DNA from: an uncultured Acidobacteriota bacterium
GTDB lineage: Bacteria; Acidobacteriota; Polarisedimenticolia; JACPZX01; DASXTC01
Reading direction: 5' to 3'
DNA: 64,000 bases
Assembly: GCA_963806495.1 (NCBI GenBank)
Contig: CAWDYA010000010.1
Location: forward strand, 130,971 to 194,970
The notes under the pieces: generated by a model
The model's database searches: none
The model's input: the letters and a program-made list of their open reading frames with translations, nothing else
What the model was told of the DNA's origin: nothing
Position numbers and translations under genes: made by a program
Part shown: one piece after another, positions 1-64,000 of the stretch
Layout: each line of letters opens with the position of its first letter
Position numbering within the stretch: the stretch's first letter is position 1

Positions 1-1330
1 CGCTCGGCCTCGAGCGCCTCCGCGAGCAGACGCAGGCGGCGCAGTGCCGCGGCGATCGCCTCCCCCGCAGCCGCATCCCCCTCGTCTCCCGCGGGCCGGG
101 CGATCAGCCGGTCGGCGTCGTCGTACGTGAGCCGCGCCCGCGAGCGGATGATCGAGGGGACGATCTCCGAGTCGATCACCTCACCTATCGAGGAAACCGT
201 GACCAGGAAGGAGAGGGCGGGCCGGACATCCCCCGCGACCAGGCTCGCCGCCGATTCGGCGAGCGGGCGCGGCAGCATCGACAGCTTGAGATCGGGGAAG
301 TAGAACGTTGCCGCCCGGGACAGAGCCTCGGTGTCGACGAGGCCGCCGATCGGGATGAAATGAGACGGGTCTGCGATGTGGATTCCGATCCGCCAGGCGC
401 CGCCGGTCACCTCGACGCTGAGCGCGTCGTCGAGCTCGGTTGTCAGGTCGTCATCGATGGTGAAGGCCACCAGGTCGGTCAGGTCGCGCCGGCACGCGGG
501 ATCGACCGGCCGCGCGGCGTCGGAGGCCGCCGCCTCCTCCACCTCGGGCGGAAACGAGGTCCGCAGCCGGTACCTGTGGATCGAGAGGTTCTCGTCCGGC
601 CGGAACAGCCCGAGCGCTTCGAGCAGCCGGAACGCACGCTCCTGCGTCGGCCCTTCCGGCACGCCGGCCTCGTCGAGGATCGACACGGCGCCGCGGCGTG
701 ACTCCGCCTCGTCCCCCAGCAACGCGGCTTCCACCAGGTCGGCGATCGTCTCCCGGTGCAGCCGGCCGAACGCACCCTCCATGGCGTGGCCGGGCCCGCT
801 CGCTTCCTGCTGCAGCGCACCGCGGGCGGCATCGAGAAACTCCGCCCGCAGCGCGGCGCGCGCCTTGACCGCGGCCTCCCGCTTCACCGCTTGCTCCACG
901 TGCTCGCGCGACCGCGGCTCGAAATCGTCCCCCTTGCGCGTGAACCAGGTGCGGTCGGCCAGCAGAGCCCGCAGCATCGCCGAGCGGGCGACCGGCGTGT
1001 CCTCCGCGAGCCCCAGCTCGGCGAGATCGGCGAGACTCATACGCTGCGGGTCCTCCACGAGGACCTCCCACAGCGAAGGCAGATCGATCTCGGCGGCCCG
1101 CGACCGCGCCGCCCGGCCATGCTCCTGCGCCGCGTCCGCGGCGCGGCCCATCGAGGCGCCGCCCGCCCGGTGGGCTACGCGCGAGAGCGTGACACGCATC
1201 TCCTTGCCTGTTTCGGTGACGACCTTGAGCCGCCCCTTCTCCTCGCCGGTGACGACCGCGGACACGAGTCCCCCTTCATCGAACAGGTCGACGAGGTCAC
1301 CCGCCCCCGCGGTCATCGCTTTCGTCATGG
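1..1330 (-). CDS. RNase II/R-family 3'-5' exoribonuclease (RNB domain), N-terminal ~443 aa; gene continues beyond window start
   Basis: Manual minus-strand translation from ATG at 1328-1330; absent from ORF track because no stop occurs inside the window: MTKAMTAGAGDLVDLFDEGGLVSAVVTGEEKGRLKVV... (OB/cold-shock-like N-terminus), then RNB motif 'RDLTDLVAFTIDDDLTTELDDALS'. Varied, non-Arg-rich composition. Starts 24 bp downstream of the coxE-like stop on the same strand. Confidence 0.7.
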
Positions 1331-1353
1331 CGTCCCAATCCTCTCCGCCCGGC

Positions 1354-2616
1354 TCACAGCGCCCTCACGATCGCGGCGACTCCACGCGCGATCCCGTCGA
1401 GATCGCGCGCCTCGCATATCACGTCACAGGAAGGAGCGTAGCACGACAGGACCGAGTCGCCCGTGTCCCAGCGCGCTGCCGGCTCCGGGTTCAGCCAGAT
1501 CACGCGCCGCGATCGCCCGGCCATCGCCTCGAAGGCCCAGCCTTGCGGATCGCGGAAGTTGCTGCGCGCGTCGCCGAGCACCACCAGGACCGTATCCCGC
1601 CGCGAGGTCCGCGCGCCGGTCCCGTGCGCGCGTGCCGCCTGGTAGAACGCCCTGCCGTAGTCGCTCGCCGCCTTCGGGTCGAGCGCGTCGAAGGTCTCGA
1701 GGAACCTCGAGAACGAAGCCGGCCCCTCGCCGTCCCAATCCGCCAGCCGCTGTGTGGCATCGACGCACCGGTCGACGAACAGATGGACGGTCGTCCGCCC
1801 GCGCGTCTTGAGAAAACCGCCCGCGAGCATCAGGAACAGCGCCGACGCGCGCGCGACCGACCAGGAGACATCCACGAGCACGGCGACCCGCGGCCGCCTG
1901 GGACGGGGTGCGCGCCGTGGGATCACGAACGGCACGCCGCCCGTCCTCAGGCTGCCCCTCATGACCCGCGGCATCCAGGGACGCCCCCGCGCGGCGCCCC
2001 GCGCTCGCCGTCCGGCGCGCAGGCGGATCTCCCGGATCATCCGGGGCACCTCGCGTGCGAGGCGCTCGTCATCCGCCGAGGTCAGGGGGGCGGCCAGGTC
2101 GAGGCGCCGCGTCCGCCCCGGTCCGCCGGGCCTTCTGCGCTCCTCGGGACGTGCTCCGGGCCGTCCTGCCGGCCGCAGGTGTCGTCCCGGCACCCCCTGT
2201 CTCGGCGCCAGGGGCTCGGCTCCGCGCGTCTCCCGCGGCTCGCGCAATATCCGCAGCCGGCCGGGACGGCGTCGCGGCCCGGGAGCGCGTGGCGTCGCGC
2301 CCGGCGTCCCCACTCCGGGCTCCTGGCTCGGGCGTCGGCGCGTCGCACCGCCTTGTCCCGCCGCCTCGCGCCGTCCCCGGCCCCGGCGCCGACCGCCCTC
2401 ACGGGGCGCGGCGAAGTACGCGGCAAAGACCCGGTCGAATCGCGGGAGGTCCTCATGGGTCTTGACGAGGCTGGCCCGCAGTGCGAGACGCACGGTCTCG
2501 CGCCGCTCGAGGCCGACCGCCCGCAGCGCGCGGGCCGCGTCGATCGCCTCGGCCGGCGACACGGGCAGTCCCGCGCGCCTCAGCTCCGAGACGAAACGCT
2601 GGATCACCCGGATCAT
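1354..2616 (-). CDS. von Willebrand factor A domain protein, CoxE-like
   Basis: 420 aa ORF. CoxE-type N-terminus (MIRVIQRFVSELRRAGLPVSPAEAIDA...), MIDAS-like 'VLVDVSWSV' (D-x-S-x-S), C-terminal VWA fold. Its start lies 1 nt after the stop of the upstream MoxR gene. Confidence 0.8.
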   Translation of the reverse strand: MIRVIQRFVSELRRAGLPVSPAEAIDAARALRAVGLERRETVRLALRASLVKTHEDLPRFDRVFAAYFAAPREGGRRRGRGRREAAGQGGATRRRPSQEPGVGTPGATPRAPGPRRRPGRLRILREPRETRGAEPLAPRQGVPGRHLRPAGRPGARPEERRRPGGPGRTRRLDLAAPLTSADDERLAREVPRMIREIRLRAGRRARGAARGRPWMPRVMRGSLRTGGVPFVIPRRAPRPRRPRVAVLVDVSWSVARASALFLMLAGGFLKTRGRTTVHLFVDRCVDATQRLADWDGEGPASFSRFLETFDALDPKAASDYGRAFYQAARAHGTGARTSRRDTVLVVLGDARSNFRDPQGWAFEAMAGRSRRVIWLNPEPAARWDTGDSVLSCYAPSCDVICEARDLDGIARGVAAIVRAL

Positions 2617-2617
2617 C

Positions 2618-3532
2618 TCAGCGCCCGCGACTCCGGGGGGCCGCGGCCCGCTCGAGGTCCTCCCGGTTCTTGATCAGCGCTCCGAGGGTCCTGCGCAACG
2701 TCGGCTCGTCCAGCTCGCGGGCGCCCACCGCCGCCAGCGCGCGGGCCCAGTCCACGACCTCGGCGATCCCCGGGGCCCTGCGGGCCTCGGACCGGCGGAG
2801 GCCTCCCACGAAGGCCACCACCCGGCGTGCGAGCTCCTCCGAGATGCCCGGGACGCGCAGCATGACGATCCGCACTTCGTCGTCCGGCGCCGGGAAGTCG
2901 ACGTACAGGTACAGGCAGCGGCGGCGCAGCGCGTCCGAGAGATCCCGCGTGTCGTTGCTCGTGAGGATCACGCGGGGCGGATGCGCCGCGCGGATGGTGC
3001 CCAGCTCGGGGATGGACACCTGGTAGTCGGCCAGGATCTCCAGGAGGAACGCCTCGAACTCCTCGTCGCTGCGGTCCACCTCGTCAACCAGCAGCACCGC
3101 CGGCTTCTCCGAGACGATGGCGGCAAGGAGGGGACGCGGGAGAAGAAAATCGCGCGAGAAGAACTCGTCGGCCTGCCCCTTGAGCGCGCCCAGGGACGAT
3201 TTCAGATCCGGAGCCTCCGAGAGCAGATCGCCCACCTTCTCGCGCAGTAGCTGCGCGTACAGCATCTGCTTGCCGTACGACCACTCGTAGATCGCCTTCG
3301 CCTCGTCCAGCCCCTCGTAGCACTGGAGGCGGATCAACTCCACGCCGTGGAACCCGGCCCAGAGCTTGGCGATCTCGGTCTTCCCGACCCCCGGAGGACC
3401 TTCGAGCAGGAGGGGCTTCTCGAGCGTCTCCGAGAGGAAAAGGGAGGTCGCAACCTCGGGGGAGCACACGAATCCAGATTCGTCGAACCGCTGGGTGATC
3501 TGCTCCGGCGTGACCGCCGGACGGCGGCTCAT
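2618..3532 (-). CDS. MoxR-family AAA+ ATPase, CoxD-like (AAA_5)
   Basis: 304 aa. Walker A 'EGPPGVGKTEIAK', Walker B 'VLLVDEVDRSDEE', MoxR/CoxD-like conserved blocks. GGAGGA Shine-Dalgarno sits inside the upstream helicase 3' end; ATGA overlap with the helicase stop. Confidence 0.85.
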   Translation of the reverse strand: MSRRPAVTPEQITQRFDESGFVCSPEVATSLFLSETLEKPLLLEGPPGVGKTEIAKLWAGFHGVELIRLQCYEGLDEAKAIYEWSYGKQMLYAQLLREKVGDLLSEAPDLKSSLGALKGQADEFFSRDFLLPRPLLAAIVSEKPAVLLVDEVDRSDEEFEAFLLEILADYQVSIPELGTIRAAHPPRVILTSNDTRDLSDALRRRCLYLYVDFPAPDDEVRIVMLRVPGISEELARRVVAFVGGLRRSEARRAPGIAEVVDWARALAAVGARELDEPTLRRTLGALIKNREDLERAAAPRSRGR

Positions 3533-4899
3533 TTTCCTCCGCCGGATCCGGAGGATCCGGTCCCCCGTCCGCGCCTGCGGCGGCGTCCGCCGCCCGAGGA
3601 GCTCCTCTGCCCCGCATCCTTCGAGGCCGACGCAGCCCTCGGCTTGTCCGACGAGGAGCGCCTCTTGCCACCGCTGCGTCCCCCGCGCGGCCGGCGTGAT
3701 CGCCCCCCGGAGGGCCGCCGCGGCTCCTCTTCGGCCTCCGCCTCGCCGGGCCCCTCGTCGCCGTACGACTCGAGCGGGAGCTCCATCCCCGTGAGATCCC
3801 GGATTTCACCGAGCCGCTTCAGGTCGCGCGCGGTGACGAACGTGATCGCGTGCCCGGCGCGGCCCGCACGCGCGGTACGCCCCACCCGGTGGACGTAGTC
3901 GTCGGCGTCCATCGGAATATCGTAGTTGATGACGTGCGTGATCCCGCCGATGTCGATCCCACGGCCCGCCACGTCGGTGGCCACCAGGATGTGCACCTCG
4001 CCGCGGCGGAACATGTCCATGATCCCTTCGCGGTGACGCTGCTCCTGCAGCGACGACAGCCGCGCCGCCTCGTATCCTTTCTCGCGCAGCTTGCGCATGA
4101 TGTCGCCCGTCGATTCACGCCGCGCGGTGAAGATCAGGCAGCGGTCGGGGCTCTCCTGGTTGAGCACATCGAGCAGGAGCGGCATCTTGCGGTCCTCACG
4201 GACCCGGTAGATCGACTGGCGGACCCGATCGGCCACCATGGTGGACGGCGAGACCTGGACTTCGTGCGGGTGCATCATGTACGACTGCGCGATCTTCTTG
4301 ACGGCGGGCGGCAGTGTCGCGCTGAACAGCATCGTCTGACGCGACAGCGGCGCGCGGCGGCACAGAAAGTCGATGTCGTCGATGAAGCCCATGTCCAGCA
4401 TCCGGTCCGCCTCGTCCAGCACGAGCCACTTGATGTACCGCATGCGCAGGATCGCCGACTTGACGAAATCGATCAGCCGTCCCGGCGTGCCCACGACGAT
4501 GTCGGCTCCGGCGAAGATCTCGCGCCTCTGGTGCCCGATCGAGGTGCCGCCGTAGACCGGCAGCGCCCGCACCGCCAGATGCGCCGCGAGTTTCTCCGCC
4601 TCGCCGCAGACCTGGATGGCCAATTCCCGCGTGGGAGTGACGATCAGGGCCTGAACCTGGCCGGTCGCCTCGATCATCTGGAGGATCGGTATCAGGAAGG
4701 CCGCCGTCTTGCCCGTGCCGGTCTGCGCCATGCCGGCGATATCGCGGCCTGTGAGCGCCACGGGGATCACCTGCTCCTGGATAGGCGTGCAGACGGTGTA
4801 ACCCGACTCGGCGATAGCGTCGAGAAGCTTCTGGTTCAGCTTGAGGGCCGAAAACGGAAGCGGAGTCGGGGACTCGGCCGGTGCCTGAGGTTGGCTCAT
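3529..4899 (-). CDS. DEAD-box ATP-dependent RNA helicase with RGG-rich C-terminal tail
   Basis: Q-motif 'TPIQ', motif I 'AQTGTGKT', Ia 'PTRELA', II 'DEAD', III 'SAT', and a C-terminal Arg/Gly/Ser-rich tail. ORF track starts at 4968, but the likely start is ATG at 4897-4899 (MSQPQAPAE...). Confidence 0.85.
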   Translation of the reverse strand: MSQPQAPAESPTPLPFSALKLNQKLLDAIAESGYTVCTPIQEQVIPVALTGRDIAGMAQTGTGKTAAFLIPILQMIEATGQVQALIVTPTRELAIQVCGEAEKLAAHLAVRALPVYGGTSIGHQRREIFAGADIVVGTPGRLIDFVKSAILRMRYIKWLVLDEADRMLDMGFIDDIDFLCRRAPLSRQTMLFSATLPPAVKKIAQSYMMHPHEVQVSPSTMVADRVRQSIYRVREDRKMPLLLDVLNQESPDRCLIFTARRESTGDIMRKLREKGYEAARLSSLQEQRHREGIMDMFRRGEVHILVATDVAGRGIDIGGITHVINYDIPMDADDYVHRVGRTARAGRAGHAITFVTARDLKRLGEIRDLTGMELPLESYGDEGPGEAEAEEEPRRPSGGRSRRPRGGRSGGKRRSSSDKPRAASASKDAGQRSSSGGGRRRRRGRGTGSSGSGGGK

Positions 4900-4910
4900 A
4901 GCGGACGCAT

Positions 4911-4919
4911 ATTCTAGCA
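4911..4919 (-). promoter_or_regulatory. candidate extended -10 element (TGcTAGAAT) for the helicase-MoxR-VWA-RNB operon, ~11 nt upstream of the ATG (short or near-leaderless mRNA)
   Basis: Reverse complement reads 'gtgcTAGAATatgcgtccgctATG'. An AT-rich hexamer is conspicuous in ~70% GC DNA. No convincing -35 element. Confidence 0.35.
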
Positions 4920-5056
4920 CACGCTCCCCGCGGCCGCGTAAAGCGTCGGATTCCTTTTGCGCGACCACCTTTTGTTGTACACTTCGTCAGGTCGAGTCGC
5001 TCCGCGGCGGAGGGGGGAGGAAGGCCCCCGCGCGGGCCGCCACCCCCGGGGTCACG

Positions 5057-6754
5057 ATGTCCGAACTGCTCTGGTCCTTCGATCAACTGGCACGCTTCAC
5101 CCGTTACGACGATCCGGAAGTCCGTTACTGGGCCGCGGATCGACTCGTGACGCTCTTCCCCGCCGAAGCGGCCGACGTGATCGCCGAGCTGCTGCTCGAC
5201 GACCACGACTCCACGCCCGAGCTGGTCGCGCAGCACCTCGCGCGCCACGGGAAACCCCATCACATTCCGGTCGTGCTCCGCGGCTTCAGGCACAGCGAGG
5301 GCCTGCTGCCGGGCCGCTGCTTCGATGCCCTGGCCCGTCTGGGCTACGAGAACGCGCCGATGATCGCCGAGACCGCCCTCTTCCGGCGCGATCTGTCCGA
5401 GCAGTGTCTCGCGATCATCGTCGCGGCTCTGGCCGAGTCTGCCGCGCCGGGAGCGGCCGAGAGAGCGCACGAGTTCCTCCTCAGACGCCCCGAGCTGTTC
5501 GCCGAGCCCGCGGCGCTGCGGGCGGCGGTGCGCCTGAGCGCGCCGCAGGATTTCGGCGAGGTGATCCTCAAGTGGCTCACCGCCCTCCACTTCCGCGGTA
5601 TCGAGCCGATCGAGAGCTGCATCCGCGTGCTGTACGAGGAGCTCCAGCTCGAGGACAGCGGCTGGTGCATCCGCACGGGACGCAGCGGGCGGATCGACCT
5701 GCCCCGCACCATCAAGGCGATAGAAAGCGGATACGATCTCGACCTGCACGACGCCATACCGCAGCGGGTTCGCGACGAGATCGCCGGGAGGCTCGACCGT
5801 GGCTCCTTTGCCGAGATCGCCGGGACGCTCGGGCGGCTCGTGTTGGAGCGCGCGGCCGCCCTGCTGCCCCATCCGGAGGATCGCCTGCCGGATCGGCTCC
5901 AGTCGCTCGGACAGGCGTTCACCCAGCCCTCGACGCTGCAGATCGCGGAGCGTCTCGAGCCCGCGATGCAGCAGTGGCTGGTCGGCGCGTTGCTCGCCTC
6001 CACCGTGAAGGTGTCCACCTACAGGAACTACCTGCTGGAGATGCATGCCGCGGGCGACAGGGTCGACGCCCTGCTGGGACTCGCCGGGGCGGAGACCTCC
6101 TGCCTGCTCAGCTCGCTGCCCGAGAAGCTGAGCGCCGCGGGCGCGGCCGGCGGAGCGGCGGAGGCGGCCATCATCGACTGGTGCGTGCGCACTCTGGAGG
6201 CGCGGGGTCCCTTCTTTCCCAAGTCGATCGCGCTGGAGACTCTGGGGAGACTGCGCGCCGCGCGTCTCATCCCGGAGATCGCCGCCCATCTGTCCGACGA
6301 CAACCCCTACATCTACGGAGCCGCGGAGCGCGCGCTCGCGCGGATCGGGGCGCCCGTGCTGGGCTACATCAGCGCGACGATGGCCAGAGGAGGCGTGCAT
6401 CCCGACGCGATGCAGAGCCTCGTGCGGCTGGCGTGCGACATGGGTCGCGTCGAATCGCTGCGGCTCGTGCTCGACCACTTCGACGAGATATACGAGACGA
6501 TCGGCCCGGAGGCGGCATCCGAGGCCGTCGGAATGCTCGGCCATCCCGACCTGATCCCGTCCCTGAGACGCTGGCTGGATCGCTCGCGGGCAATGGTGGG
6601 TCAGGCGCTCCTGCTCGCGGGGGCGATCGGCAACCTCCCGATCCCCGAGGAAGAGTCGATCCTCAAGGCGATCGACGACTACTGGAAGGGTGCCGCCGAA
6701 GGGATCGACGACGGCCCGGAGCAGGACAGCCCGACCGGCCCTTACCTCATGTGA
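5057..6754 (+). CDS. HEAT-repeat (PBS-lyase-like) protein, function unknown
   Basis: 565 aa with balanced composition and repeated alpha-helical Ala/Leu-rich HEAT-like units ('DPEVRYWAADRLV', 'NPYIYGAAERALARIG'). Divergent from the helicase operon. Confidence 0.55.
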   Translation: MSELLWSFDQLARFTRYDDPEVRYWAADRLVTLFPAEAADVIAELLLDDHDSTPELVAQHLARHGKPHHIPVVLRGFRHSEGLLPGRCFDALARLGYENAPMIAETALFRRDLSEQCLAIIVAALAESAAPGAAERAHEFLLRRPELFAEPAALRAAVRLSAPQDFGEVILKWLTALHFRGIEPIESCIRVLYEELQLEDSGWCIRTGRSGRIDLPRTIKAIESGYDLDLHDAIPQRVRDEIAGRLDRGSFAEIAGTLGRLVLERAAALLPHPEDRLPDRLQSLGQAFTQPSTLQIAERLEPAMQQWLVGALLASTVKVSTYRNYLLEMHAAGDRVDALLGLAGAETSCLLSSLPEKLSAAGAAGGAAEAAIIDWCVRTLEARGPFFPKSIALETLGRLRAARLIPEIAAHLSDDNPYIYGAAERALARIGAPVLGYISATMARGGVHPDAMQSLVRLACDMGRVESLRLVLDHFDEIYETIGPEAASEAVGMLGHPDLIPSLRRWLDRSRAMVGQALLLAGAIGNLPIPEEESILKAIDDYWKGAAEGIDDGPEQDSPTGPYLM

Positions 6755-6769
6755 GGGGGACGCCCCCCG

Positions 6770-8498
6770 TCAGGGCGTCACGCCGGGTGTCTCGGCGACC
6801 AGCCAGACCCCCTCGCGCGCCATGATCGCCGCCCTCGTCAGGTCCCGCATGACACCCGCCACCGCGGGCGGCAGCACCGCCTGCGTGGAGGTGTCCTCTT
6901 CGGGCCAGAGGAGGTTCTGCCAGAAGCTGCGCTTCTCGGGCAGATAGACCAGGCGGACTCCCTCGTCGGGCGCGATGCCGGCCTCCGACTTCGCGATCTC
7001 GATCGCGCGCTTCATGCCTCCCAGCTCGTCGACCAGCCCGAGCTCCTTCGCGCGCTCCCCCGTCCAGACGTGCCCCTGCCCGATCTTGTCGACCGCATCC
7101 TTCTCCATCCCGCGCCCGTCGGCCACCAGCGTCGTGAACTTGTCGTAGATCTTGTTCATGAACTTCCAGTAGATCTGCTTCTCCTCCTCGCTGAACCGCT
7201 GGCCATCGTAGTAGTAGTCGGAATGATCGCCGATGCCGATCGAGACCCGGTTCAGGCCGATCCAGTCATAGAACCCCTTGGTCACCATCTTGCCGGCGAC
7301 GACCCCGATCGAGCCGGTGAGCGTGGCGGGCTGGCTGACGATTTTCGTGGCGCCGGCGGAGATCCAGTACCCTCCCGACGCGGCCAGGTCGGACATCGAG
7401 ACGATGACGGGCTTCTTCCGCATCGCCAACTCGACCTCGCGGCGGATCAGATCTGACGCGACCGCGGAGCCGCCCGGAGAATCGACCCGGAAGACGATGG
7501 CCTTGATGCCGTCGTCGGTGCGTGCCTTGCGGAAAGCCTCGGTGATCGTCTCGGACCCCATCAGGTACCCGGCTGTCGGATCCAGGGAGCTCTTCCCGTT
7601 GATGATGAGCCCCACACCGGTGATCACGGCGATGCGCGAGCGCGCGGACGGCTTCTTGGACTTGTCCATGTAGTCGCTGTACGACAGGGTCGGCATCTCG
7701 CCGCCCGCGCGATCCTCGAGGTCCTTCTCGAACTCGTCGTAGTAGCCCAGCTTGTCAATCAGTCCCTTTTCGAGCGCCTCGTCGCCGGTGAACGGTCCCT
7801 CGTTGATGAACGCCTCGACCTGGGCGGCATCCAGACCGCGCGCCTCGGCGATGCCGGCGACCATCTGGCCGTACCAGTCGGTCAGGTACGACAGCGTCGC
7901 CTCGCGGTGGGCGTCCGTCATCGTCTTCTCGGTGTAGATGTCCTTGGCGTTCTTGTATTTCCCGATGCTGTCGAAGTCGGGGTAGACCCCCAGCTTGTCG
8001 AGGGTGCCCCGCAGGAACGGAGTGACCGACAGCAGGCCGTACAGATTGACGTCTCCCGCCGGGGAAACCCAGAATCTCGTCGAACGCGGAGGCCAGATAG
8101 TAGACGCCGTTGCCGCTGCCGAACTCGCCGGCGGAGTCCATGTAGACGCGCGCCCACTTGCCGGTGGACCGGAAGTCCTCGATCGCGTCACGCAGCTCCT
8201 GGATCTTGCCCAGGCCCATCGAGAACGGCTTGATCACGGCCATGATGCCGGCGACGTTGTCGTCGTCCTTCGCGCGTTCGACGGCGTTGACGATATCCCT
8301 CAGGCGGGTCGCCTCGCCGACGAGAAGCCTCGCGCGGAGCGAGTCCTCCGTGTCCTCGGCGATATCGCCCGAGATCGTGAGCTTCACAACGGTTCCGGAT
8401 CGGATCCCACCAGCCCACATCACCGCGGCCGCCACGACGACGAGCACGATCAGCATCACGCCGGCAGCCAGCAGGCAGCCCTTGGCTCCCCTGGTCAT
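6770..8498 (-). pseudogene. sppA: signal peptide peptidase SppA (67K type), interrupted by a +1 frameshift near 8062 (sequencing indel or genuine pseudogene)
   Basis: Two overlapping ORFs (7755..8498 and 6770..8191) are each SppA-like only in part. Joining '...YYLASAFDEI' to 'WVSPAGDVNLYGLLSVTPF...' needs one base removed in 'gacgagatTCtgggtt'. Downstream there are ClpP/SppA-type serine-protease blocks, e.g. 'DSPGGSAVASD'. Confidence 0.75.
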
Positions 8499-8596
8499 CG
8501 TTCAGGCCTCCCGATATCCGTTCATTGCGGCTAACATACAAGACGTTACCTTACCAGATTCCCCCAGGCGGTGCGCGGCCGCGCCGCACCGGAGCG

Positions 8597-8947
8597 ATGA
8601 TGGACTCCCTCACGCGCCAGGGGAGGGCGCTGTTCAACGAGCAGCGTTACTTCGAGGCACATGAAGCGTTCGAGGATCTGTGGCGGGCCGCCCCGGAGCG
8701 GGAGCGGCCGGCGCTGCAGGGCCTCGTACAGGTGTGCGCGGGGCTGGTCAAGCACCAGCGCGGCCAGCCGGCCTCGACGCGCACCCTGCTGCTCAAGGGT
8801 CTCGCGAAGCTGGAGGACGCGCCCCCGGGCTGCCCGCGAGGCATCGACGTCGATCACATCATCGGGCAGGTCCGGGACATCCTCGAAGCTCTCGAGGAGG
8901 GGCACCCGCCGCCTGTCCCCTCGCTGCGCCCGCCTCACGATGTATAA
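8597..8947 (+). CDS. DUF309 domain protein
   Basis: 'GRALFNEQRYFEAHEAFEDLWR' is the DUF309 signature. Start taken at the internal ATG (MMDSL...); the ORF track begins at 8525. Confidence 0.55.
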   Translation: MMDSLTRQGRALFNEQRYFEAHEAFEDLWRAAPERERPALQGLVQVCAGLVKHQRGQPASTRTLLLKGLAKLEDAPPGCPRGIDVDHIIGQVRDILEALEEGHPPPVPSLRPPHDV

Positions 8948-9013
8948 TACGCAGCACCCCACGGCGAGATTCCGGTCTTTCGTCAGCTTACTTCGCACTC
9001 CGAGGAGGTCATC

Positions 9014-9628
9014 ATGCGCACGTCCCGGACCGCACGCCATCTCCTGGCAGCGGCACTGCTCCTTGCGGTGCCGGCCCTGTTCCTCGGCCAGGCCTGCCTC
9101 GCGGACGAGGTTTCAGCCAACTCGCTGCTCGGCAAGAAGATCCAGAACTTCACCCTGTCGGACACGGCGGGCAAGGAGCACTCCCTGTCGCAGTACCTCG
9201 GCGGCAAGGGGGTCGTGCTGATCTTCATCTCCACCCGCTGCCCCGTCTCGAACGCCTACAACGAGAGAATGGTCGCCCTCGCCTCCGAGTACGAGGGCAA
9301 GGGATTCACTTTCCTCGGGATCAACGCCAACAAGGCCGAGGACACGGCCGAGATGGCCGAGCATGCCGCCAAGCACGGATGGAGCTTCACGGTGCTGAAG
9401 GACAAGGGCAATGTCATCGCGGATCGGCTCGGCGCCTCGGTCACGCCCGAAGCGTACGTGATCGACAGCGACGGCATCCTCAGGTATCACGGCCGGATCG
9501 ACGACTCTCAGGATCCGTCGGGGATCCAGCACCGCGACCTGAAGGCCGCCCTGGACGCCCTGCTCGCCGGACAGGAAGTGGCACGCAAGGAAGCCAAGGC
9601 GTTCGGCTGCTCGATCAAGCGGAGCTGA
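9014..9628 (+). CDS. thioredoxin-fold (redoxin/AhpC-TSA-like) secreted protein with atypical C-P-V-S motif
   Basis: Signal peptide, 'VLIFISTRCPVSNAYNERM' (CxxS instead of CxxC), redoxin-like fold. GAGGAGG Shine-Dalgarno 7 nt upstream. Confidence 0.65.
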   Translation: MRTSRTARHLLAAALLLAVPALFLGQACLADEVSANSLLGKKIQNFTLSDTAGKEHSLSQYLGGKGVVLIFISTRCPVSNAYNERMVALASEYEGKGFTFLGINANKAEDTAEMAEHAAKHGWSFTVLKDKGNVIADRLGASVTPEAYVIDSDGILRYHGRIDDSQDPSGIQHRDLKAALDALLAGQEVARKEAKAFGCSIKRS

Positions 9629-9635
9629 CCCCGGG

Positions 9636-10133
9636 ATGATGCGCAGCGCATTGTGGAGTCTCGCCGGCGCGGCGATCCTCATGGCCGCCGCGCCGGCTCA
9701 GCCGCCCCTTCCCTCCATCGATCGCGCGGGGTACGCGGACCTCGTGGCCGCGCGCTCGGGTCACGTGCTCGTCGTGAACATGTGGGCCACCTGGTGCCAG
9801 CCGTGCCGCGAGGAGTTCCCCGACCTGGTCAGGCTCCACGATGAGCTGGCGTCACGCGGGCTCGACCTCGTGGCCGTGTCGCTCGACACTGCCGCGGACG
9901 CCGGGACGTCGGTCGTGCCGTTCCTCGAAAAGCAGGGGGCCCGGTTCCCCGTATACATCAAGAAGGCCGGCGGCGACGACGAGTTCATCGACTCGGTGGA
10001 CCCCGGATGGTCCGGCGCCCTGCCCGCGACGTTCGTTTACGACGCGAAAGGACGCCTGGTCAGGAGCATCCAGGGGCCGACGACCTTCGCGAAGCTGCAG
10101 GCGATCGTCGAGCCGCTGCTGGGCCGGAAGTAG
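9636..10133 (+). CDS. TlpA-like thiol:disulfide oxidoreductase (thioredoxin family)
   Basis: Signal peptide, 'VVNMWATWCQPCREEFPDL' (WCxPC active site). 8 bp after the preceding gene. Confidence 0.75.
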   Translation: MMRSALWSLAGAAILMAAAPAQPPLPSIDRAGYADLVAARSGHVLVVNMWATWCQPCREEFPDLVRLHDELASRGLDLVAVSLDTAADAGTSVVPFLEKQGARFPVYIKKAGGDDEFIDSVDPGWSGALPATFVYDAKGRLVRSIQGPTTFAKLQAIVEPLLGRK

Positions 10134-10167
10134 CCCGGGGGATCGCAGGACTTCGGGCCGGCCCGGG

Positions 10168-11406
10168 TCAGGCGCTGCCGCGCATGGCGTCCACGGGCGC
10201 CATGCGGGAGGCCTTCAGCGCGGGGTAGACGCCGAAGACGAGCCCCAGAGTGACCGCCACGCCGATCGCCCAGCAGACCCCGATCCAGTCGACAGGCAGA
10301 CCCGAGGGGAAGAACCCCTCGAGCGCCTTGATGCACACGAGCCCGAGGCCCACGCCCGTGAGGGCTCCCACGAGCGCGAGCGTCACCGACTCGACCATGA
10401 ACATGATGAAGATCTCGATATCGGTCGCCCCGATCGCCTTTCTCATGCCGATCTCGTACAGCCGCTCGTTGATCGAGATGATCATCACCGACAGGAGCCC
10501 GATGCCGCCCACCAGGAGGGCAATGGCGGCGATCGTGCCCAGGACCACCTGCCAGTTGAACACGACCTGCCCGACCTCGTCGCGCTGCTTGAGCATCTCC
10601 TGCGCGATGTTCTCGATGCGGAAGTTGCCCACGCCGTGGTGCGCGACCCAGAGCGACGCCTGGATCTCGGCCTGAACGTCCGTCAGCGAGTCGAACGCCC
10701 GGGTCTTCACCGCGATGAACGACAGCGGCGTCTCGTCGCCGGCGAAGTACTTCCGCATGGTGGTGAGCGGGATCATCGCCCCTTCCATCTCGCGGATGAA
10801 CTCGTGGTCGTGGACGAACTGGTTGCCAAGCTTCTCCCCGACGCCCACCACGATGAAGCGGGTGCCGTCGATCACCAGCTCCTGTCCCACCGCCGTCTGG
10901 TTTCCGAACAGCCGCTCGCGGAGCTTCGAGCCGAGGACGCAGACCTTGTTGAACGACTCCAGATCATTGTCGTTGAAGAACCGCCCCTCGCCCACTGGCC
11001 TCTTGCGCACGCTCGCGTAGGATGGCGTCACTCCCGCGACACGCACCTCCCGTTGCGTGCCGCCGCGGGAGACCAGCATGTCGCCGTACTGCACGGGAGC
11101 GACTTCCTGGACCAGATCCTTGCGGGCCATCAGGATGTCGGCGTCCGAGGGCTGCAGCCCCTCTGACAGCACGAACCTCGCGCGCTGCAGCGAATCCTCC
11201 GGAGCCTTCTCCACCACGTACATGACTCCGTCATAGCCGAGCTCCTCGAATCCGTCCCAGACCGAGACGATGATCCCGTTGAGCATGGAGGTCATGAAGA
11301 TGATCAGAGCCGTGCCGAGCAGGATCCCGATCAGGGTGAGAAAGGAGCGCAGCTTGTGGTACCGGATCTCGGTGAAGCCGCTGGTGAGCATGCCCGAGAC
11401 GTTCAT
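10168..11406 (-). CDS. ABC transporter permease, FtsX/MacB-like (MacB periplasmic domain + 4 TM)
   Basis: 412 aa. N-terminal TM helix, large periplasmic domain, C-terminal FtsX-type TM bundle ('...GIGLLSVMIISINERLYEIGMRKAIGA...'). Confidence 0.8.
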   Translation of the reverse strand: MNVSGMLTSGFTEIRYHKLRSFLTLIGILLGTALIIFMTSMLNGIIVSVWDGFEELGYDGVMYVVEKAPEDSLQRARFVLSEGLQPSDADILMARKDLVQEVAPVQYGDMLVSRGGTQREVRVAGVTPSYASVRKRPVGEGRFFNDNDLESFNKVCVLGSKLRERLFGNQTAVGQELVIDGTRFIVVGVGEKLGNQFVHDHEFIREMEGAMIPLTTMRKYFAGDETPLSFIAVKTRAFDSLTDVQAEIQASLWVAHHGVGNFRIENIAQEMLKQRDEVGQVVFNWQVVLGTIAAIALLVGGIGLLSVMIISINERLYEIGMRKAIGATDIEIFIMFMVESVTLALVGALTGVGLGLVCIKALEGFFPSGLPVDWIGVCWAIGVAVTLGLVFGVYPALKASRMAPVDAMRGSA

Positions 11407-11427
11407 GGCCGCAGCCCGCCGCGGACG

Positions 11428-12657
11428 CTACTCATAGCGCAGCGCCTCCACCGGGTTCAGCCGCGCCGCCTTCACGGCGGGATAGAACCCGAAGAAGATC
11501 CCGACCGACACGGAGGTGACGAAACCGATCAGGGCCATCCGGGGCGTGATGATCGCCGGCTGGTTGATGAGGCTCGACACGGCCTTGGCGAAACCCACGC
11601 CGAGCGCCACGCCGACGACGCCTCCCAGAAGGGTCACCAGCACCGACTCGACGAGGAACTGCGCCGTAATGTGCATGCCGTTGGCGCCGAGCGCCTTGCG
11701 CACCCCCACCTCGCGCACCCTCTCCTGGAAGGAAGCCAGCAGGATATTCATGATCACCACACCGCCCACCAGCAGCGAGATGGCACCGGCCGCGAGGAAC
11801 ACGATATGCAGCTGCTGGCTCTGCTGCTGCTGGCGCTCGAGACGGGACGTGCGGTCCCAGATCGCGAAGTCCTTGACGCCACGGTGGCGCCTCATCAGCA
11901 GCGCCTGGATCTCCTCCTTCGCCTTGCCCGTGTTCTCCGCCTTGTCGACGATGGCGTTCACGTAGGCCACGCGCTCATACGGGTCCCCGGTGAAACGCTT
12001 GTGGATGGACGTGAGCGGGATGAAAATCTTGCGGTTCATCCACTCCAGGGCGTTGTGATCACCGTTGTTGAAGAAGTATTCCTTGCGCTGCATCACGCCC
12101 ACCACCGTCAGCCCGACGTCGTCGAGAAACACCGTCTTGCCCAGCGGATCGCCGGAGCCGAAGATGTCCCGCGCGGCCGTGTCGCCCAGGACGCACACCC
12201 GTGTCGCGTTGCGCAGATCGTCGTCGCTGATGAACCGGCCGCGCGCGGGGAAGAATTTGTAGATCGGCTGGTAGTCGGGTGTGACGCCGTCGATGTTCCG
12301 CTCGCGGCGGTAGTCTCCGTAACGGGTCATCAGCCGGGCGTTGGCGATCGGATCCACCTGGGTGATGATATCGAGCGACCTCAGCGCCATGGCGTCGTCG
12401 TACGTCAGGCCGACGTTGGCGAGCTGCAGCGCCGTCTGAGTGGGGGCCTTCTCCGGCTCGTTGACCACGAGGATCTTGCGCAACCCGCCGATCTCTGAGA
12501 GAAATTCCATGCTCTTGCGCCGGCCCGCATCCACGAGCGCCAGGACGGTCACCACGGAAGCGACGCCGAGGATCACGCCGACCATCTGCAGAATCGTGCG
12601 CCCTTTGTGCGCATTGATGTCCACCACACCGTCGACGATTGACTCGAGAAGCGTCAT
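11428..12657 (-). CDS. ABC transporter permease, FtsX/MacB-like (second copy)
   Basis: 409 aa, paralogous architecture ('...VGGVVIMNILLASFQERVREVGVRKALGA...'). 4-bp overlap with the upstream ATPase gene. Confidence 0.8.
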   Translation of the reverse strand: MTLLESIVDGVVDINAHKGRTILQMVGVILGVASVVTVLALVDAGRRKSMEFLSEIGGLRKILVVNEPEKAPTQTALQLANVGLTYDDAMALRSLDIITQVDPIANARLMTRYGDYRRERNIDGVTPDYQPIYKFFPARGRFISDDDLRNATRVCVLGDTAARDIFGSGDPLGKTVFLDDVGLTVVGVMQRKEYFFNNGDHNALEWMNRKIFIPLTSIHKRFTGDPYERVAYVNAIVDKAENTGKAKEEIQALLMRRHRGVKDFAIWDRTSRLERQQQQSQQLHIVFLAAGAISLLVGGVVIMNILLASFQERVREVGVRKALGANGMHITAQFLVESVLVTLLGGVVGVALGVGFAKAVSSLINQPAIITPRMALIGFVTSVSVGIFFGFYPAVKAARLNPVEALRYE

Positions 12658-13349
12658 GCCGCCTCCGCCCCGACCACCTGCCCGTCCACGAGCGTGACCA
12701 CGCGACGGGTGCGGCTGGCCACAGCCCGGTCGTGGGTGACGATGATCAGCGTATGGCCCTGCGCGTTCAGATCGTCGAAGATGCCCAGGATCTCCTCGCC
12801 GGTCTTCTGATCGAGATTGCCGGTTGGCTCGTCCGCCAGGATGATCGCCGGATCGTTGACGAGCGCCCGCGCGATCGCCACGCGCTGCCGCTGGCCGCCG
12901 GAGAGCTGCGACGGGATGTGCTTGAGCCTGTCGCCGAGCCCCATCCGCCCCAGCATCCCGGCCGCGCGCTCACGGCGGCGTGCTCGCGAGACCCCCGAGT
13001 ACATCATCGGCAGCTCGACGTTCCTGAGGATCGAGGCACGCGGCAGCAGATTGTAGGTCTGGAAGACGAAGCCGATGCGCCGGTTGCGGACGCTGGCCAG
13101 CGACCAGCCGGTCATGTCCGAGACCCTGTCGCCGGCCAGGACGTACTCGCCGCTGCTCGGCGTGTCGAGCAGCCCGACGATGTGCATCAGCGTCGATTTG
13201 CCGGAACCCGACGGGCCCATGATCGCGACGTACTCGCCCTGCGAAATGCTGAGGCTGACACCCCGCAGCGCCTGGACCGATGTCTCGCCGGCATCGTAGG
13301 TCTTGCGGATGTCGGCGAGGCGGATGACCTCTCCATTGGGCGGATTCAT
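12654..13349 (-). CDS. ABC transporter ATP-binding protein (MacB/LolD-type, not fused to a permease)
   Basis: Walker A 'GPSGSGKST', signature '[15 protein letters not shown]', Walker B '[12 protein letters not shown]', H-loop 'VTHD'. Confidence 0.9.
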
Positions 13350-13360
13350 GCGCGGCGCCC

Positions 13361-14596
13361 CTAATCTTCCGAGATCTGGCGCGGCTTGGTCGGGTCCTCG
13401 AGGGCCACCTGCTCCCCCTCGGTCAGACCGTCGAGAATCTGGACTCTCTCGAGGCTGGCCAGTCCCACCGCCACCTTGCGCTCTTCGAAGAACCGCTCCC
13501 AGGCGTCCGAGACGTCGATCTTGCCCGAGGCGTTCCTTCGGGCCGCCTTCTCGCCTTCCTTCGGCTCGAGAAAGGGGTCGCGCATCACGTAGACCACCTC
13601 GCCCTCGGGCTTCTTGAACACGGCCTCGACCGGCACGCTCAGGGTCTGCTCGACACGATCGCCCTTGATCTCGATGTTGGCGGTCATCCCCGCGCGGAAG
13701 TCGGGATTCTGCCGATCGAGGGTGATCTCGATATCGAACACCTTCACCTTGTCCTTGAGACGCGCCGCGGGCGAGATGTGGCTCACGGTGCCGCCGAAGT
13801 GCTGGTAAGGGAAGGCGTCGACGGTGATGTCCACCGCCTGATCGTCACGGACGCGGCCGATTTCCACCTCGTTGATGGAGGCCTTGATCAGCATCGAGCT
13901 GAGATCCGCCACGGTGAACATCGCGGTCCCCTCGTTGAATGAGGACACGCCGCTCATCACCGTCTGCCCGTTCTCGATGTTGCGGTTGATGACGTACCCG
14001 TCCATGGGGGACTCGACGTTGACGGTGCGCCCCGTGGAGATCGTCTGGTCGAGAGGAATGCCGCTGTCGACGACGATCTTGTACTCGGTCTTCGCCTGGT
14101 TGTACCGCTCCTCGGCCGTCTCGTACGCCTGGCGCAGGTCGCGCATCTGCTGCTCGGCCACGTATCCCTCGTCGAAGAGCGTCTGGTTCGTCTCGAGGTC
14201 CTTGCGCGCCTTCTGCATGTTGATCTCGGCGACGGCCACCTGGGACTTCACGGCCGACAGGGTCTGCGCCTGGTTGACGTCCGGCTCCACTCTCGCGAGC
14301 GTCTCGCCGCGGCGCACCCGGTCGCCCTCGCGAACCAGGATCTCCTTGACCGTTCCCGAGAGGGTCGACTTGACGTCCACCTTGACCACCGGCTCGATGG
14401 TGCCCACTTCGTCGACCGCCACCTGCACGTCGGCGATCTCCGCCTTGCCGATGCGCAGATCGAGGTCGTCGGCGCCGAGGTGCTTCCTGTCCGAGGCGAA
14501 CATCGACTGGCGGTAGGAGAAGCCGACCACGGCGGCGCTCGCGGCCAGCAGGAGCAGGATGCCGATGACCCACCGGCGCTTGCCTGATTTGGACAT
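13361..14596 (-). CDS. HlyD/MacA-family periplasmic adaptor (membrane fusion protein)
   Basis: N-terminal TM anchor (MSKSGKRRWVIGILLLLAASAAVV), coiled-coil, beta-barrel/lipoyl-like segments. ORF track starts at 14707; an internal start with signal-anchor is chosen. Confidence 0.8.
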   Translation of the reverse strand: MSKSGKRRWVIGILLLLAASAAVVGFSYRQSMFASDRKHLGADDLDLRIGKAEIADVQVAVDEVGTIEPVVKVDVKSTLSGTVKEILVREGDRVRRGETLARVEPDVNQAQTLSAVKSQVAVAEINMQKARKDLETNQTLFDEGYVAEQQMRDLRQAYETAEERYNQAKTEYKIVVDSGIPLDQTISTGRTVNVESPMDGYVINRNIENGQTVMSGVSSFNEGTAMFTVADLSSMLIKASINEVEIGRVRDDQAVDITVDAFPYQHFGGTVSHISPAARLKDKVKVFDIEITLDRQNPDFRAGMTANIEIKGDRVEQTLSVPVEAVFKKPEGEVVYVMRDPFLEPKEGEKAARRNASGKIDVSDAWERFFEERKVAVGLASLERVQILDGLTEGEQVALEDPTKPRQISED

Positions 14597-14804
14597 GGTG
14601 TGCGCTTCCCTCTCGAGTCGGCCCCCCGGCCGGAGGTGCCTCCTGGGATGATTACGAATGATTGCGGCGTGAGCCTGAATCTTAACACAGTGTCTGCCTT
14701 GTCCCAAGTTGACTCCGGGGTCCTAAGCCGGTTATCGTGAGATACTTCGGCCGGTAAGCCACGGCACAGGCGCCACCCTTTGGACCCCTGTCACTCGAGG
14801 GCCC

Positions 14805-15821
14805 GTGAAAGCCATGTCCGAGCTCCCCCGCGTCACGCTCGCTCATCTACCCACCCCGCTGGAGCCGGCGCCGCGCTTCTCCGCCGAGATGACCGGGGTG
14901 GATGTCTGGATCAAGCGTGACGACTGCACCGGCCTTGCCTTCGGCGGCAACAAGCCGCGCAAGCTGGAGTTCCTCATGGCCGCGGCGCAGGAAGCCGGGG
15001 CCGACACGGTCGTGACGTTCGGAGGCGTGCAGTCGAACCACACCCGGTGCACGGCGGCCGCCGCGCGCCGCCTCGGCATGGACTGCCACCTGATCCTGGC
15101 CGGCTCGCCGCCCGAGGAGGTCAACGGCAACCTCCTGCTGGATCGGCTGCTCGGAGCCACGCTCACCTTCATGCCCGTGCCATCAGGGGGTCTGACCCCC
15201 GCGGGTGTGGCGGGGGCCTTCGCCAAGACCGAGGAGACCCTCCGCTCCCGGGGGCGCAAGCCGTTTCTCATCGCGGCGGGCGGCAGCATGCCGCTGGGGC
15301 TGCTCGGGTATCGGACCGCTTTCGACGAGATGATGAGCCAGGCGCGGGAGACCGGCCTCGGCGTCACCCGCCTCGTGGTCGCCGTGGGAACCGGCGGCAC
15401 GCTCGCCGGGCTGGTGCTCGGCAACATCCTCGCCGGACGGCCACTGCGCATCACCGGCATCTCGGTCGCACCGCCGCCCGGCCTCGCCGCGGCCGTCTGC
15501 ATCCCCCCGGTGGAGCAGCTCGTAGCGGAAGGGGCGGCGCTGCTCGGGCGCGAGGCACCGGTGCGCGAAGGAGACGTGAGTGTCCTGTACGACTACGCGG
15601 GCCCAGCCTATGCCGTGCCGACGACCGAGGGGATCGAGGCGATCCGCTCGCTCGCCCACACCGAGGGGATCTTCCTCGAACCGGTCTACACCGCCAAGGC
15701 GATGGCGGGCCTGATCGGCCTGTGCCGCAGCGGAGGGATCGCCCGCGACGAGAAGGTGATCTTCCTGCACACGGGCGGCACGCCCGCGCTCTTTTCCTAC
15801 AGCAAGGCGCTGGCGCGATGA
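14805..15821 (+). CDS. PLP-dependent ACC deaminase / D-cysteine desulfhydrase family enzyme
   Basis: 'KRDDCTGLAFGGNKPRKLEFL' is a family hallmark; 338 aa with the tryptophan-synthase-beta-like fold. Confidence 0.8.
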   Translation: MKAMSELPRVTLAHLPTPLEPAPRFSAEMTGVDVWIKRDDCTGLAFGGNKPRKLEFLMAAAQEAGADTVVTFGGVQSNHTRCTAAAARRLGMDCHLILAGSPPEEVNGNLLLDRLLGATLTFMPVPSGGLTPAGVAGAFAKTEETLRSRGRKPFLIAAGGSMPLGLLGYRTAFDEMMSQARETGLGVTRLVVAVGTGGTLAGLVLGNILAGRPLRITGISVAPPPGLAAAVCIPPVEQLVAEGAALLGREAPVREGDVSVLYDYAGPAYAVPTTEGIEAIRSLAHTEGIFLEPVYTAKAMAGLIGLCRSGGIARDEKVIFLHTGGTPALFSYSKALAR

Positions 15822-16351
15822 ACTTCGCGCCCCGCCGGCGGCTCTTCGTGGCCGGCATGGTCTCGACACTGGCACTGGCCTGGTGCGCGCTGGCCTCCTG
15901 CGCCCCCTGGCTGCATCACGCGGGGCACGACGGGCTCGCGATGACGGCGCGTCTCCTGTTCAGCACGGTCTGCCACCAGATCCCCTCGCGCTCCTTCATG
16001 ATCGGCGGCGAGCCGCTCGGTGTCTGCTCGCGCTGCACCGGCCTCTACACGGGCTTCCTCGCGGGCGCGCTGGCCTCCCTGGCCATCACGCTCGCGCGCC
16101 GCAAGGCCGCCGGTTTTCCTCCACGCGGTCTGATGCTGCCGGCGGCGCTGCCGCTGGCCGCCGAATGGGCGCTCGGCCACGCAGGCTGGATCCACAGCAC
16201 CAACGTCGGACGCGCCGCCACAGGGCTGATTTTCGGTTGCGTCGTGGCCTTTTTCTTCATTCCCGCCATCGACGAGATGTGCGGCGAGATCCTCGCGGGG
16301 CTGCGATGTCGCGCCGCTTCGCGCCGGAGGAAGCATGCAGCAGCAAGCTGA
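15818..16351 (+). CDS. DUF2085 family membrane protein
   Basis: 'CHQIPSRSF...GEPLGVCSRCTGLYTG' matches the DUF2085 Cys/His pattern, with 3-4 TM helices. ATG overlaps the stop of the preceding gene (ATGA). The ORF-track entry 15047..16351 is an out-of-frame read-through. Confidence 0.6.
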   Translation: MNFAPRRRLFVAGMVSTLALAWCALASCAPWLHHAGHDGLAMTARLLFSTVCHQIPSRSFMIGGEPLGVCSRCTGLYTGFLAGALASLAITLARRKAAGFPPRGLMLPAALPLAAEWALGHAGWIHSTNVGRAATGLIFGCVVAFFFIPAIDEMCGEILAGLRCRAASRRRKHAAAS

Positions 16352-16862
16352 CATCTGGAGACCCGCGATCATTTCGGGCGCGATCTTCGGTTTCATTTCA
16401 GGGGTGCCCCTTCTCAATCTCTTCAATTGCCTGTGCTGCTCCCTGATCCTCGGGGCCGGCCTGATGTCCTCGTACATGCTGGTGCGAGCCTCGACGATGC
16501 CGCTCCCCTACGGACGCGCGGCGCTCGGGGGGTTCGTGGCGGGCATGATCGCCGCACCCGCCAGCTCGATCACCAGCTCACTCTTCACCATCGTGCTCGC
16601 CACGAACATGCAGGAGGAGATCCGGCGCAGTTCGCAGCAACTGGAGCAGTACTTTCCTGACGCCGGCGACGCCGCCCAGACCCTGGCCGACATCCCGCAG
16701 GCCATCCTCCTCCTCCTGATGACGCTGATCCTGATAGTGTTCTATGCGCCCTTCGGAGCCCTGGGCGGCGTGATCGGCCGTGCCATCTTCGAACGGCGCA
16801 CGCCATCCACCATGCCGCCGCCACCGCCGCCACCGGCGCCGCCCGTGGAGCCGGCCCCTTGA
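16335..16862 (+). CDS. hypothetical membrane protein with poly-Pro C-terminus
   Basis: 175 aa, 4 predicted TM helices, 'PPPPPPPAPP' tail. 17-nt overlap with the DUF2085 gene. Confidence 0.45.
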   Translation: MQQQADIWRPAIISGAIFGFISGVPLLNLFNCLCCSLILGAGLMSSYMLVRASTMPLPYGRAALGGFVAGMIAAPASSITSSLFTIVLATNMQEEIRRSSQQLEQYFPDAGDAAQTLADIPQAILLLLMTLILIVFYAPFGALGGVIGRAIFERRTPSTMPPPPPPPAPPVEPAP

Positions 16863-16901
16863 CAACCGGCGAGGCCGGGGTAAGGTAGCGTCGAGGCCCT
16901 G

Positions 16902-17171
16902 ATGCAGACATCCGACAACAGCGTGCCGCAGGGCACGCGAGGACCCGAGGACGATTTCTTCTGCCACAAGTACCAGGTCTGGTACCGGGTGGATGACTGC
17001 GTGTATCGCGGTCGCAACCGGACGTTCCCCGGCTGCGCCAACTGCCTGCAGGGCCATCTCAACATCAGGAGCGTCGAGCGGGGCGTGAGGCCGCCGGTCT
17101 TCCTCGGCAGCCACGGGGTCGCCGCCGATCCATCCGCCAGTGGCACCCTCTACCAGATCCGGCGCGGCTGA
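16902..17171 (+). CDS. small hypothetical 4-Cys protein (possible zinc-binding)
   Basis: 89 aa, 'FCHKYQVWYRVDDCVYRGRNRTFPGCANC' (C-x11-C...C-x2-C), varied composition. Confidence 0.3.
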   Translation: MQTSDNSVPQGTRGPEDDFFCHKYQVWYRVDDCVYRGRNRTFPGCANCLQGHLNIRSVERGVRPPVFLGSHGVAADPSASGTLYQIRRG

Positions 17172-17907
17172 GAGGCGCGCCGTCGACTGGATCTTCTTCG
17201 ACGCGGGCAACACGCTCATCGGCCTGGACTACGCCCGGCTCGCCGTATCGCTCGCGGGGGCCGGCCTGGACGCCTCGGAGATGACGCTGCGCCGCGCGGA
17301 GAGCGCGGCCCGCCGCGGTCTGGATCGGGCGATCCTCGAAGCGTCGCGCGAGTGCTCCGGTTCGCGCATCGCCGCGCGCAACGACACCGTGTGGCGTGGA
17401 TACTGGCGTCAGGTTCTGAGACTCTGCGGCGCCGACCCCTACAAAGAAGAGGATCTTCTCGACACGGTGTTCGAGGTGACCCGACCGGCGGCCTCGTGGG
17501 ATCGGGTGGAGTCCTCCACGCCTCCCGCGCTCGACGCGCTCTCGGCGGCGGGCTACCGTCTCGGCGTCATCTCGAACTCGAGCGGGACGCTGAAGGAGCA
17601 TCTCGAACGGATCGGGCTCTCCGCGCGATTCGACGTGATCGTGGACTCGCACGAGGTGGGTGTGGAGAAGCCGCACCCGGAGATCTTCCGGCACGCGCTG
17701 CGGCTCGCCGGCGGCACGCCGCCGGATCGGGCTCTGCACATCGGCGACGTCTATGCCATCGACGTGCTCGGCGCGGCGAGCGCCGGCATGCACGCGATCC
17801 TCTTCGATCCGCTCGGGATATGGGATCAGGCGGCTCTGCCCGAAGGCTGTCCTGCCTGCCGGACGCTGTCGTCGCTCGCCGATCTGCCTTCGATGCTCAG
17901 AACCTGA
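17140..17907 (+). CDS. HAD-superfamily hydrolase
   Basis: Motif I 'IFFDAGNTL', motif II 'ISNSSG', motif III/IV 'K...HIGDVYAIDVLGAASAGMHAI'. GTG start at 17140 assumed; start uncertain. Confidence 0.7.
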   Translation: MAPSTRSGAAERRAVDWIFFDAGNTLIGLDYARLAVSLAGAGLDASEMTLRRAESAARRGLDRAILEASRECSGSRIAARNDTVWRGYWRQVLRLCGADPYKEEDLLDTVFEVTRPAASWDRVESSTPPALDALSAAGYRLGVISNSSGTLKEHLERIGLSARFDVIVDSHEVGVEKPHPEIFRHALRLAGGTPPDRALHIGDVYAIDVLGAASAGMHAILFDPLGIWDQAALPEGCPACRTLSSLADLPSMLRT

Positions 17908-18751
17908 TCTCGACTCCGGCCGACACCCAGCGATCCTGACCCGAATCCTCGACCCCGGCGCCGAGTCTTCCCTTGAGGCAGCGGGCGAACCTGCGCGTGA
18001 GCGACGCGCTGACCCCGGGAGACGTCAACGACAGCTCCACGCGGGCATCGAGCCTTCCCTGCAGCCGCGATCGCATCTCGAGCCGCGGGCTGCCGATCGC
18101 GACCAGTGTGAACCGTGTCACGGGCCGCTCATCGTCGTCGCGTGCCGTATGGGCCACATGCAAACCGCCGCCCTTCGAGACGTCGAGCGAGACGCCGTCG
18201 ACGTAGTCACGCGCGGCGCGCAGGGTGGACATCTGCTCCACCACCTGCTCGAGGAACTGGGACAGGAGACGGTTGTTCGCGCCGTCGAAGATCCGCTCCG
18301 CCTGCCGGCGTGTTCTCCGAGCCGGGTATCCCTCGACGTCCACAGTTCCGGCCCATCCCAGCGTTGGGTCCCGGTGCGACCGGCGGGCGCATTCCTTCAC
18401 GAGCGCCGAGCGATAGCGACCGAGCAGATCCTGCCTGACCGGCTTCCACTCGTGCTGCGGGAGCGCGACTTCGAAGGCACCGGCCCCCGGCGCGCCCGAA
18501 GATCCGGCCACCGGAGCGACCCCCGGCTCGAAGCGCAGCACGGGGCCGAGCGCCAGAGGCGCCAGGATTGGTGAGAGGATGCCGTCGTGCAGACCCGGGC
18601 TCGCGGGACCTGCCGGCGCCGCCGCCACGGGCCGCCCGGCCAGCGCCGTGATCGCCAGGCATCCGGCAGCGAGGCACAGCAGCCGCGTGCGGGATCGAAG
18701 GGTGTCGCGCCGGGAACGAAGCCCGCGGCGCAGGTGGAAAGCGAAGAGCAT
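17897..18751 (-). CDS. hypothetical secreted/outer-membrane protein
   Basis: Signal peptide (MLFAFHLRRGL...AITALAGRPVAA), C-terminal '...VEIRF' (aromatic terminus typical of beta-barrel OMPs). Arg-rich, so moderate confidence. Confidence 0.4.
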   Translation of the reverse strand: MLFAFHLRRGLRSRRDTLRSRTRLLCLAAGCLAITALAGRPVAAAPAGPASPGLHDGILSPILAPLALGPVLRFEPGVAPVAGSSGAPGAGAFEVALPQHEWKPVRQDLLGRYRSALVKECARRSHRDPTLGWAGTVDVEGYPARRTRRQAERIFDGANNRLLSQFLEQVVEQMSTLRAARDYVDGVSLDVSKGGGLHVAHTARDDDERPVTRFTLVAIGSPRLEMRSRLQGRLDARVELSLTSPGVSASLTRRFARCLKGRLGAGVEDSGQDRWVSAGVEIRF

Positions 18752-18947
18752 GAAGCCGCTTCCAGGTTGGCCGGGTCTCGGCGGAAGAGGGGTCCGCCGG
18801 TTGCGCAAAGTTACGGTCAGCCCGTCGGAGGGTCAAGCGATTCCACGGCCTGCACCCGCTAGATGGCGCGGTATTCGGGAGGTTCGTCTGATTCCCTTGT
18901 GACGGTTCGGTACGGTCGCGTCGGCTTCATCATGATAGGATGCCTCG

Positions 18948-20112
18948 ATGAACCAGCTCGAGCGAGGGTACGACGTCGTCATCGTCGGCGGTGGCGTGAT
19001 CGGCCTGGCCGTGGCGCGCGAGCTCGCCGCCGAGGGGGTCGGTGGCGTCGCGCTCGTCGAGCGCCATGACACGCCCGGCGCCGGTTCGACCAGCCGCGCC
19101 AACGGTGGGGTACGCGCCCAGTTCTCGACCCGACCCAACATCGAGTTTTCACGGTACACGATCGCCGGGCTGGAGAGGCTCCAGCGTGATACCGGTGGCT
19201 TGCCCGGGTTCATCCAGGCGGGGTACCTGCTGTTCACGGGAACCTGCCGATGGCGAGACTTCCCTGCGGCGCGGCTACGACCTTCAGCGTGAGTGCGGCG
19301 TCGAGGTCGAGTGGCTGGCACCCCGGGAGGTTACCGAGCACGCGCCGTACCTGCGACCCGATGGGCTGCGCGCCGGGACGTTCTGCCACCGGGACGGGTT
19401 GATCGATCCGCACGGGGTGGTGGCCGCGCTTCACTCCCAGGTGCGCGAGCTGCCGGTCGATCTGCTGTTCGGCACCGAGGTGACAGGGGCGCGCCGCCTC
19501 GCCGGCGGGTTCGCGCTCACCACGACCGCGGGACCGATCCGCACGCGCGTACTGGTGAACGCCGCCGGCCCCTCCGCCGCCGCGCTGGCCGCTCTGCTCG
19601 ACGTGGATCTCCCCTGCCACCCCGTGCGGCGTAACCTGGCCTGCACCGACCCGGTCGCGGGGTACCCCGACGTGATCCCGATGTGTGTCGATCTCGACAC
19701 GGGTGTGCTGATCCGGCGCGAGAGCGGCGGCTTTCTGATCGCCTGGTCCAATCCCGAGGATCCGGCGGGCACCGACCTCAGCCTCGACCCGCGGTTCCTC
19801 GGCCAGGTGGCCGAGCGGATCGGTAACCGGTTCCCATTCCTGGAAGCGGCACCGATCCGTGAGCGGAAGTGCTGGGCGGGGCTCTACCCCGAGACACCCG
19901 ACCACCACGCGATCGTCGGTCCCACGCCGGGAATGGACGAGTTCATCCAGTGCGTGGGGTTCGGTGGGCACGGGATCATGCACTCGATCGCGGCGGGGCG
20001 GGCCGTCGCCGAGCAGGTGGCGCACGGACGTTCCACCACACTCGACATCCATCCGCTGCGTTTCTCGCGGTTCGAGGAAGGGGATCTGATCGTCGAGACG
20101 GCGGTCCTCTGA
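18948..20112 (+). pseudogene. FAD-dependent oxidoreductase (DAO family), interrupted by a -1 frameshift near 19243 (sequencing indel or pseudogene)
   Basis: N-terminal FAD-binding motif 'DVVIVGGGVIGLAVAREL' in frame 1 (18948..19292); the rest of the DAO-family protein (...[18 protein letters not shown]..., ...[10 protein letters not shown]...) is in frame 2 (to 20112). The frames join at '...GYLLFTGT|[14 protein letters not shown]'. Confidence 0.7.
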
Positions 20113-20135
20113 TCGAGGCTCCGCCACAGAGGACG

Positions 20136-21243
20136 CTACCAGCCCTGATCCGCCCGCGGATCCTCCTGGTCGAGTCGCTGGAGCTCTTCCAGAAGCTCCT
20201 TCGATCGGGCGTCGAGGCGCTTCGGGGTGACGATCTGTATCACGGCGATCTGATCGCCTGCCGTCCTGCCCTTGCCCGACGGCGTGCCACGGCCGCGCAG
20301 CCTCAGCCGCTGGCCGCTGCGGCTGCCCGCCGGCACCGTGAGCGTGACCCGGCCGTCGAGCGTGGGAACCTCGAGACGCGTTCCGAGCGCGGCCTCTGAG
20401 ACCGTGAGCGGGAGGTCCAGCACGACATTGCGACCCTCCCTGCGAAAGTAACGGTGCGGCGTCACGCGAAGGATCACGTAGAGATCGCCCGATGGACCGC
20501 CGTGGACCCCGGCCTCCCCTTTGCCCGCGACCCGCACTTTGGCGCCGTCGTCCACTCCGGCCGGGATGCGGACCTGGATCGTCTCGGTGGCGCGCTTCGC
20601 CCCCGTGCCGCCGCAGTCGGCGCACGGGTCGCCGGGCGACTTCCCGGTCCCGCCGCAGTCCGGGCAGGGCACCGCCATTCCGAGCATCCCCCCGCCCATC
20701 GACATCCGTCCGGTCCCCTTGCACCGGGGGCAGGGACGGGGCTTCCCCCTGTCGACGAACCCGCGGCCCGCACAGGTCCTGCAGGAGACGGTATGCGCGA
20801 GAGGGATCCTCAGGGTCGTACCCTTCACCGCGTCCTCGAACGGGATCGAGGTTTCGAACTGCAGGTCGGCGCCGCGGCCCGGCCCCGCCGGACCGCCACC
20901 CATTCCCATGCCGGCCGCTCCGCCGCCGAAGAGCCCCTCGAAAGATCGATCCCAGGTCGGGGCCCTGCGCGCCGGAGCCTCCGCCGAACGGGTTGCCACC
21001 ACCGCGGGCGTTACGGAAGAACGACTCGTAGTCGAGATCGCCGCTCTCCCACTTGCGGCGCTTCTCCGGGTCGGTGAGCACCTCGTGGGCCTCGGAGATC
21101 TCCTTGAACTTCTCCTCCGCCCGCCGGTCGCCCGGATTGAGGTCCGGGTGATATTTCTTGGCGAGCTTCTTGTAGGCCGAGCGGATCTCCTTGTCGGATG
21201 CGGAGGGCTTCAGCCCGAGGACGGCGAAATAGTCTTTTTTCAT
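20136..21243 (-). pseudogene. dnaJ: DnaJ-class molecular chaperone (type I: J domain, G/F, Zn finger, CTD) with +1 frameshift near 20948 (sequencing indel or pseudogene)
   Basis: J domain 'DYFAVLGL...[10 protein letters not shown]' in the frame starting at 21243. The G/F region, four 'CxxCxGxG' zinc-finger repeats ([32 protein letters not shown]) and the C-terminal domain are in the frame ending at 20136. The junction 'DLGSIF|EGLFGGG' needs one base removed from 'atctttCgagggg'. Confidence 0.8.
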
Positions 21244-21360
21244 GGGGAGATTTAAAGAATGACGCCCGCATCATAGGACCCGCTTCCGGGGAGTGTCAAG
21301 AAGCCGCGAAGGCATGGTTGGTGTGGTGAGGATCCGCCACTCGTCCAGCACGGAGTCCTC

Positions 21361-22260
21361 TTGAAGCATCTCCTCATCGCTCTCGCGGCCGCCGCGGCAC
21401 TCGCCGCCATGAGCGCGCCCCCCCAGGACGCCGCGCCGCCACCGGCCGGCGACACCCGGGCCGGGGCCGAGCCGCTTCCCGAGGACGACCCGGCGTTCAT
21501 CGATTTGCTCTCCAGACTCACCGATAGGGCGGCGCAGTACCGCAGGGCGGCCCTGGGCTTCACCTGTCGCGAAGTGGTGATTACCGCCAAGTACGACATC
21601 GAGTCGTCCAACTACCGCAAGGGCGACCGGTCGACGTACGACTACCTGTTCGAGGAGCGGCCCGACGGGACGCTCAAGGAGTTTCGCGAGCTGCTCGTGG
21701 AGAAGGGCAAGAAGGTGAAGAGGCGCAGCACGGACTTCGACCCGCCCGTGCCGCCCGCTTATACCTGGGCCAGCATCTTCTCGAAGGAGAGCCGGGGAAG
21801 GTTCCATTTCCGACCCGCCGGACAGGTCGTCAAGGCGTACCGGCTGCTGACCCTGATCGACTTCGTCGGGATCTCGCCGAACCCGGGCGGCGACGATATC
21901 GCCGGCTGGAGCGGGCAGATCGCGCTCGAGTCGCGCAACCTGAACATCTGGTCGATCCGGGCCGAGCCGAGCGGCCAGCGCGCGCGTCTGGAGGTGGAGG
22001 TGCTCAAGTACCGACGCGCCTTCGCCATCGCCGGCGTCCCGCTCGCCTCGCGTCCGCACGGCTGGGGGCTCGACGTCACCTTCGGCCTCGAGGACAAGGG
22101 GCTCTCCTATCCGACCGAGCAGGTCCTCACGATGTCCTCGCTGGCGAGCAACCAGCGGATGAACACCGAGGAGAAGACCACCTTCAAGTACGAGGACTAC
22201 CGCTTCTTCATGACCAGCCAGCAGGAGGAGGTCAAGGAGACGGATCCCAACTCCCCGTAG
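21361..22260 (+). CDS. hypothetical secreted protein
   Basis: Signal peptide (MKHLLIALAAAAALAA), 299 aa, balanced composition (Lys/Glu/Tyr present, unlike spurious GC ORFs). Confidence 0.5.
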   Translation: MKHLLIALAAAAALAAMSAPPQDAAPPPAGDTRAGAEPLPEDDPAFIDLLSRLTDRAAQYRRAALGFTCREVVITAKYDIESSNYRKGDRSTYDYLFEERPDGTLKEFRELLVEKGKKVKRRSTDFDPPVPPAYTWASIFSKESRGRFHFRPAGQVVKAYRLLTLIDFVGISPNPGGDDIAGWSGQIALESRNLNIWSIRAEPSGQRARLEVEVLKYRRAFAIAGVPLASRPHGWGLDVTFGLEDKGLSYPTEQVLTMSSLASNQRMNTEEKTTFKYEDYRFFMTSQQEEVKETDPNSP

Positions 22261-22337
22261 TCGTCCTCTCCCACTCCCCGGCGAACGAGCCCCCCCGCGG
22301 GCGCGGGGAGATCGAAGGCAGCAGGTGCGGTGACAGA

Positions 22338-24371
22338 CTAGATCGACGGGCCGCCGGTGAGGAGCGTGGTGGCGGTTCCCACCTGCTCGGGGCTGCCGAG
22401 CAGCACGATCGAGTCTCCCTCGGAGAGCGTCATCGACGCGGGTGGGTTCGGGGTGACTGCCCCGCCGCGCAGCACCGCGAGCACCGTGGCGCCGCTGACA
22501 CCGCGCAGATCCAGGTCCTTCAGAGACCGGCCGGCGGCCGCCGACCCCGGGCCCACGGCGCAGACGGTCACGTCCGCCTCACGGAGCCATCCCTCGAGAC
22601 CCGACAGCGGCGGCTCCGCCGACGACTCCGCCGGCCGGCCTCCCCGGAAGAGGCCGTATCGCTCGGCCCGGATGCGGCGCGCGTGCTTCACAAGGGCCTC
22701 CCGCGGCACGCCGTACCGTTCGAGCACCCTCGAGAAGATCTCCATCGACGTCTCGACCTCCTCCGGGATGACCGCCGAGGCGCCGAGCCGGTACAGCTCG
22801 TCCACTTCGGTCAGGTAGCGGGTCCTGACCACGATGTGCAGCGCGGGGAACATCCGCTTCGCCACCGCAACCGCGCGCCGGGTCGAGACCGGGTCGGAGA
22901 TGGCGAGCACGAGGACGCGCGCCCTGACGGCTCCGAGCCGCTGCAGGACGGCCCCCGAGGCGGCGTCGCCGTACATGATCCGCTCCCCCTCGAGGCGCGC
23001 GACGCGCACCGTCTGCGGGTTCATCTCCAGGACGATGTACGCGATGCCGATCTCCGACAGCACGCGCGCAAGGTTGTGGCCGTTGAACCCGTACCCGACG
23101 ATGATCACGTGCCCCGAAAGGGCCGCGGCCGGGTCGTCCGGCTCGTCCAGATCGCGAGGCCGCGGCATCCAGCCCCGCTCCTCCCATCGCTGAACCATCG
23201 ACAGCAGCGGTGGACAGGCGGCCAGTATCAGCGGCGTCACGATCATCGTCAGCACGGCGGCGCTGAGGAAGATCTGGCTCACCGTGTCCGACATCAGACC
23301 GTATCCCGAGCCGAACCGCATCAGGACGAAGGAGAACTCTCCTACCTGCGAGAGGGCGAGCCCAGCCTGCAGGGCGATCCCGGGGCGACGGCCCAGCAGC
23401 AGGAGCACGCCACCGATCAGGATCAGCTTGAGCACGATGATCCCGGCCGCTGAAGCCAGCACGAGCACGGGACGGCCGGCCACCACGGCCGGATCCATCA
23501 GCATACCGATCGACACGAAGAACAGGCTGTTGAGGCTGTCGCGAAACGGCAGCATGTCGGCCAGCGCCTGATGACCGTACTCCGACTCGGAGATCACCAG
23601 CCCGGCGAGAAACGCGCCCAGCGCGAGCGAGAGCCCCACCGCCGACGTGAGCCATGCCGTGGCCAGGCAGATGAGGAAGATACTGATGATGAACACCTCG
23701 CGGCTCTTCAGCGCGGTGAGCCGCGCGAGCAGCCGGGGCACCAGCCACATCGCCACCACCAGCGCGCCCGCGATCACCGCGGCCGCCTGCACCAATGCCA
23801 GGGCCGGCGCTGCGAGCCGGGCCAGCGACGCGCTCCCCACTGCGCCGAACCGGCCGGGCGCCAGGTACGGTGTCAGCAGCATCATCGGCACCACGAGCAG
23901 ATCCTGGAAGACCGCAACGCCGGTGGCCACACGCCCGTGCGGCGAGTCGATCTGCCCCCGGTCGGCCAGCGCCTTGAGCGGGATGACCGTACTGCTCAGT
24001 CCGACCAGAAAGCCCAGGAAGATCCCCTGGCCGGGCGCCATGCCCATGGCACCGGACGCGGCCGCGCCCACCGCCGCGAAGGCGGCCAGCGGCAGCAGCG
24101 CGCCGGCCAGCGCCGGCCCCCAGAGCCGCCGCAGCGTCGCGAGCGAGAACTCGATCCCGATCGTGAACAGCAGCAGGATGACGCCGATGTCGGCGAGCAC
24201 CTCGATCCGCTCGATGTCCGACACGAGGCTCAGACCGTGCGGCCCGAGCAGCATGCCCGAGATCAGGAATCCGGTGATGGTGGGCAGACGGAGGCGGTGC
24301 AGGATCAGGATGACCAGCACCGAGACGCCGAAGATGACGATCAGGTCGGTGAGAAAGCCGAGACCGTGCAT
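22338..24371 (-). CDS. CPA2-family monovalent cation:proton antiporter with C-terminal RCK/TrkA-N and TrkA-C domains (KefB/KefC-like)
   Basis: About 12 TM Na+/H+-exchanger domain (MHGLGFLTDLIVIFGVSVLVILIL...), 'VIIVGYGFNGHNLARVL' Rossmann (TrkA-N), TrkA-C at the C-terminus. The true start lies inside the 1307-aa fusion ORF of the track; its ATG overlaps the stop of the upstream gene (TGATG). Confidence 0.85.
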   Translation of the reverse strand: MHGLGFLTDLIVIFGVSVLVILILHRLRLPTITGFLISGMLLGPHGLSLVSDIERIEVLADIGVILLLFTIGIEFSLATLRRLWGPALAGALLPLAAFAAVGAAASGAMGMAPGQGIFLGFLVGLSSTVIPLKALADRGQIDSPHGRVATGVAVFQDLLVVPMMLLTPYLAPGRFGAVGSASLARLAAPALALVQAAAVIAGALVVAMWLVPRLLARLTALKSREVFIISIFLICLATAWLTSAVGLSLALGAFLAGLVISESEYGHQALADMLPFRDSLNSLFFVSIGMLMDPAVVAGRPVLVLASAAGIIVLKLILIGGVLLLLGRRPGIALQAGLALSQVGEFSFVLMRFGSGYGLMSDTVSQIFLSAAVLTMIVTPLILAACPPLLSMVQRWEERGWMPRPRDLDEPDDPAAALSGHVIIVGYGFNGHNLARVLSEIGIAYIVLEMNPQTVRVARLEGERIMYGDAASGAVLQRLGAVRARVLVLAISDPVSTRRAVAVAKRMFPALHIVVRTRYLTEVDELYRLGASAVIPEEVETSMEIFSRVLERYGVPREALVKHARRIRAERYGLFRGGRPAESSAEPPLSGLEGWLREADVTVCAVGPGSAAAGRSLKDLDLRGVSGATVLAVLRGGAVTPNPPASMTLSEGDSIVLLGSPEQVGTATTLLTGGPSI

Positions 24372-26212
24372 CAGCTCCTGATCGCCGAGATTACGTCGAG
24401 CGCGCGCTCCACCTTGCCGAAGGGGGCGGAGACCTGGACTCCCTGGACGAGGTCCCTCACCCGCAGGAGCGTCTCGCGGGCGACGGCGATCCCTTCCTCG
24501 CGGGACGCGCCCTCCTCGCGGGCTTCCGCATCCCGCATGCGCTGCATGATCTCCTCGGGCACGTGCACGCCCGGGACCTCGTTGTTCATGAACTCGGCGT
24601 TGCGCAGCGACGCCAGCGGCCAGATGCCGGCGATGACCGGTATCCGGTAAGGCTCGATCCGCCCGAGGAAGGTCTCGAGCTGCGCGACGTCGAACACCGG
24701 CTGCGTGATGGCGAACTCGGCGCCCGCCTCCACCTTGTACTGGAACCGCCTCAGCTCGAACTCGAGATCCACGGCACCCGGATTGGCTCCCACTCCCACG
24801 TGATAGCCGGTGGGCCTTCCGATGACGTTGCCGCCCAGATCCAGGCCGTGGTTCAGCCGCGTGACCATGTTGGTCAGCCCGATAGCGTCCACGTCGAACA
24901 CAGCCGTCGCATCCGGGTAGTCGCCCAGCTTGGGCGGGTCGCCGGTGATGATCAGGATGTTGCGCAGCCCGATCGCCCACGCGCCGAGAAGGTCGGCCTG
25001 CATCCCGAGCAGGTTGCGGTCCCGGCAGCAGTAGTGGAGGATCGTCTCGATGCCGATCTCCTTCTCCATCATGAGGGCGAGGAACATCGGCCCCATGCGG
25101 GCGGAGGCGCGGGCCCCGTCCGGGATGTTGATCGCGTCGACCCCCTGCTCCTTGAGGTACCGCGCGCCCGCCATCACCTTCGTGGTGTCGATCCCCTTGG
25201 GCGGGTTGAGCTCCACGCTGGTGACGAATTCTCCCGCAGCGATCTTCGCGCTCAGCCGGGACTTCTCCGACCGGGGAACGGGCGTGACGTCGTGCGTGGC
25301 GGTCGAGGGCACGAAAATCTCCACCCGCCGCTGGGCCGGCCGCAGCATGCGGACCGATTTGAGGATCGCCCGCAGATGATCCGGCGTCGTGCCGCAGCAG
25401 CCGCCCACCACCTTGGCGCCCGCCTGGATGTAGCGCTTGGCGTACGTCCCCATGTACTCCGGCGAGCACAGGTAGATGTTGCGCCCCTCGACGTTGCGTG
25501 GCACGCCGGCATTCGGCTGAACGGCGATGGGACGGGTGGTGACCTTCACCATCCGGTCGACGGCGGTGAGCATAACGTGCGGCCCGACGCTGCAGTTCAC
25601 GCCGATCACGTCGGCGGCCCAGTCGTCCAGCATCCGGGTGAACACCTCGGGCGCGGTGCCATACAGGCTGCTGCCGTCCTCCTCGAGGGTGACGTGCGCC
25701 ACGAGCGGCAGGTCGCTCGCCTCCCGTACGGCCAGGATCGCCTGGTGAAGCTCGGTCAGGTCGGAGAACGTCTCGAGCGAGATGAGATCCACACCGCCCA
25801 TCAGCAGCGAGTGGGCCTGCTCGCGGAACGTCGCGCGCGCCTCGTCGATCGAGGTGGGGCCCCAGGGCTCGATCCGGATGCCGAGCGGGCCGATCGAGCC
25901 GGCCACGTAGACGTCGTCTCCGGCCACCTCGCGCGCCAGCCGCGCGCCGGCCCGATTGATCTCCTCGAGCCGGTCGTCGAGGCCGTGGCTGCGCAGCTTG
26001 AGACGGTTGGCGCCGAAGGTGTTGGTCTCCAGCACGTCGACGCCCGCCTTCCGGTAGCCCCGGTGGACCTCCTTGACCAGGTCCGGGCTCGAGAGGTTCA
26101 TCTCGTCGAAGCAGCGGTTGATGAACACACCGCGGTTGTAGAGCTCGGTGCCCATCGCACCGTCGAAGACCACGATGTTGTCGACCAGGTACTCGAGGAA
26201 AGGCTTGCGCAC
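24371..26212 (-). CDS. bifunctional homocysteine S-methyltransferase / 5,10-methylenetetrahydrofolate reductase (YitJ-like)
   Basis: N-terminal Pfam S-methyl_trans domain (homocysteine-binding; 'VVFDGAMGTEL...LETNTFGAN', 'GGCCGTTP'), C-terminal MetF/MTHFR domain ('SVELNPPKG', 'HYCCRDRN', 'ITGDPP'). GTG start at 26212. Confidence 0.85.
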   Translation of the reverse strand: MRKPFLEYLVDNIVVFDGAMGTELYNRGVFINRCFDEMNLSSPDLVKEVHRGYRKAGVDVLETNTFGANRLKLRSHGLDDRLEEINRAGARLAREVAGDDVYVAGSIGPLGIRIEPWGPTSIDEARATFREQAHSLLMGGVDLISLETFSDLTELHQAILAVREASDLPLVAHVTLEEDGSSLYGTAPEVFTRMLDDWAADVIGVNCSVGPHVMLTAVDRMVKVTTRPIAVQPNAGVPRNVEGRNIYLCSPEYMGTYAKRYIQAGAKVVGGCCGTTPDHLRAILKSVRMLRPAQRRVEIFVPSTATHDVTPVPRSEKSRLSAKIAAGEFVTSVELNPPKGIDTTKVMAGARYLKEQGVDAINIPDGARASARMGPMFLALMMEKEIGIETILHYCCRDRNLLGMQADLLGAWAIGLRNILIITGDPPKLGDYPDATAVFDVDAIGLTNMVTRLNHGLDLGGNVIGRPTGYHVGVGANPGAVDLEFELRRFQYKVEAGAEFAITQPVFDVAQLETFLGRIEPYRIPVIAGIWPLASLRNAEFMNNEVPGVHVPEEIMQRMRDAEAREEGASREEGIAVARETLLRVRDLVQGVQVSAPFGKVERALDVISAIRS

Positions 26213-26302
26213 GGTGTCCTCTCGAAGCGGCAGGCTGGGGCCGGATTATACTTTCCGTCACCGCTGGACTTCAATTCTCCGGCCGATGCACAATGACGGG
26301 CG

Positions 26303-27031
26303 ATGGATGACCTCACCATGGCCCGGGTCGCCGAATTCGGCGTCTGGTTCGTCGTTTTCCTCTTCTCCACCACGCTGCACGAGGCGGGGCACGCGCTGTT
26401 CGCGTGGCTCGGCGGCGACGACACCGCCTACCACGGCGGCCAGGTTACCCTCAACCCCCTGCCTCATGTCCGCCGCGAGCCGTTCGGGATGGTTCTCGTG
26501 CCCATTCTCGTCTTCGCGTTCTCGAGCGGCCGCTGGATGATGGGATGGGCCAGCACGCCGTACGACCCGCACTGGGCCCAGAGGCATCCGCGACGCCAGG
26601 CTCTCATGTCGGCGGCCGGCTTCGGCGCCAACCTGCTGCTGGTGATCGTCTCGTTCGCTCTGCTGTGGGTGCTCCTGGCGCGGGGCGTCCTCGTGATGCC
26701 GCCCGAGCACGCGAGCTTCAATCAGCTCGCGGTGGCCGCGCCCTCCTACGGCCCCGACTCGTACTGGCATCCGATCGCCACCTTTCTTTCGGTGGCCCTG
26801 AGCCTGAACCTCCTTCTGTTCGTCTTCAACCTCCTGCCGATTCCGCCGCTGGACGGCAGCGGTGTCATCCACGGCCTGTTCCCCGACACTCTCGGGGTCT
26901 TCATCGAGCGGTTCAGCAGAACGCCCATGATGGGATTCGTCGGGCTGCTGATCGCCTGGCAGGTCTTCCCCTATCTGTTCCGCCCCGCCCTGCGGGGAGT
27001 GCTCGGGCTGCTGTATCCCGGACATTTCTGA
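26303..27031 (+). CDS. site-2 protease family (M50) membrane metalloprotease
   Basis: 'HEAGHALFA' (HExxH) in a TM helix, 'NLLPIPPLDG' (LDG motif), 5-6 TM helices. Confidence 0.7.
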   Translation: MDDLTMARVAEFGVWFVVFLFSTTLHEAGHALFAWLGGDDTAYHGGQVTLNPLPHVRREPFGMVLVPILVFAFSSGRWMMGWASTPYDPHWAQRHPRRQALMSAAGFGANLLLVIVSFALLWVLLARGVLVMPPEHASFNQLAVAAPSYGPDSYWHPIATFLSVALSLNLLLFVFNLLPIPPLDGSGVIHGLFPDTLGVFIERFSRTPMMGFVGLLIAWQVFPYLFRPALRGVLGLLYPGHF

Positions 27032-27080
27032 TGAGAGCACTGCGCCGGCGTGCCGCGACCCGATACGCTAAGGTAACTCG

Positions 27081-27764
27081 ATGATGCGCTCGATACTCGC
27101 CGCCCTTGCCATGGGGGCAGCCCTGGCGGCCGGCGGCGCGGCGGCCCGCGAGCCCGAAGGTCCGCCCGTGCCGCCCGGCACCGCCGCGCACGGCCGCCAG
27201 ATCGCCACCCGGCTCGGATGCGGGTCGTGCCATGCCGCGACCTTCCGGCAGGAGGCCGACGACGGCCTGCTTCGCGCCGGCCATCCGCTCGAAGGCGCCG
27301 CCTACCGCGGCTCGTGGTGGAACGGCCGCATCACCACCGACGTGGGGGACGCATCGGAGTTCTGCCTGAGGACCTTCATCGACCCGAACAGCTCCGGCTT
27401 CACGGCGACGGAGCGCAAGGCGCTGGTGCTGTACATGCAGGCGCTGGGCTCCCGGCGCGGCATCAGCCCGCTGGTGCTGCTGCGCCGCGATGCCGGGGAT
27501 GTCGACCTGTCCGCGGGAGACCCGGAGCGCGGTCGCGATGTGTATGCGAGAGCCTGCACGACCTGCCACGACGGAGGCCGCGAGGCAATCCTCCTGTTGT
27601 TCGGCGATCTCTCGCCCGCGCAGGTGGCCGGTGTGGTCCGCAAAGGCAGCGAGAGGATGCCGTTCTTCCAGATCGATCGGCTCACGGCGCAACAGGTCGC
27701 CGACGTGGCCGCCTACATGGAGGCGGTCAGGAAACCGTCCCCGCCCCCGCCTCCGCCCCGGTGA
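27081..27764 (+). CDS. diheme c-type cytochrome
   Basis: Signal peptide and two CxxCH motifs ('CGSCH', 'CTTCH'), with a Met ligand candidate 'ERMPFF'. Confidence 0.7.
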   Translation: MMRSILAALAMGAALAAGGAAAREPEGPPVPPGTAAHGRQIATRLGCGSCHAATFRQEADDGLLRAGHPLEGAAYRGSWWNGRITTDVGDASEFCLRTFIDPNSSGFTATERKALVLYMQALGSRRGISPLVLLRRDAGDVDLSAGDPERGRDVYARACTTCHDGGREAILLLFGDLSPAQVAGVVRKGSERMPFFQIDRLTAQQVADVAAYMEAVRKPSPPPPPPR

Positions 27765-28620
27765 CCCGCGCGGCACGGTAGACGCTCATCTGGCCGGCGC
27801 GGCTCGACTCCCTCAGATACAGACGCAGCAGAACGAACGCCTCGGAGGCGACGAAAGCCGCGGCCAGGCCGGCGGCCGACTCCCGCCCGAGCAGCCGGTC
27901 CACGGGGAGGTACAACGCGAGCGCCCCGGCCTGCAGCACGATCGTGCCGACCTCGAGCGAGCCGACGCGCAGCGGGTGGCGCAGAACGAACCGCATCCCG
28001 GCCGACAGCGATGCCAGCATGGAGCGCTGTGCCGAGACGACGGCGTGGACGCGGGCGTAGTCCCCGAACAGTGTCACGAGGTCGAAGAGCACGAGAAACA
28101 GCGCGGCACGCGCCCACGTGATCAGCACGCCCACCCGCTCGTCGCGCACGCTCTCCATCGCGTCATCCACGAAGAGCGCCAGGTGCGTGTTGATCATCCG
28201 GTGCACCAGCCAGTACAGCGGCAGCGACAGGGCGAAGAGCCAGACGAACCGGACGAACCACCGCCGGCAGGCGACCATGAAACGGTCCATGGCGCGCCGC
28301 TCGAGCGTGTCCTCGTACGCCTGGAGCAGCCCCCCGGCAAAGAAGCAGGACAGCAGCGCCGAGAGGAAGGCCGAGACGCTCACCAGATCGAGCGTCCTGC
28401 TGAAGGACTCGGCGTGCGCCGTGGTGACATCGACCCACCAGGGCATGTCGAGCCGGTGGGTCATCTCCCGCGCCGCTTCATGATGTGAGAGTGTCGCCTC
28501 GATCGGGGTCAGCAGCGGCAGGACGGCGAGTGCCGCCACGATCAGGTTGGCGCACAGGAGCCACCAGAGGAGCCGCGCGTTCGCCGCGACGGTCCTCAGT
28601 CCCGCGCCCAGCGCCGTCAT
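27727..28620 (-). CDS. hypothetical polytopic membrane protein, translationally coupled to the M1 peptidase
   Basis: ATG at 28618-28620 overlaps the M1-peptidase stop (ATGA). 298 aa with 6-7 TM helices (MTALGAGLRTVAANARLLWWLLCANLIVAALAVL...). The first ~100 aa of the ORF-track entry (27727..28926) are out-of-frame overlap and were discarded. Confidence 0.5.
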   Translation of the reverse strand: MTALGAGLRTVAANARLLWWLLCANLIVAALAVLPLLTPIEATLSHHEAAREMTHRLDMPWWVDVTTAHAESFSRTLDLVSVSAFLSALLSCFFAGGLLQAYEDTLERRAMDRFMVACRRWFVRFVWLFALSLPLYWLVHRMINTHLALFVDDAMESVRDERVGVLITWARAALFLVLFDLVTLFGDYARVHAVVSAQRSMLASLSAGMRFVLRHPLRVGSLEVGTIVLQAGALALYLPVDRLLGRESAAGLAAAFVASEAFVLLRLYLRESSRAGQMSVYRAARVTGAEAGAGTVS

Positions 28621-30852
28621 GAGATCCCCGAGTAGAAGTACGCCACGTGCTGCATCCACTGGAGCACCCGGCTCCACCAGGCCAGACCCGCGACGTGGTC
28701 CGCCGTCCTCGACCGGCTGTTGTTGGAGCGGTTGATGTCCAACGCCATCCGTTCCTCCGGATCGACCCGCGCTCCAGCGAGCTTCGCGCCGGTCTCGCGG
28801 ATCCGCGTCCACCGGTACGAGCCGTCCCAGGTGGTGCGCTCCGGCGTCCCCTCCTCGTAGCGGATCTCGATGTCCTGCGGCCAGACGAACTCGCCGAGCC
28901 GCCTGACCACCACCTCGTCCTCCCACCCGGCACCCGGCCCGGCGGCCTCCTCGGCCTTGCGGGCCTCCTCGCGCGCCTCGGAGCGCGTCACGCGCTTTCT
29001 GTCATCCGGCGGGCCGAACACCCCCCGCCCCGCACGCGGCAGACGGCTCTCGACCTCGTCCACCGCGTAGTCCATCACGTCGCTTCCGAAGATCGCCTGG
29101 CGGAAGAAGCCCTCGAGCGGGACGCCGTCCGCCATCGGGCCGGCCACCTCGATGACCGTCGCGATGAAATCCTCCACGTGCGGATGCCGGAACCGGTAAC
29201 GCTGGTGATACGTGCGCATCGCTCGCAGCATGAGATCGGGGCCGAGGATCCCGCGCAGGGTCCTCAGCATGAGCGCGGTGCGGGAGTAGGAGTTGAGGCC
29301 GTACGACTCCCGATCGAGGTACTCCCAGGAACGTCGCGCCAGAATGTCCGCCTTGGGGGCCGCGAGGTAGCGCCGGCGCTGTGCGGTCACCTGGTCGATC
29401 GGCACATCGTGCACGTCGTTGAGGAACGGCACGTCCCGGAAGGCATTGAGCGTCGTGTCGTCCGACGGGCCGAACGGCCTCATCAGGAAGAAGTCGAACA
29501 GGTTCGCCGCGAACCCCGCCGGCCCGCCCGCGGCATCGGTCGCAGAGGGCCCGGTGGGGATCTCCACGAGCGGTGTTGCGACGTACGGCAGACCGGGGGC
29601 CAGGTCGATCGTCTCGTGATTCGGTCCGTACGCCTTCTCCAGCACCAGACCGGTGGAATAGGTGTTGAATCCTTCGTCGAGGAACGCCTCCTCGAACTCG
29701 TTGTTGGCCACCATCCCGTACCAGAACTGATGCCCGAACTCGTGGATCGTCACCCCCTCCGGCGATTGACGCGCCGAAGGGGAGAGCCAGTTGGTGCCGG
29801 CGGTGATGAACGTCGGATACTCCATGCCGCCCGCGCCGCGCGCCCCGTATGCCGGGTCGACGACCGTCAGCGTCGCGTAAGGGTAGCTGCCGTACCAGGT
29901 GCCGAAGTAGAGCAGCGCCGCGAAGACGGCGGAGAAATGCCGGTCGATCTGCGCCGCATGCTCGGGCTGGATCAGCAGCGTCACGTCGACATCGCGAAGG
30001 GCGAGCTCGTCCGAGCCCTCCGGAAGACCCAGGGCGTGCGCCACACGTGCCTCTTCCACGGCGTCGCGTTGCTCGGCATATACGAAGCGCCGGGTCACCT
30101 TGATGAAGCGGGGATCCGCCGTCCAGGCGAAATCATGCACGTCGTCCTGCACGTAGTGGTAGGTCGTGGTTCCATCCGGGGCCGGCTCGGGCTCTCCCTG
30201 CAGCGCGCCGGTCGCCCCGACCACGTAGGGCGACGGCACGGTGATCCGCACGTCGAACCGGCCGAAATCCGCGAAGAACTCGCTGTTGTTGTGGAACTGG
30301 TGGCAGTTCCAGCCGCGCTCCTCCAGAACACCGATCTTGGGGAACCACTGCCCGGCGAGATGGAACTCGTTACGATATCCGGTGCGCGCGAAGACGCGCG
30401 GGAGCTGCGCCGAGAAGTCGATCTGCAGGGTGATCGTGCCCCCCGGCTCGACCGGCTGCGGCAGCGGGACGCGCAGCACCGTCTCGTCGTCCGGGTTGCC
30501 GTCGTCGGGCTGGATGAACCCGGCTCCCGCCAGCAGATCCTGTCCCTCGGCGGTGCTCATCGACAGCAGGTCGATGTACCCCCATCCACCTTCCCTCAGC
30601 CTGTGGCCGCGATGACGTTCCGGAGGATTCCTTCATGAAGGTGGTGCGATCGTTCTTGAAGGCGTTGAGATAGAGGTGGAACTGCAGCTCGCCGGCCGGC
30701 GACGACGTGGTGTTGCGCCAGGTGAGCGTCTCGTGCCCGTCGAGCAGGTGCTCATCGGCCTTCAGCGTCACATCGATACGGTAGTCGACCACCCGGTCGG
30801 CCATCTCCGCGGCAACCGCGGACGGCGCCAGCAGCAGCGCTGCGAGCAGCAT
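28617..30852 (-). pseudogene. M1-family zinc metallopeptidase (aminopeptidase N-like), secreted, with +1 frameshift near 30590 (sequencing indel or pseudogene)
   Basis: Catalytic 'HEFGHQFWYGMVANNEFEEAFLDEGFNTY' (HExxH-x18-E) in 28617..30560. Signal peptide and the first domain ('VDYRIDVTLKADEHLLDGHETLTW...NAFKNDRTTFMKES') are in another frame (to 30909). Removing one A from 'gggAAgg' restores 'AEGGGWGYIDLLSMSTAEG'. Confidence 0.75.
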
Positions 30853-31036
30853 CGGCCCGAGGGTCCGTTTCAGCGAGTCGGGCAGGGTCTCCTCCTCGAT
30901 GACGCGCATACCGTGAGGGATGCTTATACCACATCCGGCGGCCCGGGCGGCGCGTTTCCTTGCCCGGCCGCCTCTGCTATGCTCCGGGCGATATCCCGCA
31001 TCCCCCCCGAGGGGATCAGATCATCCAGTCTCACCC

Positions 31037-34000
31037 ATGGTGCGAACCCCGATGCTCTGCCCCGTCTGTCAGACCCCCAACCCCGATGACGGCCGTTTCT
31101 GCAGCCAGTGCGCCGAGCCGCTCCTCGCGAAGACGGGCGCCTCCCGCCCCGGGTCGGCGGGATCACTCGCGGCCACCACGGCGGGCGGCATCACCGGCTC
31201 GGGCATCCGGTCGGGCTCCCTGCCTCCGGGCCACCTGCTCGGCGACAGGTACCGGATCGAGGCGGCGCTCGGCATGGGCGGCATGGGGATGGTCTACCGG
31301 GCGATCGATTGCGAGCTGAACGTCCCGGTGGCGCTCAAGCTGATCCGCGGCGAGTACGCCGACAACCCGCAGATCGTCGAGCGATTCAAGAAGGAGATCA
31401 CGATCGCCCGGCGGGTGACGCACCGCAATGTCGCGCGCATCTACGACATGGGTGAGGCGGAAGGGTTCCGGTACATCTCGATGGAATACATCGAGGGCCG
31501 TGACCTGGCGGGGCTCGTCGCGGAGAAGGGGCGGTTCGGCGTGGAGGAGACGCTCTCGATGCTGAGACAGGTGTGCGCCGCGCTGAAGGAGGCTCACGCG
31601 TCGGGCGTCGTGCATCGCGACCTCAAGCCCCACAACATCATGCTCGACGCCTCCGGTGGCGCCCACGTCATGGACTTCGGCATCGCCATGGCGGCCGACG
31701 CGGGAGGCATGACCCGTACCGGCGCGCTGGTCGGCACGCCGGAATACATGTCCCCCGAGCAGGCCGAGGGCCGCCGCGTCGATCACCGCTCCGACATCTA
31801 CTCGCTCGGGATCACCCTGTACGAGATCCTCGCGGGCGACGCCCCGTTCAAAGGGGACACGACGTGGGAGGTCATCAGGAAGCAGGTCACCCAGCGCCCC
31901 CAGTCGATCCGCAGGCTGCGCAAGGACGTCCCGGAGTGGCTCGACACGCTGATCCTCAAGTGCCTGGAGAAGGACCCGGCACTGCGATACCAGTCGGTCG
32001 GCGAGATCCTCAACGATCTCGACCGCCAGAAGGCACGGCTCTCCCCGCGTCACTACCTGCCATCGCGGCGCTCCGTGCTGCTCGGTGCGGCGGCGCTCGT
32101 GCTCGTCGCGGCCGCGGTGGGCGTGACGATGTACCTCGGCCCGAGGACGCCGGTGGCCGGCGAGGACGGCCGGCGCTCCGTGGCGATCCTCCCCTTCCAG
32201 AACCAGACGGGCCGGGCCGATCTCGACTGGCTGCGCACCGGGCTGGCCGACAACCTCACCACCGATCTGGCCGAATCGAGGTACTTCCGCGTCCTGTCAC
32301 GGGAGCGGCTGACGCAGATCCTCGGCCAGCTCGGCCTCGACGATGTCTCGCGGCTGGACGCGGCGGCACTGCAGAAGATCGGCGAGTTCGGCGCCGTGGA
32401 GGCGATCATCACCGGATCGTTCCTCAGCGCCGGCGACGAGATCCGCGTGAACCTGCGACTGCAGGATCCCGCCACCGGGGAGATCTTCCGCAGCGCCTCG
32501 GTCAACGGACGCGAGAGCCAGGTGCTCGGGATGATCGACGGTCTGACCCGGACGACCAAGCAGATGTTCCAGCTCGCGCCCGAGCGGCTCGCCGGGGACA
32601 GCGACCTGGATCTCGCCTCGGCGCGCACCTCGGTGGTCGAGGCCGCCAGCGCCTTCCAGCGGGGCGTCGACCTCCTTTACCAGGGCCGGAATCTCGAAGC
32701 GATCGGGCCGCTGGAGGCGGCGGTCTCGGCCGATCCGCGCTTCGCGATGGCGCACGCCCGTCTCGCGGAGGCCCACATGCGCACCGGGCACGACAGCGAG
32801 GCGCTCCAGGAGAGCCAGGCCGCCATGGACCGCATGCTGGCGGAGGCCGAGAAGATCCCGCAGGCGGACCGCACCTTCATCCGCGCGCTGCACGGCAGGA
32901 TCAGCAACAGGCCCGAAGAGTCGATACGCGCCTACGAGGAGCTGCTTGCGGGCGACCCCGGCGATTCGTTCGTCTCGTTCAGCCTCGGGGAGGTCATCGA
33001 GGGCACAGGCGACTTCCCGGCGGCTGAGAAGCGGTTCGAGGACGCGATCGCGGGCGATCGGAAGAACCCGGTGCTGCATTTCGCGCTGGGGCGCGTGCGG
33101 ATCAAGGCGGGTCGGGACGAGGAGGCGCTGCCGGAGCTGCAGAAGGCGCTCGAGCTGTACGGGCAGATGGGCAGCGAGGAGGGGCAGGGCAACACGCTCA
33201 ACGCCATGGCGCTCGCCAACGAGGATATCGGCCGGTACCAGGAGGCGCTCGACTACTACGGCCGCTCCGAGGCGATCAAGCGCCGGATCGGGGACAAGCG
33301 CGGCCTCGCCTCCACGCTGAACAACAAGGCGTTCCTCCTGCAGATCCAGGGGCACCTGAAGGACGCTACCCGCATCACCGACGAGGCACTGGCACTCACC
33401 CGCGAGATCGGCGACACCGATCACACCGCCGCGATCCTCGCGAACCTCGGGAGCCTCGAGGACGAGGGCGGCGACCCGGAACGGGCCGCGTCGTACTACA
33501 CCGAGGCGCTCGAGCTGAGGCGCACGCTCAAGGATCGTGCCGGGCAGGTGACCTGCCTGATCGGCATGAACCGCGCCGATGCAGCCATGGGACGGCTCGC
33601 GCAGGCCGAGGAGCGGCTGGACGAAGCGGGCCGGATCGCACGCGAGATCGATGACCGGGAGAGCCAGGCGCAGATCGTCTCGGAGCGGGCACGGATCGCC
33701 TGGCTGCGCGGCGACCTGCCGGCGGCACGCGCCGGGCAGCTCGACGCGGTCGCACGATGGCAGGAGGTCGAGCGGAGCGACGGCGTCGCCGAGGCCCGCC
33801 AGCGTCTCGCGTTCGTCGAGGCGTCGGCCGGACTTCATGGCAGCGCCCGGCGGTCGGCCCTCGAGGCGCTGTCGACCTACGTCGATCTGGAGGACAGGAC
33901 CAATCAGGCCCGGCTCAATCTCCTGCTCGCCCGGCTGTCTCTTGCCGACGGCGACCCGGCCGGCGCGCTGAAGAAGGAAGGCGAGGCGTCCGACGCGCTC

Positions 34001-34621
34001 GCGCTGCTGGACAACCCCGTCCTCTCCGCGCAGGCGGCGCTGACCCGTTGCCGCGCGCTGCTGGCCAGGGATGACGCCGCGGGGGCGCGCGAGGCAGCCG
34101 AGGAGGTCTGCGCCGCGGCGAAGCGGACCCCCGCCGTCCTCGCCTCGATCCAGTGCGGGCTGGCCCGCAGCCTCACCGGTAGCGCGTCGGACGCGGTCTC
34201 GCAGGCCCTGACCGCCTCCACGCGGGCGGCCGACAACGGCCTCGCACTGCTTCACGTCGAGGCGGACCTGGCGCTCGCCTCCGCGTACCTGCGGGCCGGA
34301 GAGGCCTCGCAGGCTTCGACCCGCGCGCGCCTCGCGATGGAGGAGGCGTCGAAGCGGGGCCTGCCGCTGCCCCAGCTCGAAGCGGCGCCGATGGTCGCAC
34401 GCGCGCAGTGGGGCGCGGGTCGGCGGGACGAGGCGGTCAGAACCCTCCAGGCAGCCTTCACGGCGCTCGAGCCGACGGAGGCGGATCTCGAGCCGGCCGC
34501 ACTCGCCGCTTTCCGCGCCGGCGCCCGCTACCACGCCGCAGCCGCGCTGCTGGCAGGGTACCTGAAAGAACTGGGCCGGGACGCGGAGGCGGCAACCATC
34601 AGCCGCCGCGCGGGTCTCTGA
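31037..34621 (+). CDS. multidomain Ser/Thr protein kinase: N-terminal zinc ribbon, Hanks kinase, TM helix, periplasmic domain, long TPR array
   Basis: 'CPVCQTPNPDDGRFCSQC' zinc ribbon. Kinase motifs 'VALKLI', 'HRDLKPHNIML', 'DFGIA', 'GTPEYMSPE'. TM 'VLLGAAALVLVAAAVGVTMYL'. TPR-like repeats over ~700 aa (e.g. 'LGNTLNAMALANEDIGRYQEALDYYGRSEAI'). Start at ATG 31037; the ORF track begins at 30920. Confidence 0.85.
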   Translation: MVRTPMLCPVCQTPNPDDGRFCSQCAEPLLAKTGASRPGSAGSLAATTAGGITGSGIRSGSLPPGHLLGDRYRIEAALGMGGMGMVYRAIDCELNVPVALKLIRGEYADNPQIVERFKKEITIARRVTHRNVARIYDMGEAEGFRYISMEYIEGRDLAGLVAEKGRFGVEETLSMLRQVCAALKEAHASGVVHRDLKPHNIMLDASGGAHVMDFGIAMAADAGGMTRTGALVGTPEYMSPEQAEGRRVDHRSDIYSLGITLYEILAGDAPFKGDTTWEVIRKQVTQRPQSIRRLRKDVPEWLDTLILKCLEKDPALRYQSVGEILNDLDRQKARLSPRHYLPSRRSVLLGAAALVLVAAAVGVTMYLGPRTPVAGEDGRRSVAILPFQNQTGRADLDWLRTGLADNLTTDLAESRYFRVLSRERLTQILGQLGLDDVSRLDAAALQKIGEFGAVEAIITGSFLSAGDEIRVNLRLQDPATGEIFRSASVNGRESQVLGMIDGLTRTTKQMFQLAPERLAGDSDLDLASARTSVVEAASAFQRGVDLLYQGRNLEAIGPLEAAVSADPRFAMAHARLAEAHMRTGHDSEALQESQAAMDRMLAEAEKIPQADRTFIRALHGRISNRPEESIRAYEELLAGDPGDSFVSFSLGEVIEGTGDFPAAEKRFEDAIAGDRKNPVLHFALGRVRIKAGRDEEALPELQKALELYGQMGSEEGQGNTLNAMALANEDIGRYQEALDYYGRSEAIKRRIGDKRGLASTLNNKAFLLQIQGHLKDATRITDEALALTREIGDTDHTAAILANLGSLEDEGGDPERAASYYTEALELRRTLKDRAGQVTCLIGMNRADAAMGRLAQAEERLDEAGRIAREIDDRESQAQIVSERARIAWLRGDLPAARAGQLDAVARWQEVERSDGVAEARQRLAFVEASAGLHGSARRSALEALSTYVDLEDRTNQARLNLLLARLSLADGDPAGALKKEGEASDALALLDNPVLSAQAALTRCRALLARDDAAGAREAAEEVCAAAKRTPAVLASIQCGLARSLTGSASDAVSQALTASTRAADNGLALLHVEADLALASAYLRAGEASQASTRARLAMEEASKRGLPLPQLEAAPMVARAQWGAGRRDEAVRTLQAAFTALEPTEADLEPAALAAFRAGARYHAAAALLAGYLKELGRDAEAATISRRAGL

Positions 34622-34637
34622 ATCCCCGCCGCCCGGC

Positions 34638-36233
34638 TCAGATCCCCAGGCTGAAGATCAGCGTGTCCGCCAGCGCGACGAGACCGCCGGCGGGATTGCC
34701 GCCGCCGTCGACACCCGGCACGTTCGGAATCCCCTCGCCGCTGTATTGCCGGACCAGCGCCTTGAGCTGCTCGAGCAGGTCGATCGCCCCGGACGGATCG
34801 CTGTCGGGGCCGGCCTGGCCGATCAGTGCGGCCACCTCCGTGATCAGGAGCTGGATCTGGGACCGAAGCGCCGGATCGATGTTCGCGCCGAAGGTGTCCA
34901 GCTCCTCCTGCAGGCGGTTCAGCTTGTCCAGGATGACATCCGACCGCGGGCGGGTGTCGAGATAGACGACGAATTCGGAGAAGGTCTTGGTGCGGGCTCG
35001 CGGATCCTCCGGTGTCACCAGCACGGTCGTGTCCTGCATGACGTTGCCGCTGCCCGAGGCGTGCAGCACCCGCGCGTCCGGATTCATCGAGAAGAAGTCG
35101 CTCGCGATCGTGTCGGTGAACAGCGCCGTGGTGGTGAGTTGGTATACCACGAAGCCGGGGTCCTCCCAGAGCTTGCGCGCGTACGACGGAATCGTGTTCA
35201 TCTGAGGCGTGACGGTCGTGCCGGCTCCGAGCGCGGTGGTGACCAGGCAGGTCTCGCCGGCCTGCGTCACGTTGTCGTACGTGACGTTCACTCCGGCCGC
35301 AGGAGACACGGTCACGAGCTGTCCCGCCGGTGTGGGGACACAGGCGCTGGTGAGCGCCGCGGCCGCCGGATAGGCCCCGACCGTGAGATCCGCGAGCCGG
35401 TTCGCATGGGCGTCGTACCGGTTGATCACGTTGCTTCCGGGATGCGTGATGTGGACCACGCCGTCGAAATTCTCGGAGATCCGGCTGGGGCCTGCAGCCA
35501 GGCCGGTCGCGAAATCCGGGCTCAGACGCTGCCCGGTCTCGGAATACGCGATGACGCGGCCGTCGCTCGTGCTCACCAGGACCCTGCCCGTTCGCGTGAC
35601 CGTGATGCCGGTCGGCTCGCCGGGGATCCCGGTGGCGAAGTCGGCGTCTCGCGCGAAGTCGGCAGGGCCCGTCCGGCTGAGACGGGCGATCATCCCGGGG
35701 AGGGTGGACAGCACCAGGAGATCTCCCGCGTACGGGCCGCTGGTGAGGGTCGCCGTGCCCGCAAGCCTGTTCGACACGCCGATCGATGCGATACGGACAG
35801 CGGCGCCGCCTGCCGAGGGGATCATCCAGACGTCGCGCAACAGCTGGTCCGTGGAGTCGGACGTGTCCGCCCTGAGCCGCAGCCTGGGACTGCGGTCGGT
35901 CTCGTCACGGCTCACGAGAAAGAGATCGCCCGAGGGCGCCACGGAGAGACCGTCCGGCTTCGGGATCCGCGTCGCCACGATCGAGGCGTCGGAGCCGTCG
36001 GCCGCGTACCGCAGGACGCGACCCGCGGCATAGTCGGTCACCAGCAGGTTCCTGTGCGCGTCGACGGCGATGGCCCAGGGCTGTGCGAGCCCCCCGGCGG
36101 CGCCGATGACGCGCGTGATCTGACCCGCACCGTCCATGACGACGATACGGCCCGTCTCGGGGCTCGTGACGTATACGTCGGCCGAAGCGGCCCCTGCCGC
36201 CAGTGCCAGAACCGCGAACAGTAGTGGCGTCAT
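34638..36233 (-). CDS. hypothetical secreted protein with beta-propeller (NHL-like) repeats
   Basis: Signal peptide (MTPLLFAVLALAAGAASA) and repeated 'G.I.V.D..G.I....' blades (PWAIAVDAHRNLLVTD, PDGLSVAPSGDLFLVSRD). 532 aa with balanced composition. Confidence 0.5.
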   Translation of the reverse strand: MTPLLFAVLALAAGAASADVYVTSPETGRIVVMDGAGQITRVIGAAGGLAQPWAIAVDAHRNLLVTDYAAGRVLRYAADGSDASIVATRIPKPDGLSVAPSGDLFLVSRDETDRSPRLRLRADTSDSTDQLLRDVWMIPSAGGAAVRIASIGVSNRLAGTATLTSGPYAGDLLVLSTLPGMIARLSRTGPADFARDADFATGIPGEPTGITVTRTGRVLVSTSDGRVIAYSETGQRLSPDFATGLAAGPSRISENFDGVVHITHPGSNVINRYDAHANRLADLTVGAYPAAAALTSACVPTPAGQLVTVSPAAGVNVTYDNVTQAGETCLVTTALGAGTTVTPQMNTIPSYARKLWEDPGFVVYQLTTTALFTDTIASDFFSMNPDARVLHASGSGNVMQDTTVLVTPEDPRARTKTFSEFVVYLDTRPRSDVILDKLNRLQEELDTFGANIDPALRSQIQLLITEVAALIGQAGPDSDPSGAIDLLEQLKALVRQYSGEGIPNVPGVDGGGNPAGGLVALADTLIFSLGI

Positions 36234-36532
36234 CCGTGCTGTCGATCGAATCATGTCGTCCCTCCTGGTGATCGCCGTTTGCTTTGTCGGATGTGAGGCC
36301 CGGCGCCTGTCGTTCAGGCGCGACCCGCTGCAGCCGGGGATTCGGGCCGACGGGCGATTATACCGCTGCTGCCGTGCGGAACAAACGACAACAGGGGTCC
36401 GTTGTTTGTGTTAGCATGTAGGCCGCGGGTGTGGGGCCGCCCCGATCGTGCGATCGGGCATGAAACCGGGCGCCACGTCATCCCAGGACACCGCCGGATA
36501 TGCCGCCTGCGGAGTATGGACAACTCTACGCC

Positions 36533-37003
36533 ATGACGAACAAGGAACTGATCTCCTACCTTCATCCTGATCTATTCATCCCCGACCTCAAAGCGAAGAA
36601 CAAGATCGACGCCATCCAGAAGATGGTGGCCCACCTCGTAGACAACGGGCGCCTGCGCGACGGCCGGATCGTTCTCGAGGCACTCAAGACGCGCGAAAAG
36701 CTCGGCAGCACGGGCATCGGCAAGGGGGTCGCCATACCGCACAGCCGCTCGACCGTCACTCGTTCCCTCACCCTGCTGTTCGCACGTTCGGTCGAGGGGG
36801 TGGATTACGATGCCATCGACAAGAAGAAGGTCCATCTCTTCTTCATGATCCTCGCCCCTCACCAGGAGAAGACCAGCGAGTATCTCCCGCTGCTGGGCAA
36901 ACTGGTGGAGGTGACAAAGGACGCGGCATTGCGGCGGAAGCTCCTGAAGGTGGACAGCGTCGACGCGATCGCGGAGGCGTTCACCAAGGCCAAGACGAAA
37001 TGA
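36533..37003 (+). CDS. ptsN: PTS EIIA-Ntr (nitrogen regulatory protein PtsN)
   Basis: PTS_EIIA_2 fold with phospho-His loop 'GIGKGVAIPHSRS'. Start at MTNKEL (ATG 36533). Confidence 0.7.
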   Translation: MTNKELISYLHPDLFIPDLKAKNKIDAIQKMVAHLVDNGRLRDGRIVLEALKTREKLGSTGIGKGVAIPHSRSTVTRSLTLLFARSVEGVDYDAIDKKKVHLFFMILAPHQEKTSEYLPLLGKLVEVTKDAALRRKLLKVDSVDAIAEAFTKAKTK

Positions 37004-37338
37004 ATGCTCAGCTCGAAGCTCTGATCATGCTGCAGGATCTCGACCTCATGATGAGGGAGATGACGGACAAGAAGACCGCGAGCCAGTTGAGCCGTATCGG
37101 TTTCGAGGTCGAGGCGGTGGAGAATCTGGCCGAGGCCCGCGCGGAGCTGGCCGGGAAGGTCGAGCCCGAGATGCTGGCGATCTACGACAGGCTGATGGAT
37201 CGGTTCCAGCGTGCCATCGTCCCGGTGCGCAACAACACCTGTCTGGCCTGTTTCGTCAAGCTCCCCACCAAGTACGTGGCCACCGACGAGAAGATGCATC
37301 GCTGCAATCACTGCAACCGCTTTCTCTACTTCATTTAG
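37000..37338 (+). CDS. C4 zinc-ribbon protein (short COG1579-like)
   Basis: Coiled-coil N-terminus and C-terminal 'CLACFVKLP...HRCNHCNRFLY' (CxxC-x17-CxxC). 4-bp overlap with ptsN. Confidence 0.5.
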   Translation: MNAQLEALIMLQDLDLMMREMTDKKTASQLSRIGFEVEAVENLAEARAELAGKVEPEMLAIYDRLMDRFQRAIVPVRNNTCLACFVKLPTKYVATDEKMHRCNHCNRFLYFI

Positions 37339-37418
37339 TTCGGCGCCCCCCCGGCGCGGGCCGATGTCGTGATCGTCGCCCTGCGGCGCGCTTTTCCGGC
37401 CGGTCTTGATTACGCCCC

Positions 37419-37448
37419 TTGACAGCAAGGCGCAAACGGCACTATTCT
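37419..37448 (+). promoter_or_regulatory. sigma70-type promoter candidate upstream of the HU gene (-35 TTGACA, 18-bp spacer, -10 TATTCT)
   Basis: 'cccTTGACAgcaaggcgcaaacggcacTATTCTgccg' lies ~110 nt upstream of the HU ATG. A perfect -35 hexamer in high-GC DNA. Confidence 0.45.
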
Positions 37449-37556
37449 GCCGCAAGTTGCGTCGCACCGGTGGCCCCGTCCGATGCGTCGTGTGAGGCGT
37501 TGCCACTAATCCACCCCTTGTTGTCCGGGCGATTTCCCTGTCAGGGAGGTGACTCG

Positions 37557-37841
37557 ATGAACAAAGCGGACCTGATTGAAAAAATCTATGCTGAGCAGGG
37601 TCCGAAAGTCTCGAAGGCGCAGGCGGCGCGCGCGCTCGAATCGGTGATCGGCGGCATCACGGCTTCCCTCAAGAAGGGGGAGAGGGTCACCATCTCCGGC
37701 TTCGGCACGTTTTCCGCGAGCAAGAGGAAGGCCCGCGTGGGCCGCAACCCTCAGACGGGTGAGCCGATCAACATTCCGGCCCGCACCGTCGCCCGATTCA
37801 CGCCGGGCAAGGAGCTCAAGCGGGACCTCGAACGGACCTGA
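37557..37841 (+). CDS. HU/IHF-family nucleoid-associated DNA-binding protein
   Basis: 'MNKADLIEKI...GERVTISGFGTFSASKRKARVGRNPQTGEPINIPARTVARFTPGKELK' is the HU signature arm. GGGAGG Shine-Dalgarno 7 nt upstream of the ATG. Confidence 0.85.
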   Translation: MNKADLIEKIYAEQGPKVSKAQAARALESVIGGITASLKKGERVTISGFGTFSASKRKARVGRNPQTGEPINIPARTVARFTPGKELKRDLERT

Positions 37842-37888
37842 TCCCGTCCCGCAGGACCGGGTTGTCCCATTGAAGAGTCAGACGAAAA

Positions 37889-37915
37889 GGAGCGGCGGTC
37901 CGCTCCTTTTCTTTT
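37889..37915 (+). terminator. rho-independent terminator after the HU gene
   Basis: Stem GGAGCGG / CCGCTCC with loop CGGT, followed by TTTTCTTTT; 48 bp downstream of the HU stop. Confidence 0.6.
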
Positions 37916-37926
37916 CCCGCCGATCG

Positions 37927-40596
37927 ATGAGAGCCCCCGCAGCCATTCTGTCGTGCGCGCTCGCCCTGGTCATCCCGGTCGCCTTCGCGGGCTCCGGGAC
38001 ACCCTTCTTTCCCCCGGATGCGGATCACGACCCGGCCGTTCCCACGTTCGAGAGGATCCTCGGTTACGCCGTCGGAGAGAAGATGACCGACGAGCGTGGT
38101 CTGGCCGTCTATCTGCAGCATCTGTCGCAGGGAAACGGCCGGATGCTGCAGAGAACATACGGCCGCAGCGCCTCGGGACGCGTCCTCCGGTACCTCGTCA
38201 TCTCGGATCCCGACAACATGGCGCGCCTCGAGTCGATCCGTGAGGATTCGCGCCGCCTCGCCGACCCGGGCAGCCTGACCGACCAGGAGGCCGCGACGAT
38301 CGCCGACGCCGACCCCGCCATCGTGTGGCTGGCCTACGGGGTGCATGGTGACGAGCACTCTTCGACCGAGGCTGCGCTGGCCCTGGCGTACCACCTGTCG
38401 GCCGCGCGCGATCCGGCCACGCTGCGGATGCTCGAGAACGTCGTGGTGATCATCGACCCGGTGCAGAATCCGGACGGCCGCGAGCGGTTCCTCGATTACG
38501 AGGAGGACGTCGCCGGACCGGAGCCACGGACCGATCCGTACGCCGTGGATCACGACGAGCCGTGGCCGTCGGGGCGGTACAACCACTCCCTTTTCGACCT
38601 GAACCGCGACTGGTTCTCGATGACCCAGCCCGAAACGCGCGGCAAGGTCGCTGCGTTTCTCGAGTGGATGCCGCAGGTCTACGTGGACCTGCACGAGATG
38701 GAGTCCGACTCCACCTACTACTTCGCGCCCCCGTCCGAGCCGATCAACGAGAACATCCCGGAGTCGATCCGCCGCTGGTGGAAGGTATTCGGCGCGGGCA
38801 ACGCGGCCGCCTTCGATCGCGAAGGGTTCGACTACTACACGGCGGAGCGGTTCGACGGCTACTACCCCGGCTACGGCGACTCGTGGCCCACCCTGCACGG
38901 CGCGATAGGCATGACCTACGAGCAGGCCTCGGCGCGCGGGCTGGCCGTGGAGCAGAGAACCGGCGCGATCCTCACACTGAGGGAGGCCGCAAGGCACCAC
39001 TTCGTGGCGTCGATGGCCACCATCGCCACCGCTTCGGCCCACCGGCGCGAGCTGCTCGAGGACGCACGCCGCTACCATCAGGGGGCGATCGAGACGGGAG
39101 AACGCGGCCCGCTGCGCGCCTGCCTCGTCCCGCCGGCGCCCGCCGCCACCGCCCGCAGACTGGCCTCGCTGCTGGCGCGTCAGGGTATCGACGTCTACCG
39201 CGCCGATGCCGGCTTCACCGCCGACGTGAAGAACCGCGACGGCGCCACCGAGCGCGGACGGCGCTTCCCCGCCGGCACGTTCGTGGTGCCGATGGCGCAG
39301 CCGGCCGGACGCCTGGCCCGGTCGCTTCTCGAGGTCGACCCGTCGTTCGGCGAAGGGTTCCGGGCGGCCGAGTCGGAGCGGCGCCGGATGCACGAGGAGT
39401 CGGCTATCTACGACGTGACGTCCTGGAGCCTGCCGATCCTCACCGGCGCCGACGCGTTCTGGTCAGCCCAGGTGCCGCGTGCGGGCATGACACGCGTCAC
39501 GGCGGACGAAGCGTCCCCCGAGGGGGAGGTCGTGCCGCTGCCGGTCGCCGCCGGCGCGGCGGCGACGCCCTACGCCTGGCTGCTCAAGTACGACAGCAAT
39601 GCCGCAGCCATGGCGACGGTCAGCCTCCTGCGGGCGGGTTTCCCGCTACGCGCCGCTGGCCGCGCGTTCCGCGTGGGCGAGCAGACCTTCCCGGCCGGAT
39701 CGCTGGTGCTGCGGGCCGGGGGCGGCGAGGAGCCAACTCGCATCGTCCAGGAGGTGGCGAGGCAGTTCGGCGTCGACTTCTACACGGCGTTCACCGGCCT
39801 GACCGATGAGGGGATCGACCTGGGCAGCGGCCATGTCGTCCCGCTCAAGCTTCCGCGCGTCGCGGTCGCGTACGGGCCGCCCGTCTCCCCCACCTCTCTC
39901 GGGGCGATCATGGATCTGTTCGACGCCGTTTACGGGCTTCCGTGGAGCCCGGTCCGGACCACCGCCTTCGCCCGCGCGGATCTGTCGCGCTACGATGTCA
40001 TCATCCTGCCCGACGCACGTGAATCGCCGGGCTACGGGGAGTTGCTCGGAGCTGCGGGACTCGCCCACCTCAAGACGTGGATCGACGCCGGCGGGACCCT
40101 CATCACCCTCAAGCGCGCCACGGCGTTCGCCGCCTCGGAGGAGGCGGGGCTGTCGTCGCTGCGGCGCGTCATGAAGCCATCCCCGGAGTCGGCGAGCCCG
40201 GATCCCAAGGCCTCCGAATCCGTGAAGCAGGAGCCGCCCGATCGCATCCGGGGCGCCAGCCTGCGCGTGATGTTCGAACCCCATTCCCCGCTCACCCTCG
40301 GCTACGGTGCGGAAGGAGCGGTCCTGGTCGACTCCAACCTGGTATTTGCCCCGGCGGGGAAGGCCCGCTCCGTGGTCACCTTCGCCCCGGAGGAACGACT
40401 GAGGATCTCCGGCTTCGCCTGGGACGAGTCCCTGGGGCTGCTGGCGGGCTCACCCTACCTCGCAATGGAGCCACGGGGCCGCGGATGTGTCATACTTTTC
40501 TCCGACGACCCGAACTTCCGCGGGTACTGGGAATCCCTGAACCGACTGTTTCTCGACAGCGTCATCTTCGCGCCGTCGTTCGCGGCAGCCGACTGA
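37927..40596 (+). CDS. secreted M14-family zinc carboxypeptidase-like protein with ~550-aa C-terminal extension
   Basis: Signal peptide (MRAPAAILSCALALVIPVAFA) and M14 zinc-ligand motif 'YGVHGDEHSS' (HxxE) in the N-terminal 300 aa; the rest is of unknown fold. Start at ATG 37927, downstream of the HU terminator; the ORF-track start 37759 overlaps HU. Confidence 0.7.
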   Translation: MRAPAAILSCALALVIPVAFAGSGTPFFPPDADHDPAVPTFERILGYAVGEKMTDERGLAVYLQHLSQGNGRMLQRTYGRSASGRVLRYLVISDPDNMARLESIREDSRRLADPGSLTDQEAATIADADPAIVWLAYGVHGDEHSSTEAALALAYHLSAARDPATLRMLENVVVIIDPVQNPDGRERFLDYEEDVAGPEPRTDPYAVDHDEPWPSGRYNHSLFDLNRDWFSMTQPETRGKVAAFLEWMPQVYVDLHEMESDSTYYFAPPSEPINENIPESIRRWWKVFGAGNAAAFDREGFDYYTAERFDGYYPGYGDSWPTLHGAIGMTYEQASARGLAVEQRTGAILTLREAARHHFVASMATIATASAHRRELLEDARRYHQGAIETGERGPLRACLVPPAPAATARRLASLLARQGIDVYRADAGFTADVKNRDGATERGRRFPAGTFVVPMAQPAGRLARSLLEVDPSFGEGFRAAESERRRMHEESAIYDVTSWSLPILTGADAFWSAQVPRAGMTRVTADEASPEGEVVPLPVAAGAAATPYAWLLKYDSNAAAMATVSLLRAGFPLRAAGRAFRVGEQTFPAGSLVLRAGGGEEPTRIVQEVARQFGVDFYTAFTGLTDEGIDLGSGHVVPLKLPRVAVAYGPPVSPTSLGAIMDLFDAVYGLPWSPVRTTAFARADLSRYDVIILPDARESPGYGELLGAAGLAHLKTWIDAGGTLITLKRATAFAASEEAGLSSLRRVMKPSPESASPDPKASESVKQEPPDRIRGASLRVMFEPHSPLTLGYGAEGAVLVDSNLVFAPAGKARSVVTFAPEERLRISGFAWDESLGLLAGSPYLAMEPRGRGCVILFSDDPNFRGYWESLNRLFLDSVIFAPSFAAAD

Positions 40597-40622
40597 ACCG
40601 AGGCGGCGCCGGCACAAGGACC

Positions 40623-40934
40623 ATGGGCGAGCGCAGCAGGCCCCGGCCGTTGCCCGAAGGCGAGATTCGCGGGAAGCTCGAGGCGCTTCCCTTCTGGAAG
40701 CGTGAAGGGCGCTGCCTCGCGAGGGACATCGCGTTTCCGGGCTTCACCGACGCGGTTCGATTCATCGGGGTCATCGCGGATCACGCCGAACGGATTGACC
40801 ACCATCCCGACATTCTCCTCTCCTACCGCCGGATGACGCTCCGCCTCACCTCCCACGACGCGGGCGGCATCACCGAACGGGACTTCAGGCTGGCAGGGCT
40901 CATCGAAGAATCTCTCCAACGGGGACAATCGTGA
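40623..40934 (+). CDS. pterin-4a-carbinolamine dehydratase (PCD/DCoH)
   Basis: 'ERIDHHPDILLSYRRMTL' matches the PCD active-site signature; ~103 aa. Confidence 0.75.
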   Translation: MGERSRPRPLPEGEIRGKLEALPFWKREGRCLARDIAFPGFTDAVRFIGVIADHAERIDHHPDILLSYRRMTLRLTSHDAGGITERDFRLAGLIEESLQRGQS

Positions 40935-42424
40935 GAACGCCCTCTCGCAGGGCATGGCTCTATCTTCTCGGCGCTCTCGTGCTCGCGGCGGGCGGCTACC
41001 AGATGCTCCGGCCCGTGGATGCCGGGGCCGACACCTGGATCACGGCGGCTGTGGAGCGGGACGACATCCGCACGACGATCGCGGCCACCGGCACGCTCCA
41101 GGCGGTGCTCACGGTTCAGGTCGGCAGCCAGGTGACTGGACGGATCCAGTCCCTGCACGCCGATTTCAACTCGATCGTGAAGCAGGGGCAGGTGATCGCA
41201 CGGATCGACCCGGCGACGTACGAAGCGGCCCTTGTGCGGGCAAAGGCCGACCTCGAGGACGCCGCGGCCGGGGTGGCCACGGCGCAGGCCGCCCTCGCCA
41301 ACCAGGAGGCCAACCGGGAGGCCGCGCGGGCGGTCGAGCAGGATGCGCAGCGCGTCAACGATCGCAACGTAGAACTGGCCAGACAGGAGGTGGTCTCGCA
41401 GCGCGATCTGGAGGCCGGGACGGCGGCGCTCGACGAGGCGAAGGCCCGGCTCGACCAGGCCGGCGCCCAGGTGTCCTCGGCGCGGGCCGCCGTCGACCAG
41501 GCCCGCGCGCAGGTCAAACAGGCGCAGGCGACGGTGCGGCTCGCCGAGGTGAACCTCGGCTACACGGTGATCAGGTCGCCGGTCGACGGCGTGGTCGTGT
41601 CCCGCAACGTGGACGTCGGGCAGACCGTGTCCGCCAGCCTTCAGGCGCCGACCCTGTTCGTGATCGCCAACGACCTCACGCGGATGCAGGTTGTCGCCAA
41701 CGTGGACGAGGCGGACATCGGCGCCGTGGGGCCCGACTCGACGGTGACATTCACCGTGGACGCCTTTCCGGGCGACAACTTCCACGGAACTATCGATCAG
41801 ATCCGGCTCAACCCGATCGTCACCCAGAACGTGGTCACCTACAGTGTCATCGTCAACGTGCCGAATCCCGACCTGAAGCTGCGGCCCGGGATGACGGCCA
41901 ACACGATCTTCACAGTGGCCGAGGCCGAGGACGCGCTGCGGCTTCCAAACGCCGCGCTGCGTTTCTGGCCCACCTCGGTGCCGAGAGAGCGCGAGCGCGA
42001 GATGATCGCCGATGCCCGCCGCAAGAACACAGGCACTCGGGAGCCGGCCGTCGACCGCGGTCAGGGCGGGTCCGGGCCCCCCTCCCCCGCGCCGTCCAAC
42101 GGCGTCCCGCACGAGGCGGAGCCGACGTCGCCGATCGAGAGCGTAGAGGGGGTTCTGCGCTTCGCCCGCTCCGGACGCACCCGCTGGCATCAGCGCGTCA
42201 TCTGGGTCGAGGGAGATGACGGTGAGCCGGAGCCGCGGGTGGTGCACATCGGGATCACCGACGGCACCGCATCCCAGATTCGTGACGGCGATCTCGAGGA
42301 AGGCACGTCCGTGATCGTGGGGGCGACCAACTTCAGCGCCGCCACCAGCCGTCCCAACAATCCGTTCGGCGGGCCGTTCGGCGGGCGCCGAGGCGGGAGC
42401 AAGAGCAGCGGCGGAAGGCGGTAA
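40931..42424 (+). CDS. HlyD/MacA-family periplasmic adaptor (second copy)
   Basis: TM anchor, long coiled-coil (QAALANQEANREAARAVEQDAQRV...), beta-barrel 'IRSPVDGVVVSRNVDVGQTV', Gly-rich C-tail. 4-bp overlap with PCD. Confidence 0.8.
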   Translation: MRTPSRRAWLYLLGALVLAAGGYQMLRPVDAGADTWITAAVERDDIRTTIAATGTLQAVLTVQVGSQVTGRIQSLHADFNSIVKQGQVIARIDPATYEAALVRAKADLEDAAAGVATAQAALANQEANREAARAVEQDAQRVNDRNVELARQEVVSQRDLEAGTAALDEAKARLDQAGAQVSSARAAVDQARAQVKQAQATVRLAEVNLGYTVIRSPVDGVVVSRNVDVGQTVSASLQAPTLFVIANDLTRMQVVANVDEADIGAVGPDSTVTFTVDAFPGDNFHGTIDQIRLNPIVTQNVVTYSVIVNVPNPDLKLRPGMTANTIFTVAEAEDALRLPNAALRFWPTSVPREREREMIADARRKNTGTREPAVDRGQGGSGPPSPAPSNGVPHEAEPTSPIESVEGVLRFARSGRTRWHQRVIWVEGDDGEPEPRVVHIGITDGTASQIRDGDLEEGTSVIVGATNFSAATSRPNNPFGGPFGGRRGGSKSSGGRR

Positions 42425-42426
42425 GT

Positions 42427-43644
42427 GTGATGAACTTCGCGGCGACGATCAGCATCGCCCTCAGCGCTCTCGGGCGCAACCGCGTCCGGTCGGTCCTCAC
42501 CATGCTCGGGGTGATCATCGGCGTCGCATCGGTCATCGCGATGGTGAGCCTGGGGATGGGGGCCCAGGCGCAGATTCAGGCCGAGATCGCGAGCATGGGG
42601 TCCAACATCCTGTATGTCCGCCCCGGCAGCATCCGAACCGGGGGCTTTCGCGGCGGCGGCACCACCACCAGCCTGACCGCGGAAGACGTCGAGGCCATCG
42701 TCTCCGAGTGCTCGGCCGTGAAGAGCGCCACTCCGTCGGTCAGCACCGGCGTCTCGCTCGTATTCGGCAACCTGAATTGGAACACGCGCGCCGAGGGAGC
42801 CAACGAGGACTTCACGCTGATACGCAACTGGCCGCTCTCCTCGGGGGCCTTCTTCACGCAGGCCGACGTCCGCACCGCGGCGCGCGTGGCCGTGCTCGGG
42901 CAGACCGTGGTGGACCAGCTCTTCGCCGGCGTGGATCCGATCGGGCAGACGATACGCGTCGGCAACCTGCCTTTCACCGTGGTCGGCGTCCTGGCGCCGA
43001 AGGGTCAGAACCAGTGGGGCCGGGACCAGGACGACACGATCATCCTCCCCTACACCACCGTTCAGCGGAAGCTGCTCGCCATCAATTATCTGCAGGGCGC
43101 GATGATCTCCGCGGTCTCGCCCGAGGCCACCTTCGTCGCCGAGCAGCAGGTCACTGACCTGCTGCGCCAGCGCCACAAGATCGGCCCCGGGCGTGACGAC
43201 GACTTCTTCATCCGCAACCTCACCGACATCGCAGAGACCGCCGAGCAGACCCAGAGGACGACGAGCATGCTGCTCGGCAGCATCGCCGCGGTCTCGCTCG
43301 TGGTGGGCGGGATCGGGATCATGAACATCATGCTGGTGAGCGTCACGGAGCGCACGCGCGAGATCGGACTCAGGATGGCGGTTGGGGCGCGCGCGGCTCA
43401 GGTCAAGATGCAGTTCCTGGTCGAGGCCGTGACCCTGAGCACCGCCGGCGGGCTGATCGGTATCGTCGCCGGGGTTGGTGTCTCGTATCTGCTTGTCTGG
43501 CAGCTCAACTGGCCGATGCGCGTCTCCCCGTCGGCGGTGGGCGCATCGGTGGTGTTCGCCGGGGCCGTCGGGATGATCTTCGGTTACTATCCTGCCTACA
43601 AAGCCTCGTCGCTGGATCCGATCGAGGCGCTCCGCTATGAATGA
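42427..43644 (+). CDS. ABC transporter permease, FtsX/MacB-like (no adjacent ATPase gene)
   Basis: 405 aa with MacB periplasmic core plus FtsX TM bundle ('GGIGIMNIMLVSVTERTREIGLRMAVGA'). Confidence 0.8.
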   Translation: MMNFAATISIALSALGRNRVRSVLTMLGVIIGVASVIAMVSLGMGAQAQIQAEIASMGSNILYVRPGSIRTGGFRGGGTTTSLTAEDVEAIVSECSAVKSATPSVSTGVSLVFGNLNWNTRAEGANEDFTLIRNWPLSSGAFFTQADVRTAARVAVLGQTVVDQLFAGVDPIGQTIRVGNLPFTVVGVLAPKGQNQWGRDQDDTIILPYTTVQRKLLAINYLQGAMISAVSPEATFVAEQQVTDLLRQRHKIGPGRDDDFFIRNLTDIAETAEQTQRTTSMLLGSIAAVSLVVGGIGIMNIMLVSVTERTREIGLRMAVGARAAQVKMQFLVEAVTLSTAGGLIGIVAGVGVSYLLVWQLNWPMRVSPSAVGASVVFAGAVGMIFGYYPAYKASSLDPIEALRYE

Positions 43645-43678
43645 CTTGCAGGCGGGATCCCCTGCAGGGAGGGCCACC

Positions 43679-44650
43679 ATGGATATTCTCTACCTGGCAC
43701 GCGAGGACGTCGAAGCTGTCGCACCCTCCATGGAAGAGATCATCGGGCTGCTCGAGACGGCGTTCCGGGAGAAGGGGCTGGGACGGACGCAGATGCCGCC
43801 CAAGATGGACCTTCACCCCCGGGAGAACTGCTTCATCCATTCCATGCCCGCTTTCGTGCCGGCGCTGGACGCCGCGGGGATGAAGTGGATCAGCGGGTAC
43901 CCGACGAACAGGGATCACGGGCTGCCCTACATCAATGGCCTGCTGATCCTGAACGACCCGGCCACCGGCGTCCCAACGGCCGTGATGGATGCCACGTGGA
44001 TCACCGCCGAGCGCACGGGAGCCGCCACGGCGCTCGCGGCCCGCTACCTATCGAGGGAGAGCTCCAAGGTGCTCGCGATCCTCGGTTGCGGGGTGCAGGG
44101 ACGGTCGAACCTCAGGGCGCTGCGTTGCGTCCGCCCCGGGCTGCGAAAGGTGCGCGCGTATGACATCGACCCGGAGCGCGCCTCGCGGTACATCGCCGAG
44201 ATGTCCCGGAGCGACCCGACACTGGAGTTCACGGCCGCGCCGTCGCCTCGCGCCGCCGTCACCGACGCCGACATCATCGTGACCGCCGGGCCAATCCTCG
44301 CCCAGCCCAAGCCGGTGCTCGAGGCGGCCTGGGTGAAGCCGGGCGCCTTTCTCTGCCCCCTCGACTACGGCTCCTACGTCAAACCCGAGATGTTCCGCAA
44401 GGCCAACAAGTTCCTCACCGACGACGCGACGCAAATCCTCGACCCGCGATCCGCCTGCTACTTCCCGGAGATGCCGCCGCTGTTCGGCGACCTCGGGGAG
44501 GTGGTCGCGGGCGCCAAGCCCGGCCGCGAGAACGAGGACGAGAGGATCGTGTGCGCCAATCTCGGGCTCGCCATCGACGACGTGGCGGTGGGCGCCGAGA
44601 TACTCAGACGGGCGCGGAAGATGGGCCGCGGCGTGAGCCTGCCGCTGTGA
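43679..44650 (+). CDS. ornithine cyclodeaminase / mu-crystallin family NAD-dependent enzyme
   Basis: 'VLAILGCGVQGRSNLRAL' Rossmann motif and overall OCD/mu-crystallin architecture. Start at MDILYL (an alternative start at 43637 overlaps the permease stop). Confidence 0.75.
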   Translation: MDILYLAREDVEAVAPSMEEIIGLLETAFREKGLGRTQMPPKMDLHPRENCFIHSMPAFVPALDAAGMKWISGYPTNRDHGLPYINGLLILNDPATGVPTAVMDATWITAERTGAATALAARYLSRESSKVLAILGCGVQGRSNLRALRCVRPGLRKVRAYDIDPERASRYIAEMSRSDPTLEFTAAPSPRAAVTDADIIVTAGPILAQPKPVLEAAWVKPGAFLCPLDYGSYVKPEMFRKANKFLTDDATQILDPRSACYFPEMPPLFGDLGEVVAGAKPGRENEDERIVCANLGLAIDDVAVGAEILRRARKMGRGVSLPL

Positions 44651-45297
44651 TGGGGCGTCTCGTGGCGCGGCAACTCGCCGCCGCCGCCGTGGTGGCCGCC
44701 TCCTTGTCCCTGCCGGGCGCCCCGCACGCCACGGTCGAGATCCCATCCGAGACGGCGCACTCTGTCCACGACTACGCGGGTGTCGTTCTCAACGAGGATA
44801 CCCGTGACATCGAGACGATCGCCGGCGAGATGAAGGACAAGTGCCGCGTCTCCCTCTCGGTGGTCACGCTCAAGTCGCTCGAGGGCGAGCCGATCGACAC
44901 CCTCGCCCGCCGCTGGTTCGATGCCTGGGGCCTGGGCGCCGGTGGGCGGAACGGGATCCTGCTGCTCATCTCGGTGGGTGACGGCTCGTGGCGCGTGGAG
45001 GCGGGCTCGCAGGAGCCGTTCCGGCTCGACCCGGACGCCATCGCCTGGTTCGAACGCGGGGACTTCTCGGTGGGGACCCGCCGGGCGGTCGAGGGGTTGG
45101 CCCGTCTTTCGGCCCGCAAGGCAGGCGTCACCATCGGGCTGCCGGACTCCGCCCTGCCCCGCTCCATCCTGGCCGGCGGCGGGAAGCTGGTGGTCCTGGT
45201 GGGTCTGATCCTCCTCGTGGCCGGCGGAGGCCCGGCCCTCGTCTGGTTTCTGCTGCTGCGCAGCCGGGAGACAGAGGGGGAAACCGGCCGATCTTGA
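44650..45297 (+). CDS. TPM-domain (TLP18.3/Psb32/MOLO-1-like) membrane-anchored protein
   Basis: Signal peptide, 'VHDYAGVVLNEDTRDIE' (TPM hallmark), C-terminal TM 'LVVLVGLILLVAGGG'. Start codon overlaps the preceding stop (TGATG). Confidence 0.6.
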   Translation: MGRLVARQLAAAAVVAASLSLPGAPHATVEIPSETAHSVHDYAGVVLNEDTRDIETIAGEMKDKCRVSLSVVTLKSLEGEPIDTLARRWFDAWGLGAGGRNGILLLISVGDGSWRVEAGSQEPFRLDPDAIAWFERGDFSVGTRRAVEGLARLSARKAGVTIGLPDSALPRSILAGGGKLVVLVGLILLVAGGGPALVWFLLLRSRETEGETGRS

Positions 45298-45442
45298 CCC
45301 ATCCAACCCCATCAACTAGAATGAGTTAGTCCTCACAAGCCGAACTGCTGCCATCGCCCGGGCTCCACGCTGCGTTGCCCTTTACCGGAGCGGACCGGGG
45401 GCGCGGACGCCTCCCCCGGGTACTCTCCCACAGGAGGCTCCC

Positions 45443-45847
45443 GTGACAGCCACCGCGATTCTCGCAACCGGAACCGCAGGTATCTTCCTGCTGCTTCTCG
45501 TGGTGACCTGGTACCTCGTCCCCCTGCTCCAGCAGGCGCGACGGACCGCCAGCGCGATGGAAGAGCTGCTCACCACCACCCGGCCCAAGCTCGATGACGC
45601 GCTCGATCAGCTCCGATCGGTGCTCGCCCGCGCCGACGGCGTGATGGCGGCTGTGGAGCACGTGCCCGGCACGAGAGAAGACCTCGTCGGGGTGCTGTCG
45701 AAGGTCGCTGGCAGCTGGCAGGCCACCGCGCGCGCGGTGTCGACGATCACCGCGTTCTACACTGGTTTTTCCAGTCTCTGGAAGATTTTCACCCGTTCCA
45801 GGGCCCCCGAGGGGGCCAAACCCTCAACAGAAGAAGGAGGATCCTGA
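45443..45847 (+). CDS. DUF948-like membrane protein
   Basis: N-terminal TM (ILATGTAGIFLLLLVVTWYLV) followed by a helical domain; immediately upstream of a YtxH-like gene, a recurrent pairing. Confidence 0.45.
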   Translation: MTATAILATGTAGIFLLLLVVTWYLVPLLQQARRTASAMEELLTTTRPKLDDALDQLRSVLARADGVMAAVEHVPGTREDLVGVLSKVAGSWQATARAVSTITAFYTGFSSLWKIFTRSRAPEGAKPSTEEGGS

Positions 45848-46068
45848 TGAGCGATATCCGGACCGATGGGACGTCCCTTTTCGCATTCCTCGCCGGCGCC
45901 GTGATCGGTGTGGGCGTGGGCCTGCTCGTTGCGCCGAAGACCGGCTCCGAGACCAGGAAGCAGATCACCGATCTGGCGCACAAGGCTCAGGAGAAGGCCG
46001 GCGACATCAAGAACCGGCTGTCCCGCACCGCCTCGGACGTGGCCGAGGACGTCCGCAAGGGAGCCTGA
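45847..46068 (+). CDS. YtxH-like small membrane protein
   Basis: 73 aa, TM 'LFAFLAGAVIGVGVGLLVAP' then 'KTGSETRKQITDLAHKAQEKAGD' amphipathic tail. ATGA overlap with the previous gene. Confidence 0.45.
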   Translation: MSDIRTDGTSLFAFLAGAVIGVGVGLLVAPKTGSETRKQITDLAHKAQEKAGDIKNRLSRTASDVAEDVRKGA

Positions 46069-46083
46069 CCCCGGGCGAGGCCC

Positions 46084-48996
46084 TCACTCGGTGCCGGCTG
46101 CCAGCACCTGGGATACGAGGTCGTCGACATCCTCGAGCCGGAACGGCTTGGACAGATACGGGTTGCCCGTCTCCTGGAAGAACGCCTGCGTTCCGGGGTT
46201 GACCGTGTCGCCGGTGGAGAAGATCATCCGCCTCAGGAGGTGGGGCTTGAGCTCGCTGACCGCTTCATACAGCTTCTGGCCCCCCATGTCAGGCATCTTC
46301 AGATCGGAGATGATGACGTCGTAGTCGGTCTGGCGGATCTTGTCGAGCGCCTGCCTGCCGTTGCCCGCCGTTTCGACATGGTGTCCCGAGCCCTCGAGCA
46401 GCGCGAGCAGCAGTTCGAGAATCGTCTCCTCGTCGTCCACGACGAGAATGTGTTTTCCCTGCGATGTCGCCTCCCTGAGGGGCGAAGCGGGTTCTGCCGT
46501 CTGGGTCACAGCACTTCCCTCCTCCTGGGCTGGGAGATCCACGGTGAACGTGGCGCCTTCGCCGGGAACGCTCGATACATGGATCCGCCCATCGTGCTCC
46601 TGCACGATGCCGTATGACAGCGACAGACCCAGACCCGTACCGCGACCGATCTCCTTGGTCGTGAAGAACGGGTCGAAGATCTTGCCGAGTTTGTCCTGAG
46701 GGATGCCGGGGCCGTTGTCGACGAACTCGACGCGGACCCGCCCTCCCTCCTGCCGGGTCCTCACCATGAGGGAACCCGGCCTCTTCACTTCCATCAGCGC
46801 CTGATGGGCGTTGTTGATGATGTTCACGAACACCTGCTGCAGCAGATGCGGGTCGGCCAGAACCGGCGCGAGCTTCGGCTCGAGGTCCACCTTGAGCTCG
46901 ACGTTGTCGACCTTGAGCTGATAGGAGCGCAGGTCGATCGTGTTTCTGAGGATCTCGTTCGTGTCGACGAGCTTCCGCTCGGGGTGATGCCCCCGGGCGA
47001 ACCCCAGCAGGTTCTGCACGATCCTCTGGCATCGCGCCGCTTCGCGCTGGATCCTCTCGAGGTTCTGCTTGATCTCGGGCGACGCCTTCGACGCCATCAG
47101 GAGCTGCGCGAAGCCCATCACGCCGGTGAGCGGGTTGTTGAGCTCGTGCGCCACCCCGGAGATCATCTCGCCCAGAGCCGACAGCTTCTCCGCCTGGATG
47201 AGCTGTTCCTGCGCCGCCTGCAGCTGTTTCATCGAGTCACGCAGCTTCACGTTCGCCTCGAGCACCTCTTCGTGCATCCGGCGGCGCTCCTCCTCAGCCT
47301 TCTTGAGCTCGCGCAGATCGGTGACGATGCCGAAGGAGCCCTGGTTCTCCCCGCTCCTCAGATAGGGGGTGACCCCCATGAGCACCGGGATCCGGGAGCC
47401 GTCCTTCGTGAGGAGCATCATCTCGAAGCGCGCCTCACCCGCGGCCCGGCGGTGCCGGCTCCGCTTTCGGAATTCCTCGACCGACGCGGTCTCCATGATG
47501 GCGTCGAGCTGTCTGCCGACGAGATCCGATGCCCGGCAGCCGGTCAGCTCCAGCATCGCCGGGTTGACGAAGGCGATCTTCTCTTCGAGATCGACCGTGA
47601 AGAGGCCGTCGTTCATCGTCTCGACCAGGGTGCGTTGCCGCTCGTTGGTCTTCTTCACCTCCTGGTCGAGCTTTTTCTCCTCGATGGCGTGCGCCACCTG
47701 GTTGGCGAACAGCTCGAGCGGCGAGATACTCTCCGCCGAGGGCCTCCTGCCGTCCGCCGGGTCGTCCACCGAGACGATCCCGACGATCTTGCGGTTCGAG
47801 CCGAACAGCGGGATGAAGAGGAAGTCGTCGGGATGCCAGTCCACCATCCCGTCCTCACCCTTTGCGCTGCGCACCCCTTCGTAGTACCAGCCCTCGTCAT
47901 GAGGGATGTAGTACGAGTTGCCCAGGCGGAACCGCTCCTGGAAAATGGTGACCCGCTCGCGCGAGGTGAGCTTGTTCTGGTGGAACACCTCAATCTCTCT
48001 CTCGCTCAGCCCGGCGAAGTACCACTGGTACCCGCGAAACTCGTCGTCGCACAGGGTCAGGATCGCCCGGTTGAACGTGGAGACGTCCCGGATGGCATCG
48101 ACGAACATCTTGCATACGAGGTCCAGATCCTTCTCCTGGAGGATCATGCTGCTGACCCGGGAGAACTCCTTGAGCTGCTGGAGGCTCCGCTGGGCCCTCT
48201 CCTCCTGCCGCCTCACGGCCTGCATGCTCCGGCGCGTGTCGCTCACGTCGATCGCCACCCAGATCACGCCGACGGGACGCTCCAGGGCATCCCGCAACAG
48301 CGCGCCGTTGAACGACAGCACCCTGTGCGCGCGGCCCGAATCGACCGCCAGGTCGAGCTCCTCGACCACCTCTCCAGCCACCACCGCCTGGAGCGCCTTC
48401 GTCGCCTTGTCCCGGTCCGCCTCGACGATGAGGGTGGAGATGGCGTTGCGGCCCAGCACGTCGGACAGCTCGATGCCGACGGTCTCACGGAACCTGCGGT
48501 TGATCAGCGTGGCGCGCCCGTCCACGTCCACGGCGAGGATGCAGGCGTTCACCGTCTCGAGGAGGCCGCGCGAGAGCTGTCTCTCCCGGCGAAGGAGCTC
48601 CATCATCCGCTCCTTCTCGGTGACGTCGTGGATCAGGGCGAGAACGAGGCTGCCGGCCAGCGGCTCGAGATGGATCGACACGGGGCGCGACCCTGACGTG
48701 GAGGGCCGTGTCAGCGCGGTGTCGACGAGGCTGCTCCCCTCCTCACGCGCACGGCGCACGGCGTCCTCGAGGAGGCCGGCATCCTGGGCCTCCACGAGGT
48801 CGACGAGGTGGAGCTCGGTGAGGCGTTCAGGCGACTGGCCCGCGAGGATCCCCGCGGCCGCGTTCGCCTCGAGGATGATTCCGCTGACGGCGTCGAGCAG
48901 GACGAGGCCGTCGGAGGAGCAGCGAAGGAGCGCACGATAAAGCTGCGGGCCGCTTCTCTCGATGGCAGTCTTTTCCCCCTGCTCGTTCGGGTCCAT
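46084..48996 (-). CDS. multi-PAS hybrid sensor histidine kinase with C-terminal receiver domain
   Basis: Several PAS/GAF-like modules, H-box 'AHELNNPLTGV', N/G1/G2 boxes ('DNGPGI', 'GTGLGLS'), then REC 'ILVVDDEETILELL...DVIISDLKMPDMGG...KP'. 970 aa. Confidence 0.85.
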   Translation of the reverse strand: MDPNEQGEKTAIERSGPQLYRALLRCSSDGLVLLDAVSGIILEANAAAGILAGQSPERLTELHLVDLVEAQDAGLLEDAVRRAREEGSSLVDTALTRPSTSGSRPVSIHLEPLAGSLVLALIHDVTEKERMMELLRRERQLSRGLLETVNACILAVDVDGRATLINRRFRETVGIELSDVLGRNAISTLIVEADRDKATKALQAVVAGEVVEELDLAVDSGRAHRVLSFNGALLRDALERPVGVIWVAIDVSDTRRSMQAVRRQEERAQRSLQQLKEFSRVSSMILQEKDLDLVCKMFVDAIRDVSTFNRAILTLCDDEFRGYQWYFAGLSEREIEVFHQNKLTSRERVTIFQERFRLGNSYYIPHDEGWYYEGVRSAKGEDGMVDWHPDDFLFIPLFGSNRKIVGIVSVDDPADGRRPSAESISPLELFANQVAHAIEEKKLDQEVKKTNERQRTLVETMNDGLFTVDLEEKIAFVNPAMLELTGCRASDLVGRQLDAIMETASVEEFRKRSRHRRAAGEARFEMMLLTKDGSRIPVLMGVTPYLRSGENQGSFGIVTDLRELKKAEEERRRMHEEVLEANVKLRDSMKQLQAAQEQLIQAEKLSALGEMISGVAHELNNPLTGVMGFAQLLMASKASPEIKQNLERIQREAARCQRIVQNLLGFARGHHPERKLVDTNEILRNTIDLRSYQLKVDNVELKVDLEPKLAPVLADPHLLQQVFVNIINNAHQALMEVKRPGSLMVRTRQEGGRVRVEFVDNGPGIPQDKLGKIFDPFFTTKEIGRGTGLGLSLSYGIVQEHDGRIHVSSVPGEGATFTVDLPAQEEGSAVTQTAEPASPLREATSQGKHILVVDDEETILELLLALLEGSGHHVETAGNGRQALDKIRQTDYDVIISDLKMPDMGGQKLYEAVSELKPHLLRRMIFSTGDTVNPGTQAFFQETGNPYLSKPFRLEDVDDLVSQVLAAGTE

Positions 48997-49037
48997 CCGA
49001 TGGTCTCCCGCGCCCGGAGGCGGTTGAGCGGAGGTGC

Positions 49038-49616
49038 TTACTGGACGGTCTCGAGCAGTCTGGCGACCTCCTTGCGGAGGTTATCCTGCTGGACCGGCTT
49101 GGGAAGGCACAGATCGACGCCCACCTTGTAGGCACGCTCCATGGCTCCCTGCTCGGGCTGTCCGGCCAGGGCGACGACCTTGATCCCCACGGTATCCGGG
49201 TCGAGCTTGATGCGCTTGCATACATCGACCGCGTCCATGTTCGGGGCCATGATGTCCAGGATGATCAGGTCGGGTTTGAACGAGCCGATCTTGAGGCCGG
49301 CCTCGTACCCGTCGCGTGCGGACAGGATGCTGAAGACCGAGGCCTCCCCTCCGAGCGCGCGGGTGATGGCGTCGAGACCGCCCTGCTGGTCGTCGAGCAC
49401 GAGGATCTTCTTTCGCTCCTCGGAGAAGAACTCCGAGTCGACGGGCATGCCGTATCTTTCGAGAAATTCCTTGAAGTCGCTCTTGCGAATTCTGTAATGC
49501 CCGCCGGGGGTCGAGTAGGCGCGCAGCTTCTTGGCCTTGATCCACTTCACGACGCCGTCGTTGGTCACCTGGCAGTACGCGGCGACCTCGGAGGTGGTAA
49601 GGAGCCTGTCATTCAT
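49038..49616 (-). CDS. response regulator with N-terminal excisionase/MerR-type HTH (HTH_17) and C-terminal receiver
   Basis: 'LLTTSEVAAYCQVTNDGVVKWIKAKKLRAYSTPGGHYRIRKSDF' HTH, then REC 'ILVLDD...DLIILDIMAPNMDAV...KVVALAG'. 41 bp upstream of the hybrid kinase on the same strand. The 5' part of ORF-track entry 49038..50105 was discarded. Confidence 0.7.
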   Translation of the reverse strand: MNDRLLTTSEVAAYCQVTNDGVVKWIKAKKLRAYSTPGGHYRIRKSDFKEFLERYGMPVDSEFFSEERKKILVLDDQQGGLDAITRALGGEASVFSILSARDGYEAGLKIGSFKPDLIILDIMAPNMDAVDVCKRIKLDPDTVGIKVVALAGQPEQGAMERAYKVGVDLCLPKPVQQDNLRKEVARLLETVQ

Positions 49617-49911
49617 GGAGTTCCTGCCTCGCAGCGGACGCTCCTGATCACTCCGGCCCGCGAGAGCGTTCAGGATTCGTGGTTTTTGTGTAAATACCTG
49701 ATTTCCGGGCTGCGCAAATGTAGGGCTGGCCAACGAGGCAGTCAAACCGACAATACAGGAATATTCGGAACCTGCCGGCACTCCCGCGTGCTCACCCACA
49801 ACAGACCCGAAAATCGGACGATTCACTCTGGACCGCGGCCCGAATAACAGTAAATTGAAGAAAATACTGCACAGGTTCCACCCACTGAATTCATTCCCGG
49901 GGGGGCGTTTC

Positions 49912-50541
49912 ATGCGGCTGCTGAGCACCGTGATGGTAAAGCTCGCGTGCGGCCTGACCCTGGTTGCGGCGCTCGCACTCGGCGCCGTGCCGGCCGCCGC
50001 GTCGATCATGAGGTTCCTGCCTGTCGAGGAGTTGGCCCGGGCGTCGACCCGGGTGGTCAGGGCCAGGGTAACCGGCCGATCGGTCCACTGGACCGCCGAC
50101 CACAAGGGGATCTACACCGAGATCGACGTGGTGGTAGTCGGTCCGGCCATCAAGTGGCGGGGCGAGCCGGCCACGGCAGCCGCGGGCAGGCGTCTGACCA
50201 TCATCCAGGCGGGGGGCGTCATCGACGGCGTGTCGCTCGACTGGACGGGGCGCCCGACCTTCAGGAAGGGTGAGGATCTGGTGCTGTTTCTCGACGCGTA
50301 CGACGAGGGGAACCCCTCCGATGCCCGGTTGCTGGTGGTGGGGGGCAAGCAGGGGCGCATGAAGGTACTGCCCGATCCCGGCGGATCCGGCGCGCTGATG
50401 GTCGAGCGGGACCTCGCGGGGGTACTCGACGCCCCGTTCGTCGACTCGGGCACGCCCGATGCGGGCTCCCATAGGCGTGATCTGCTGAAACTGGACGACT
50501 TGCGGGCCCGGGTGCTCGCCACGCCGGGAGGCCCCCGATGA
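49912..50541 (+). CDS. hypothetical secreted protein, translationally coupled to the matrixin gene
   Basis: Signal peptide (MRLLSTVMVKLACGLTLVAALALGAVPAAAS), 209 aa. Its stop overlaps the ATG of the downstream metalloprotease (ATGA). Confidence 0.45.
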   Translation: MRLLSTVMVKLACGLTLVAALALGAVPAAASIMRFLPVEELARASTRVVRARVTGRSVHWTADHKGIYTEIDVVVVGPAIKWRGEPATAAAGRRLTIIQAGGVIDGVSLDWTGRPTFRKGEDLVLFLDAYDEGNPSDARLLVVGGKQGRMKVLPDPGGSGALMVERDLAGVLDAPFVDSGTPDAGSHRRDLLKLDDLRARVLATPGGPR

Positions 50542-52316
50542 GCCCGGCGACGCGGCGCCCCGTCCCGGCCCTGCTCCTGGCGGCCCTGCTCCTGGCGGTC
50601 CCTTCGGCCGCGTTCGGGTTCGTCCGCTCCACGCTGAGCGCAACCGACGCGACCCCCCTGAGATGGGATCTCGACGAGACGATGCTCCCGCTGTCGAACG
50701 TGCAGTCAGGCGAGATCGTCTGGGTCTTCGATGTGGCCGGTAGCAGCAACCTGCCGGGGCCGGAGGATGCCGAGGCGGTCCAGCGGGCCTTCGACCACTG
50801 GGAGGGGATCGGCAGCTCGCGCGTCGCCTTCGTGCGGGGCGCCGACCAGGATGTCCAGGCCGCCAACAACGACGGGATCAACGTGGTGTACTGGGCCGAG
50901 GGCGCGCACACGGTAATCGGCGGCACGAACACCAGCGTCACCGGGTTCGTCTCGCTGACGCCGGTGTTCAGCGTGGCGTCGGGCGCCAACAAGGGCCTCA
51001 TCATGGACGCCAACATCGTGCTCAACGGCCGTCAGGAAACCTGGACCGTCACCCCCGAAAGCGACGGTTTCTGGGATGTCGAGGCGGTAGTGACGCACGA
51101 GATCGGCCACTTCATCGGTCTGGATCACAGCCCGGTGCTCGGCTCGTCGATGGCGCCGCGGTTCCTCAGCGGCGAGTCCCGGATGCGGATGCTTCAGCTC
51201 GACGACATCCTCGGCGCGTCCACGATCTACCCCGACGGCGACTTCTCGACGGCGTACGGGGCCATCAACGGCAGCGTGGGACGTCCGGCCGGCGTGTTCG
51301 GCGCGCTGGTGACCGTGCTCGACAGCGGCGGCCGTGTGATCCAGGAATCGATCACGGCGGCCAACGGAGCCTACACGGCGCCCGGCCTCGCAAGCGACGA
51401 TTACGATGTCTACGTCGAGCCGGTCGACGCGACGCCGGCCTCCTCGACCAACCTGTTCGACGAAACCGACCTCGGAGGCGTGTACGGGGCCACGGTGGAT
51501 CCCAACTTCTTCGCCGCGCTCCCCCTGCTCACCACGGTCACCGCACCCGATTCGACGGTCCGGTCTTTCCTGGTCGGCGGCACCCCGCCCGCGATCAACA
51601 TCGCCAAGATCGGCGGCCGGGCCTCGACACTGGCCAGCCTCGTGTTCAGAACGGCCCCGACGTTTCTCGTGGCCGGAGACAGCGACGTCCTGCTCGGCTT
51701 CGCGGGGCCGAACCTCGATTCCTCCGTGGTCGTGGAGATCACCGGCCCCGGCATCACGGACAACGGCCTCGTCAGCACCGGCTCCGTGGACGGAGAGCCA
51801 TACGTCGTCCGGTCGTACACGGTCAGCCCGTCGGCACCGCAGGGGCTGCGCAGCGTGCGCATCAACGCGGGCGGCGCCGGCAGGACATACGCCACCGGTG
51901 CGATCCGGGTCTACCCGAACCTCGCGATGAACTTCGCCTCCCCGGGCGTCTTCTTCGCTGTGCCGGGCGAGGTGAACCGCGGACTCGGGCCCCAGATCCC
52001 GCTCACGCTGACCTTGAGCGGCAACGACGTGGACATGCTCTGGGACGACGAGCCGGGAGCGTACGGGTACAACGTCTACCGCGGCAGCCTGACCTCGCTC
52101 AAGGGGGGTATCTATGACCACGCGCCGATTCCCGGTGACGTCAACGGGCAGTGCCGTCTCACGACGCCATACACGGTTCTGAAGGGGGAGGCGCTCGATC
52201 CGTCGCCGGTCTACTACCTCGTGACGGCCTTCAACAATGTCGGCGAGGGGATCATCGGGCGTAACAGCTCCAACCAGCCGATCCCGGGCCCGGCGACACC
52301 CTGCCCGGTCCCCTGA
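50538..52316 (+). CDS. secreted matrixin-like (M10-type) zinc metalloprotease with a large C-terminal beta-rich domain
   Basis: Signal peptide and zinc motif 'HEIGHFIGLDHS' (HExxHxxGxxH) followed by a Met-turn region; ~350-aa C-terminal extension. Confidence 0.7.
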   Translation: MSPATRRPVPALLLAALLLAVPSAAFGFVRSTLSATDATPLRWDLDETMLPLSNVQSGEIVWVFDVAGSSNLPGPEDAEAVQRAFDHWEGIGSSRVAFVRGADQDVQAANNDGINVVYWAEGAHTVIGGTNTSVTGFVSLTPVFSVASGANKGLIMDANIVLNGRQETWTVTPESDGFWDVEAVVTHEIGHFIGLDHSPVLGSSMAPRFLSGESRMRMLQLDDILGASTIYPDGDFSTAYGAINGSVGRPAGVFGALVTVLDSGGRVIQESITAANGAYTAPGLASDDYDVYVEPVDATPASSTNLFDETDLGGVYGATVDPNFFAALPLLTTVTAPDSTVRSFLVGGTPPAINIAKIGGRASTLASLVFRTAPTFLVAGDSDVLLGFAGPNLDSSVVVEITGPGITDNGLVSTGSVDGEPYVVRSYTVSPSAPQGLRSVRINAGGAGRTYATGAIRVYPNLAMNFASPGVFFAVPGEVNRGLGPQIPLTLTLSGNDVDMLWDDEPGAYGYNVYRGSLTSLKGGIYDHAPIPGDVNGQCRLTTPYTVLKGEALDPSPVYYLVTAFNNVGEGIIGRNSSNQPIPGPATPCPVP

Positions 52317-52344
52317 TCGGGGCATCCCCCCCCCGGAGATCGCG

Positions 52345-52716
52345 TCAGGCGCCGTCGCCCGACCGTGGGATGATCCGATCCAGCTCCGCGCGCGGATATC
52401 CCTCGCGGGCGGGGTGTGGTGCCATGGTCACGAGGACCACACAGTCCTCGACCGCCTGGATGCGATGGAACCGGTTCGGCTCCAGAAGAACGATAGAGCC
52501 GGGCCGCGCGTCCTGGGGGACGCCGTCGGCGTAGAAGATCCCGCGCCCCTTCAGGAAGTGAGCGATCACCTGGCTGGACGACCGGTGGTCACGAACCGAC
52601 TGCCCCGCCCGCAGGCAGACCAGCATCACCCGGGCGTGTCCGGAGTCCGCCACGGGTCTCACGAGCGGCTTGTCCTCGTCGAACGCGACGAGCGAGTCAA
52701 TCTCGATCTGCAGCAT
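52345..52716 (-). CDS. cupin-domain protein
   Basis: 123 aa with a cupin-like two-motif core (G-x5-HxH-like 'RDHRSSSQVIAHFLKGRGIF...GSIVLLEPNRFHRIQA'). Confidence 0.5.
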   Translation of the reverse strand: MLQIEIDSLVAFDEDKPLVRPVADSGHARVMLVCLRAGQSVRDHRSSSQVIAHFLKGRGIFYADGVPQDARPGSIVLLEPNRFHRIQAVEDCVVLVTMAPHPAREGYPRAELDRIIPRSGDGA

Positions 52717-52852
52717 CCTCCGAGGCTACCAGACCCACCAGGAGGTTCGCCAGTCCCCCGGCCGGTGCAACCGGCAGCGTAGCTGTGCTAGGGTGAGTCG
52801 ACCGCACCCCGCGTCTCGCATCGTGAAGCGGGGGCGGCCCGGAGGCCAGCGC

Positions 52853-53065
52853 ATGAAGATAGTCGTGGACCGCGGCAAGTGCATTGCAGCCGCCAACTGC
52901 ATCGGGCTCGCCCCCCGCGTCTTCCGCCTCGATGGATCTCGCAAGGCGGTCGTGATCGGGACCGAAGGAACTGACGAGGCGACAATCATCGAAGCCGCGG
53001 AGGCCTGCCCCACGCAGGCGATCCAGCTGTTCGAGGACGGGTCGGGCGAGAAGCTCTTCCCGTAG
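52853..53065 (+). CDS. small single-cluster ferredoxin (3Fe-4S/4Fe-4S type)
   Basis: 'MKIVVDRGKCIAAANCIGLAP...EACPTQAI' (C-x5-C...CP). GGAGG Shine-Dalgarno 8 nt upstream; 70 aa. Confidence 0.7.
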   Translation: MKIVVDRGKCIAAANCIGLAPRVFRLDGSRKAVVIGTEGTDEATIIEAAEACPTQAIQLFEDGSGEKLFP

Positions 53066-53128
53066 TCGTGCGCGGCGCGCGTTGCGCACCGCGCCGCCCC
53101 TGTGGTATCGTTCGGCCCCTCATCGACA

Positions 53129-53205
53129 GGGCCCTTAGCTCAGCTGGATAGAGCGTCTGACTACGAATCAGAAGGTCGGGTGTTCGAATCACCCAGGGCC
53201 CACCA
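53129..53205 (+). tRNA. tRNA-Arg (anticodon ACG), CCA encoded
   Basis: Cloverleaf read by eye: acceptor GGGCCCT/AGGGCCC, D arm GCTC-AGCTGGAT-AGAGC, anticodon stem TCTGA/TCAGA with loop CTACGAA, T arm GGGTG-TTCGAAT-CACCC, discriminator A, then CCA. Confidence 0.85.
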
Positions 53206-53230
53206 GCACTCTTCCCGTGACGGCGGGGAC

Positions 53231-53814
53231 TTAGCCGTACAGCCTTCCGGCCGATTCCCTCGTTGTCACCAGGTTGTCACCACGAGGTTCGGCGGGAGCG
53301 TCCAGGCTGTTCACGGCCGCCTTGTTCTCCATCGGCAGCCATCGGCCGTAGGTGTCCACCGTGAGTTGGATGGACGGGTGGCCGAGTTGCCGTTGCACGT
53401 AGGAGGGACTCACGCCGCTCTGCAGCAGGATGCTGGCGAACGAGTGGCGCAGGCAGTGAGGGTGGAGAAGTGCGCGGGCAGCTTGGCGGGCCTCAGGAGG
53501 GCCCTGAGAGCCTTGCCGACGGCGCTACGGTCCAACGGTGTGCCCGCCTCCGTGAAGAAGATCCACTCCGGTAGTTCTCCCCACCCGCGTTCGAGCATGG
53601 TGGCCATACAGGAGACCCGGTGTTTTTGCAGCATGTCGCGCAGGGCGGCGCTCATGTCCACCCGGCGTGACTTCCCGCTCTTGGGGGTCCCCTCCAGGCC
53701 ATCGGTAATCGACCGCTCCACCCGGACCTCCCGGCGTTCCATGTCGATGTCGGCCCACTCGAGTCCTATCGCCTCCCCCAGCCTCGTGCCGGTCCGGGCC
53801 ATCAGGAAGAACAA
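53231..53814 (-). pseudogene. tyrosine recombinase/phage-type integrase, C-terminal catalytic domain only (N-terminal ~200 aa deleted) with one internal frameshift near 53445
   Basis: 'LMARTGTRLGEAIGLEWADIDMERREVRV' (start of the catalytic domain) in 53410..53814. '...HCLRHSFASILLQSGVSPSYVQRQLGHPSIQLTVDTYGRWL' (R-H-R-Y region with catalytic Tyr) is spread over a -1 frame and ORF 53231..53413. Only 146 bp remain upstream, too short for the N-terminal domain. Confidence 0.8.
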
Positions 53815-53961
53815 GGGGTCTCACTCAGTACCCGCCCAACACCTGAGCTGACCGGGCGGCGGCAGAGGCGTCGATTATGGATTCCGCGCCCATCCGCCGC
53901 TCCGGTTGAGCGACCTGCTAGCTGGCCTGACGAATCCCAAACCTCAGGCCGATTCATTGTG

Positions 53962-55371
53962 CTAGGGCACTTGCTTCACCGCCGGAGGGTTCCATTTGCC
54001 GGTGAGGGCATCGGGCTTCGGGGCGTAGAGACGCATGGTCAGGTTGAACAGCTCTTTGGGCGCGGGAAGCCAATTGGCTTCCAGATCCTTGCCGGGACTT
54101 TCGTTCTGGAAATACAGATCGAGCGAACCATCGGCATTGGTCTTGAACGGCATGTAACTGCTAAGCGCGAAGCGATTCAGCGCGTTGCCGACCTGGAAGC
54201 CCTCTCCGTCATAGAGCGTGATCGACCAGAAGGCGTTCACGGGCGGTGTTGCGCCCTTGGCGAAGTGAATGGTGTACTTGTTCGCGCCACTCAGCGGCTT
54301 GCCGGCTTCATCGCCGAGGTTCAGCGGATAGATCGCATCCTCGGGGAGATTCGCGCCAAGGCCCAGCTGGGTGACGATGGCACGCTTGAGGTAGTAGTTG
54401 CCGTACACGCCCATCGTGTCGGTATTCATCGACCAGCCGTTGGCGACCCGGGCCACCGTCGGCAGTTTCCACGCCATGAGTTTCTGGCCTTCAGCCGGGG
54501 CGGCTTCGAGGGCGCCTCGAATCACCGTGTCAACGTTCTTGATATCGAAACTCTTGCCAGGTTCGATTCCAAGGCGCTTCATCTGCGCAATGATCGGCTG
54601 GTCGGTGACATGAGGCGGATTCAGTTTCATCAGTTCCGCTGCATAGGCGAAGTACTTATCCGCGGGCATGGTGTCGACCTGGGTCTTGGGCGGGGTCTTC
54701 ATGTCCACACTCGGATCGATCTTTACAGTCATCTGGGCGGGCGGCTTGCCCCAACTCGAGAGCGGGGTGATTTTGTAGCCCGCCTGGATCTTATTAACAG
54801 CAGGGTAATCGGCGGAGCCGTCGGTCTTGGTGCGGCCGATTACCCAGACATATGGTGTCGGTGCGGGAATGTGCGAGAAGCCGCTCGGCACCTCGCCCGT
54901 CCAGCCGGGAGGCGTGACAAGGAAGTTACCGGCCTGAGTGCCGGTGGTTCGCCAACCCGGCGAAGCGAAAACGTCAGTCCACATGTCGAGCATGGGCAGC
55001 AGGTAGTACCGGCCATCGGTATCCGGTGCGGAGACGATCAGCGGTTCCTTCGTCAGGTCCAACCAGGCGACGGAATAGAGCGTGTCGAAGTTGACACGCA
55101 CGACGATTTTCAGATCGGCAGGCGGGTACTCCGGGACGCTGACGAACATGTTCATCGGTGCCTTGCCGAGCTCTTTGCCGGGTTCAACGTTCGTGCTTTG
55201 CAGACGGGTAATGTCCATCGACACCAGCGGGTAGAAGTAGATATAGGCGTCCACGGCGATGGCACGCGCCTCCGCTGCGCCGACCTTGTCTTGGGCGTGA
55301 GCCTGGATCTGTGGAAGCGCAAGCAGCGCCATGATGCACCCAAACGCGATGAGTCTCGTGCGTTTCATCAT
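53962..55371 (-). CDS. secreted DUF1254/DUF1214-domain protein (island cargo)
   Basis: Signal peptide (MMKRTRLIAFGCIMALLALPQIQAHA). 469 aa with DUF1254-like N-half ('YIYFYPLVSMD...NFDTLYSVAWLDL') and DUF1214-like C-half ('NAFWSITLYD'). GC by eye ~58-60% with many AAA/GAA/AAG codons, unlike neighbouring genes. Confidence 0.7.
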   Translation of the reverse strand: MMKRTRLIAFGCIMALLALPQIQAHAQDKVGAAEARAIAVDAYIYFYPLVSMDITRLQSTNVEPGKELGKAPMNMFVSVPEYPPADLKIVVRVNFDTLYSVAWLDLTKEPLIVSAPDTDGRYYLLPMLDMWTDVFASPGWRTTGTQAGNFLVTPPGWTGEVPSGFSHIPAPTPYVWVIGRTKTDGSADYPAVNKIQAGYKITPLSSWGKPPAQMTVKIDPSVDMKTPPKTQVDTMPADKYFAYAAELMKLNPPHVTDQPIIAQMKRLGIEPGKSFDIKNVDTVIRGALEAAPAEGQKLMAWKLPTVARVANGWSMNTDTMGVYGNYYLKRAIVTQLGLGANLPEDAIYPLNLGDEAGKPLSGANKYTIHFAKGATPPVNAFWSITLYDGEGFQVGNALNRFALSSYMPFKTNADGSLDLYFQNESPGKDLEANWLPAPKELFNLTMRLYAPKPDALTGKWNPPAVKQVP

Positions 55372-55884
55372 CTTGTGTCTCCTTTGGTATTGAATCGGAT
55401 GAAAAACTGGGGAGCTAACGCTGAGCGTAGCCGGCGGCGGGTGAGTATGCGGACGACGTCCGCGCCGAGCCCGACGGCCCGCCGGCAGGTTGACGCTGCA
55501 GTTAGAATGGTGCTCGACCTACAGGTGGCGCCCACCGGAGCCACCGACCTGCCCTCAAGCATACGCCCGAAGGCGGCAGCCCGGAAGGGTCGTTGGTACG
55601 CCGGTCCCTCGGTGTTTACCTGCAGGTGCCAACCCCAGAGCCACGGCCTGGCCCTTCCCTATCCCTATGAGACACGCACCCGCCAGCCAAGGTGGCCCAC
55701 CAACGTGATGCCGTTTCCGTGAAATCGGCACGAGGATCACCACGGCAGACGACATGATGAAAGAACAAAGAAGGAAGACACGATTGGTTCTTGAGGCTAC
55801 ATTCTAACTAGAACCTATCTCAAAATCAATTCGACAATCGATCTCCTGATGCGGTATCATGACGCGCGCTGCTTCAGTTGAGCG

Positions 55885-56502
55885 TTGAGCGACGAACACT
55901 GGGAACGGATCAGGGAGCACTTCCCTGAAGAGAACATTCCTGACGGCCGCCCTGGCCGAAAGCCGATCCCGACACGCAGCGTGCTCGAGGCGGTTCTCTG
56001 GATCCTGAACACCGGCGCCCAGTGGCACATGCTCCCGCAGTGCTACCCGAGCTACAAGACCGTTCATCGCCACTTCCAGAACTGGTGTCGCAACGAAGTT
56101 CTTCGCTCCGTCCTGACCGACCTCGCCAACGGGTTGCGCGATGAGGGAGTCATCGACGAGCGCGAGAGCTTCATCGACGCGACGTTCGCCTCGGCGAAGG
56201 GCGGCGGTGAAGGCATCGGCCCCACGAAACGCGGCAAGGGCGTGAAGATCATGGGGATCGTCGATCGTCATGGTTTGCCTCTGGTGGTCAGTACGCACGC
56301 GGCGAATCATCATGAAGTCACGCTGGTCCAGCTGACGTTTGACTTCTACATGATCGAGGCCAGGCCTGAGACACTGATCGGCGATCGGGCGTACGACAGC
56401 GACAAGCTCAATACTCTCCCTCCAGTTTCGTGGGTCGCCAGTTCCCCAAGGAGATCGGACACGGTTGCGCCTACCTCTCACCACGCTGTCACCCTGGGGT
56501 AG
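55885..56502 (+). pseudogene. IS5-family transposase fragment (DUF4096 N-domain + DDE up to the second Asp; C-terminal ~45% missing)
   Basis: 'HWERIREHFPEE...GRPGRKPIPTRSVLEAVLWILNTGAQWHMLP' (IS5 N-terminal domain), 'LIGDRAYDSDKL' (DDE region). No frame downstream continues the expected '...IAPHRSNR...' region. Confidence 0.7.
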
Positions 56503-56576
56503 AAGATCAGGCAGGAGCCGTCCTGTAACTCATTGAAATAAAAGGGGCGGTCCCTGCTCTCGTGTCGCGCAGCGAC

Positions 56577-56621
56577 CTGCGAATCAGAAGGTCGGGTGTC
56601 CGAATCACCCAGGGGCCACCA
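56577..56621 (+). repeat. direct repeat of the tRNA-Arg 3' half (attR-like) marking the distal island boundary
   Basis: 'ctgcgaatcagaaggtcgggtgtccgaatcacccaggggccacca' versus tRNA 'ctacgaatcagaaggtcgggtgttcgaatcacccagggcccacca' (3 mismatches). No matching 5' half, so it is not a second tRNA. Confidence 0.7.
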
Positions 56622-57117
56622 CCACCCACCCGTGCCGGGGGCCTGGTTCGCCCATGAGGCGACCCGGCCTGTTTCCCAGGAGCTCCCCGGGCCCGGGCAG
56701 GCTCCGAACGCATGAAAGGGTCTCTGCCGCGCTGCGGTCCGCGAATTCCTGCCATGATTCACCGGGGACCCGCCTCGTTATCCACGTATACACTTCGCCA
56801 CCTCTGCGGCTTTGCCGGGCCAGGGGTTGCCAGTCCCCGAACTCGGAGGTAGCCCACCAGATCTCCCCGCCGAGAATCGCCAGCTCGCGATGGGAGAGTT
56901 CCTTGATGAGTCGGGGTACCTGCCTCCGGGGCCAGCCGAACCTACCGGAAGACGATCGGACTGCCGTACGTGCGATTGCGTCCAACGTCATGCCGTACTC
57001 GCTGGCGAACGTTGGCGTTTGGTGGGAACCGCGGCGGCCGAAAGCACGGAGGGAGTCCGCGCCGCGCCCGAACGCGCGCCGTCGGGTTGAGGCTGCGGTT
57101 CGGCAGAGAGTGGGACG

Positions 57118-57714
57118 TTATGGTTTGCCCGATTCAACTGCCAATCGCAGGTCATTGAATGAATTTGCCGGGAACCCATGCTGAACCCACTCCTTCTGAC
57201 AGCCTTCGATGCCCCGTCTTCTCTCGAGATCCTCGAGGCCTCGCGGGAGGGTAGGGCAGAATTCCTGCGTCGAGCAGGACCCGCTGAGCAGGACCTTGCC
57301 CTCATGATCCGGGCGTTGACAATCCATGCCGGGAAATTCGAGCAGGTGCAAATCGAGAACGCCCGGACGGAGTTGCTCGAACACCCAGCGATACTCCCGC
57401 GGCTCCTCGATGGACGAGGCACGCTCGGAGCCCGCGTCCCTGGAAAGCCGGACCGCGGCCGACACCAGGTCACCCAGCGCGTCTGAGACATGTGAGGCGG
57501 TCACGGTCACCTCCTGTCCGCCCGGCGAAAGCGTGCAGACCGCCCATCCGACACCGTCGAGTTCATACCTGATCCGGACCTCCAGGTTCGCCTCGTGATC
57601 ATCTCCGCGGGAGTTGGAATCCAAAGGACCCGGAGTCCACCGGGCGGATGGGTTGGCTCGCCCGCAAGAGACACAACGCCCGAGGTGACCCTCCTCGAAC
57701 GTCTCCACGGGCAA
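57118..57714 (-). CDS. hypothetical protein (coding strand uncertain; a 102-aa ORF overlaps on the + strand)
   Basis: 198-aa ORF with TTG start, GC3 ~78%, varied composition (MPVETFEEGHLGRCVSCGR...EFPGMDCQRPDHEGKV...). No recognisable domain; lies between the island attR and the Kelch gene. Confidence 0.3.
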   Translation of the reverse strand: MPVETFEEGHLGRCVSCGRANPSARWTPGPLDSNSRGDDHEANLEVRIRYELDGVGWAVCTLSPGGQEVTVTASHVSDALGDLVSAAVRLSRDAGSERASSIEEPREYRWVFEQLRPGVLDLHLLEFPGMDCQRPDHEGKVLLSGSCSTQEFCPTLPRGLEDLERRRGIEGCQKEWVQHGFPANSFNDLRLAVESGKP

Positions 57715-57743
57715 CCCGGCATGAATGTCATGGCGCTGCGGGC

Positions 57744-60700
57744 CTACGGGCAGGCCGGGATGTCCGCATCGGCGGCAGGCGGGCCCCAGGTAGCCGTCCC
57801 GCAGTCGTTGCGCGCGCGGGCGAGGTACCAGAAGACCTCACCGGGCGCGGGAGCGGCCCGGCCATCGTCGTACCAGGCGGACCCGCCGGCCACCAGGCAG
57901 GTCCCGCTCGTGAAGTCCAGCGCCGCCGAGGCCACCAGGGTGCCCGAGAACAGATCGTACGTGGTTGCCGGCCCCGCGATCAGATCCTGCGCGTCCCAGG
58001 AGAGCGGCGTGGGCGTCGTCACTTCGAGGGTCATGCCCGACACCTCGTCCGGCTCGTGCCATACGGTCGGGTCGCCATCGTCGCAGTCATCGCCGCCGCA
58101 GAGCCCGTCGGGGTGCGTATCGGCATCGTCGTCTCTCGCATTCCCCGGAGCGCAGATGCCCGACGCGCACATGTCGGCGACAGTGCAGGCATCGCCGTCC
58201 GAGCACGCCGTCCCGTCCGGGACGACCGGATTGACACAGCCGCGCGCTGCGCCGCAGACATCCGACGTGCAGTCGTCTCCGTCCGAGCAGTACAAGGCCG
58301 CCCCGTCGTCCTGGATCCCGTCGCAGTCGTCGTCGATCCCGTTGCACACCTCCGTCGCGCCAGGATGGACGTCCCATCGCGCGTCGTTGCAATCACCGTC
58401 GCACGGCGTCCAGCCGTCCCCATCCGTGTCCGCGTAAACATCGGGGAAGAAAAGGGCGTCGCCGACCCCCATCGCGGAGCCGGTCCAGATGGCGTGGCCG
58501 GTGGCGGGAGGCGCGGCATCGGACGACACACCCATCCAGCTGCCACTGCCCGGAGAATACCGCCCGCCCTGCCCCGGGCCGTCGTAGACGATCATCGAGC
58601 TGCCGGTCCAGACCGCCGTGTGCCCGGACATCGCCGGCGGCGGCGTTCCCGCCGTGCCGAGCGCCTGCCAGGTGTCACCGGGCGGGCTGTAGCTCGCGCC
58701 GTCCGACAGCGGCGAGCAGTACGGGCCGCCGCTGCAGACACCGCCACCCCAGACGATCATCCGGGAACCGGTCCAGACCGCGGTGTGCATGTACCGGTCG
58801 CTCGGAGCGTTGGTCGCCGAGATCGGCGACCAGGTGTTGGTGGCCGGGTAATAGGCGGCGCCGTCGTTCAGGGTCGGATAGCCGAGGGGGATGTCGCCCG
58901 AGACGCCTCCCCAGATGATCATCCGCGTGCCGGTCCAGACAGCCGAGTGGTACGCACGGGGCATGAGACCGCTGGCGGCGATCGGGCTCCAGGAGTTTGT
59001 CTCCGGGTCGAACGAATAGCCGTCATCGAGAGCGAGGTAATCGCTGCCGTACCACCCGCCCCATACGATCATCCGCGTGCCGGTCCAGACTGCGGTGTGC
59101 CCCTCGCGCGTGACCGGCGCTCCCATCTGTGAGATGGCCGTCCAGGAATCGGTGACCGGGTCGTAGATGCCGCCCATGCCGGCCCCCGGATAGTCTGTAA
59201 TGCTGCCACCCCACACGATCATCTTCGAGCCCGTCCAGATCGACGTGTAGTCCCTCAGAAACGGCGGTGCTCCCATCGAGGAGATTGGCGTCGAGGTGCC
59301 GGTCGCCGGATCGTAGGTGAACCCTCCCCCCGTGTACGGAGACCAGGAGATCGAGAGACTGCCCGTCCAGACCTGTCCGAAGCCCTTGACCGGGTAAGAG
59401 AAGATCGTCGTCCACGACCCGCCGCCCGGGTCGTACCTGCCGCCGTCAGCCAGCACCGTGCCGTGGTCGAGCCCACCCCAGATCAGGAGCCGGGAGCCGG
59501 TCCACACGGCATCCGGGAGCCTGCGCGACGACGGCGCCCCCATCGCCGTCAGGGAGGACCAGGAATCCATCGCGGGATCGTACCGGTAGCCGTCGTTCGT
59601 TTCACCGCCGACGACAAGGCTGCCGCCCCAGACGACCAGCGCGTCGTCGATCCACGCTACCGCGGGATCGTATCGCGCCGCCGGGGCTCCATCGAGCGAG
59701 ATCGCGGCCCAATCGTCGGTCGCCGGACGATAACGCGCTCCCGTGTTGACCCTCGTCGTCGTGGTGGTACCTCCGTACACGATCATCTCGGTTCCGCTCC
59801 AGACGGCGGCGTGCTGCCTGCGTGCATCGGGCGCGTCGACGCTCGTCATCGGCTCCCAGGTGTCCATAACCGGGTCGTACCGGGCGCCATCGTCGCTCAG
59901 GCCGGACTGCGTGCTGCCTCCCCAGACGATCATCCGACTGCCGGTCCAGACCGCGGAGTGCTGGGACCTGGGTGAGGGCGCGCCTGTCGTCGAAACGGGA
60001 GACCAGGTGTCCGAGACCGGATCGTAGCCGGCACCGGTGTCGAGCCGGGTCGGGCTGGAATAGCCTCCCCAGACGATCATCCGCGTGCCGGTCCAGACTG
60101 CTGTCGCCTCCATCCGGCCTGCCGGGGCCCCCGACAGGCTCGTCGGCGCCCAGGTATCGGTCACAGGGTCGTAGACCCCACCCGTGTCGAAGAGATCCGA
60201 CGTGTATTGGCCGTAGCCGCCCCACACGATCATGCGGTCTCCGGTCCACACCGCCAGTGGGTACCGCCGGGCTGCAGGCGCATCGACGTCGCTGATCGGG
60301 AACCAGGCGTCGATGACCGGATCGTAACGGCCGCCCGTGCCGAGAGGGCCGTTGGTATCCGTCCCGCCCCACACGATCATCTGCGACCCGGTCCAGACCA
60401 CGGCCGCGCCGTAGCGTGGCGAGGGGACGTTGTCGAACCCGACCGGGGCCCAGACCCCTTCCGTCGAGCAGCCCGCGAGGGGCGAGGCGGACGAGCCGGC
60501 CGGCTCGGGCAGATGCATCGGTTCGGCGACGGTTGGCACCGTGTCCCCGTCGAACCGGTCCCGGGCGGCACGCCACCATCGATCCCATCCGACCGGAGTT
60601 GCCCCGGGGCGCGGGGACGTACCATCCGGCGGGTCGGAGACGAACTTCTCACGCAGCAGCCGTTGTGCGAGCGCGGGACGGGCGAGGCATTCCTGTATCA

Positions 60701-61058
60701 GGATCGGATCGTCGTCCAACGCATGGTAGATCTCGCGCAGGCGATCCGGCATGCGCGTCTGCGAGGCCATCCTCTCGACCTCGGCGCGCAGCATCTGCGG
60801 CGTGATCGTGACGTGCCAGACCGCCTCGAGGGCCGCGCTCTTCTCCAGATAGGACCGGACCCTGGCTTCGAGGACTGCTGAGGGGATCGGGTACCGGGCC
60901 GTGTCCTGAGCCGCCGCGTCATGCGCCTGGTAGACGTTTTCAATCGCACGCTGGGCGTCGACCCGTTGCCGGAAGGTGATCTCGGGTGTGTCGCCCGCCG
61001 CGCCCATCAGAATCGGCAACGTACATCCGATCAGTACCGCGGTGACCTGTCGATTCAT
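57744..61058 (-). CDS. giant secreted Kelch-repeat protein (~14 blades, two beta-propellers) with C-terminal MopE-like Cys/Asp-rich putative metal-binding repeats
   Basis: Signal peptide (MNRQVTAVLIGCTLPILMGAAG), ~200-aa helical N-domain, then ~14 repeats of '[ST]AVWTG[ST]RMIVWGG...DG.RYDP..D.W' (Kelch/galactose-oxidase-like). Followed by 'DTDGDGWTPCDGDCNDARWDVHPGATEVCNGIDDDCDG' and two further Cys-rich repeats. Start position +-1 nt uncertain; the ORF track extends to 61109. Confidence 0.8.
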   Translation of the reverse strand: MNRQVTAVLIGCTLPILMGAAGDTPEITFRQRVDAQRAIENVYQAHDAAAQDTARYPIPSAVLEARVRSYLEKSAALEAVWHVTITPQMLRAEVERMASQTRMPDRLREIYHALDDDPILIQECLARPALAQRLLREKFVSDPPDGTSPRPGATPVGWDRWWRAARDRFDGDTVPTVAEPMHLPEPAGSSASPLAGCSTEGVWAPVGFDNVPSPRYGAAVVWTGSQMIVWGGTDTNGPLGTGGRYDPVIDAWFPISDVDAPAARRYPLAVWTGDRMIVWGGYGQYTSDLFDTGGVYDPVTDTWAPTSLSGAPAGRMEATAVWTGTRMIVWGGYSSPTRLDTGAGYDPVSDTWSPVSTTGAPSPRSQHSAVWTGSRMIVWGGSTQSGLSDDGARYDPVMDTWEPMTSVDAPDARRQHAAVWSGTEMIVYGGTTTTTRVNTGARYRPATDDWAAISLDGAPAARYDPAVAWIDDALVVWGGSLVVGGETNDGYRYDPAMDSWSSLTAMGAPSSRRLPDAVWTGSRLLIWGGLDHGTVLADGGRYDPGGGSWTTIFSYPVKGFGQVWTGSLSISWSPYTGGGFTYDPATGTSTPISSMGAPPFLRDYTSIWTGSKMIVWGGSITDYPGAGMGGIYDPVTDSWTAISQMGAPVTREGHTAVWTGTRMIVWGGWYGSDYLALDDGYSFDPETNSWSPIAASGLMPRAYHSAVWTGTRMIIWGGVSGDIPLGYPTLNDGAAYYPATNTWSPISATNAPSDRYMHTAVWTGSRMIVWGGGVCSGGPYCSPLSDGASYSPPGDTWQALGTAGTPPPAMSGHTAVWTGSSMIVYDGPGQGGRYSPGSGSWMGVSSDAAPPATGHAIWTGSAMGVGDALFFPDVYADTDGDGWTPCDGDCNDARWDVHPGATEVCNGIDDDCDGIQDDGAALYCSDGDDCTSDVCGAARGCVNPVVPDGTACSDGDACTVADMCASGICAPGNARDDDADTHPDGLCGGDDCDDGDPTVWHEPDEVSGMTLEVTTPTPLSWDAQDLIAGPATTYDLFSGTLVASAALDFTSGTCLVAGGSAWYDDGRAAPAPGEVFWYLARARNDCGTATWGPPAADADIPACP

Positions 61059-61179
61059 GCCATCCCTCCTCGTCGGTCGGCCGCGACGGGGTCGGGTGGG
61101 GGGATTCAATCGGGCTACGGACAGAATACGCCGTTTTCATCGCCCAGGCACGGAAAAATGTCGGATGAGGAGAGGAGGC

Positions 61180-63845
61180 TTACCGCCGCTTCAGCGCCGC
61201 GCCCCAGTTCGTCACCAGCGTCAGCTCGGGAGCCATCCCGGCTCCGGTCGGCACCGGGGCCAGGATCCGCTTGCGATCCGGGCTCATCGCGAACGCGGAT
61301 GAGGGCAGCGAGTTGCCGCCGAAGAGCGTCTTCGTGGAGCCGATCCGCAGCGTATCGCCGCTCGGATCGACGTCGACGACCATCAGCTTGTTTTCGGGGG
61401 TGGTGTAGTAGATGGAGCGGCCGTCGGCGCTCCAGAAGCTGAGGCCGGCTTCGGAGGAGGAGACCTGCCACTTGGCGGCGAAGCTCGGGTAGGGGGCCAC
61501 GAACAGCTCCGGCCGCCCCGACTCGTCCGAGATCCAGGAGAACCACCGGCCGTCGGGAGAGTAACGCCCCACCTGTTCGTTGTACTGCGTGCTCACCAGC
61601 GGGCGCAGCTTGGCGTCCGGCGAGGCGTCGACCTCCGCGACGTCGAAGCCCGCCTTCCCGTGCTGCCACATCAGCGCGATCGACTTGCCGTCGGGCGACC
61701 AGCTCGTGGGGAGGGCGGGCTGGCCGCCCTCGGAGTAAATCGTCTTCGCCTCCTCCGCGCCGTCGCTCGACCGCATCCAGACGGTCCCCTGCGCGTCGCC
61801 GTACGCCAGGGCCTTCCCGTCGGGCGACCAGATTGGGAAGGCACCGGGCGCCGGCCCGAAGGTGAAGCGTGTTCCCACGCCCCGGTTCAGGTCGAACGTC
61901 CACAGATCCAGCCGGCCGTCAGCCGCACGGATTGACAGCGCCGCGCGGCCGCCGTCGGGTGAGATGTCGAGCGGAGCACCCTCGAAGATTGAGTAGGTCC
62001 CGTCGCTGAGCTGGCCGATCTCCCTGACCCTGGAGGTCGAACCAGGTGAGCCGCGACCCCGAAGCGAGCCCTCCCGTCCGATACAGCAGCAGCCCCGTTC
62101 CCGACACCGTGTAGGCACCGGTCCACCGGTACGGGTTGAAGTCGACCTTCTCGGCGATCGGCGAGGCCTCACCGGTGGTCTTCAGCGTGCCGGCGTCGAA
62201 CGGCTGGGCCATCAGGTTGCCGTCGCGCACGAACACCAGGTAGCCGGGGTCGACATAGATCCCCTCGCTGTCCTCGTTGGCGACCAGGGTGGTCTCGCCG
62301 GTCTCGAGATCGAGCGAGTGTATCCCGTTGCCTTCCGCTCCGGGACCGGTCCCGGAGAAGTAGAGCAGGTGTCGCCCGTCGGGCAGGAAGTGGGGATTGC
62401 GATTCGAGATGGTCTCGCTGTCGACCTTGGTGACCGGTGCCGGCGTGCCGCCCGAGGCGGAGACCTGCATCAGATCCCCGAACGGGGCGGGTGCAAACAC
62501 GATCACGCCGGCCTGGCTCCAGGACGCGCCCCGCCCGTCGAGCGCATCGCAGATCGACTGCACCGCGCCGCCCGCGGCCGGGACACGCTTGAGCTTCCGG
62601 TCGGCGAAGAACGCGAGATTGCTCCCGTCGGGCGACCAGGTCGGGTAGGTGGCCCCGCTGGTGCCGGCGAGCGGCTGCGCCGTGAGGCTGTCGAGCGGCC
62701 GCACGAAGATTTGCTGCCGTCCGCCCTCCCCCGACGCCGTGTATGCCGCCCGTGTCCCGTCGGGCGAAAGCGCCAGCGCGGTGTTCTGGTTGTCCAGGGC
62801 CGTGCCGAGCGGCAGCACCAGGCTGGCCCGGATGGTGGGGGTTGCCGGCGGCGCGGGCGCGTGCAGCATCCAGCCGAGCCCCAGCATCACCGCCGCCATC
62901 ACCCCGTAGCCGCGACTGACGAGCCAGAGGGGGACACGTCTGCCGAGGGGGCGGCGCCGCGGCGGCGCCCGCAACGCCACGCCGCCTGCGATCGGCCGCG
63001 GCGACCCACTCCAGCTCGCGCCGCAGGTCGCCCGCTCTGCCATCGCCCTCGTCCGGATTCTTCGCCAGGCACTGGCGGATGACCCGGATCGAAGCCGGCC
63101 GGGCTCATCGGGTGCATCTCGGTGAGCGGGCGCGGCTCCTCTTTCAGGATTGACGCGATGAGCGAGGCCTGCGTCCTTCCCTCGAACGCCTTCTCCCCGC
63201 CACCATCTCGTAAAGGACCGTGCCGAAGGCGAAGATATCGCTGCGCGGGTCGGCCTCGCGCCCCTCGAGCTGCTCGGGCGCCATGTACTGGAAGGTGCCG
63301 ACGATGGAGCCTTCAGCCGTGAGCGGCCCGGCCATCGTGGGTGACGCCGTGAGCGCCGTCGGCGCGTTGGAGGCGAGCCCCTTGGCCAGACCGAAGTCCA
63401 GCAGCTTGGTGCCCGAGCGGGTGATCATGACATTGCCGGGCTTGAGATCGCGATGGATGATCCCGTCGCGGTGGGCGCGATCGAGAGCGTCGGCGATCCG
63501 ATGCCGTACTTGATGGCCTGTGAGGGAGGAATCGGCCCCTTCTCGAGCTTCTGCGCCAGTGTCTCCCCGTCGAGGAACTCCATCACCAGGTAGTCGACCC
63601 TCCTGGTTGCCGATGTCGAACAGGGAGCAGATGTGCGGATGGTTGAGGCTGGAGACCGCGCGCGCTTCGCGCTCGAAACGCTGGCGAAGCTGCGGGTTGC
63701 CCGACATGTGGCCGGGAAGGACTTTCACCGCGACGGTGCGGTCGAGGCGGGTGTCGGTGGCCTTGTAGACCTCGCCCATGCCGCCCGCGCCGATCGGGCC
63801 TTCGATCGCATACGGGCCGAGCTTCGTTCCCGGTGTCAGCGTCAT
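61180..63845 (-). pseudogene. Ser/Thr protein kinase with C-terminal TolB-like PD40 beta-propeller, interrupted by >=4 single-base frameshifts (probable sequencing indels, or a pseudogene)
   Basis: Kinase: '[12 protein letters not shown]', 'VAVKVL', '[11 protein letters not shown]', 'DFGLAK', 'GTFQYMAPE' (63144..63845). Compensating +1/-1 shifts near 63600 and 63497 restore '[22 protein letters not shown]'. Further shifts lie between 63190 and 62950 and near 62025. TM 'VMAAVMLGLGWMLH', then PD40 repeats ('LALSPDGTRAAYT', 'YPTWSPDGSNLAF', 'PIWSPDGKALAYG', 'SWSPDGKSIAL', 'RYSPDGRWFSW'). Confidence 0.75.
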
Positions 63846-63904
63846 GGCGTGCTCAGGTTAGCAGACATGGCTGGCACCGGGAACGGTTCCCCATATTGTG
63901 GGTG

Positions 63905-64000
63905 CTACTCGAGCACCTTCACCACCACCCGCCGGTTCTGGGCGCGGCCGTCTCTCGTGGAGTTGTCGGCGACGGGCTGCGTCTCGCCATAGGAGATGAT
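63905..64000 (-). CDS. OmpA-family protein, C-terminal end only (gene starts beyond window end)
   Basis: Reverse translation 'IISYGETQPVADNSTRDGRAQNRRVVVKVLE*' matches the conserved OmpA_C terminus (...G.S.P.A.N.T..GRA.NRRV...). Confidence 0.55.
   Translation of the reverse strand: MISYGETQPVADNSTRDGRAQNRRVVVKVLE

Follow-up and report, generated by a model that had tools for sequence, protein, structure and literature searches.

Bacterial MoxR–VWA pairs join an ATPase to an adaptor and a client. CbbQ–CbbO, NorQ–NorD and RavA–ViaA each combine an AAA+ ATPase with a MIDAS adaptor, encoded beside the client, as in the locus described here. They belong to other MoxR subfamilies (CGN, RavA), however, and act on Rubisco, NO reductase and respiratory complexes, with no nuclease among these clients. 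To our knowledge, no MoxR–VWA pair has a nuclease client. CoxD–CoxE of Afipia (Oligotropha) carboxidovorans shares both families and their order with our locus, a MoxR gene followed by a CoxE-type VWA gene with a four-helix N-terminal domain. CoxD has been assigned to the APE2220 subfamily of MoxR (PMC3893208). One difference lies in what follows the pair: XdhC-like CoxF in Afipia, an exoribonuclease here.

We found this arrangement in a 64-kb stretch of DNA from an uncultured Acidobacteriota bacterium (the window). Positions 1–4921 encode, tightly packed on the minus strand and in this order, a DEAD-box helicase, a CoxD-type MoxR AAA+ ATPase, a CoxE-type VWA protein and an RNB exoribonuclease. 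Pfam searches and the translations bear out a sequence-only reading that had proposed four packed minus-strand genes of these families. The features, with the clade as defined below, are as follows.

4911..4919, minus strand: extended -10-like motif TGcTAGAAT, read from sequence, 11 nt upstream of the probable helicase ATG (4899)
3529..4899, minus strand: DEAD-box RNA helicase, 456 aa from the ATG at 4899 (Pfam DEAD 8e-51, Helicase_C 1e-30)
2618..3532, minus strand: MoxR-family AAA+ ATPase of the CoxD/APE2220 type, 304 aa (Pfam AAA_5 3e-12, AAA)
3377..3400, minus strand: Walker A GPPGVGKT, residues 45-52, invariant in 24 aligned clade members
3074-3094, minus strand: Walker B LLVDEVD, conserved
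1354..2616, minus strand: CoxE-type VWA adaptor, 420 aa (Pfam VWA_CoxE 8e-26)
2122..2415, minus strand: Arg/Pro/Gly-rich disordered linker, about residues 68-165 (pLDDT 45-65)
2242-2268, minus strand: short conserved strand GRLRILRE inside the linker
1858..1872, minus strand: MIDAS motif DVSWS, residues 249-253, with D249, S251 and S253 invariant in 62 aligned homologues
1..1328, minus strand: RNase II-family exoribonuclease, 5' part (442 codons), gene open at the window edge (Pfam wH_RNase_II, HTH_RNase_II, RNB 2e-43)
426..455, minus strand: RNB catalytic motif I IDDDLTTELDD, residues 291-301, conserved in all triad RNBs

The four genes interlock closely. Read from the sequence, the helicase stop and MoxR start overlap as ATGA with GGAGGA upstream, a single nucleotide separates the MoxR TGA from the VWA ATG, and 25 nt containing GGAGAGGA lie between the VWA stop and the RNB ATG. 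The overlap and the 1-nt gap were described correctly from the outset, while the last spacing had been put at 24 nt. The single extended -10 proposed upstream of the helicase exists as a motif, would leave a very short leader and is retained in one relative, L001 (TGCTAAGAT). It is not evident in the relatives L084 and L089, and a consensus promoter scan of positions 1–5200 called nothing; because of this mixed record we regard the putative promoter as only plausible. Shuffled sequence gives terminator-like matches at least as often as the cluster does. An Rfam search of the window returned one tRNA only; near the operon it found neither a Y RNA nor any other family.

The exoribonuclease belongs to the RNase II/RNB family. 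Instead of cold-shock domains its N-terminus has a beta-barrel, a winged helix and a double HTH, and the RNB domain begins within the fragment. The gene had been predicted to run past the window, and P0142, a protein deposited for the same contig, matches the 442-codon fragment exactly and confirms both gene and continuation. The motif I carboxylates and motif II are present, as is the motif IV arginine, which lies outside the window and was read in P0142. By our own numbering we take motif I to match D201, D207, D209 and D210 of E. coli RNase II, with Glu at the D207 position; a stand-alone cyanobacterial relative also has Glu there. The motifs IDxxxTxExDDA, GxHIAD and SPxRRYxDLxxHR are kept in all triad RNBs. 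The RNase R (TIGR02063) and RNase II (TIGR02062) equivalogs were rejected, the scores falling below the cut-offs (254 versus 598 bits and 166 versus 642 bits). A full-length orthologue in L084, 62% identical to the fragment, was modelled with a pLDDT of 94.2; the structure that this model matches best is 2r7d, an RNase II-family protein of Deinococcus (TM 0.87, target-normalised). Comparison of triad RNBs with stand-alone relatives found no extra domain, so the RNase by itself shows no sign of being a MoxR–VWA client. The evidence throughout comes from comparative genomics of metagenome-assembled sequence. As deposited, the RNB gene of the window genome drops out of frame after motif IV, which could reflect a pseudogene or a fault in the assembly.

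Association with an exoribonuclease defines a single clade of MoxR proteins. The RNB-linked MoxRs are monophyletic (16/16, no intruders). Identity within the clade is at least 67% (67–80%), whereas no outsider exceeds 63.5%; the two sister loci, L004 and L023, hold just a MoxR–VWA pair. RNB directly follows VWA in all 12 informative clade loci (L003, L084, L085, L086, L089, L090 and L092–L097) as well as in the window, versus none of 110 informative loci with more distant CoxD/CoxE-like pairs. VWA–RNB spacing in most loci runs from a 19-nt overlap to a 25-nt gap. The triad sits in at least three different flanking contexts: group A has the DEAD-box gene before it and a FAD oxidoreductase (DAO) after RNB, group B has NuoB-like and Methyltransf_28 genes before it and Fer4/CCG and Rieske genes after it, and L086 has flanks of neither type. 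Adjacency in related genomes, the check proposed with the sequence-only reading, thus holds for MoxR–VWA–RNB.

These patterns argue against a grouping of independent neighbours, in which tight spacing would merely reflect a compact high-GC genome and the juxtaposition of helicase and RNB would be coincidental. The promoter and terminator scans give no evidence either way, and the helicase is indeed missing from most clade loci. But start/stop overlaps persist in relatives whose VWA and RNB proteins have diverged to 40–60% identity, and the split of 12/12 versus 0/110 cannot be chance. We consider independence very improbable.

The helicase is a later, lineage-specific accessory of the module. 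Its translation contains TPIQ, AQTGTGKT, PTRELA, TPGRL, DEAD, SAT, ARGID and HRVGRTARAG, giving the Q motif, motifs I, Ia, Ib, II, III, V and VI and the two RecA-like domains of the DEAD-box family, and its C-terminal tail is rich in Arg, Gly and Ser. Against NCBIfam equivalogs the best scores were to CshA, DbpA, RhlB and RhlE, all under cut-off. A DEAD-box gene lies upstream of MoxR only in the window's sub-lineage (the window, L001/L002, L084 and L089); other members have NuoB-like and Methyltransf_28 genes, a TPR gene or a divergent gene in that position. The conserved unit is therefore the three-gene triad MoxR–VWA–RNB, not the four-gene set. The original picture of an AAA+/VWA pair set between helicase and exonuclease survives on the RNB side across the clade and on the helicase side within this sub-lineage alone. 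Recruitment of a second RNA enzyme, the helicase, into the same operon through an ATGA overlap in group A is a point in favour of a link to RNA.

The VWA protein carries a trait that sets the clade apart. A basic disordered linker joins its four-helix N-terminal domain to the VWA domain, and the AlphaFold2 model of the protein has a mean pLDDT of 83.7. Foldseek with this model retrieved VWA domains of a generic kind; NorD from the NorQD complex ranked second and a TROVE-domain structure twelfth. Over the 114-residue stretch that was scored (residues 69–182), the window linker has a net charge of +20 and 26% Arg. Values in the 12 clade loci run from +11 to +21 and from 18 to 28% Arg throughout, and the median charge in 68 clade database matches is +16.5. 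For other CoxE-like linkers (n=110) the median is -6, and their high-GC subset gives -4; the linkers of the two sister loci have charges of -28 and +4. The Arg-rich, disordered, strongly basic linker is thus a derived trait specific to the clade. It also distinguishes the window protein from CoxE, from which it is too diverged for a tblastn match at 1e-8.

Inherited synteny offers an unlikely alternative, with no direct functional link behind the adjacency: the pair would mature a metallo- or redox enzyme encoded nearby or elsewhere, much as CoxD/CoxE do, and RNB would be a passenger. All characterised MoxR–VWA pairs serve a metalloenzyme or enzyme complex (PMC3893208; PMC7159879), and RavA–ViaA has been reported to interact with Nuo (PMC3893208). 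Candidate clients are the NuoB-like, Methyltransf_28, Fer4/CCG and Rieske genes of group B, the FAD oxidoreductase of group A and a complex-I-like enzyme. The triad in L085, L094–L098 and L100 lies in a tight co-directional cluster with NuoB-like and Methyltransf_28 genes upstream; Fer4/CCG genes lie downstream in the far-reaching loci L003, L085, L092, L093 and L095–L097, with Rieske and Fer4 genes beyond where sequenced; and complex-I-like genes occur 2 kb downstream in L084. Yet no redox gene is constant: they are missing in group A, on the upstream side of L003 and in L086, whereas RNB is in every informative locus. Redox genes are also absent near all non-clade pairs, and synteny leaves the basic linker and later helicase recruitment unexplained. 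The named clade members are Candidatus Polarisedimenticolia (Acidobacteriota), and since they share a single phylum, part of the triad's conservation could still be inherited synteny. The longer co-directional redox cluster around the group B triad could hold the true client, a point that counts against an RNA link.

A search for the client of CoxD itself gave no hint of one here. Over 288 residues the window MoxR shares 51% identity with authentic CoxD (plasmid pHCG3), but the cox-cluster setting (coxMSL, coxF, coxG) does not recur in the window or the clade loci: tblastn with pHCG3 CoxM, S, L, F and G (E<=1e-8) found no match in the 64-kb window or any clade locus. The steady linkage to a different known client that would have refuted the sequence-only reading was not seen: no CO dehydrogenase or other constant client is linked to the pair. 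We also rejected an identity as MadB/MadC (NF047784/NF047783), for which the scores fell below the cut-offs (322 versus 475 bits and 168 versus 600 bits); authentic CoxD/CoxE and unrelated pairs score about as high on these models, which makes them markers of the superfamily only.

A role in biological conflict, also raised from the sequence, fared worse. On this view the MoxR–VWA pair would be a threshold switch that gates a toxic effector, the RNase, as has been proposed for vWA–MoxR ternary systems (VMAP/iSTAND; Kaur et al. 2020). It has been suggested that such switches descend from CoxD/CoxE-like pairs, and the vWA proteins of iSTAND systems share the four-helix N-domain of the CoxE type (PMC7159879). 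A second clade of pairs is followed by another nuclease, BFN_dom. However, no third VMAP/iSTAND component was seen in the cluster and no effector domain is fused to VWA, PADLOC on MoxR, VWA and RNB gave no specific match beyond generic P-loop noise, and no relatives were found on viral contigs. MoxR is kept at 67–80% identity across the clade in core-genome contexts, and RNB relatives elsewhere stand alone in housekeeping-like contexts, beside rpsR or an RF-1-domain gene. We judge a conflict system improbable.

Our favoured reading, which we hold at about even odds, is that the MoxR–VWA pair took the RNase, or its RNA–protein complexes, as a client that it would remodel or gate, with the helicase as accessory. 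The triad would have arisen once in an Acidobacteriota lineage (Polarisedimenticolia and relatives), when a free-standing MoxR–VWA pair was coupled to a housekeeping-type RNB gene. Physical contact, RNA substrates and which way the regulation runs are our inference: the VWA protein may bind its client through the MIDAS site and RNA through its derived linker, and a MoxR hexamer would spend ATP to remodel, load, release or gate the nuclease. Parallels would be the work of CbbQ–CbbO on Rubisco, of NorQ–NorD on NO reductase and, on pre-ribosomes, of midasin. The DEAD-box gene would then have joined the front of the operon in the window's sub-lineage, translationally coupled to MoxR, and its product presumably unwinds structured substrates for the exonuclease. 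The constant place of the pair just ahead of the RNB gene suggests an undescribed ATP-driven control of RNA decay, and our literature search found no description of such a MoxR–VWA–RNB system, in keeping with the initial impression that it matched none on record.

More tentatively, the triad may be a bacterial AAA+/MIDAS machine devoted to RNA decay. On structured RNAs or ribosomal particles, a MoxR hexamer and an RNA-binding VWA protein would act mechanically on a processive exonuclease of the RNase II type, loading, unloading or unlocking it, and in some lineages the helicase would complete a four-part ATP-driven RNA-surveillance complex. If true, the MoxR family would gain its first nuclease client, and RNP remodelling of the midasin or Ro type would have a counterpart in prokaryotes.

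Known RNA machines share parts of this design. Midasin/Rea1 likewise has AAA_5-type modules and a MIDAS domain and mechanically remodels RNA–protein particles (pre-60S), but it is a single giant eukaryotic polypeptide and has no nuclease; it is the best sequence match of the window MoxR among solved structures, which reflects the shared AAA_5 fold alone. In the Ro60 (Rsr)–Y RNA–PNPase system a vWA/MIDAS protein works with a 3'-5' exoribonuclease, although that nuclease is PNPase rather than RNB and Ro has no AAA+ partner. An identity as Ro60/Rsr–Y RNA was rejected, with no TROVE domain (Pfam) and no Y RNA in the window (Rfam). Helicase and RNB exonuclease form a complex in H. pylori RhpA–RNase R (PMC8136821) and in yeast mtEXO (Suv3–Dss1; PDB 6f4a), the latter also a match in the structure search with the RNB orthologue model. 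The window's DEAD-box and RNB proteins, whose genes lie in one translationally coupled cluster, could cooperate alike, the helicase unwinding for the RNase II-family exonuclease; neither complex has an AAA+/VWA component, and the H. pylori genes are not in one operon. Finally, the Deinococcus radiodurans protein 2r7d and cyanobacterial RNase II (40% identity over 57% of the query) stand alone, whereas the window RNB is translationally coupled to a MoxR–VWA pair.

A branch of CoxD/CoxE-like MoxR-VWA pairs is strictly linked to an RNase II-family exoribonuclease (RNB). In the window, the pair belongs to a run of four packed minus-strand genes, and Pfam domains confirm the families that the sequence-only reading had assigned to them:

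3529–4899, minus strand: DEAD-box RNA helicase (Pfam DEAD 8e-51, Helicase_C 1e-30; every helicase motif legible)
2618–3532, minus strand: MoxR AAA+ ATPase (AAA_5)
1354–2616, minus strand: VWA protein (VWA_CoxE 8e-26)
1–1328, minus strand: RNB exoribonuclease, 5' 442 codons (wH_RNase_II, HTH_RNase_II, RNB 2e-43)

The helicase and MoxR genes overlap at ATGA, with GGAGGA upstream, and one base separates MoxR from VWA, both as first read; the spacing from VWA to the RNB ATG, initially put at 24 bp, is 25 nt and contains GGAGAGGA. The proposed extended −10 held up in part: TGcTAGAAT precedes the helicase ATG by 11 nt; one relative retains it and two others do not clearly do so, and a consensus scan of the cluster returned no promoter call and no excess of terminators. 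A promoter upstream of the helicase is a plausible guess from this motif. Across a 157-nt intergenic region, a gene for a 565-aa HEAT-repeat protein (5057–6754, plus strand) diverges from the helicase. It occupies the same position in all loci with this gene order (L001, L084 and L089; 59–63% identity) and could be co-regulated with the operon. GTGTACAACAAA at 4971–4982 (minus strand), some 55 nt farther upstream than the −10-like motif, is near-identical in L001 (GTCTACAACAAA) and may be a regulator site common to the divergent genes.

Linkage of RNB to the pair coincides with a single MoxR clade. RNB follows the pair in 12/12 clade loci, in addition to the window, versus 0/110 loci outside the clade, counting only loci with sufficient downstream sequence; these counts exclude chance adjacency. 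A neighbor-joining tree of 141 MoxR sequences placed the RNB-linked proteins in one clade (16/16 members, no intruders), with at least 67% identity within it and at most 63.5% to outsiders. The closest database relatives of the window MoxR are 70–100% identical, and those with names belong to the acidobacteriotal class Candidatus Polarisedimenticolia. Searching metagenomes with the VWA protein as seed gave 80 loci: RNB directly followed VWA in every locus with a MoxR 66–80% identical to the window's and DNA past VWA (L089, L090, L092–L097), and never where MoxR identity was 54% or lower. The outgroup came from searching genomes with MoxR: 80 loci at 46–58% identity from Chloroflexota, Pseudomonadota, Binatia and further groups, all from other phyla among the matches listed. 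VWA was detected by tblastn in 71 of these 80, with some contigs too short for a verdict, and RNB or an adjacent DEAD-box gene in none among the matches listed. To annotate the high-GC loci, genes were anchored by tblastn and six-frame ORFs were clustered. Another nine VWA/RNB pairs each lie on a single contig, judging from equal-sized contigs among the matches. L004 and L023, the loci sister to the clade, carry plain MoxR-VWA pairs without RNB.

Flanking genes divide most of the clade into two groups, where DAO is an FAD oxidoreductase after RNB:

Group A (window, L001/L002, L084, L089): DEAD-MoxR-VWA-RNB-DAO
Group B (L003, L085, L092–L098, L100): NuoB-like, Methyltransf_28, MoxR-VWA-RNB, Fer4/CCG, Rieske, Fer4; L085 also has a TPR gene upstream of the triad

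L084 repeats the window's order throughout: S49 peptidase, divergent HEAT gene, DEAD-MoxR-VWA-RNB and FAD oxidoreductase. L003 lacks the upstream NuoB-like/Methyltransf_28 part and has a divergent gene there, and L086 carries the triad alone, beside a divergent acetyltransferase. Only the MoxR-VWA-RNB triad is constant across the three arrangements, with 4-nt overlaps or small gaps between MoxR and VWA and, in most loci, junctions from a 19-nt overlap up to 25 nt between VWA and RNB. The four-gene adjacency proposed from the window is thus conserved for the triad, whereas the helicase is confined to the group A sub-lineage, where it retains its ATGA coupling to MoxR. Likewise, the pair sits between helicase and exonuclease in group A; elsewhere the upstream genes differ.

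The most serious rival to an RNase partner is a redox client encoded in the neighborhood and served by the MoxR-VWA pair, since group B surrounds the triad with a redox cluster and RavA-ViaA offers a precedent in its reported interaction with Nuo (PMC3893208). Those genes are, however, missing from group A, from the upstream side of L003 and from L086. None of the group B redox genes stands beside any non-clade pair. The small NuoB-like (Oxidored_q6) and Methyltransf_28 genes are tight and co-directional upstream of MoxR (L085:4471–6203; also L094–L098 and L100). NDUFAF7, the complex-I arginine methyltransferase, belongs to Methyltransf_28, a curious neighbor for a VWA protein whose linker is Arg-rich; that its product methylates this linker is pure speculation.

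The triad RNB resembles a housekeeping RNase. As first read, the gene runs past the window edge: the database protein P0142, from the same 195,589-bp contig, is identical to the 442-codon fragment and extends it. A full-length orthologue (L084, identical to database protein P0121) was modeled at pLDDT 94 with a beta-barrel, winged helix, double HTH, RNB core and C-terminal beta-barrel. In structural comparison this model is closest to 2r7d, a Deinococcus RNase II-family protein, and next to RNase R and RNase II. All triad RNBs retain catalytic motifs I, II and IV. Relatives outside the clade stand alone, in Wallbacteria, before an RF-1-domain gene on one contig and after rpsR on a cyanobacterial contig. 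Their architecture is equal, with no domain unique to the triad-linked enzymes, so a housekeeping-type RNase appears to have been captured by, or to have captured, a MoxR-VWA pair. The P0142 gene call (1071 aa) agrees with its orthologues as far as SPIRRYQDLVVHR; about 120 residues follow in what looks like the wrong frame, and the call then enters DAO, which L084 and L089 encode downstream as a gene of its own. This wrong-frame run and read-through point to a single frameshift, which could be an assembly error or a real pseudogene; an RNB-DAO fusion is less likely. A tRNA-Arg (ACG; 53129–53205, plus strand) is the sole Rfam/ARAGORN match in the 64 kb, and a Y-RNA-like partner was rejected, no Rfam match lying in the window beyond that tRNA.

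The VWA protein carries a linker with the properties expected of an RNA-binding tail. Its model has a confident four-helix N-domain (residues 2–67), a disordered stretch (68–165) with one short conserved strand, then a long helix and the VWA domain. The MIDAS motif DxSxS is invariant, as are the Walker A, Walker B and sensor residues of MoxR. Foldseek matches were generic VWA domains, NorD from the NorQD complex ranking second, which is consistent with an adaptor role and does not discriminate. The clade linker is Arg/Pro/Gly-rich with a net charge of +11 to +21 in 12/12 loci (median +16.5 over 68 database matches). Other CoxE-like proteins carry an acidic or neutral stretch there (median −6, n=110; high-GC subset −4), and the two sister pairs have −28 and +4. 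From sequence and model we infer that this basic, disordered, Arg-rich linker is an RNA-binding-like tail. Within it, GRLRILRE (residues 117–125; window 2242–2268, minus strand) is conserved in the clade and modeled as a beta-strand (pLDDT ~82), and may serve for docking or for insertion into a pore.

Carbon monoxide dehydrogenase maturation, the task of CoxD and CoxE, is excluded for this locus. The window MoxR shares 51% identity with authentic CoxD of pHCG3, itself an APE2220-subfamily member (PMC3893208). Homologues of CoxM, S, L, F and G, the client link that would have told against an RNA-decay module, were sought and are absent from the 64-kb window and the clade loci. The remainder of the window is ordinary chromosome; it includes a 1234-aa ORF (30917–34621, plus strand) with a Ser/Thr protein kinase domain, a CsgG-like segment and long TPR/MalT-like repeats. 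Among 148 CoxD/CoxE-like pairs outside the clade (L004–L083, L099–L168), only two or three (L072, L082, perhaps L051) neighbor CO dehydrogenase and at least 145 lie away from it; most have no constant neighbor, and the most frequent neighbor family occurs in 10 of the 80 genome loci at most. This CoxD/CoxE-like family is therefore largely orphan as to client. The names MadB/MadC do not apply: their models match all CoxD/CoxE-like pairs below cut-off, and the literature found under those names concerns unrelated proteins. A second monophyletic clade, from Binatia and 'deltaproteobacterial' MAGs (L008, L022, L025, L032, L036, L053, L074; also L034), has a BFN_dom (PF02577) nuclease family after the pair, directly adjacent in 5/7 loci (e.g. 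L036:3102–3662), and an upstream TANGO2 gene on the opposite strand, which adjoins MoxR in most of these loci. This suggests that MoxR-VWA/nuclease pairing may have arisen more than once.

A role as a switch in a conflict system, also raised from sequence, found no support. PADLOC gave no specific matches, viral contigs held no copies, and there is neither a third VMAP/iSTAND-type component nor an extra domain; high sequence conservation and core-genome context also speak against defense. An RNB partner goes unmentioned in the comparative-genomics study of vWA-MoxR systems (PMC7159879), and our literature search found no description of MoxR with RNase II, RNase R, RNB or another exoribonuclease, in keeping with the first impression of an undescribed system.

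Exoribonucleases would be a new partner class for MoxR-VWA, known to date only at the sequence level and only in metagenome-assembled genomes of one phylum. Acidobacteriota are a dominant, poorly studied phylum of soil and sediment, and RNase II-type enzymes stall at structured RNA; the triad hints at how these bacteria might assist or control such enzymes. MoxR-VWA pairs are widespread and largely orphan; in each of the few cases that are understood, the pair matures a metalloenzyme or an enzyme complex (PMC3893208; PMC7159879). A strictly linked exoribonuclease, an RNA-binding-like linker and, in one branch, a helicase offer a concrete, testable client for an orphan MoxR branch and, if true, would extend AAA+/MIDAS remodeling to bacterial RNA decay. 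We consider a real functional link between pair and RNase probable. Our specific mechanism is far more tentative: the VWA adaptor would grip the RNase or its RNP substrate via MIDAS and contact RNA via the basic linker, ATP hydrolysis by a MoxR hexamer would load, release or unlock the exonuclease, and in group A the DEAD-box helicase would unwind structured substrates. Two precedents for such unwinding are RhpA with RNase R (PMC8136821) and the Suv3-Dss1 mtEXO complex (PDB 6f4a).

Follow-up and report, generated by a model that had tools for sequence, protein, structure and literature searches.

A decayed tRNA-Arg island in an Acidobacteriota contig holds two integron cassettes, one with an intact DUF1254/DUF1214 gene

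Described systems closest to the locus

Clusters of attC sites that lack an integron integrase are known as CALINs (Cury et al., 2016; PMC4889954). A route by which cassettes are inserted at attG (GWT) sites has been described together with SALINs, and imprecise excisions that delete neighbouring DNA have been reported in the same work (bioRxiv 10.1101/2022.09.11.507474). Here we describe a locus from a 64-kb stretch of a metagenome-assembled Acidobacteriota contig (the whole of this stretch is called the window; its relatives are labelled Polarisedimenticolia), in which features of these systems stand beside those of tRNA-targeted islands and of IS5-family insertion sequences (Table 1). CALINs, cassettes and tRNA islands are kinds already known, and the locus adds a new example. 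We consider it quite likely that the locus is a layered and now immobile hotspot of mobile DNA, made up of a tRNA island, a CALIN, an integron-type junction, and an IS5 element with a deletion.

As in described CALINs, the window contains two attC sites on the same strand, each after a cassette and with intI undetected nearby, as well as cassettes without annotated function and an adjacent IS (PMC4889954). It differs from them in that the cluster is embedded in a decayed, tRNA-integrated island of an Acidobacteriota bacterium, that the distal attC abuts the pseudogene of a non-integron tyrosine integrase, and that both attC sites are altered in conserved triplets. The likeness to attG insertions and SALINs (bioRxiv 10.1101/2022.09.11.507474) lies in the G|TT junction and in the lone attC of four other loci (L003-L006), whereas in the window the event is one that we infer, its upstream junction is destroyed, and there are two cassettes. 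Like tRNA-targeted islands with phage-type tyrosine integrases, the locus has a tRNA and a repeat at its ends, an integrase abutting the tRNA and an atypical composition, and a close relative carries the empty site; in contrast to them, just ~3.4 kb is left, the integrase has become a pseudogene, and integron cassettes and an IS fragment fill the interior in place of island backbone. With IS5-family elements (NF033580) the locus shares DUF4096 and a DDE transposase, a left inverted repeat and a TA flank, but the copy lacks the right end and the last ~53 amino acids of the transposase, and a second copy is absent from the window. The Vibrio parahaemolyticus proteins VPA0106 (3U07) and VPA0735 (2P3Y, 3VB9) have the same two-domain architecture as the DUF1254/DUF1214 protein encoded here (profile E 1.4e-32 and 1.7e-17), but their identity to it is just ~20-24%, and as neither has an assigned function, none can be transferred to the window protein.

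Table 1. Features of the tRNA-Arg locus, in window coordinates
Feature	Position	Strand	Evidence
tRNA-Arg(ACG), integration target	53129..53205	+	ARAGORN; Rfam RF00005 69.9 bits
attL copy, 49-nt direct repeat (tRNA 3' half + 4 nt)	53161..53209		45/49 identical to 56577-56625
Tyrosine integrase pseudogene, catalytic domain only	53231..53817	-	Pfam PF00589 E 4.7e-13, profile positions 28-127
Junction, 21 nt, from attC crossover point (G at 53839) to start of integrase homology	53818..53838	-	Sequence and alignment
attC of DUF cassette	53834..53923	-	CM R2 62.3 bits, E 1.7e-16
Integron gene cassette with DUF1254/DUF1214 gene, 1580 bp	53839..55418	-	93-96% nt identity to other copies
DUF1254/DUF1214 gene, 469 aa, intact, RBS GGAG	53962..55371	-	Pfam E 5e-50, 3.9e-33
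attC B, R'' TTCTAAC ... R' GTTAGCT	55413..55507	-	Leave-out CM R2 18 bits, E 0.0046
Cassette B, 389 bp, without recognisable gene	55419..55807	-	Core/R'' complementarity
IS5-family element fragment, right end absent	55812..56502	+	NF033580; Pfam DUF4096 and DDE_Tnp_1
74 bp between IS fragment and attR	56503..56576		No similarity to fetched loci
attR copy, tRNA 3'-half repeat	56577..56625		Repeat search; flank to 56641 matches empty-site relative

An element that entered tRNA-Arg and decayed

A tRNA-targeting element with a tyrosine integrase entered the 3' end of tRNA-Arg, duplicating at least 49 nt and adding ~3.35 kb relative to the closest relative found (L012), and later decayed. The tRNA marks one end of the island, with the tyrosine integrase pseudogene adjoining it, and a direct repeat of the 3' part of the tRNA marks the other; these two copies form the one repeat pair of this kind in the 64-kb window (blastn-short E 2e-14; next best E ~1). 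The insertion is real, since L012 has an empty site. At 86.6% nucleotide identity over 7.4 kb, positions 23-7456 of L012 align to 45776-53228 of the window and positions 7389-7454 align also to 56577-56641 (86%), so that the tRNA-Arg of L012 runs straight into the sequence that stands to the right of the repeat in the window. A comparison of this kind had been proposed with the original prediction of a decayed integrative island at tRNA-Arg, which is upheld by the repeat, by an integrase remnant right beside the tRNA, by an atypical composition (GC of 61.1% across the whole of 53206-56576) and by the empty site of L012; the imperfect repeat that it described is present, although it measures 49 nt and not 45 bp.

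The position of tRNA-Arg after a ferredoxin gene is conserved in L012 and in L013, an 80% relative that retains ~57 bp of an integrase 3' end, and in L094 the tRNA-Arg is present but separated from the ferredoxin gene by one for a CBS-domain protein. The sequence to the right of the repeat (56642-57743) also varies between relatives, and the hotspot is therefore wider than first described. Cassette B, the IS fragment with the 74-bp spacer, and 56626-57743 each resemble none of the 96 loci retrieved for comparison. A contig search with the flanking M10 peptidase returned just one 46% relative, on a 3.7-kb contig without the tRNA; the useful relatives came instead from a protein search.

The integrase is reduced to its C-terminal part. 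Homology (tblastn, 12 homologues) extends from 53817 to 53464 and continues in another frame from 53461 to 53297, which places a frameshift near 53462, and the N-terminal ~90-115 residues are missing in an alignment with full-length homologues of ~280-330 aa. Queries with 12 full-length homologues did not find this N-terminus elsewhere in the 64-kb window. Both tblastn and alignment agree with the earlier description of a frameshifted integrase without its N-terminal part after tRNA-Arg. The stop of the pseudogene lies 26 nt from the end of the tRNA. Judging by sequence, the integrase family sits against tRNA genes: the ORFs of homologues read into the antisense tRNA, and one overlaps a tRNA-Thr (L095). 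The remnant was also considered as an integron integrase and rejected, as it scored just 16.5 bits against TIGR02249 with a cutoff of 265.

On the opposite side of the island, the IS fragment begins with an intact left inverted repeat (GAACCTATCTCAAAATC, 55812-55828), which agrees with the end of a Leptospira weilii IS at 15/17 positions with a TA flank and starts 2 nt from the core site of cassette B, at a TA. The transposase ORF (55885-56502, plus strand) scores 140.6 bits against NF033580 (IS5_3), the match covering positions 5-205 of the 258 in the profile; the 3' end is therefore missing, as had been predicted, and ~80% of the transposase is present. Of the two inverted repeats and the target duplication of a complete IS5 element, the left repeat alone was found. 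A promoter scan detected a hybrid site of IS and cassette (55829..55801), in a setting where promoter-like sites are no commoner than in shuffled sequence.

The DUF1254/DUF1214 gene as one of two integron cassettes

Comparison across genomes establishes, at the level of sequence, that the DUF1254/DUF1214 gene is a mobile and promiscuous integron gene cassette that circulates between unrelated bacteria. The gene had been predicted to be horizontally acquired cargo of the island; its acquisition holds, while the notion of generic cargo gives way to an attC site, exact G|TT boundaries and 93-96% nucleotide identity to copies in five other genome backgrounds (L002; L001; L003-L006 and L015; L007-L010; L014). 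The six backgrounds, including the window, have GC contents of 40, 49, 54, 57, 64, and 68%, and dS between copies of the module is 0.06-0.23. In all six the module starts at G|TTAGCT with flanks that diverge immediately outside, its homology beginning at window position 55419 (55426 in L001) and ending at 53838, 53919 or 53934. At the 3' end, the flanks of the window, L002 and L003 diverge at the ...G|TT of the attC, and in the other three backgrounds what the copies share ends at the attC or slightly ahead of it. The module is the first cassette in L002, with an integron integrase (TIGR02249 302.9 bits, cutoff 265) lying divergent 129 bp upstream; it is placed inside attC arrays by the covariance model in L001 and L014, and it forms a single isolated attC in L003-L006, where no other att sites were detected.

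The attC sites were scored with a covariance model (CM R2) from which the window sequences had been left out. The boxes of the DUF attC read AGCTAGC (R''), GCTCAAC (L''), GGTCAGC (L'), and GTTGGGC (R'), and compared with L002 the window site has 8/84 differences, including AAC to AGC and GTT to GTC in the conserved triplets. The R'' of the module, AGCTAAC, is the reverse complement of its 5' core GTTAGCT. The consensus fold has a GC-rich stem and leaves the spacers unpaired, CTAAC pairing with GTTAG and AAC pairing with GTT, and the alignment has R''/R' and L''/L' pairing, bulged bases and compensatory changes at 10/18 pairs. Inspection of the alignment places one extrahelical base in L'', where it is unpaired (GCTCAAC vs. 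GTT-AGC), and a second in CGG-A-GCGGCGG vs. CCGCCGC-CCG; read on the bottom strand, the two bases are G and T. The sequence marks of an integron gene cassette, namely an attC with extrahelical bases, G|TT boundaries and occurrence inside integrons, are found for the DUF module.

A second cassette with its own attC lies upstream of the DUF cassette, which makes the island interior a two-cassette, two-site CALIN. The 5' core of cassette B, GTTAGAA (55808..55802), and the R'' of the same cassette, TTCTAAC (55507..55501), are exact reverse complements, and in the DNA fold of attC B CTAAC pairs with GTTAG. The two attC sites, both on the minus strand, are the top two hits of the leave-out model in the window; attC B, for which CM R2 returns precisely the ends in Table 1, ranks second among all hits on the two strands of the 64 kb, a support that is moderate under a rough calibration. 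The 66-aa ORF of cassette B has no Pfam, PADLOC or PHROG match. A search of the 64-kb window with the L002 IntI (tblastn, E<=0.01) found no integron integrase, and in place of the intI and attI of a complete integron an IS5 fragment stands upstream of cassette B. A third sequence (57104..57004) has R''/R'-like cores and agrees with attC B at 74% along 70 nt, but it is a candidate attC at most, having gone undetected on its own strand by two HMMs and two covariance models.

The DUF gene itself has a GC content of 59.7% against 68.2 +/- 2.7% in 34 neighbouring genes (z -3.2) and a GC3 of 76.6% against 87.5% (z -3.1), and it uses AAA for 30% of Lys codons (10% in neighbours) and GAA for 56% of Glu codons (15% in neighbours). 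The lower GC and shifted codon usage of the original prediction are therefore confirmed on computation, at ~8.5 points overall and 11 at third positions where ~10 had been estimated. Among the six copies dN/dS is 0.19-0.36, and the 9 private amino acid changes of the window copy are similar to those of other copies; the jointly compared copies are under purifying selection, and the window gene is intact. Of the secreted DUF1254/DUF1214 protein that had been described, the gene and both domains stand, and secretion is a prediction from an N-terminus (MMKRTRLIAFGCIMALLALPQIQAHA|QD) that on inspection resembles a Sec signal peptide. Around 590 other family members reach just 75-78% identity, in the coding part only. 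The earlier statement that the family has no known function agrees with PDB relatives that are all uncharacterised proteins (profile search, Foldseek) and with a literature in which we found no functional study of DUF1254/DUF1214. The protein had no PADLOC, PHROG or NCBIfam family match, and its AlphaFold model is poor (mean pLDDT 59, pTM 0.59). We would guess that the protein is an accessory factor, secreted or located in the periplasm, that persists because it is of use in a particular niche.

Proposed history and its rivals

Integrase homology starts 21 nt from the recombination point of the DUF attC, a closeness that speaks for integron-type recombination and against random erosion, and the junction downstream of this attC, G|TT, fits the GWT consensus. 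The 21 nt contain an in-frame TGA, and their integrase homology is uncertain and their origin ambiguous, so the join may not fall exactly within integrase sequence. In the history that we propose, a tRNA-targeting element integrated at the 3' end of tRNA-Arg(ACG) with duplication of at least 49 nt, and an integron integrase supplied in trans may have recombined the DUF attC with a secondary GWT (attG) site of the genome, located within the island integrase gene or next to it, the most economical cause of the 21-nt junction. That the 64-kb window has no integron integrase for such a reaction counts against it. Such an attC x attG event could have been a cassette insertion into the integrase gene or a deletion from attC to attG, either of which would remove the integrase N-terminus and help to fix the island. 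An IS5-family element inserted at the TA upstream of the cassette B core, where its insertion site is directly seen, and a later deletion would have taken the 3' end of the IS together with upstream DNA (cassettes, attI/intI, or the integrase N-terminus). The integrase frameshift and the AAC/GTT triplet mutations of the window attC, both observed, would belong to the same history, with the DUF gene staying intact.

As the upstream side has been lost to the IS and the deletion, an insertion, a deletion and an integron remnant look alike here. It is possible, if doubtful, that the island carried a complete integron whose intI, attI, and upstream cassettes were lost through the IS5 insertion and an adjacent deletion, so that the last two cassettes of a longer array are left, the truncation of the integrase being an unrelated deletion. 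The array runs in the direction of falling coordinates, which would place intI/attI where the IS5 fragment and the deletion now are, and the IS occupies what would be the spacer belonging to an upstream attC or attI, at 2 nt from the core. While CALINs are recognised to arise through IS elements and rearrangements, the majority of them do not lie close to intI remnants (PMC4889954), tblastn detected no intI pseudogene in the window, and such a history leaves unexplained why the last attC crossover falls within 21 nt of integrase homology.

That same crossover bears on the model with which the locus was originally predicted, in which the DUF gene is ordinary island cargo and the truncations are all random erosion. 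The island features on which it was built are all real and the composition of 53206-56576 is atypical, but we regard it as improbable given that five other contexts, one of them a complete integron, share the attC of the DUF module and its exact cassette boundaries, and that 1.58 kb further upstream the same strand carries another attC. It is more improbable still that a metagenome assembler joined the cassette region into an Acidobacteriota contig, despite the metagenomic origin of the assembly and the presence of the cassette in many co-occurring organisms: the window copy differs by 3.7-6.6% from all others, with private changes that reach into the attC, and a diverged tRNA repeat and an integrase remnant frame the region, as is typical of a real insertion. 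The copies of the 49-nt repeat differ at 4 positions and would therefore not collapse in assembly.

A wider reading, which we hold to be unlikely and offer as speculation, is that cassettes colonise and inactivate the integrases of other elements by attC x attG recombination, locking islands in place, and that the DUF cassette is among the most disseminated non-resistance cassettes, moving between phyla (from Acidobacteriota to a gammaproteobacterial methanotroph and to lineages with 40-64% GC, in whichever direction) through a general fitness benefit of its secreted product. For the layered hotspot that we favour, the junction suggests that integron recombination can disrupt the integrase of another element. 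The question shifts from the donor lineage of the island to why a secreted-type protein stays intact as a cassette travelling among environmental bacteria that differ widely. The locus also provides a concrete case, dated by divergence, of cassette spread outside clinical integrons, and extends this spread to a phylum whose integron biology is little described. For functional work on DUF1254/DUF1214, a family with hundreds of soil homologues, the DUF cassette offers a well-defined candidate.

The tRNA-Arg(ACG) island and its integrase

The tRNA-Arg island is genuine. Every feature that the original prediction had placed at this locus between imperfect repeats is present, namely the tRNA, the repeat, an integrase remnant, the DUF1254/DUF1214 (DUF) gene and an IS5 fragment, and all components belong to known kinds. 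The repeat comprises the tRNA 3' half plus 4 nt, and its right copy (attR) is the sole further copy in the window (blastn-short, E 2e-14; next best E ~1). Relatives of the flanking M10 peptidase were found at 89% (locus L012, the closest relative) and 80% (L013), more distant ones being labelled Candidatus Polarisedimenticolia or Acidobacteriota. L012 shares 86.6% DNA identity with the window across 7.4 kb and is collinear until 23 nt beyond the tRNA, where the following bases match attR and its flank (56577-56641). An unrelated stretch of 686 bp comes next, and similarity to the window resumes at the stop of a Kelch-repeat gene. Since L012 passes from the tRNA to the attR flank, it represents an empty site for 53229-56576, bearing out the proposed tRNA-targeted island. 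The same gene order without the repeat, or a GC difference that vanished on computation, would have spoken against an island; what was found favors one.

Features of the tRNA-Arg island in window coordinates
Feature	Position	Strand	Details
tRNA-Arg(ACG)	53129-53205		
Direct repeat	53161-53209 and 56577-56625		45/49 identity
Tyrosine recombinase remnant	between tRNA repeats	-	Pfam PF00589, profile positions 28-127
DUF cassette	55418..53839	-	1580 bp
DUF1254/DUF1214 gene	55371..53962	-	intact, 469 aa
attC B	55507..55413	-	95 nt, upstream of DUF cassette; same fold as DUF attC
Cassette B	55807..55419	-	
IS5-family transposase ORF	55885-56502	+	profile positions 5-205/258

The integrase had been described as truncated and frame-shifted, and its profile match is indeed partial, with homology to twelve 280-330 aa homologues limited to 53817..53464 and then, in another frame, 53461..53297 (tblastn). 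It was ruled out as an integron integrase (TIGR02249, 16.5 bits vs. a cutoff of 265). The family is tRNA-associated: several homologue ORFs (P0161, P0160, P0165, P0173) extend into antisense tRNA, C-terminal tails like RTRDLLITNQLLY being read-through into that sequence, and the homologue in L095 (10001-10977) overlaps a tRNA-Thr(CGT). Beside its tRNA-Arg, L013 keeps ~57 bp similar to the 3' end of the integrase (4288-4348), and the site has therefore been used repeatedly or long ago.

A travelling integron cassette as cargo

The main addition made here is that the island cargo, as judged by sequence comparison, is a widely travelling integron cassette inside a small CALIN (attC cluster without an integron integrase). 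The earlier view of the DUF gene as horizontally acquired stands; shared boundaries, an attC and five other backgrounds mark it as a mobile integron cassette rather than ordinary island cargo. Its lower GC and AAA/GAA-rich codons were upheld by computation: GC is 59.7% and GC3 76.6%, against 68.2 +/- 2.7% and 87.5 +/- 3.5% in 34 neighbor genes (z ~ -3 for both), and AAA and GAA use is three- to four-fold higher.

A protein search returned thousands of DUF homologues, with 19 clusters at ≥90% identity, whose contexts were fetched and compared as DNA. Five other backgrounds share window 55419..53838 at 93-96% identity, their flank GC being 40% (L002), 49% (L001; CP024202.1, counted among methanotroph genomes in a published paper), 54% (L007-L010), 57% (L014), and 64% (L003-L006 and L015). 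Approximately 590 further family members from metagenomes reach only 75-78% identity, confined to the mature coding region. Upstream flanks diverge fully just before GTTAGCT in all backgrounds. Downstream, the window, L002 and L003 diverge between G and TT of ...CTCAGG(C/T)GTT, while L001 and L007 do so right after the conserved AGCTAAC (AGCTAAA in L007), a different hairpin following (L001 11449-11505; L007 ~11449-11510). In L014 the shared sequence ends a few bases before AGCTAAC with no attC directly there, and a different attC lies ~180 bp on (9439-9707). The same DUF ORF with differing attC bodies across genomes suggests attC replacement. L002 has the DUF cassette in first position, next to an integron integrase gene that is divergently oriented (TIGR02249, 302.9 bits). 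In the 64%-GC background (e.g., L003 9950-11534) it is solitary with a single attC, no further attC or integrase being found within 10 kb in L003-L006 and L015. The L003-type flanks, ...AACCAAG/TT and G/TTACGG (slash, junction), are what a SALIN (single isolated attC) would show if the cassette had inserted at a GWT site in the genome.

Across six cassette copies dN/dS is 0.19-0.36 (dS 0.06-0.23), and the window copy is full length with nine private amino-acid changes, comparable to other copies. Solved structures among relatives are all uncharacterized structural-genomics proteins from which no function is derivable, the predicted structure is of poor quality, and a literature search found no functional study of the protein. 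Separately, L007-L010 (e.g., L007 2333-11410) carry three DUF1254/DUF1214 paralogues on one strand, the cassette copy being the third, with patatin, DUF3313 and Ysc84 genes, company that possibly hints at a lipid- or envelope-related context.

attC sites and the origin of the cluster

The stretch after the DUF stop shows attC anatomy: R'', a 5-nt spacer, L'' GCTCAAC pairing with GTT-AGC (one extra base), a GC-rich stem containing another bulge, then a 6-nt spacer and R' GTT.... R'' of L002 and L003 (AGCTAAC) exactly complements the cassette 5' core GTTAGCT; that of the window reads AGCTAGC. Eight aligned attC sites from other loci show compensatory changes in 10/18 pairs, and a covariance model built for this type of attC picks up arrays of additional sites in L001 and L014. 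The window DUF attC differs at 8/84 positions vs. 3.7% over the entire cassette, two differences hitting conserved triplets; a faster-diverged attC beside a retained gene fits loss of mobility.

With all window sequence left out of its construction, a model recovers attC B with exact ends (18 bits, E 0.0046), second in the window to the DUF attC (62.3 bits; next E 0.5). Its R'' TTCTAAC exactly complements GTTAGAA (55808..55802), and therefore cassette B is bounded at 389 bp; no gene recognizable by Pfam, PADLOC or PHROG was found in it. With two predicted attC sites 1.58 kb from each other on one strand and no integron integrase found in the whole window (tblastn), the arrangement is a CALIN as defined in the literature (PMC4889954). 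A third candidate, 57104..57004 (-), shares 74% identity with attC B across 70 nt and carries cores resembling R'' (GCCGAAC) and R' (GTTCGCC), but every HMM and covariance model missed it on the cassette strand. Either a degraded attC or a coincidental similarity could account for it.

The DUF attC core has its G at 53839; homology to the integrase sets in at 53817, leaving 21 nt of no assignable origin. After this G the sequence TTGGGC fits the GWT consensus of genomic secondary sites (attG) of integron integrases, for which genomic cassettes standing alone and imprecise excisions deleting adjacent DNA have been shown (bioRxiv 10.1101/2022.09.11.507474). The junction suggests cross-talk between two recombination systems: integron-type recombination, with IntI acting in trans, would have fused attC with the integrase gene, which thereby lost its N-terminus, either by cassette insertion into the gene or by deletion. 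On the other side, the IS5 transposase is 3'-truncated, as had been predicted. Its left inverted repeat is complete, matching a Leptospira IS end at 15/17 positions with a TA flank, and the element sits 2 nt upstream of the cassette B core; its 3' part is absent, and just 74 bp of unassigned sequence lie between it and attR. As the upstream side of the cassette pair was destroyed by the IS and a probable deletion, the remnant of a complete integron, with intI/attI deleted together with the IS end, is a live alternative to recombination in trans.

A promoter-like site pointing toward the cassettes (55801-55829, -) combines a -35 TTGATT inside the IS5 left end with a -10 TAGAAT in the cassette B core. 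It matches at 9/12 positions, such sites are not enriched over shuffled sequence, and a hybrid IS/cassette promoter is only a hint.

Variable surroundings

Bordering the hotspot, 57744-61109 (-) encodes a protein of 1121 aa in which numerous Kelch repeats occur alongside a Cys-rich metal-binding motif of MopE type; L012 also has this gene. L013 4478-4581, after the integrase-like remnant, jumps to homology with window 61192-61295, and thus this 3.4-kb gene is absent there. A second variable segment, 56642-57743, lies between attR and the stop of the Kelch gene, the L012 counterpart being the unrelated 686 bp with a 133-aa membrane-protein ORF. Here, residues ~45-195 of ORF 57714..57118 match a family of ~150-aa proteins (695 hits, E≤1e-3) to which no Pfam, PADLOC or PHROG family was matched, and its GC3 is 0.71 (z -4.7).

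Follow-up and report, generated by a model that had tools for sequence, protein, structure and literature searches.

The locus under study lies on the minus strand of a 64-kb window (64,000 nucleotides, the whole stretch of DNA that was analysed). A single minus-strand ORF at 57744-61109 holds a complete coding sequence (57744..61058, minus strand; 1104 aa plus stop codon), and translation from the ATG at 61058 gives a product identical to database protein P0001. This ATG was preferred over the TTG at 61109 because a GGAGG ribosome-binding site, read directly from the sequence, is located 6 nt upstream (61065..61069, minus strand). A terminator-like stem-loop with a weak T-tail lies 41 nt 3′ of the stop codon (57675..57703, minus strand). 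The gene is intact. The adjoining gene encodes Pkinase and PD40 domains and is broken by frameshifts. An earlier note on this DNA had pointed to a PD40-propeller kinase as neighbour; such a gene is indeed present, but not as conserved context, since no conserved gene neighbourhood was found in three homologue loci or in a 34-locus all-against-all ORF comparison. Ser/Thr kinases occurred in 4 of the 34 loci, a recurrence taken as chance because these kinases are abundant in these genomes.

The first 22 residues (MNRQVTAVLIGCTLPILMGAAG; 60993..61058, minus strand) were predicted to form a signal peptide or signal anchor, with a hydrophobicity peak of 2.3. The predicted signal is probably of Sec type I because the Cys of 'LIGC' is missing in the closest orthologues (alignment A1), and on the same evidence a lipoprotein reading was rejected. 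A hydrophobic stretch precedes the N-terminal domain in 300 of 312 family members, and 17 of the 22 Cys residues fall within the last 220 aa of the protein. The 1104-aa protein is thus predicted to be exported, in agreement with the exported protein of about 1100 aa described in the earlier note.

The N-terminal domain and the Kelch array

The predicted signal is followed by a family-defining N-terminal domain (aa 23-140; 60639..60992, minus strand), modelled as five helices (pLDDT 93.9) and matching the helical domain read earlier from the sequence. A linker (aa 141-202; 60453..60638, minus strand) connects it to the repeats; it contains the conserved 'WxxWW' helix (aa 158-168) as well as a segment of low model confidence. 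At E<=10 the N-domain had no match in Pfam and, in NCBIfam, solely a chance-level one to CseB (E = 0.065; 12.6 bits, cut-off 350). Neither its profile against PDB sequences (best E 0.27) nor Foldseek against PDB structures (best E 0.79, TM 0.24) returned a relative. Comparison by hhalign with a protein carrying the SurA_N_3 chaperone domain yielded a probability of 0.15%.

The N-domain was present in 114 of the 120 top homologues, and its HMM gave the target 177 bits, a score that is partly circular because the underlying alignment A1 includes the target. A profile search matched 3116 representative clusters (50% identity); of the 150 best matches, 149 had the domain start no later than residue ~235, and nine of ten sampled proteins carried Kelch arrays. 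In one 4336-aa protein with Kelch arrays the N-domain was matched twice, once at an internal position (aa 923-1036). By these profile matches, the N-domain is a domain family that lacks annotation and comprises more than 3000 clusters. It is almost invariably linked to Kelch propellers, and N-domain and Kelch array, nearly always in that order, appear to act as one cassette. Proteins of 150-220 aa consisting of the N-domain were rejected as evidence for an independent module because the one locus inspected looks assembly-fragmented, with a seemingly broken gene in an error-prone assembly. A disulfide between Cys124 and Cys197, which would link the N-domain to the first propeller, was also rejected, as 23 homologues lack the first Cys and retain the second.

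Fourteen '[VIAL]W[STI][GD]' units start between aa 218 and aa 854 with a period of 41-55 aa, the 8th and 14th being degenerate. Pfam Kelch models far exceeded their cut-offs: PF24681 scored 427.5 bits (cut-off 50), PF24981 180 bits (cut-off 50) and PF01344 102 bits (cut-off 20) in 7 stretches. In the full-length AF2 model (pLDDT 83.4, pTM 0.72) each unit formed a four-stranded blade with pLDDT of ~90-97, and the top Foldseek matches were the Kelch domains of KLHL12, Keap1 and KLHL17 (E ~1e-16, target-normalised TM ~0.76). Among 153 un-truncated family members, blade numbers clustered at 7 (n=7), 14 (n=122) and 21 (n=6). Because the family blade number is quantised in this way, and given the pTM of the model, the array was inferred to fold as two closed seven-bladed propellers with a 7+7 split. 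The first would comprise a leading strand (aa 203-205) and blades 1-7 (aa 218-559; 59382..60452, minus strand), and the second blades 8-14 (aa 560-875; 58434..59381, minus strand), including the two degenerate blades. The 14 Kelch units of the earlier note were thus confirmed, and its two 7-bladed propellers are supported by the blade numbers of the family. The protein follows the family pattern of a ~115-aa helical domain after the signal and then Kelch blades in multiples of seven.

The description of these units as near-identical, and of their DNA as ~150-bp tandem repeats filling a 2-kb block, did not hold. Blade-to-blade identity was 15-61% (mean 39%) for amino acids and 43-67% (mean 53%) for nucleotides, and the longest exact DNA repeat within the coding sequence was 29 nt. 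Tandem Repeats Finder detected no ~150-bp array, even at a minimum score of 30, and a repeat search of the DNA returned 121-nt copies with a mutual identity of just 61-72%. The source contig is probably metagenome-assembled and the adjoining kinase gene carries frameshifts, both of which would favour a collapsed or expanded array and a 14-blade count that is an artefact. This explanation is opposed by the low DNA identity of the blades, the lack of long exact repeats or of an array, and a reading frame that stays open across 3.3 kb. Moreover, the two closest relatives, P0002 (1105 aa, 62% identity) and P0003 (1124 aa, 55%), come from independent assemblies and are blade-for-blade colinear with the target, and 14 is the modal blade number of the family. 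These data contradict the suggestion that the DNA is prone to recombination and collapse; assembly collapse of the array is unlikely, and mis-assembly as the origin of the blade count is extremely improbable.

The array could alternatively belong to a Kelch-propeller enzyme, either a sugar mutarotase/epimerase of the NanM/YjhT type or a galactose-oxidase-like radical copper oxidase. Many homologues are labelled 'N-acetylneuraminic acid mutarotase' by JGI, and weak partial matches to PF24996 NANM, TIGR03547 and NF010730 were obtained. However, the whole-protein NCBIfam cut-offs for NanM/YjhT membership were not reached (TIGR03547, 59 vs 256 bits; NF010730, 50 vs 416; TIGR03548, 32 vs 243), and the NCBIfam matches spanned just ~90 residues, about two blades. 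Oxidase catalytic domains were likewise undetected with Pfam, the glyoxal-/galactose-oxidase catalytic families (such as Glyoxal_oxid_N and DUF1929) being absent from the matches at E<=1. The columns conserved family-wide were those of the residues that build the Kelch fold in every blade (W, G, Y, P and D) and not a single active-site constellation; as in adhesin-like proteins, both the number of blades and the C-terminal modules are variable. An enzymatic function was accordingly judged improbable.

The Cys- and Asp-rich stalk and the terminal domain

The second propeller is followed by a DxDxDG stretch and one complete MopE-type motif (PF11617; aa 877-920; 58299..58430, minus strand), two Cys-rich 'C.DG..CT.D.C...GC' units resembling the slime-mold Dicty_CTDC repeat (aa 924-969; 58152..58289, minus strand) and a half MopE-type motif (RDDDADTHPDGLCGGDDCDDGDPTVW; aa 975-1002; 58053..58136, minus strand) that always stands before the C-terminal domain. 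PF11617 scored 38.8-42.4 bits (cut-off 27), with a full copy at aa 889-918 and a partial second stretch. Dicty_CTDC (PF00526) matched two weak stretches with 17.5 bits, below its cut-off of 27 (E = 0.0037), and appears in the precomputed annotation of some homologues. The three MopE repeats of the earlier note are thus one full motif, two weak Dicty_CTDC-type repeats and one half motif; the PF11617 match itself and the class of extracellular Asp/Cys-rich repeats were upheld. Across homologues the number of MopE-type units ranged from 1 to ~8 while the 14 blades remained constant. The AF2 confidence of this region was low, which we take to be typical of small repeats that depend on metal or disulfides.

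DxDxDG is a classical Ca2+ site, as in TSP3 and dockerin repeats. When the C-terminal 251 aa were compared with all PDB chains by phmmer, no significant sequence match was found, the MopE* fold included, and the one non-significant match (E = 0.39) was to a Ca2+-binding, dockerin-like DxDGDG segment. The Asp-rich repeats are therefore more likely to be Ca2+-type than copper sites.

Copper binding had been suggested from the MopE motif, and in its widest form this reading would make the protein an extracellular scaffold whose Cys/Asp repeats chelate copper or another metal. It is favoured by the PF11617 score, by the name 'MopE-related protein' given to some homologues by NCBI, and by MopE itself, which a Cu(II) column retained only when the homologous Asp-rich segment was present (PMC3423442). 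However, MopE binds Cu(I) with high affinity at a different place (His132/His203/kynurenine-130), in a fold absent here; its Asp-rich motif is in a disordered segment implicated merely in weak Cu(II) retention, and Cys coordination is unsupported by EPR (PMC3423442). In addition, the target has just one complete motif, and its C-terminal region lacks a significant match to solved chains. Proteases, lipases and lectin-like proteins also carry the motif as part of a generic tail, and because of this varied cargo it was regarded as belonging to a linker and not to the core responsible for function. A copper scaffold consequently has little likelihood.

The protein ends in a divergent FN3-like domain (aa 1003-1104; 57747..58052, minus strand) with three conserved Cys and the terminus '...IPACP'. 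It was modelled as mainly beta-strand (pLDDT ~90). The last 115 aa matched no family in Pfam or NCBIfam at E<=10, models of the TIGR04183 / PF18962 type included, and the alignment A4 profile gave weak matches to solved FN3 domains (chitinase A1, E = 0.0019; integrin beta-4, 0.003; titin, 0.008). The same domain ends an M10 metalloprotease gene (50538-52316) located 5 kb from the Kelch gene within the window (domain at 51954..52301, plus strand; hhalign probability 94%, E = 1.5e-7). Pairwise BLAST of the target tail with the M10 protease was marginal (E = 0.022), and a profile was needed to show their kinship; the match to the M10 tail in the A4 profile search is circular, as that tail is a row of A4.

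In 76 of 80 metagenome ORFs the C-terminal domain lay 0-16 residues from the stop codon, and TSP_3 or MopE motifs often stood N-terminal to it. Its cargo included S8 subtilase, GDSL lipase, Sortilin/BNR, Laminin_G_3, FG-GAP, SGL/NHL and PD40 proteins; a word-indexed profile search returned just 5 short proteins. Several copies may share a locus, with two in the window and two genes each in loci L014, L099, L113, L137 and L150. Judged by these matches, the same C-terminal cassette is carried by many unrelated exported proteins. The 34-locus all-against-all ORF comparison revealed no dedicated sorting gene recurring beside C-domain genes.

Proposed role and location of the protein

Given the domain anatomy, blade count and family membership of the 1104-aa protein, our favoured reading, at about even odds, is that the product is a probably non-catalytic, exported, multivalent binding protein. 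Its Asp/Cys-rich stalk and its C-terminal domain would together make up a tail, common to many exoproteins, that serves to retain the protein at the surface or to sort it. A Sec-type signal would direct passage across the inner membrane. The helical N-domain, evolutionarily locked to the Kelch array, would pack on or cap the first propeller, and the variable loop faces of the two propellers would bind a protein or glycan ligand. The C-terminal ~230 aa are a generic tail of disulfide-rich, Asp-rich repeats and the FN3-like domain; the repeats would serve as stalk, and the FN3-like domain would act in retention or sorting, at the cell surface or in the matrix.

A Sec signal alone leads to the periplasm in a diderm, and the protein might instead remain there, for example as an envelope scaffold that is never displayed or secreted, with the C-terminal domain an ordinary FN3 spacer. 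The weak profile matches to ordinary FN3 domains of chitinase A1 and integrin beta-4 are consistent with this, as is the lack of recurring secretion or sorting genes nearby in the three homologue loci and the 34-locus comparison. Against a periplasmic location, the same tail occurs on proteases, lipases and lectin-like proteins expected to work outside the cell, TSP3, MopE and dockerin-like Ca2+ motifs are typical of extracellular proteins, and the strictly terminal position of the domain is unexpected for a mere spacer. We regard periplasmic retention as rather unlikely.

For the binding protein proposed here, a more specific and doubtful extension is that the terminal cassette (Asp/Cys-rich TSP3/MopE linkers plus the ~100-aa FN3-like domain with its Cys-Pro end) is an undescribed C-terminal sorting or surface-anchoring signal of soil bacteria such as Acidobacteriota and Verrucomicrobiota. 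Its logic would resemble that of type IX secretion, with the Kelch protein and the M10 protease as two cargoes. The terminal domain could instead act as an ordinary spacer or bind substrate, and not be an anchor or sorting tag. If the cassette is such a tag, its sequence would be a simple marker from which the exoproteome of poorly cultured soil bacteria, with its proteases, lipases and lectin-like proteins, could be predicted.

The family to which the target belongs is very large, uncharacterised and from soil bacteria. The target is nothing unusual within it, and the original finding is ordinary too, because databases already contain thousands of members. The family is large (~3100 clusters at 50% identity for the N-domain alone), common in soil metagenomes, routinely mis-annotated as sialic-acid mutarotase or 'MopE-related' protein, and includes two domains without a Pfam or NCBIfam model. 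A literature search found no paper on family members and none joining Kelch and MopE in bacteria. Named full-length relatives belong to Acidobacteriota (Candidatus Polarisedimenticolia), Verrucomicrobiae and others, and the Myxococcus hint drawn earlier from the MopE-type repeats was thus unspecific.

Comparison with known systems

The C-terminal domains of type IX secretion (Por_Secre_tail, TIGR04183) are likewise ~100 aa long, mainly beta-strand and placed at the extreme C-terminus of unrelated exoproteins, a likeness of behaviour alone. The target tail has no TIGR04183 / PF18962-type match and, unlike those domains, has conserved Cys and a terminal Cys-Pro. To our knowledge, type IX secretion is unreported in the Acidobacteriota and Verrucomicrobiota relatives named here. 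MopE of Methylococcus capsulatus, a secreted copper-binding protein, has the short Asp/Cys-rich PF11617 motif in common with the target and is exported, as the target is predicted to be, but the target lacks both its fold and its Cu site (His132, His203, Kyn130).

The NanM/YjhT sialic-acid mutarotase, on which the JGI annotation of homologues is based, is a periplasmic Kelch propeller, and the target, which would likewise enter the periplasm, gives partial HMM matches; NanM, however, is a single six-bladed propeller of ~350-380 aa, and the target scores 4- to 8-fold under the family cut-offs. The eukaryotic Kelch propellers (KLHL12, Keap1, KLHL17, KLHL20) share with the target four-stranded blades and the fold at 23-27% identity, and their loop faces serve as ligand-binding platforms. 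They are single, six-bladed and cytoplasmic and stand behind BTB-BACK domains, whereas the target would have two seven-bladed propellers, a predicted export signal and an unrelated helical N-domain.

The closest system is the bacterial 'Kelch repeat-containing protein' / 'MopE-related protein' family itself, represented by P0040, P0067, P0077 and P0098 from metagenome-assembled genomes of Candidatus Polarisedimenticolia (Acidobacteriota), with 37-46% identity to the target over 77-99% of the length. The order of parts (signal, N-terminal helical domain, 14 Kelch blades, MopE-type repeats, C-terminal domain) is that of the target. In the target, degeneration of blades 8 and 14 has gone further than in most members, and within the family proteins differ in how many MopE units they carry and in whether a ~120-aa insertion follows the N-domain; nothing essential differs.

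Gene model and Kelch propellers

The probably exported Kelch protein is encoded by a single long open reading frame on the minus strand (window 57744-61109). The ATG at 61058, also chosen in the earlier note, was preferred as the start because it is preceded at 6 nt by GGAGG and yields a 1104-aa product (gene 57744-61058) identical to the database protein P0001.

The Kelch units had been described as near-identical and as encoded by a block of ~150-bp tandem repeats prone to recombination and assembly collapse. However, pairwise identity between units was 15-61% (mean 39%) for amino acids and 43-67% (mean 53%) for nucleotides, and Tandem Repeats Finder, lowest threshold included, detected no ~150-bp array in the gene. 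A repeat search recovered 121-nt copies with mutual identities of 61-72%, and the longest exact repeat within the coding sequence was 29 nt. The closest orthologues, P0002 (1105 aa, 62% identity) and P0003 (1124 aa, 55%), which derive from independent assemblies, were blade-for-blade colinear with the Kelch protein. The low blade identity, the lack of an array and the colinearity of the orthologues make collapse or recombination-driven instability unlikely, and the chance that the repeat array is an assembly artefact is considered extremely remote.

The predicted number of 14 units was borne out. The units ('AVWTGxxMIVWGG...GGRYDPxxDxW') begin at aa 218-854 within the Kelch region (aa 203-875), units 8 and 14 being degenerate, and Kelch models exceeded their thresholds by a wide margin (PF24681, 427 bits versus 50; PF24981, 180 versus 50; PF01344, 102 versus 20). 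In the full-length AlphaFold2 model (pLDDT 83.4, pTM 0.72) each unit comprised four strands with confidence of ~90-97, and the best PDB matches of the region were the Kelch domains of KLHL12, Keap1 and KLHL17 (E ~1e-16). A dip in confidence at aa 551-560 marks the junction between propellers. The proposal of two seven-bladed propellers was tested through family blade numbers. Among 153 members with the N-domain and an array uncut by contig ends, a blade HMM counted 7 (n=7), 14 (n=122) or 21 (n=6) blades, with few off-values. This quantisation supports seven-bladed units, and the 13 HMM-detected blades and degenerate 14th of the Kelch protein point to two such propellers.

N-terminal domain and family

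The N-terminus (aa 1-22) is short, basic and hydrophobic (hydrophobicity peak 2.3), and a hydrophobic stretch directly precedes the N-domain in 300 of 312 family members. We read it as a predicted type I signal because the lipobox-like Cys of 'LIGC' is not kept in the closest orthologues; a lipoprotein reading was rejected on the same ground. The following N-domain (aa 23-140), described earlier as helical, was indeed modelled by AlphaFold2 with 28 homologues as five helices (pLDDT 93.9). Apart from one chance-level NCBIfam match, no Pfam or NCBIfam family was found for it at E<=10, and the PDB held neither a sequence relative nor a fold relative (Foldseek, best E = 0.79). A linker (aa 141-202) with a conserved WxxWW helix leads to the propellers.

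The full-length query matched 5897 proteins among 8000 candidates scored. The N-domain was present in 114 of the 120 best homologues, 57 of which also carried the C-domain, and an exhaustive search with the N-domain profile retrieved, at the 50% identity level, representatives of 3116 clusters (1219 at E<=1e-30), with the domain near the N-terminus in 149 of the 150 best matches. Kelch arrays were found in 9 of 10 sampled N-domain members, as well as in P0242, a giant relative of 4336 aa that matches the N-domain twice, once at an internal position (aa 923-1036). By this co-occurrence, the N-domain and Kelch propeller act evolutionarily as a single cassette. P0242 also bears PKD, fn3 and CBM96 modules and twelve RCC1 repeats.

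Many top N-domain matches are 'proteins' of 150-220 aa. At the one such locus inspected, L001 (ENA contig_7334, 449,893 bp; 8001-8600 and 12178-12717), small gene fragments, one of them from a Kelch array, come after the N-domain gene, a pattern typical of frameshift-ridden long-read assemblies; such pieces inflate the apparent count of short members.

Named relatives ('MopE-related protein' or 'Kelch repeat-containing protein') occur in Candidatus Polarisedimenticolia and other Acidobacteriota, and full-length relatives also in Verrucomicrobiae, Blastocatellia and other MAGs; given this spread, the taxonomic hint towards Myxococcus is not specific. The Kelch protein is a further member of a known, widely deposited and uncharacterised kind, which would not surprise a specialist. 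Two unannotated domains and a possible terminal sorting or anchoring tag give it a modest interest.

Genomic surroundings

No conserved gene neighbourhood around family or C-domain genes was found in the loci compared. The PD40-propeller Ser/Thr kinase reported beside the Kelch gene is present (61180-63845, minus strand), but spread across three frames, with frameshifts at about 62.0-63.2 kb: with an intact homologue of 861 aa as query, tblastn placed a frame jump near 63198 and another in the PD40 part, and the kinase domain is cut off at profile position 197 of 263. The gene is either a pseudogene or affected by assembly errors. Ser/Thr kinases adjoin Kelch or C-domain genes, sometimes on both sides, in 4 of 34 loci (L082, L109, L111 and the window), probably by chance since such kinases are abundant in these genomes. 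Another Ser/Thr kinase of the window, 1233 aa in length (30920-34621, plus strand), unusually contains both a CsgG-like segment and an extended TPR/MalT-like region.

Next to the Kelch gene, the segment 53129-56502 looks like a decayed integrated element, with a tRNA-Arg(ACG) (53129-53205), a truncated minus-strand integrase of phage type (53410-53814), a DUF1254/DUF1214 gene of lower GC (53962-55371; 0.60 versus about 0.68) and part of an IS5-type transposase (55885-56502). Minus-strand ORFs of 198 aa (57118-57714) and 128 aa (56605-56991) that lie downstream of the Kelch gene had no Pfam match and no exact sequence in the protein collection. A terminator-like hairpin (57675-57703) overlaps the start of the former, making its reality or true start doubtful.

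Terminal cassette and proposed function

The C-domain (aa 1003-1104) is mainly beta-strand (pLDDT ~90) and terminates in 'IPACP', with three of its Cys conserved. A profile built on the final ~105 aa aligned with the C-terminus of an M10 metalloprotease encoded 5 kb away (50538-52316, plus strand; hhalign probability 94%, E = 1.5e-7), which has a matrixin-type HEIGHFIGLDH motif, a CarboxypepD_reg domain and a Cys-Pro-terminated FN3-like end. The protease is described as secreted, with the C-domain at its end as in the Kelch protein. Among 80 metagenome ORFs with a C-domain, gathered via the pattern 'WYL[VA]RA[RT]N', the domain ended 0-16 residues from the stop codon in 76, and most were non-Kelch proteins. 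Their cargo included S8 subtilases, GDSL lipases, Sortilin/BNR, SGL/NHL and PD40 propellers, Laminin_G_3 lectin-like domains, FG-GAP repeats and proteins without known domains, often with TSP_3 or MopE motifs upstream of the C-domain. The cassette is thus generic, common to unrelated proteins.

Loci L099, L113, L137 and L150 each held two C-domain genes, adjacent in the first two, which suggests local families of tail-bearing exoproteins. The L099 pair (2715-6467 and 6516-9773) shows only TSP_3 and MopE motifs and no recognisable cargo domain.

The C-domain profile gave weak matches to a number of independent FN3 structures (chitinase A1, E = 0.0019; integrin beta-4, E = 0.003) and no Pfam or NCBIfam model, those of type IX secretion tails included. 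There is a small chance that the terminal cassette acts as a sorting or anchoring tag not described before.

For the Kelch protein we infer export, a binding role and an anchoring role: it would be a non-catalytic, bivalent binding protein, which its generic tail would retain or sort at the cell surface. This combined reading we hold at about an even chance; that the protein instead stays in the periplasm is judged unlikely. Enzymatic activity would agree with the label 'N-acetylneuraminic acid mutarotase' given by JGI to many homologues, but mutarotase models scored 4- to 8-fold below their cut-offs and no oxidase catalytic families were detected, leaving an enzyme quite improbable.

The Cys/Asp-rich region (aa 877-1002; AlphaFold2 confidence <50) was said to hold three MopE repeats. 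One complete PF11617 motif stands; the remainder is half a MopE motif and two 'C.DG..CT.D.C...GC' units weakly resembling a slime-mold repeat (E = 0.0037, below cut-off). Repeat number varies from 1 to ~8 among homologues, the propellers being constant. TSP3 and dockerin motifs are the general background for a Ca2+ reading of such repeats. We read them as putative Ca2+/disulfide-stabilised stalk elements because the copper site of MopE lies elsewhere and no solved chain was matched in sequence by the C-terminal region, whose top hit was a non-significant dockerin-like DxDGDG segment.

Copper binding, as the earlier note proposed, would follow the precedent of MopE, the secreted copper-binding protein of Methylococcus capsulatus, with which the Asp-rich motif is shared. 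However, MopE binds Cu(I) with high affinity at His132/His203/kynurenine-130, and Cys coordination of copper was unsupported (PMC3423442), so that we give this alternative little credence. The shared Asp-rich motif lies, in MopE, within a disordered segment linked only to weak Cu(II) column retention (PMC3423442).
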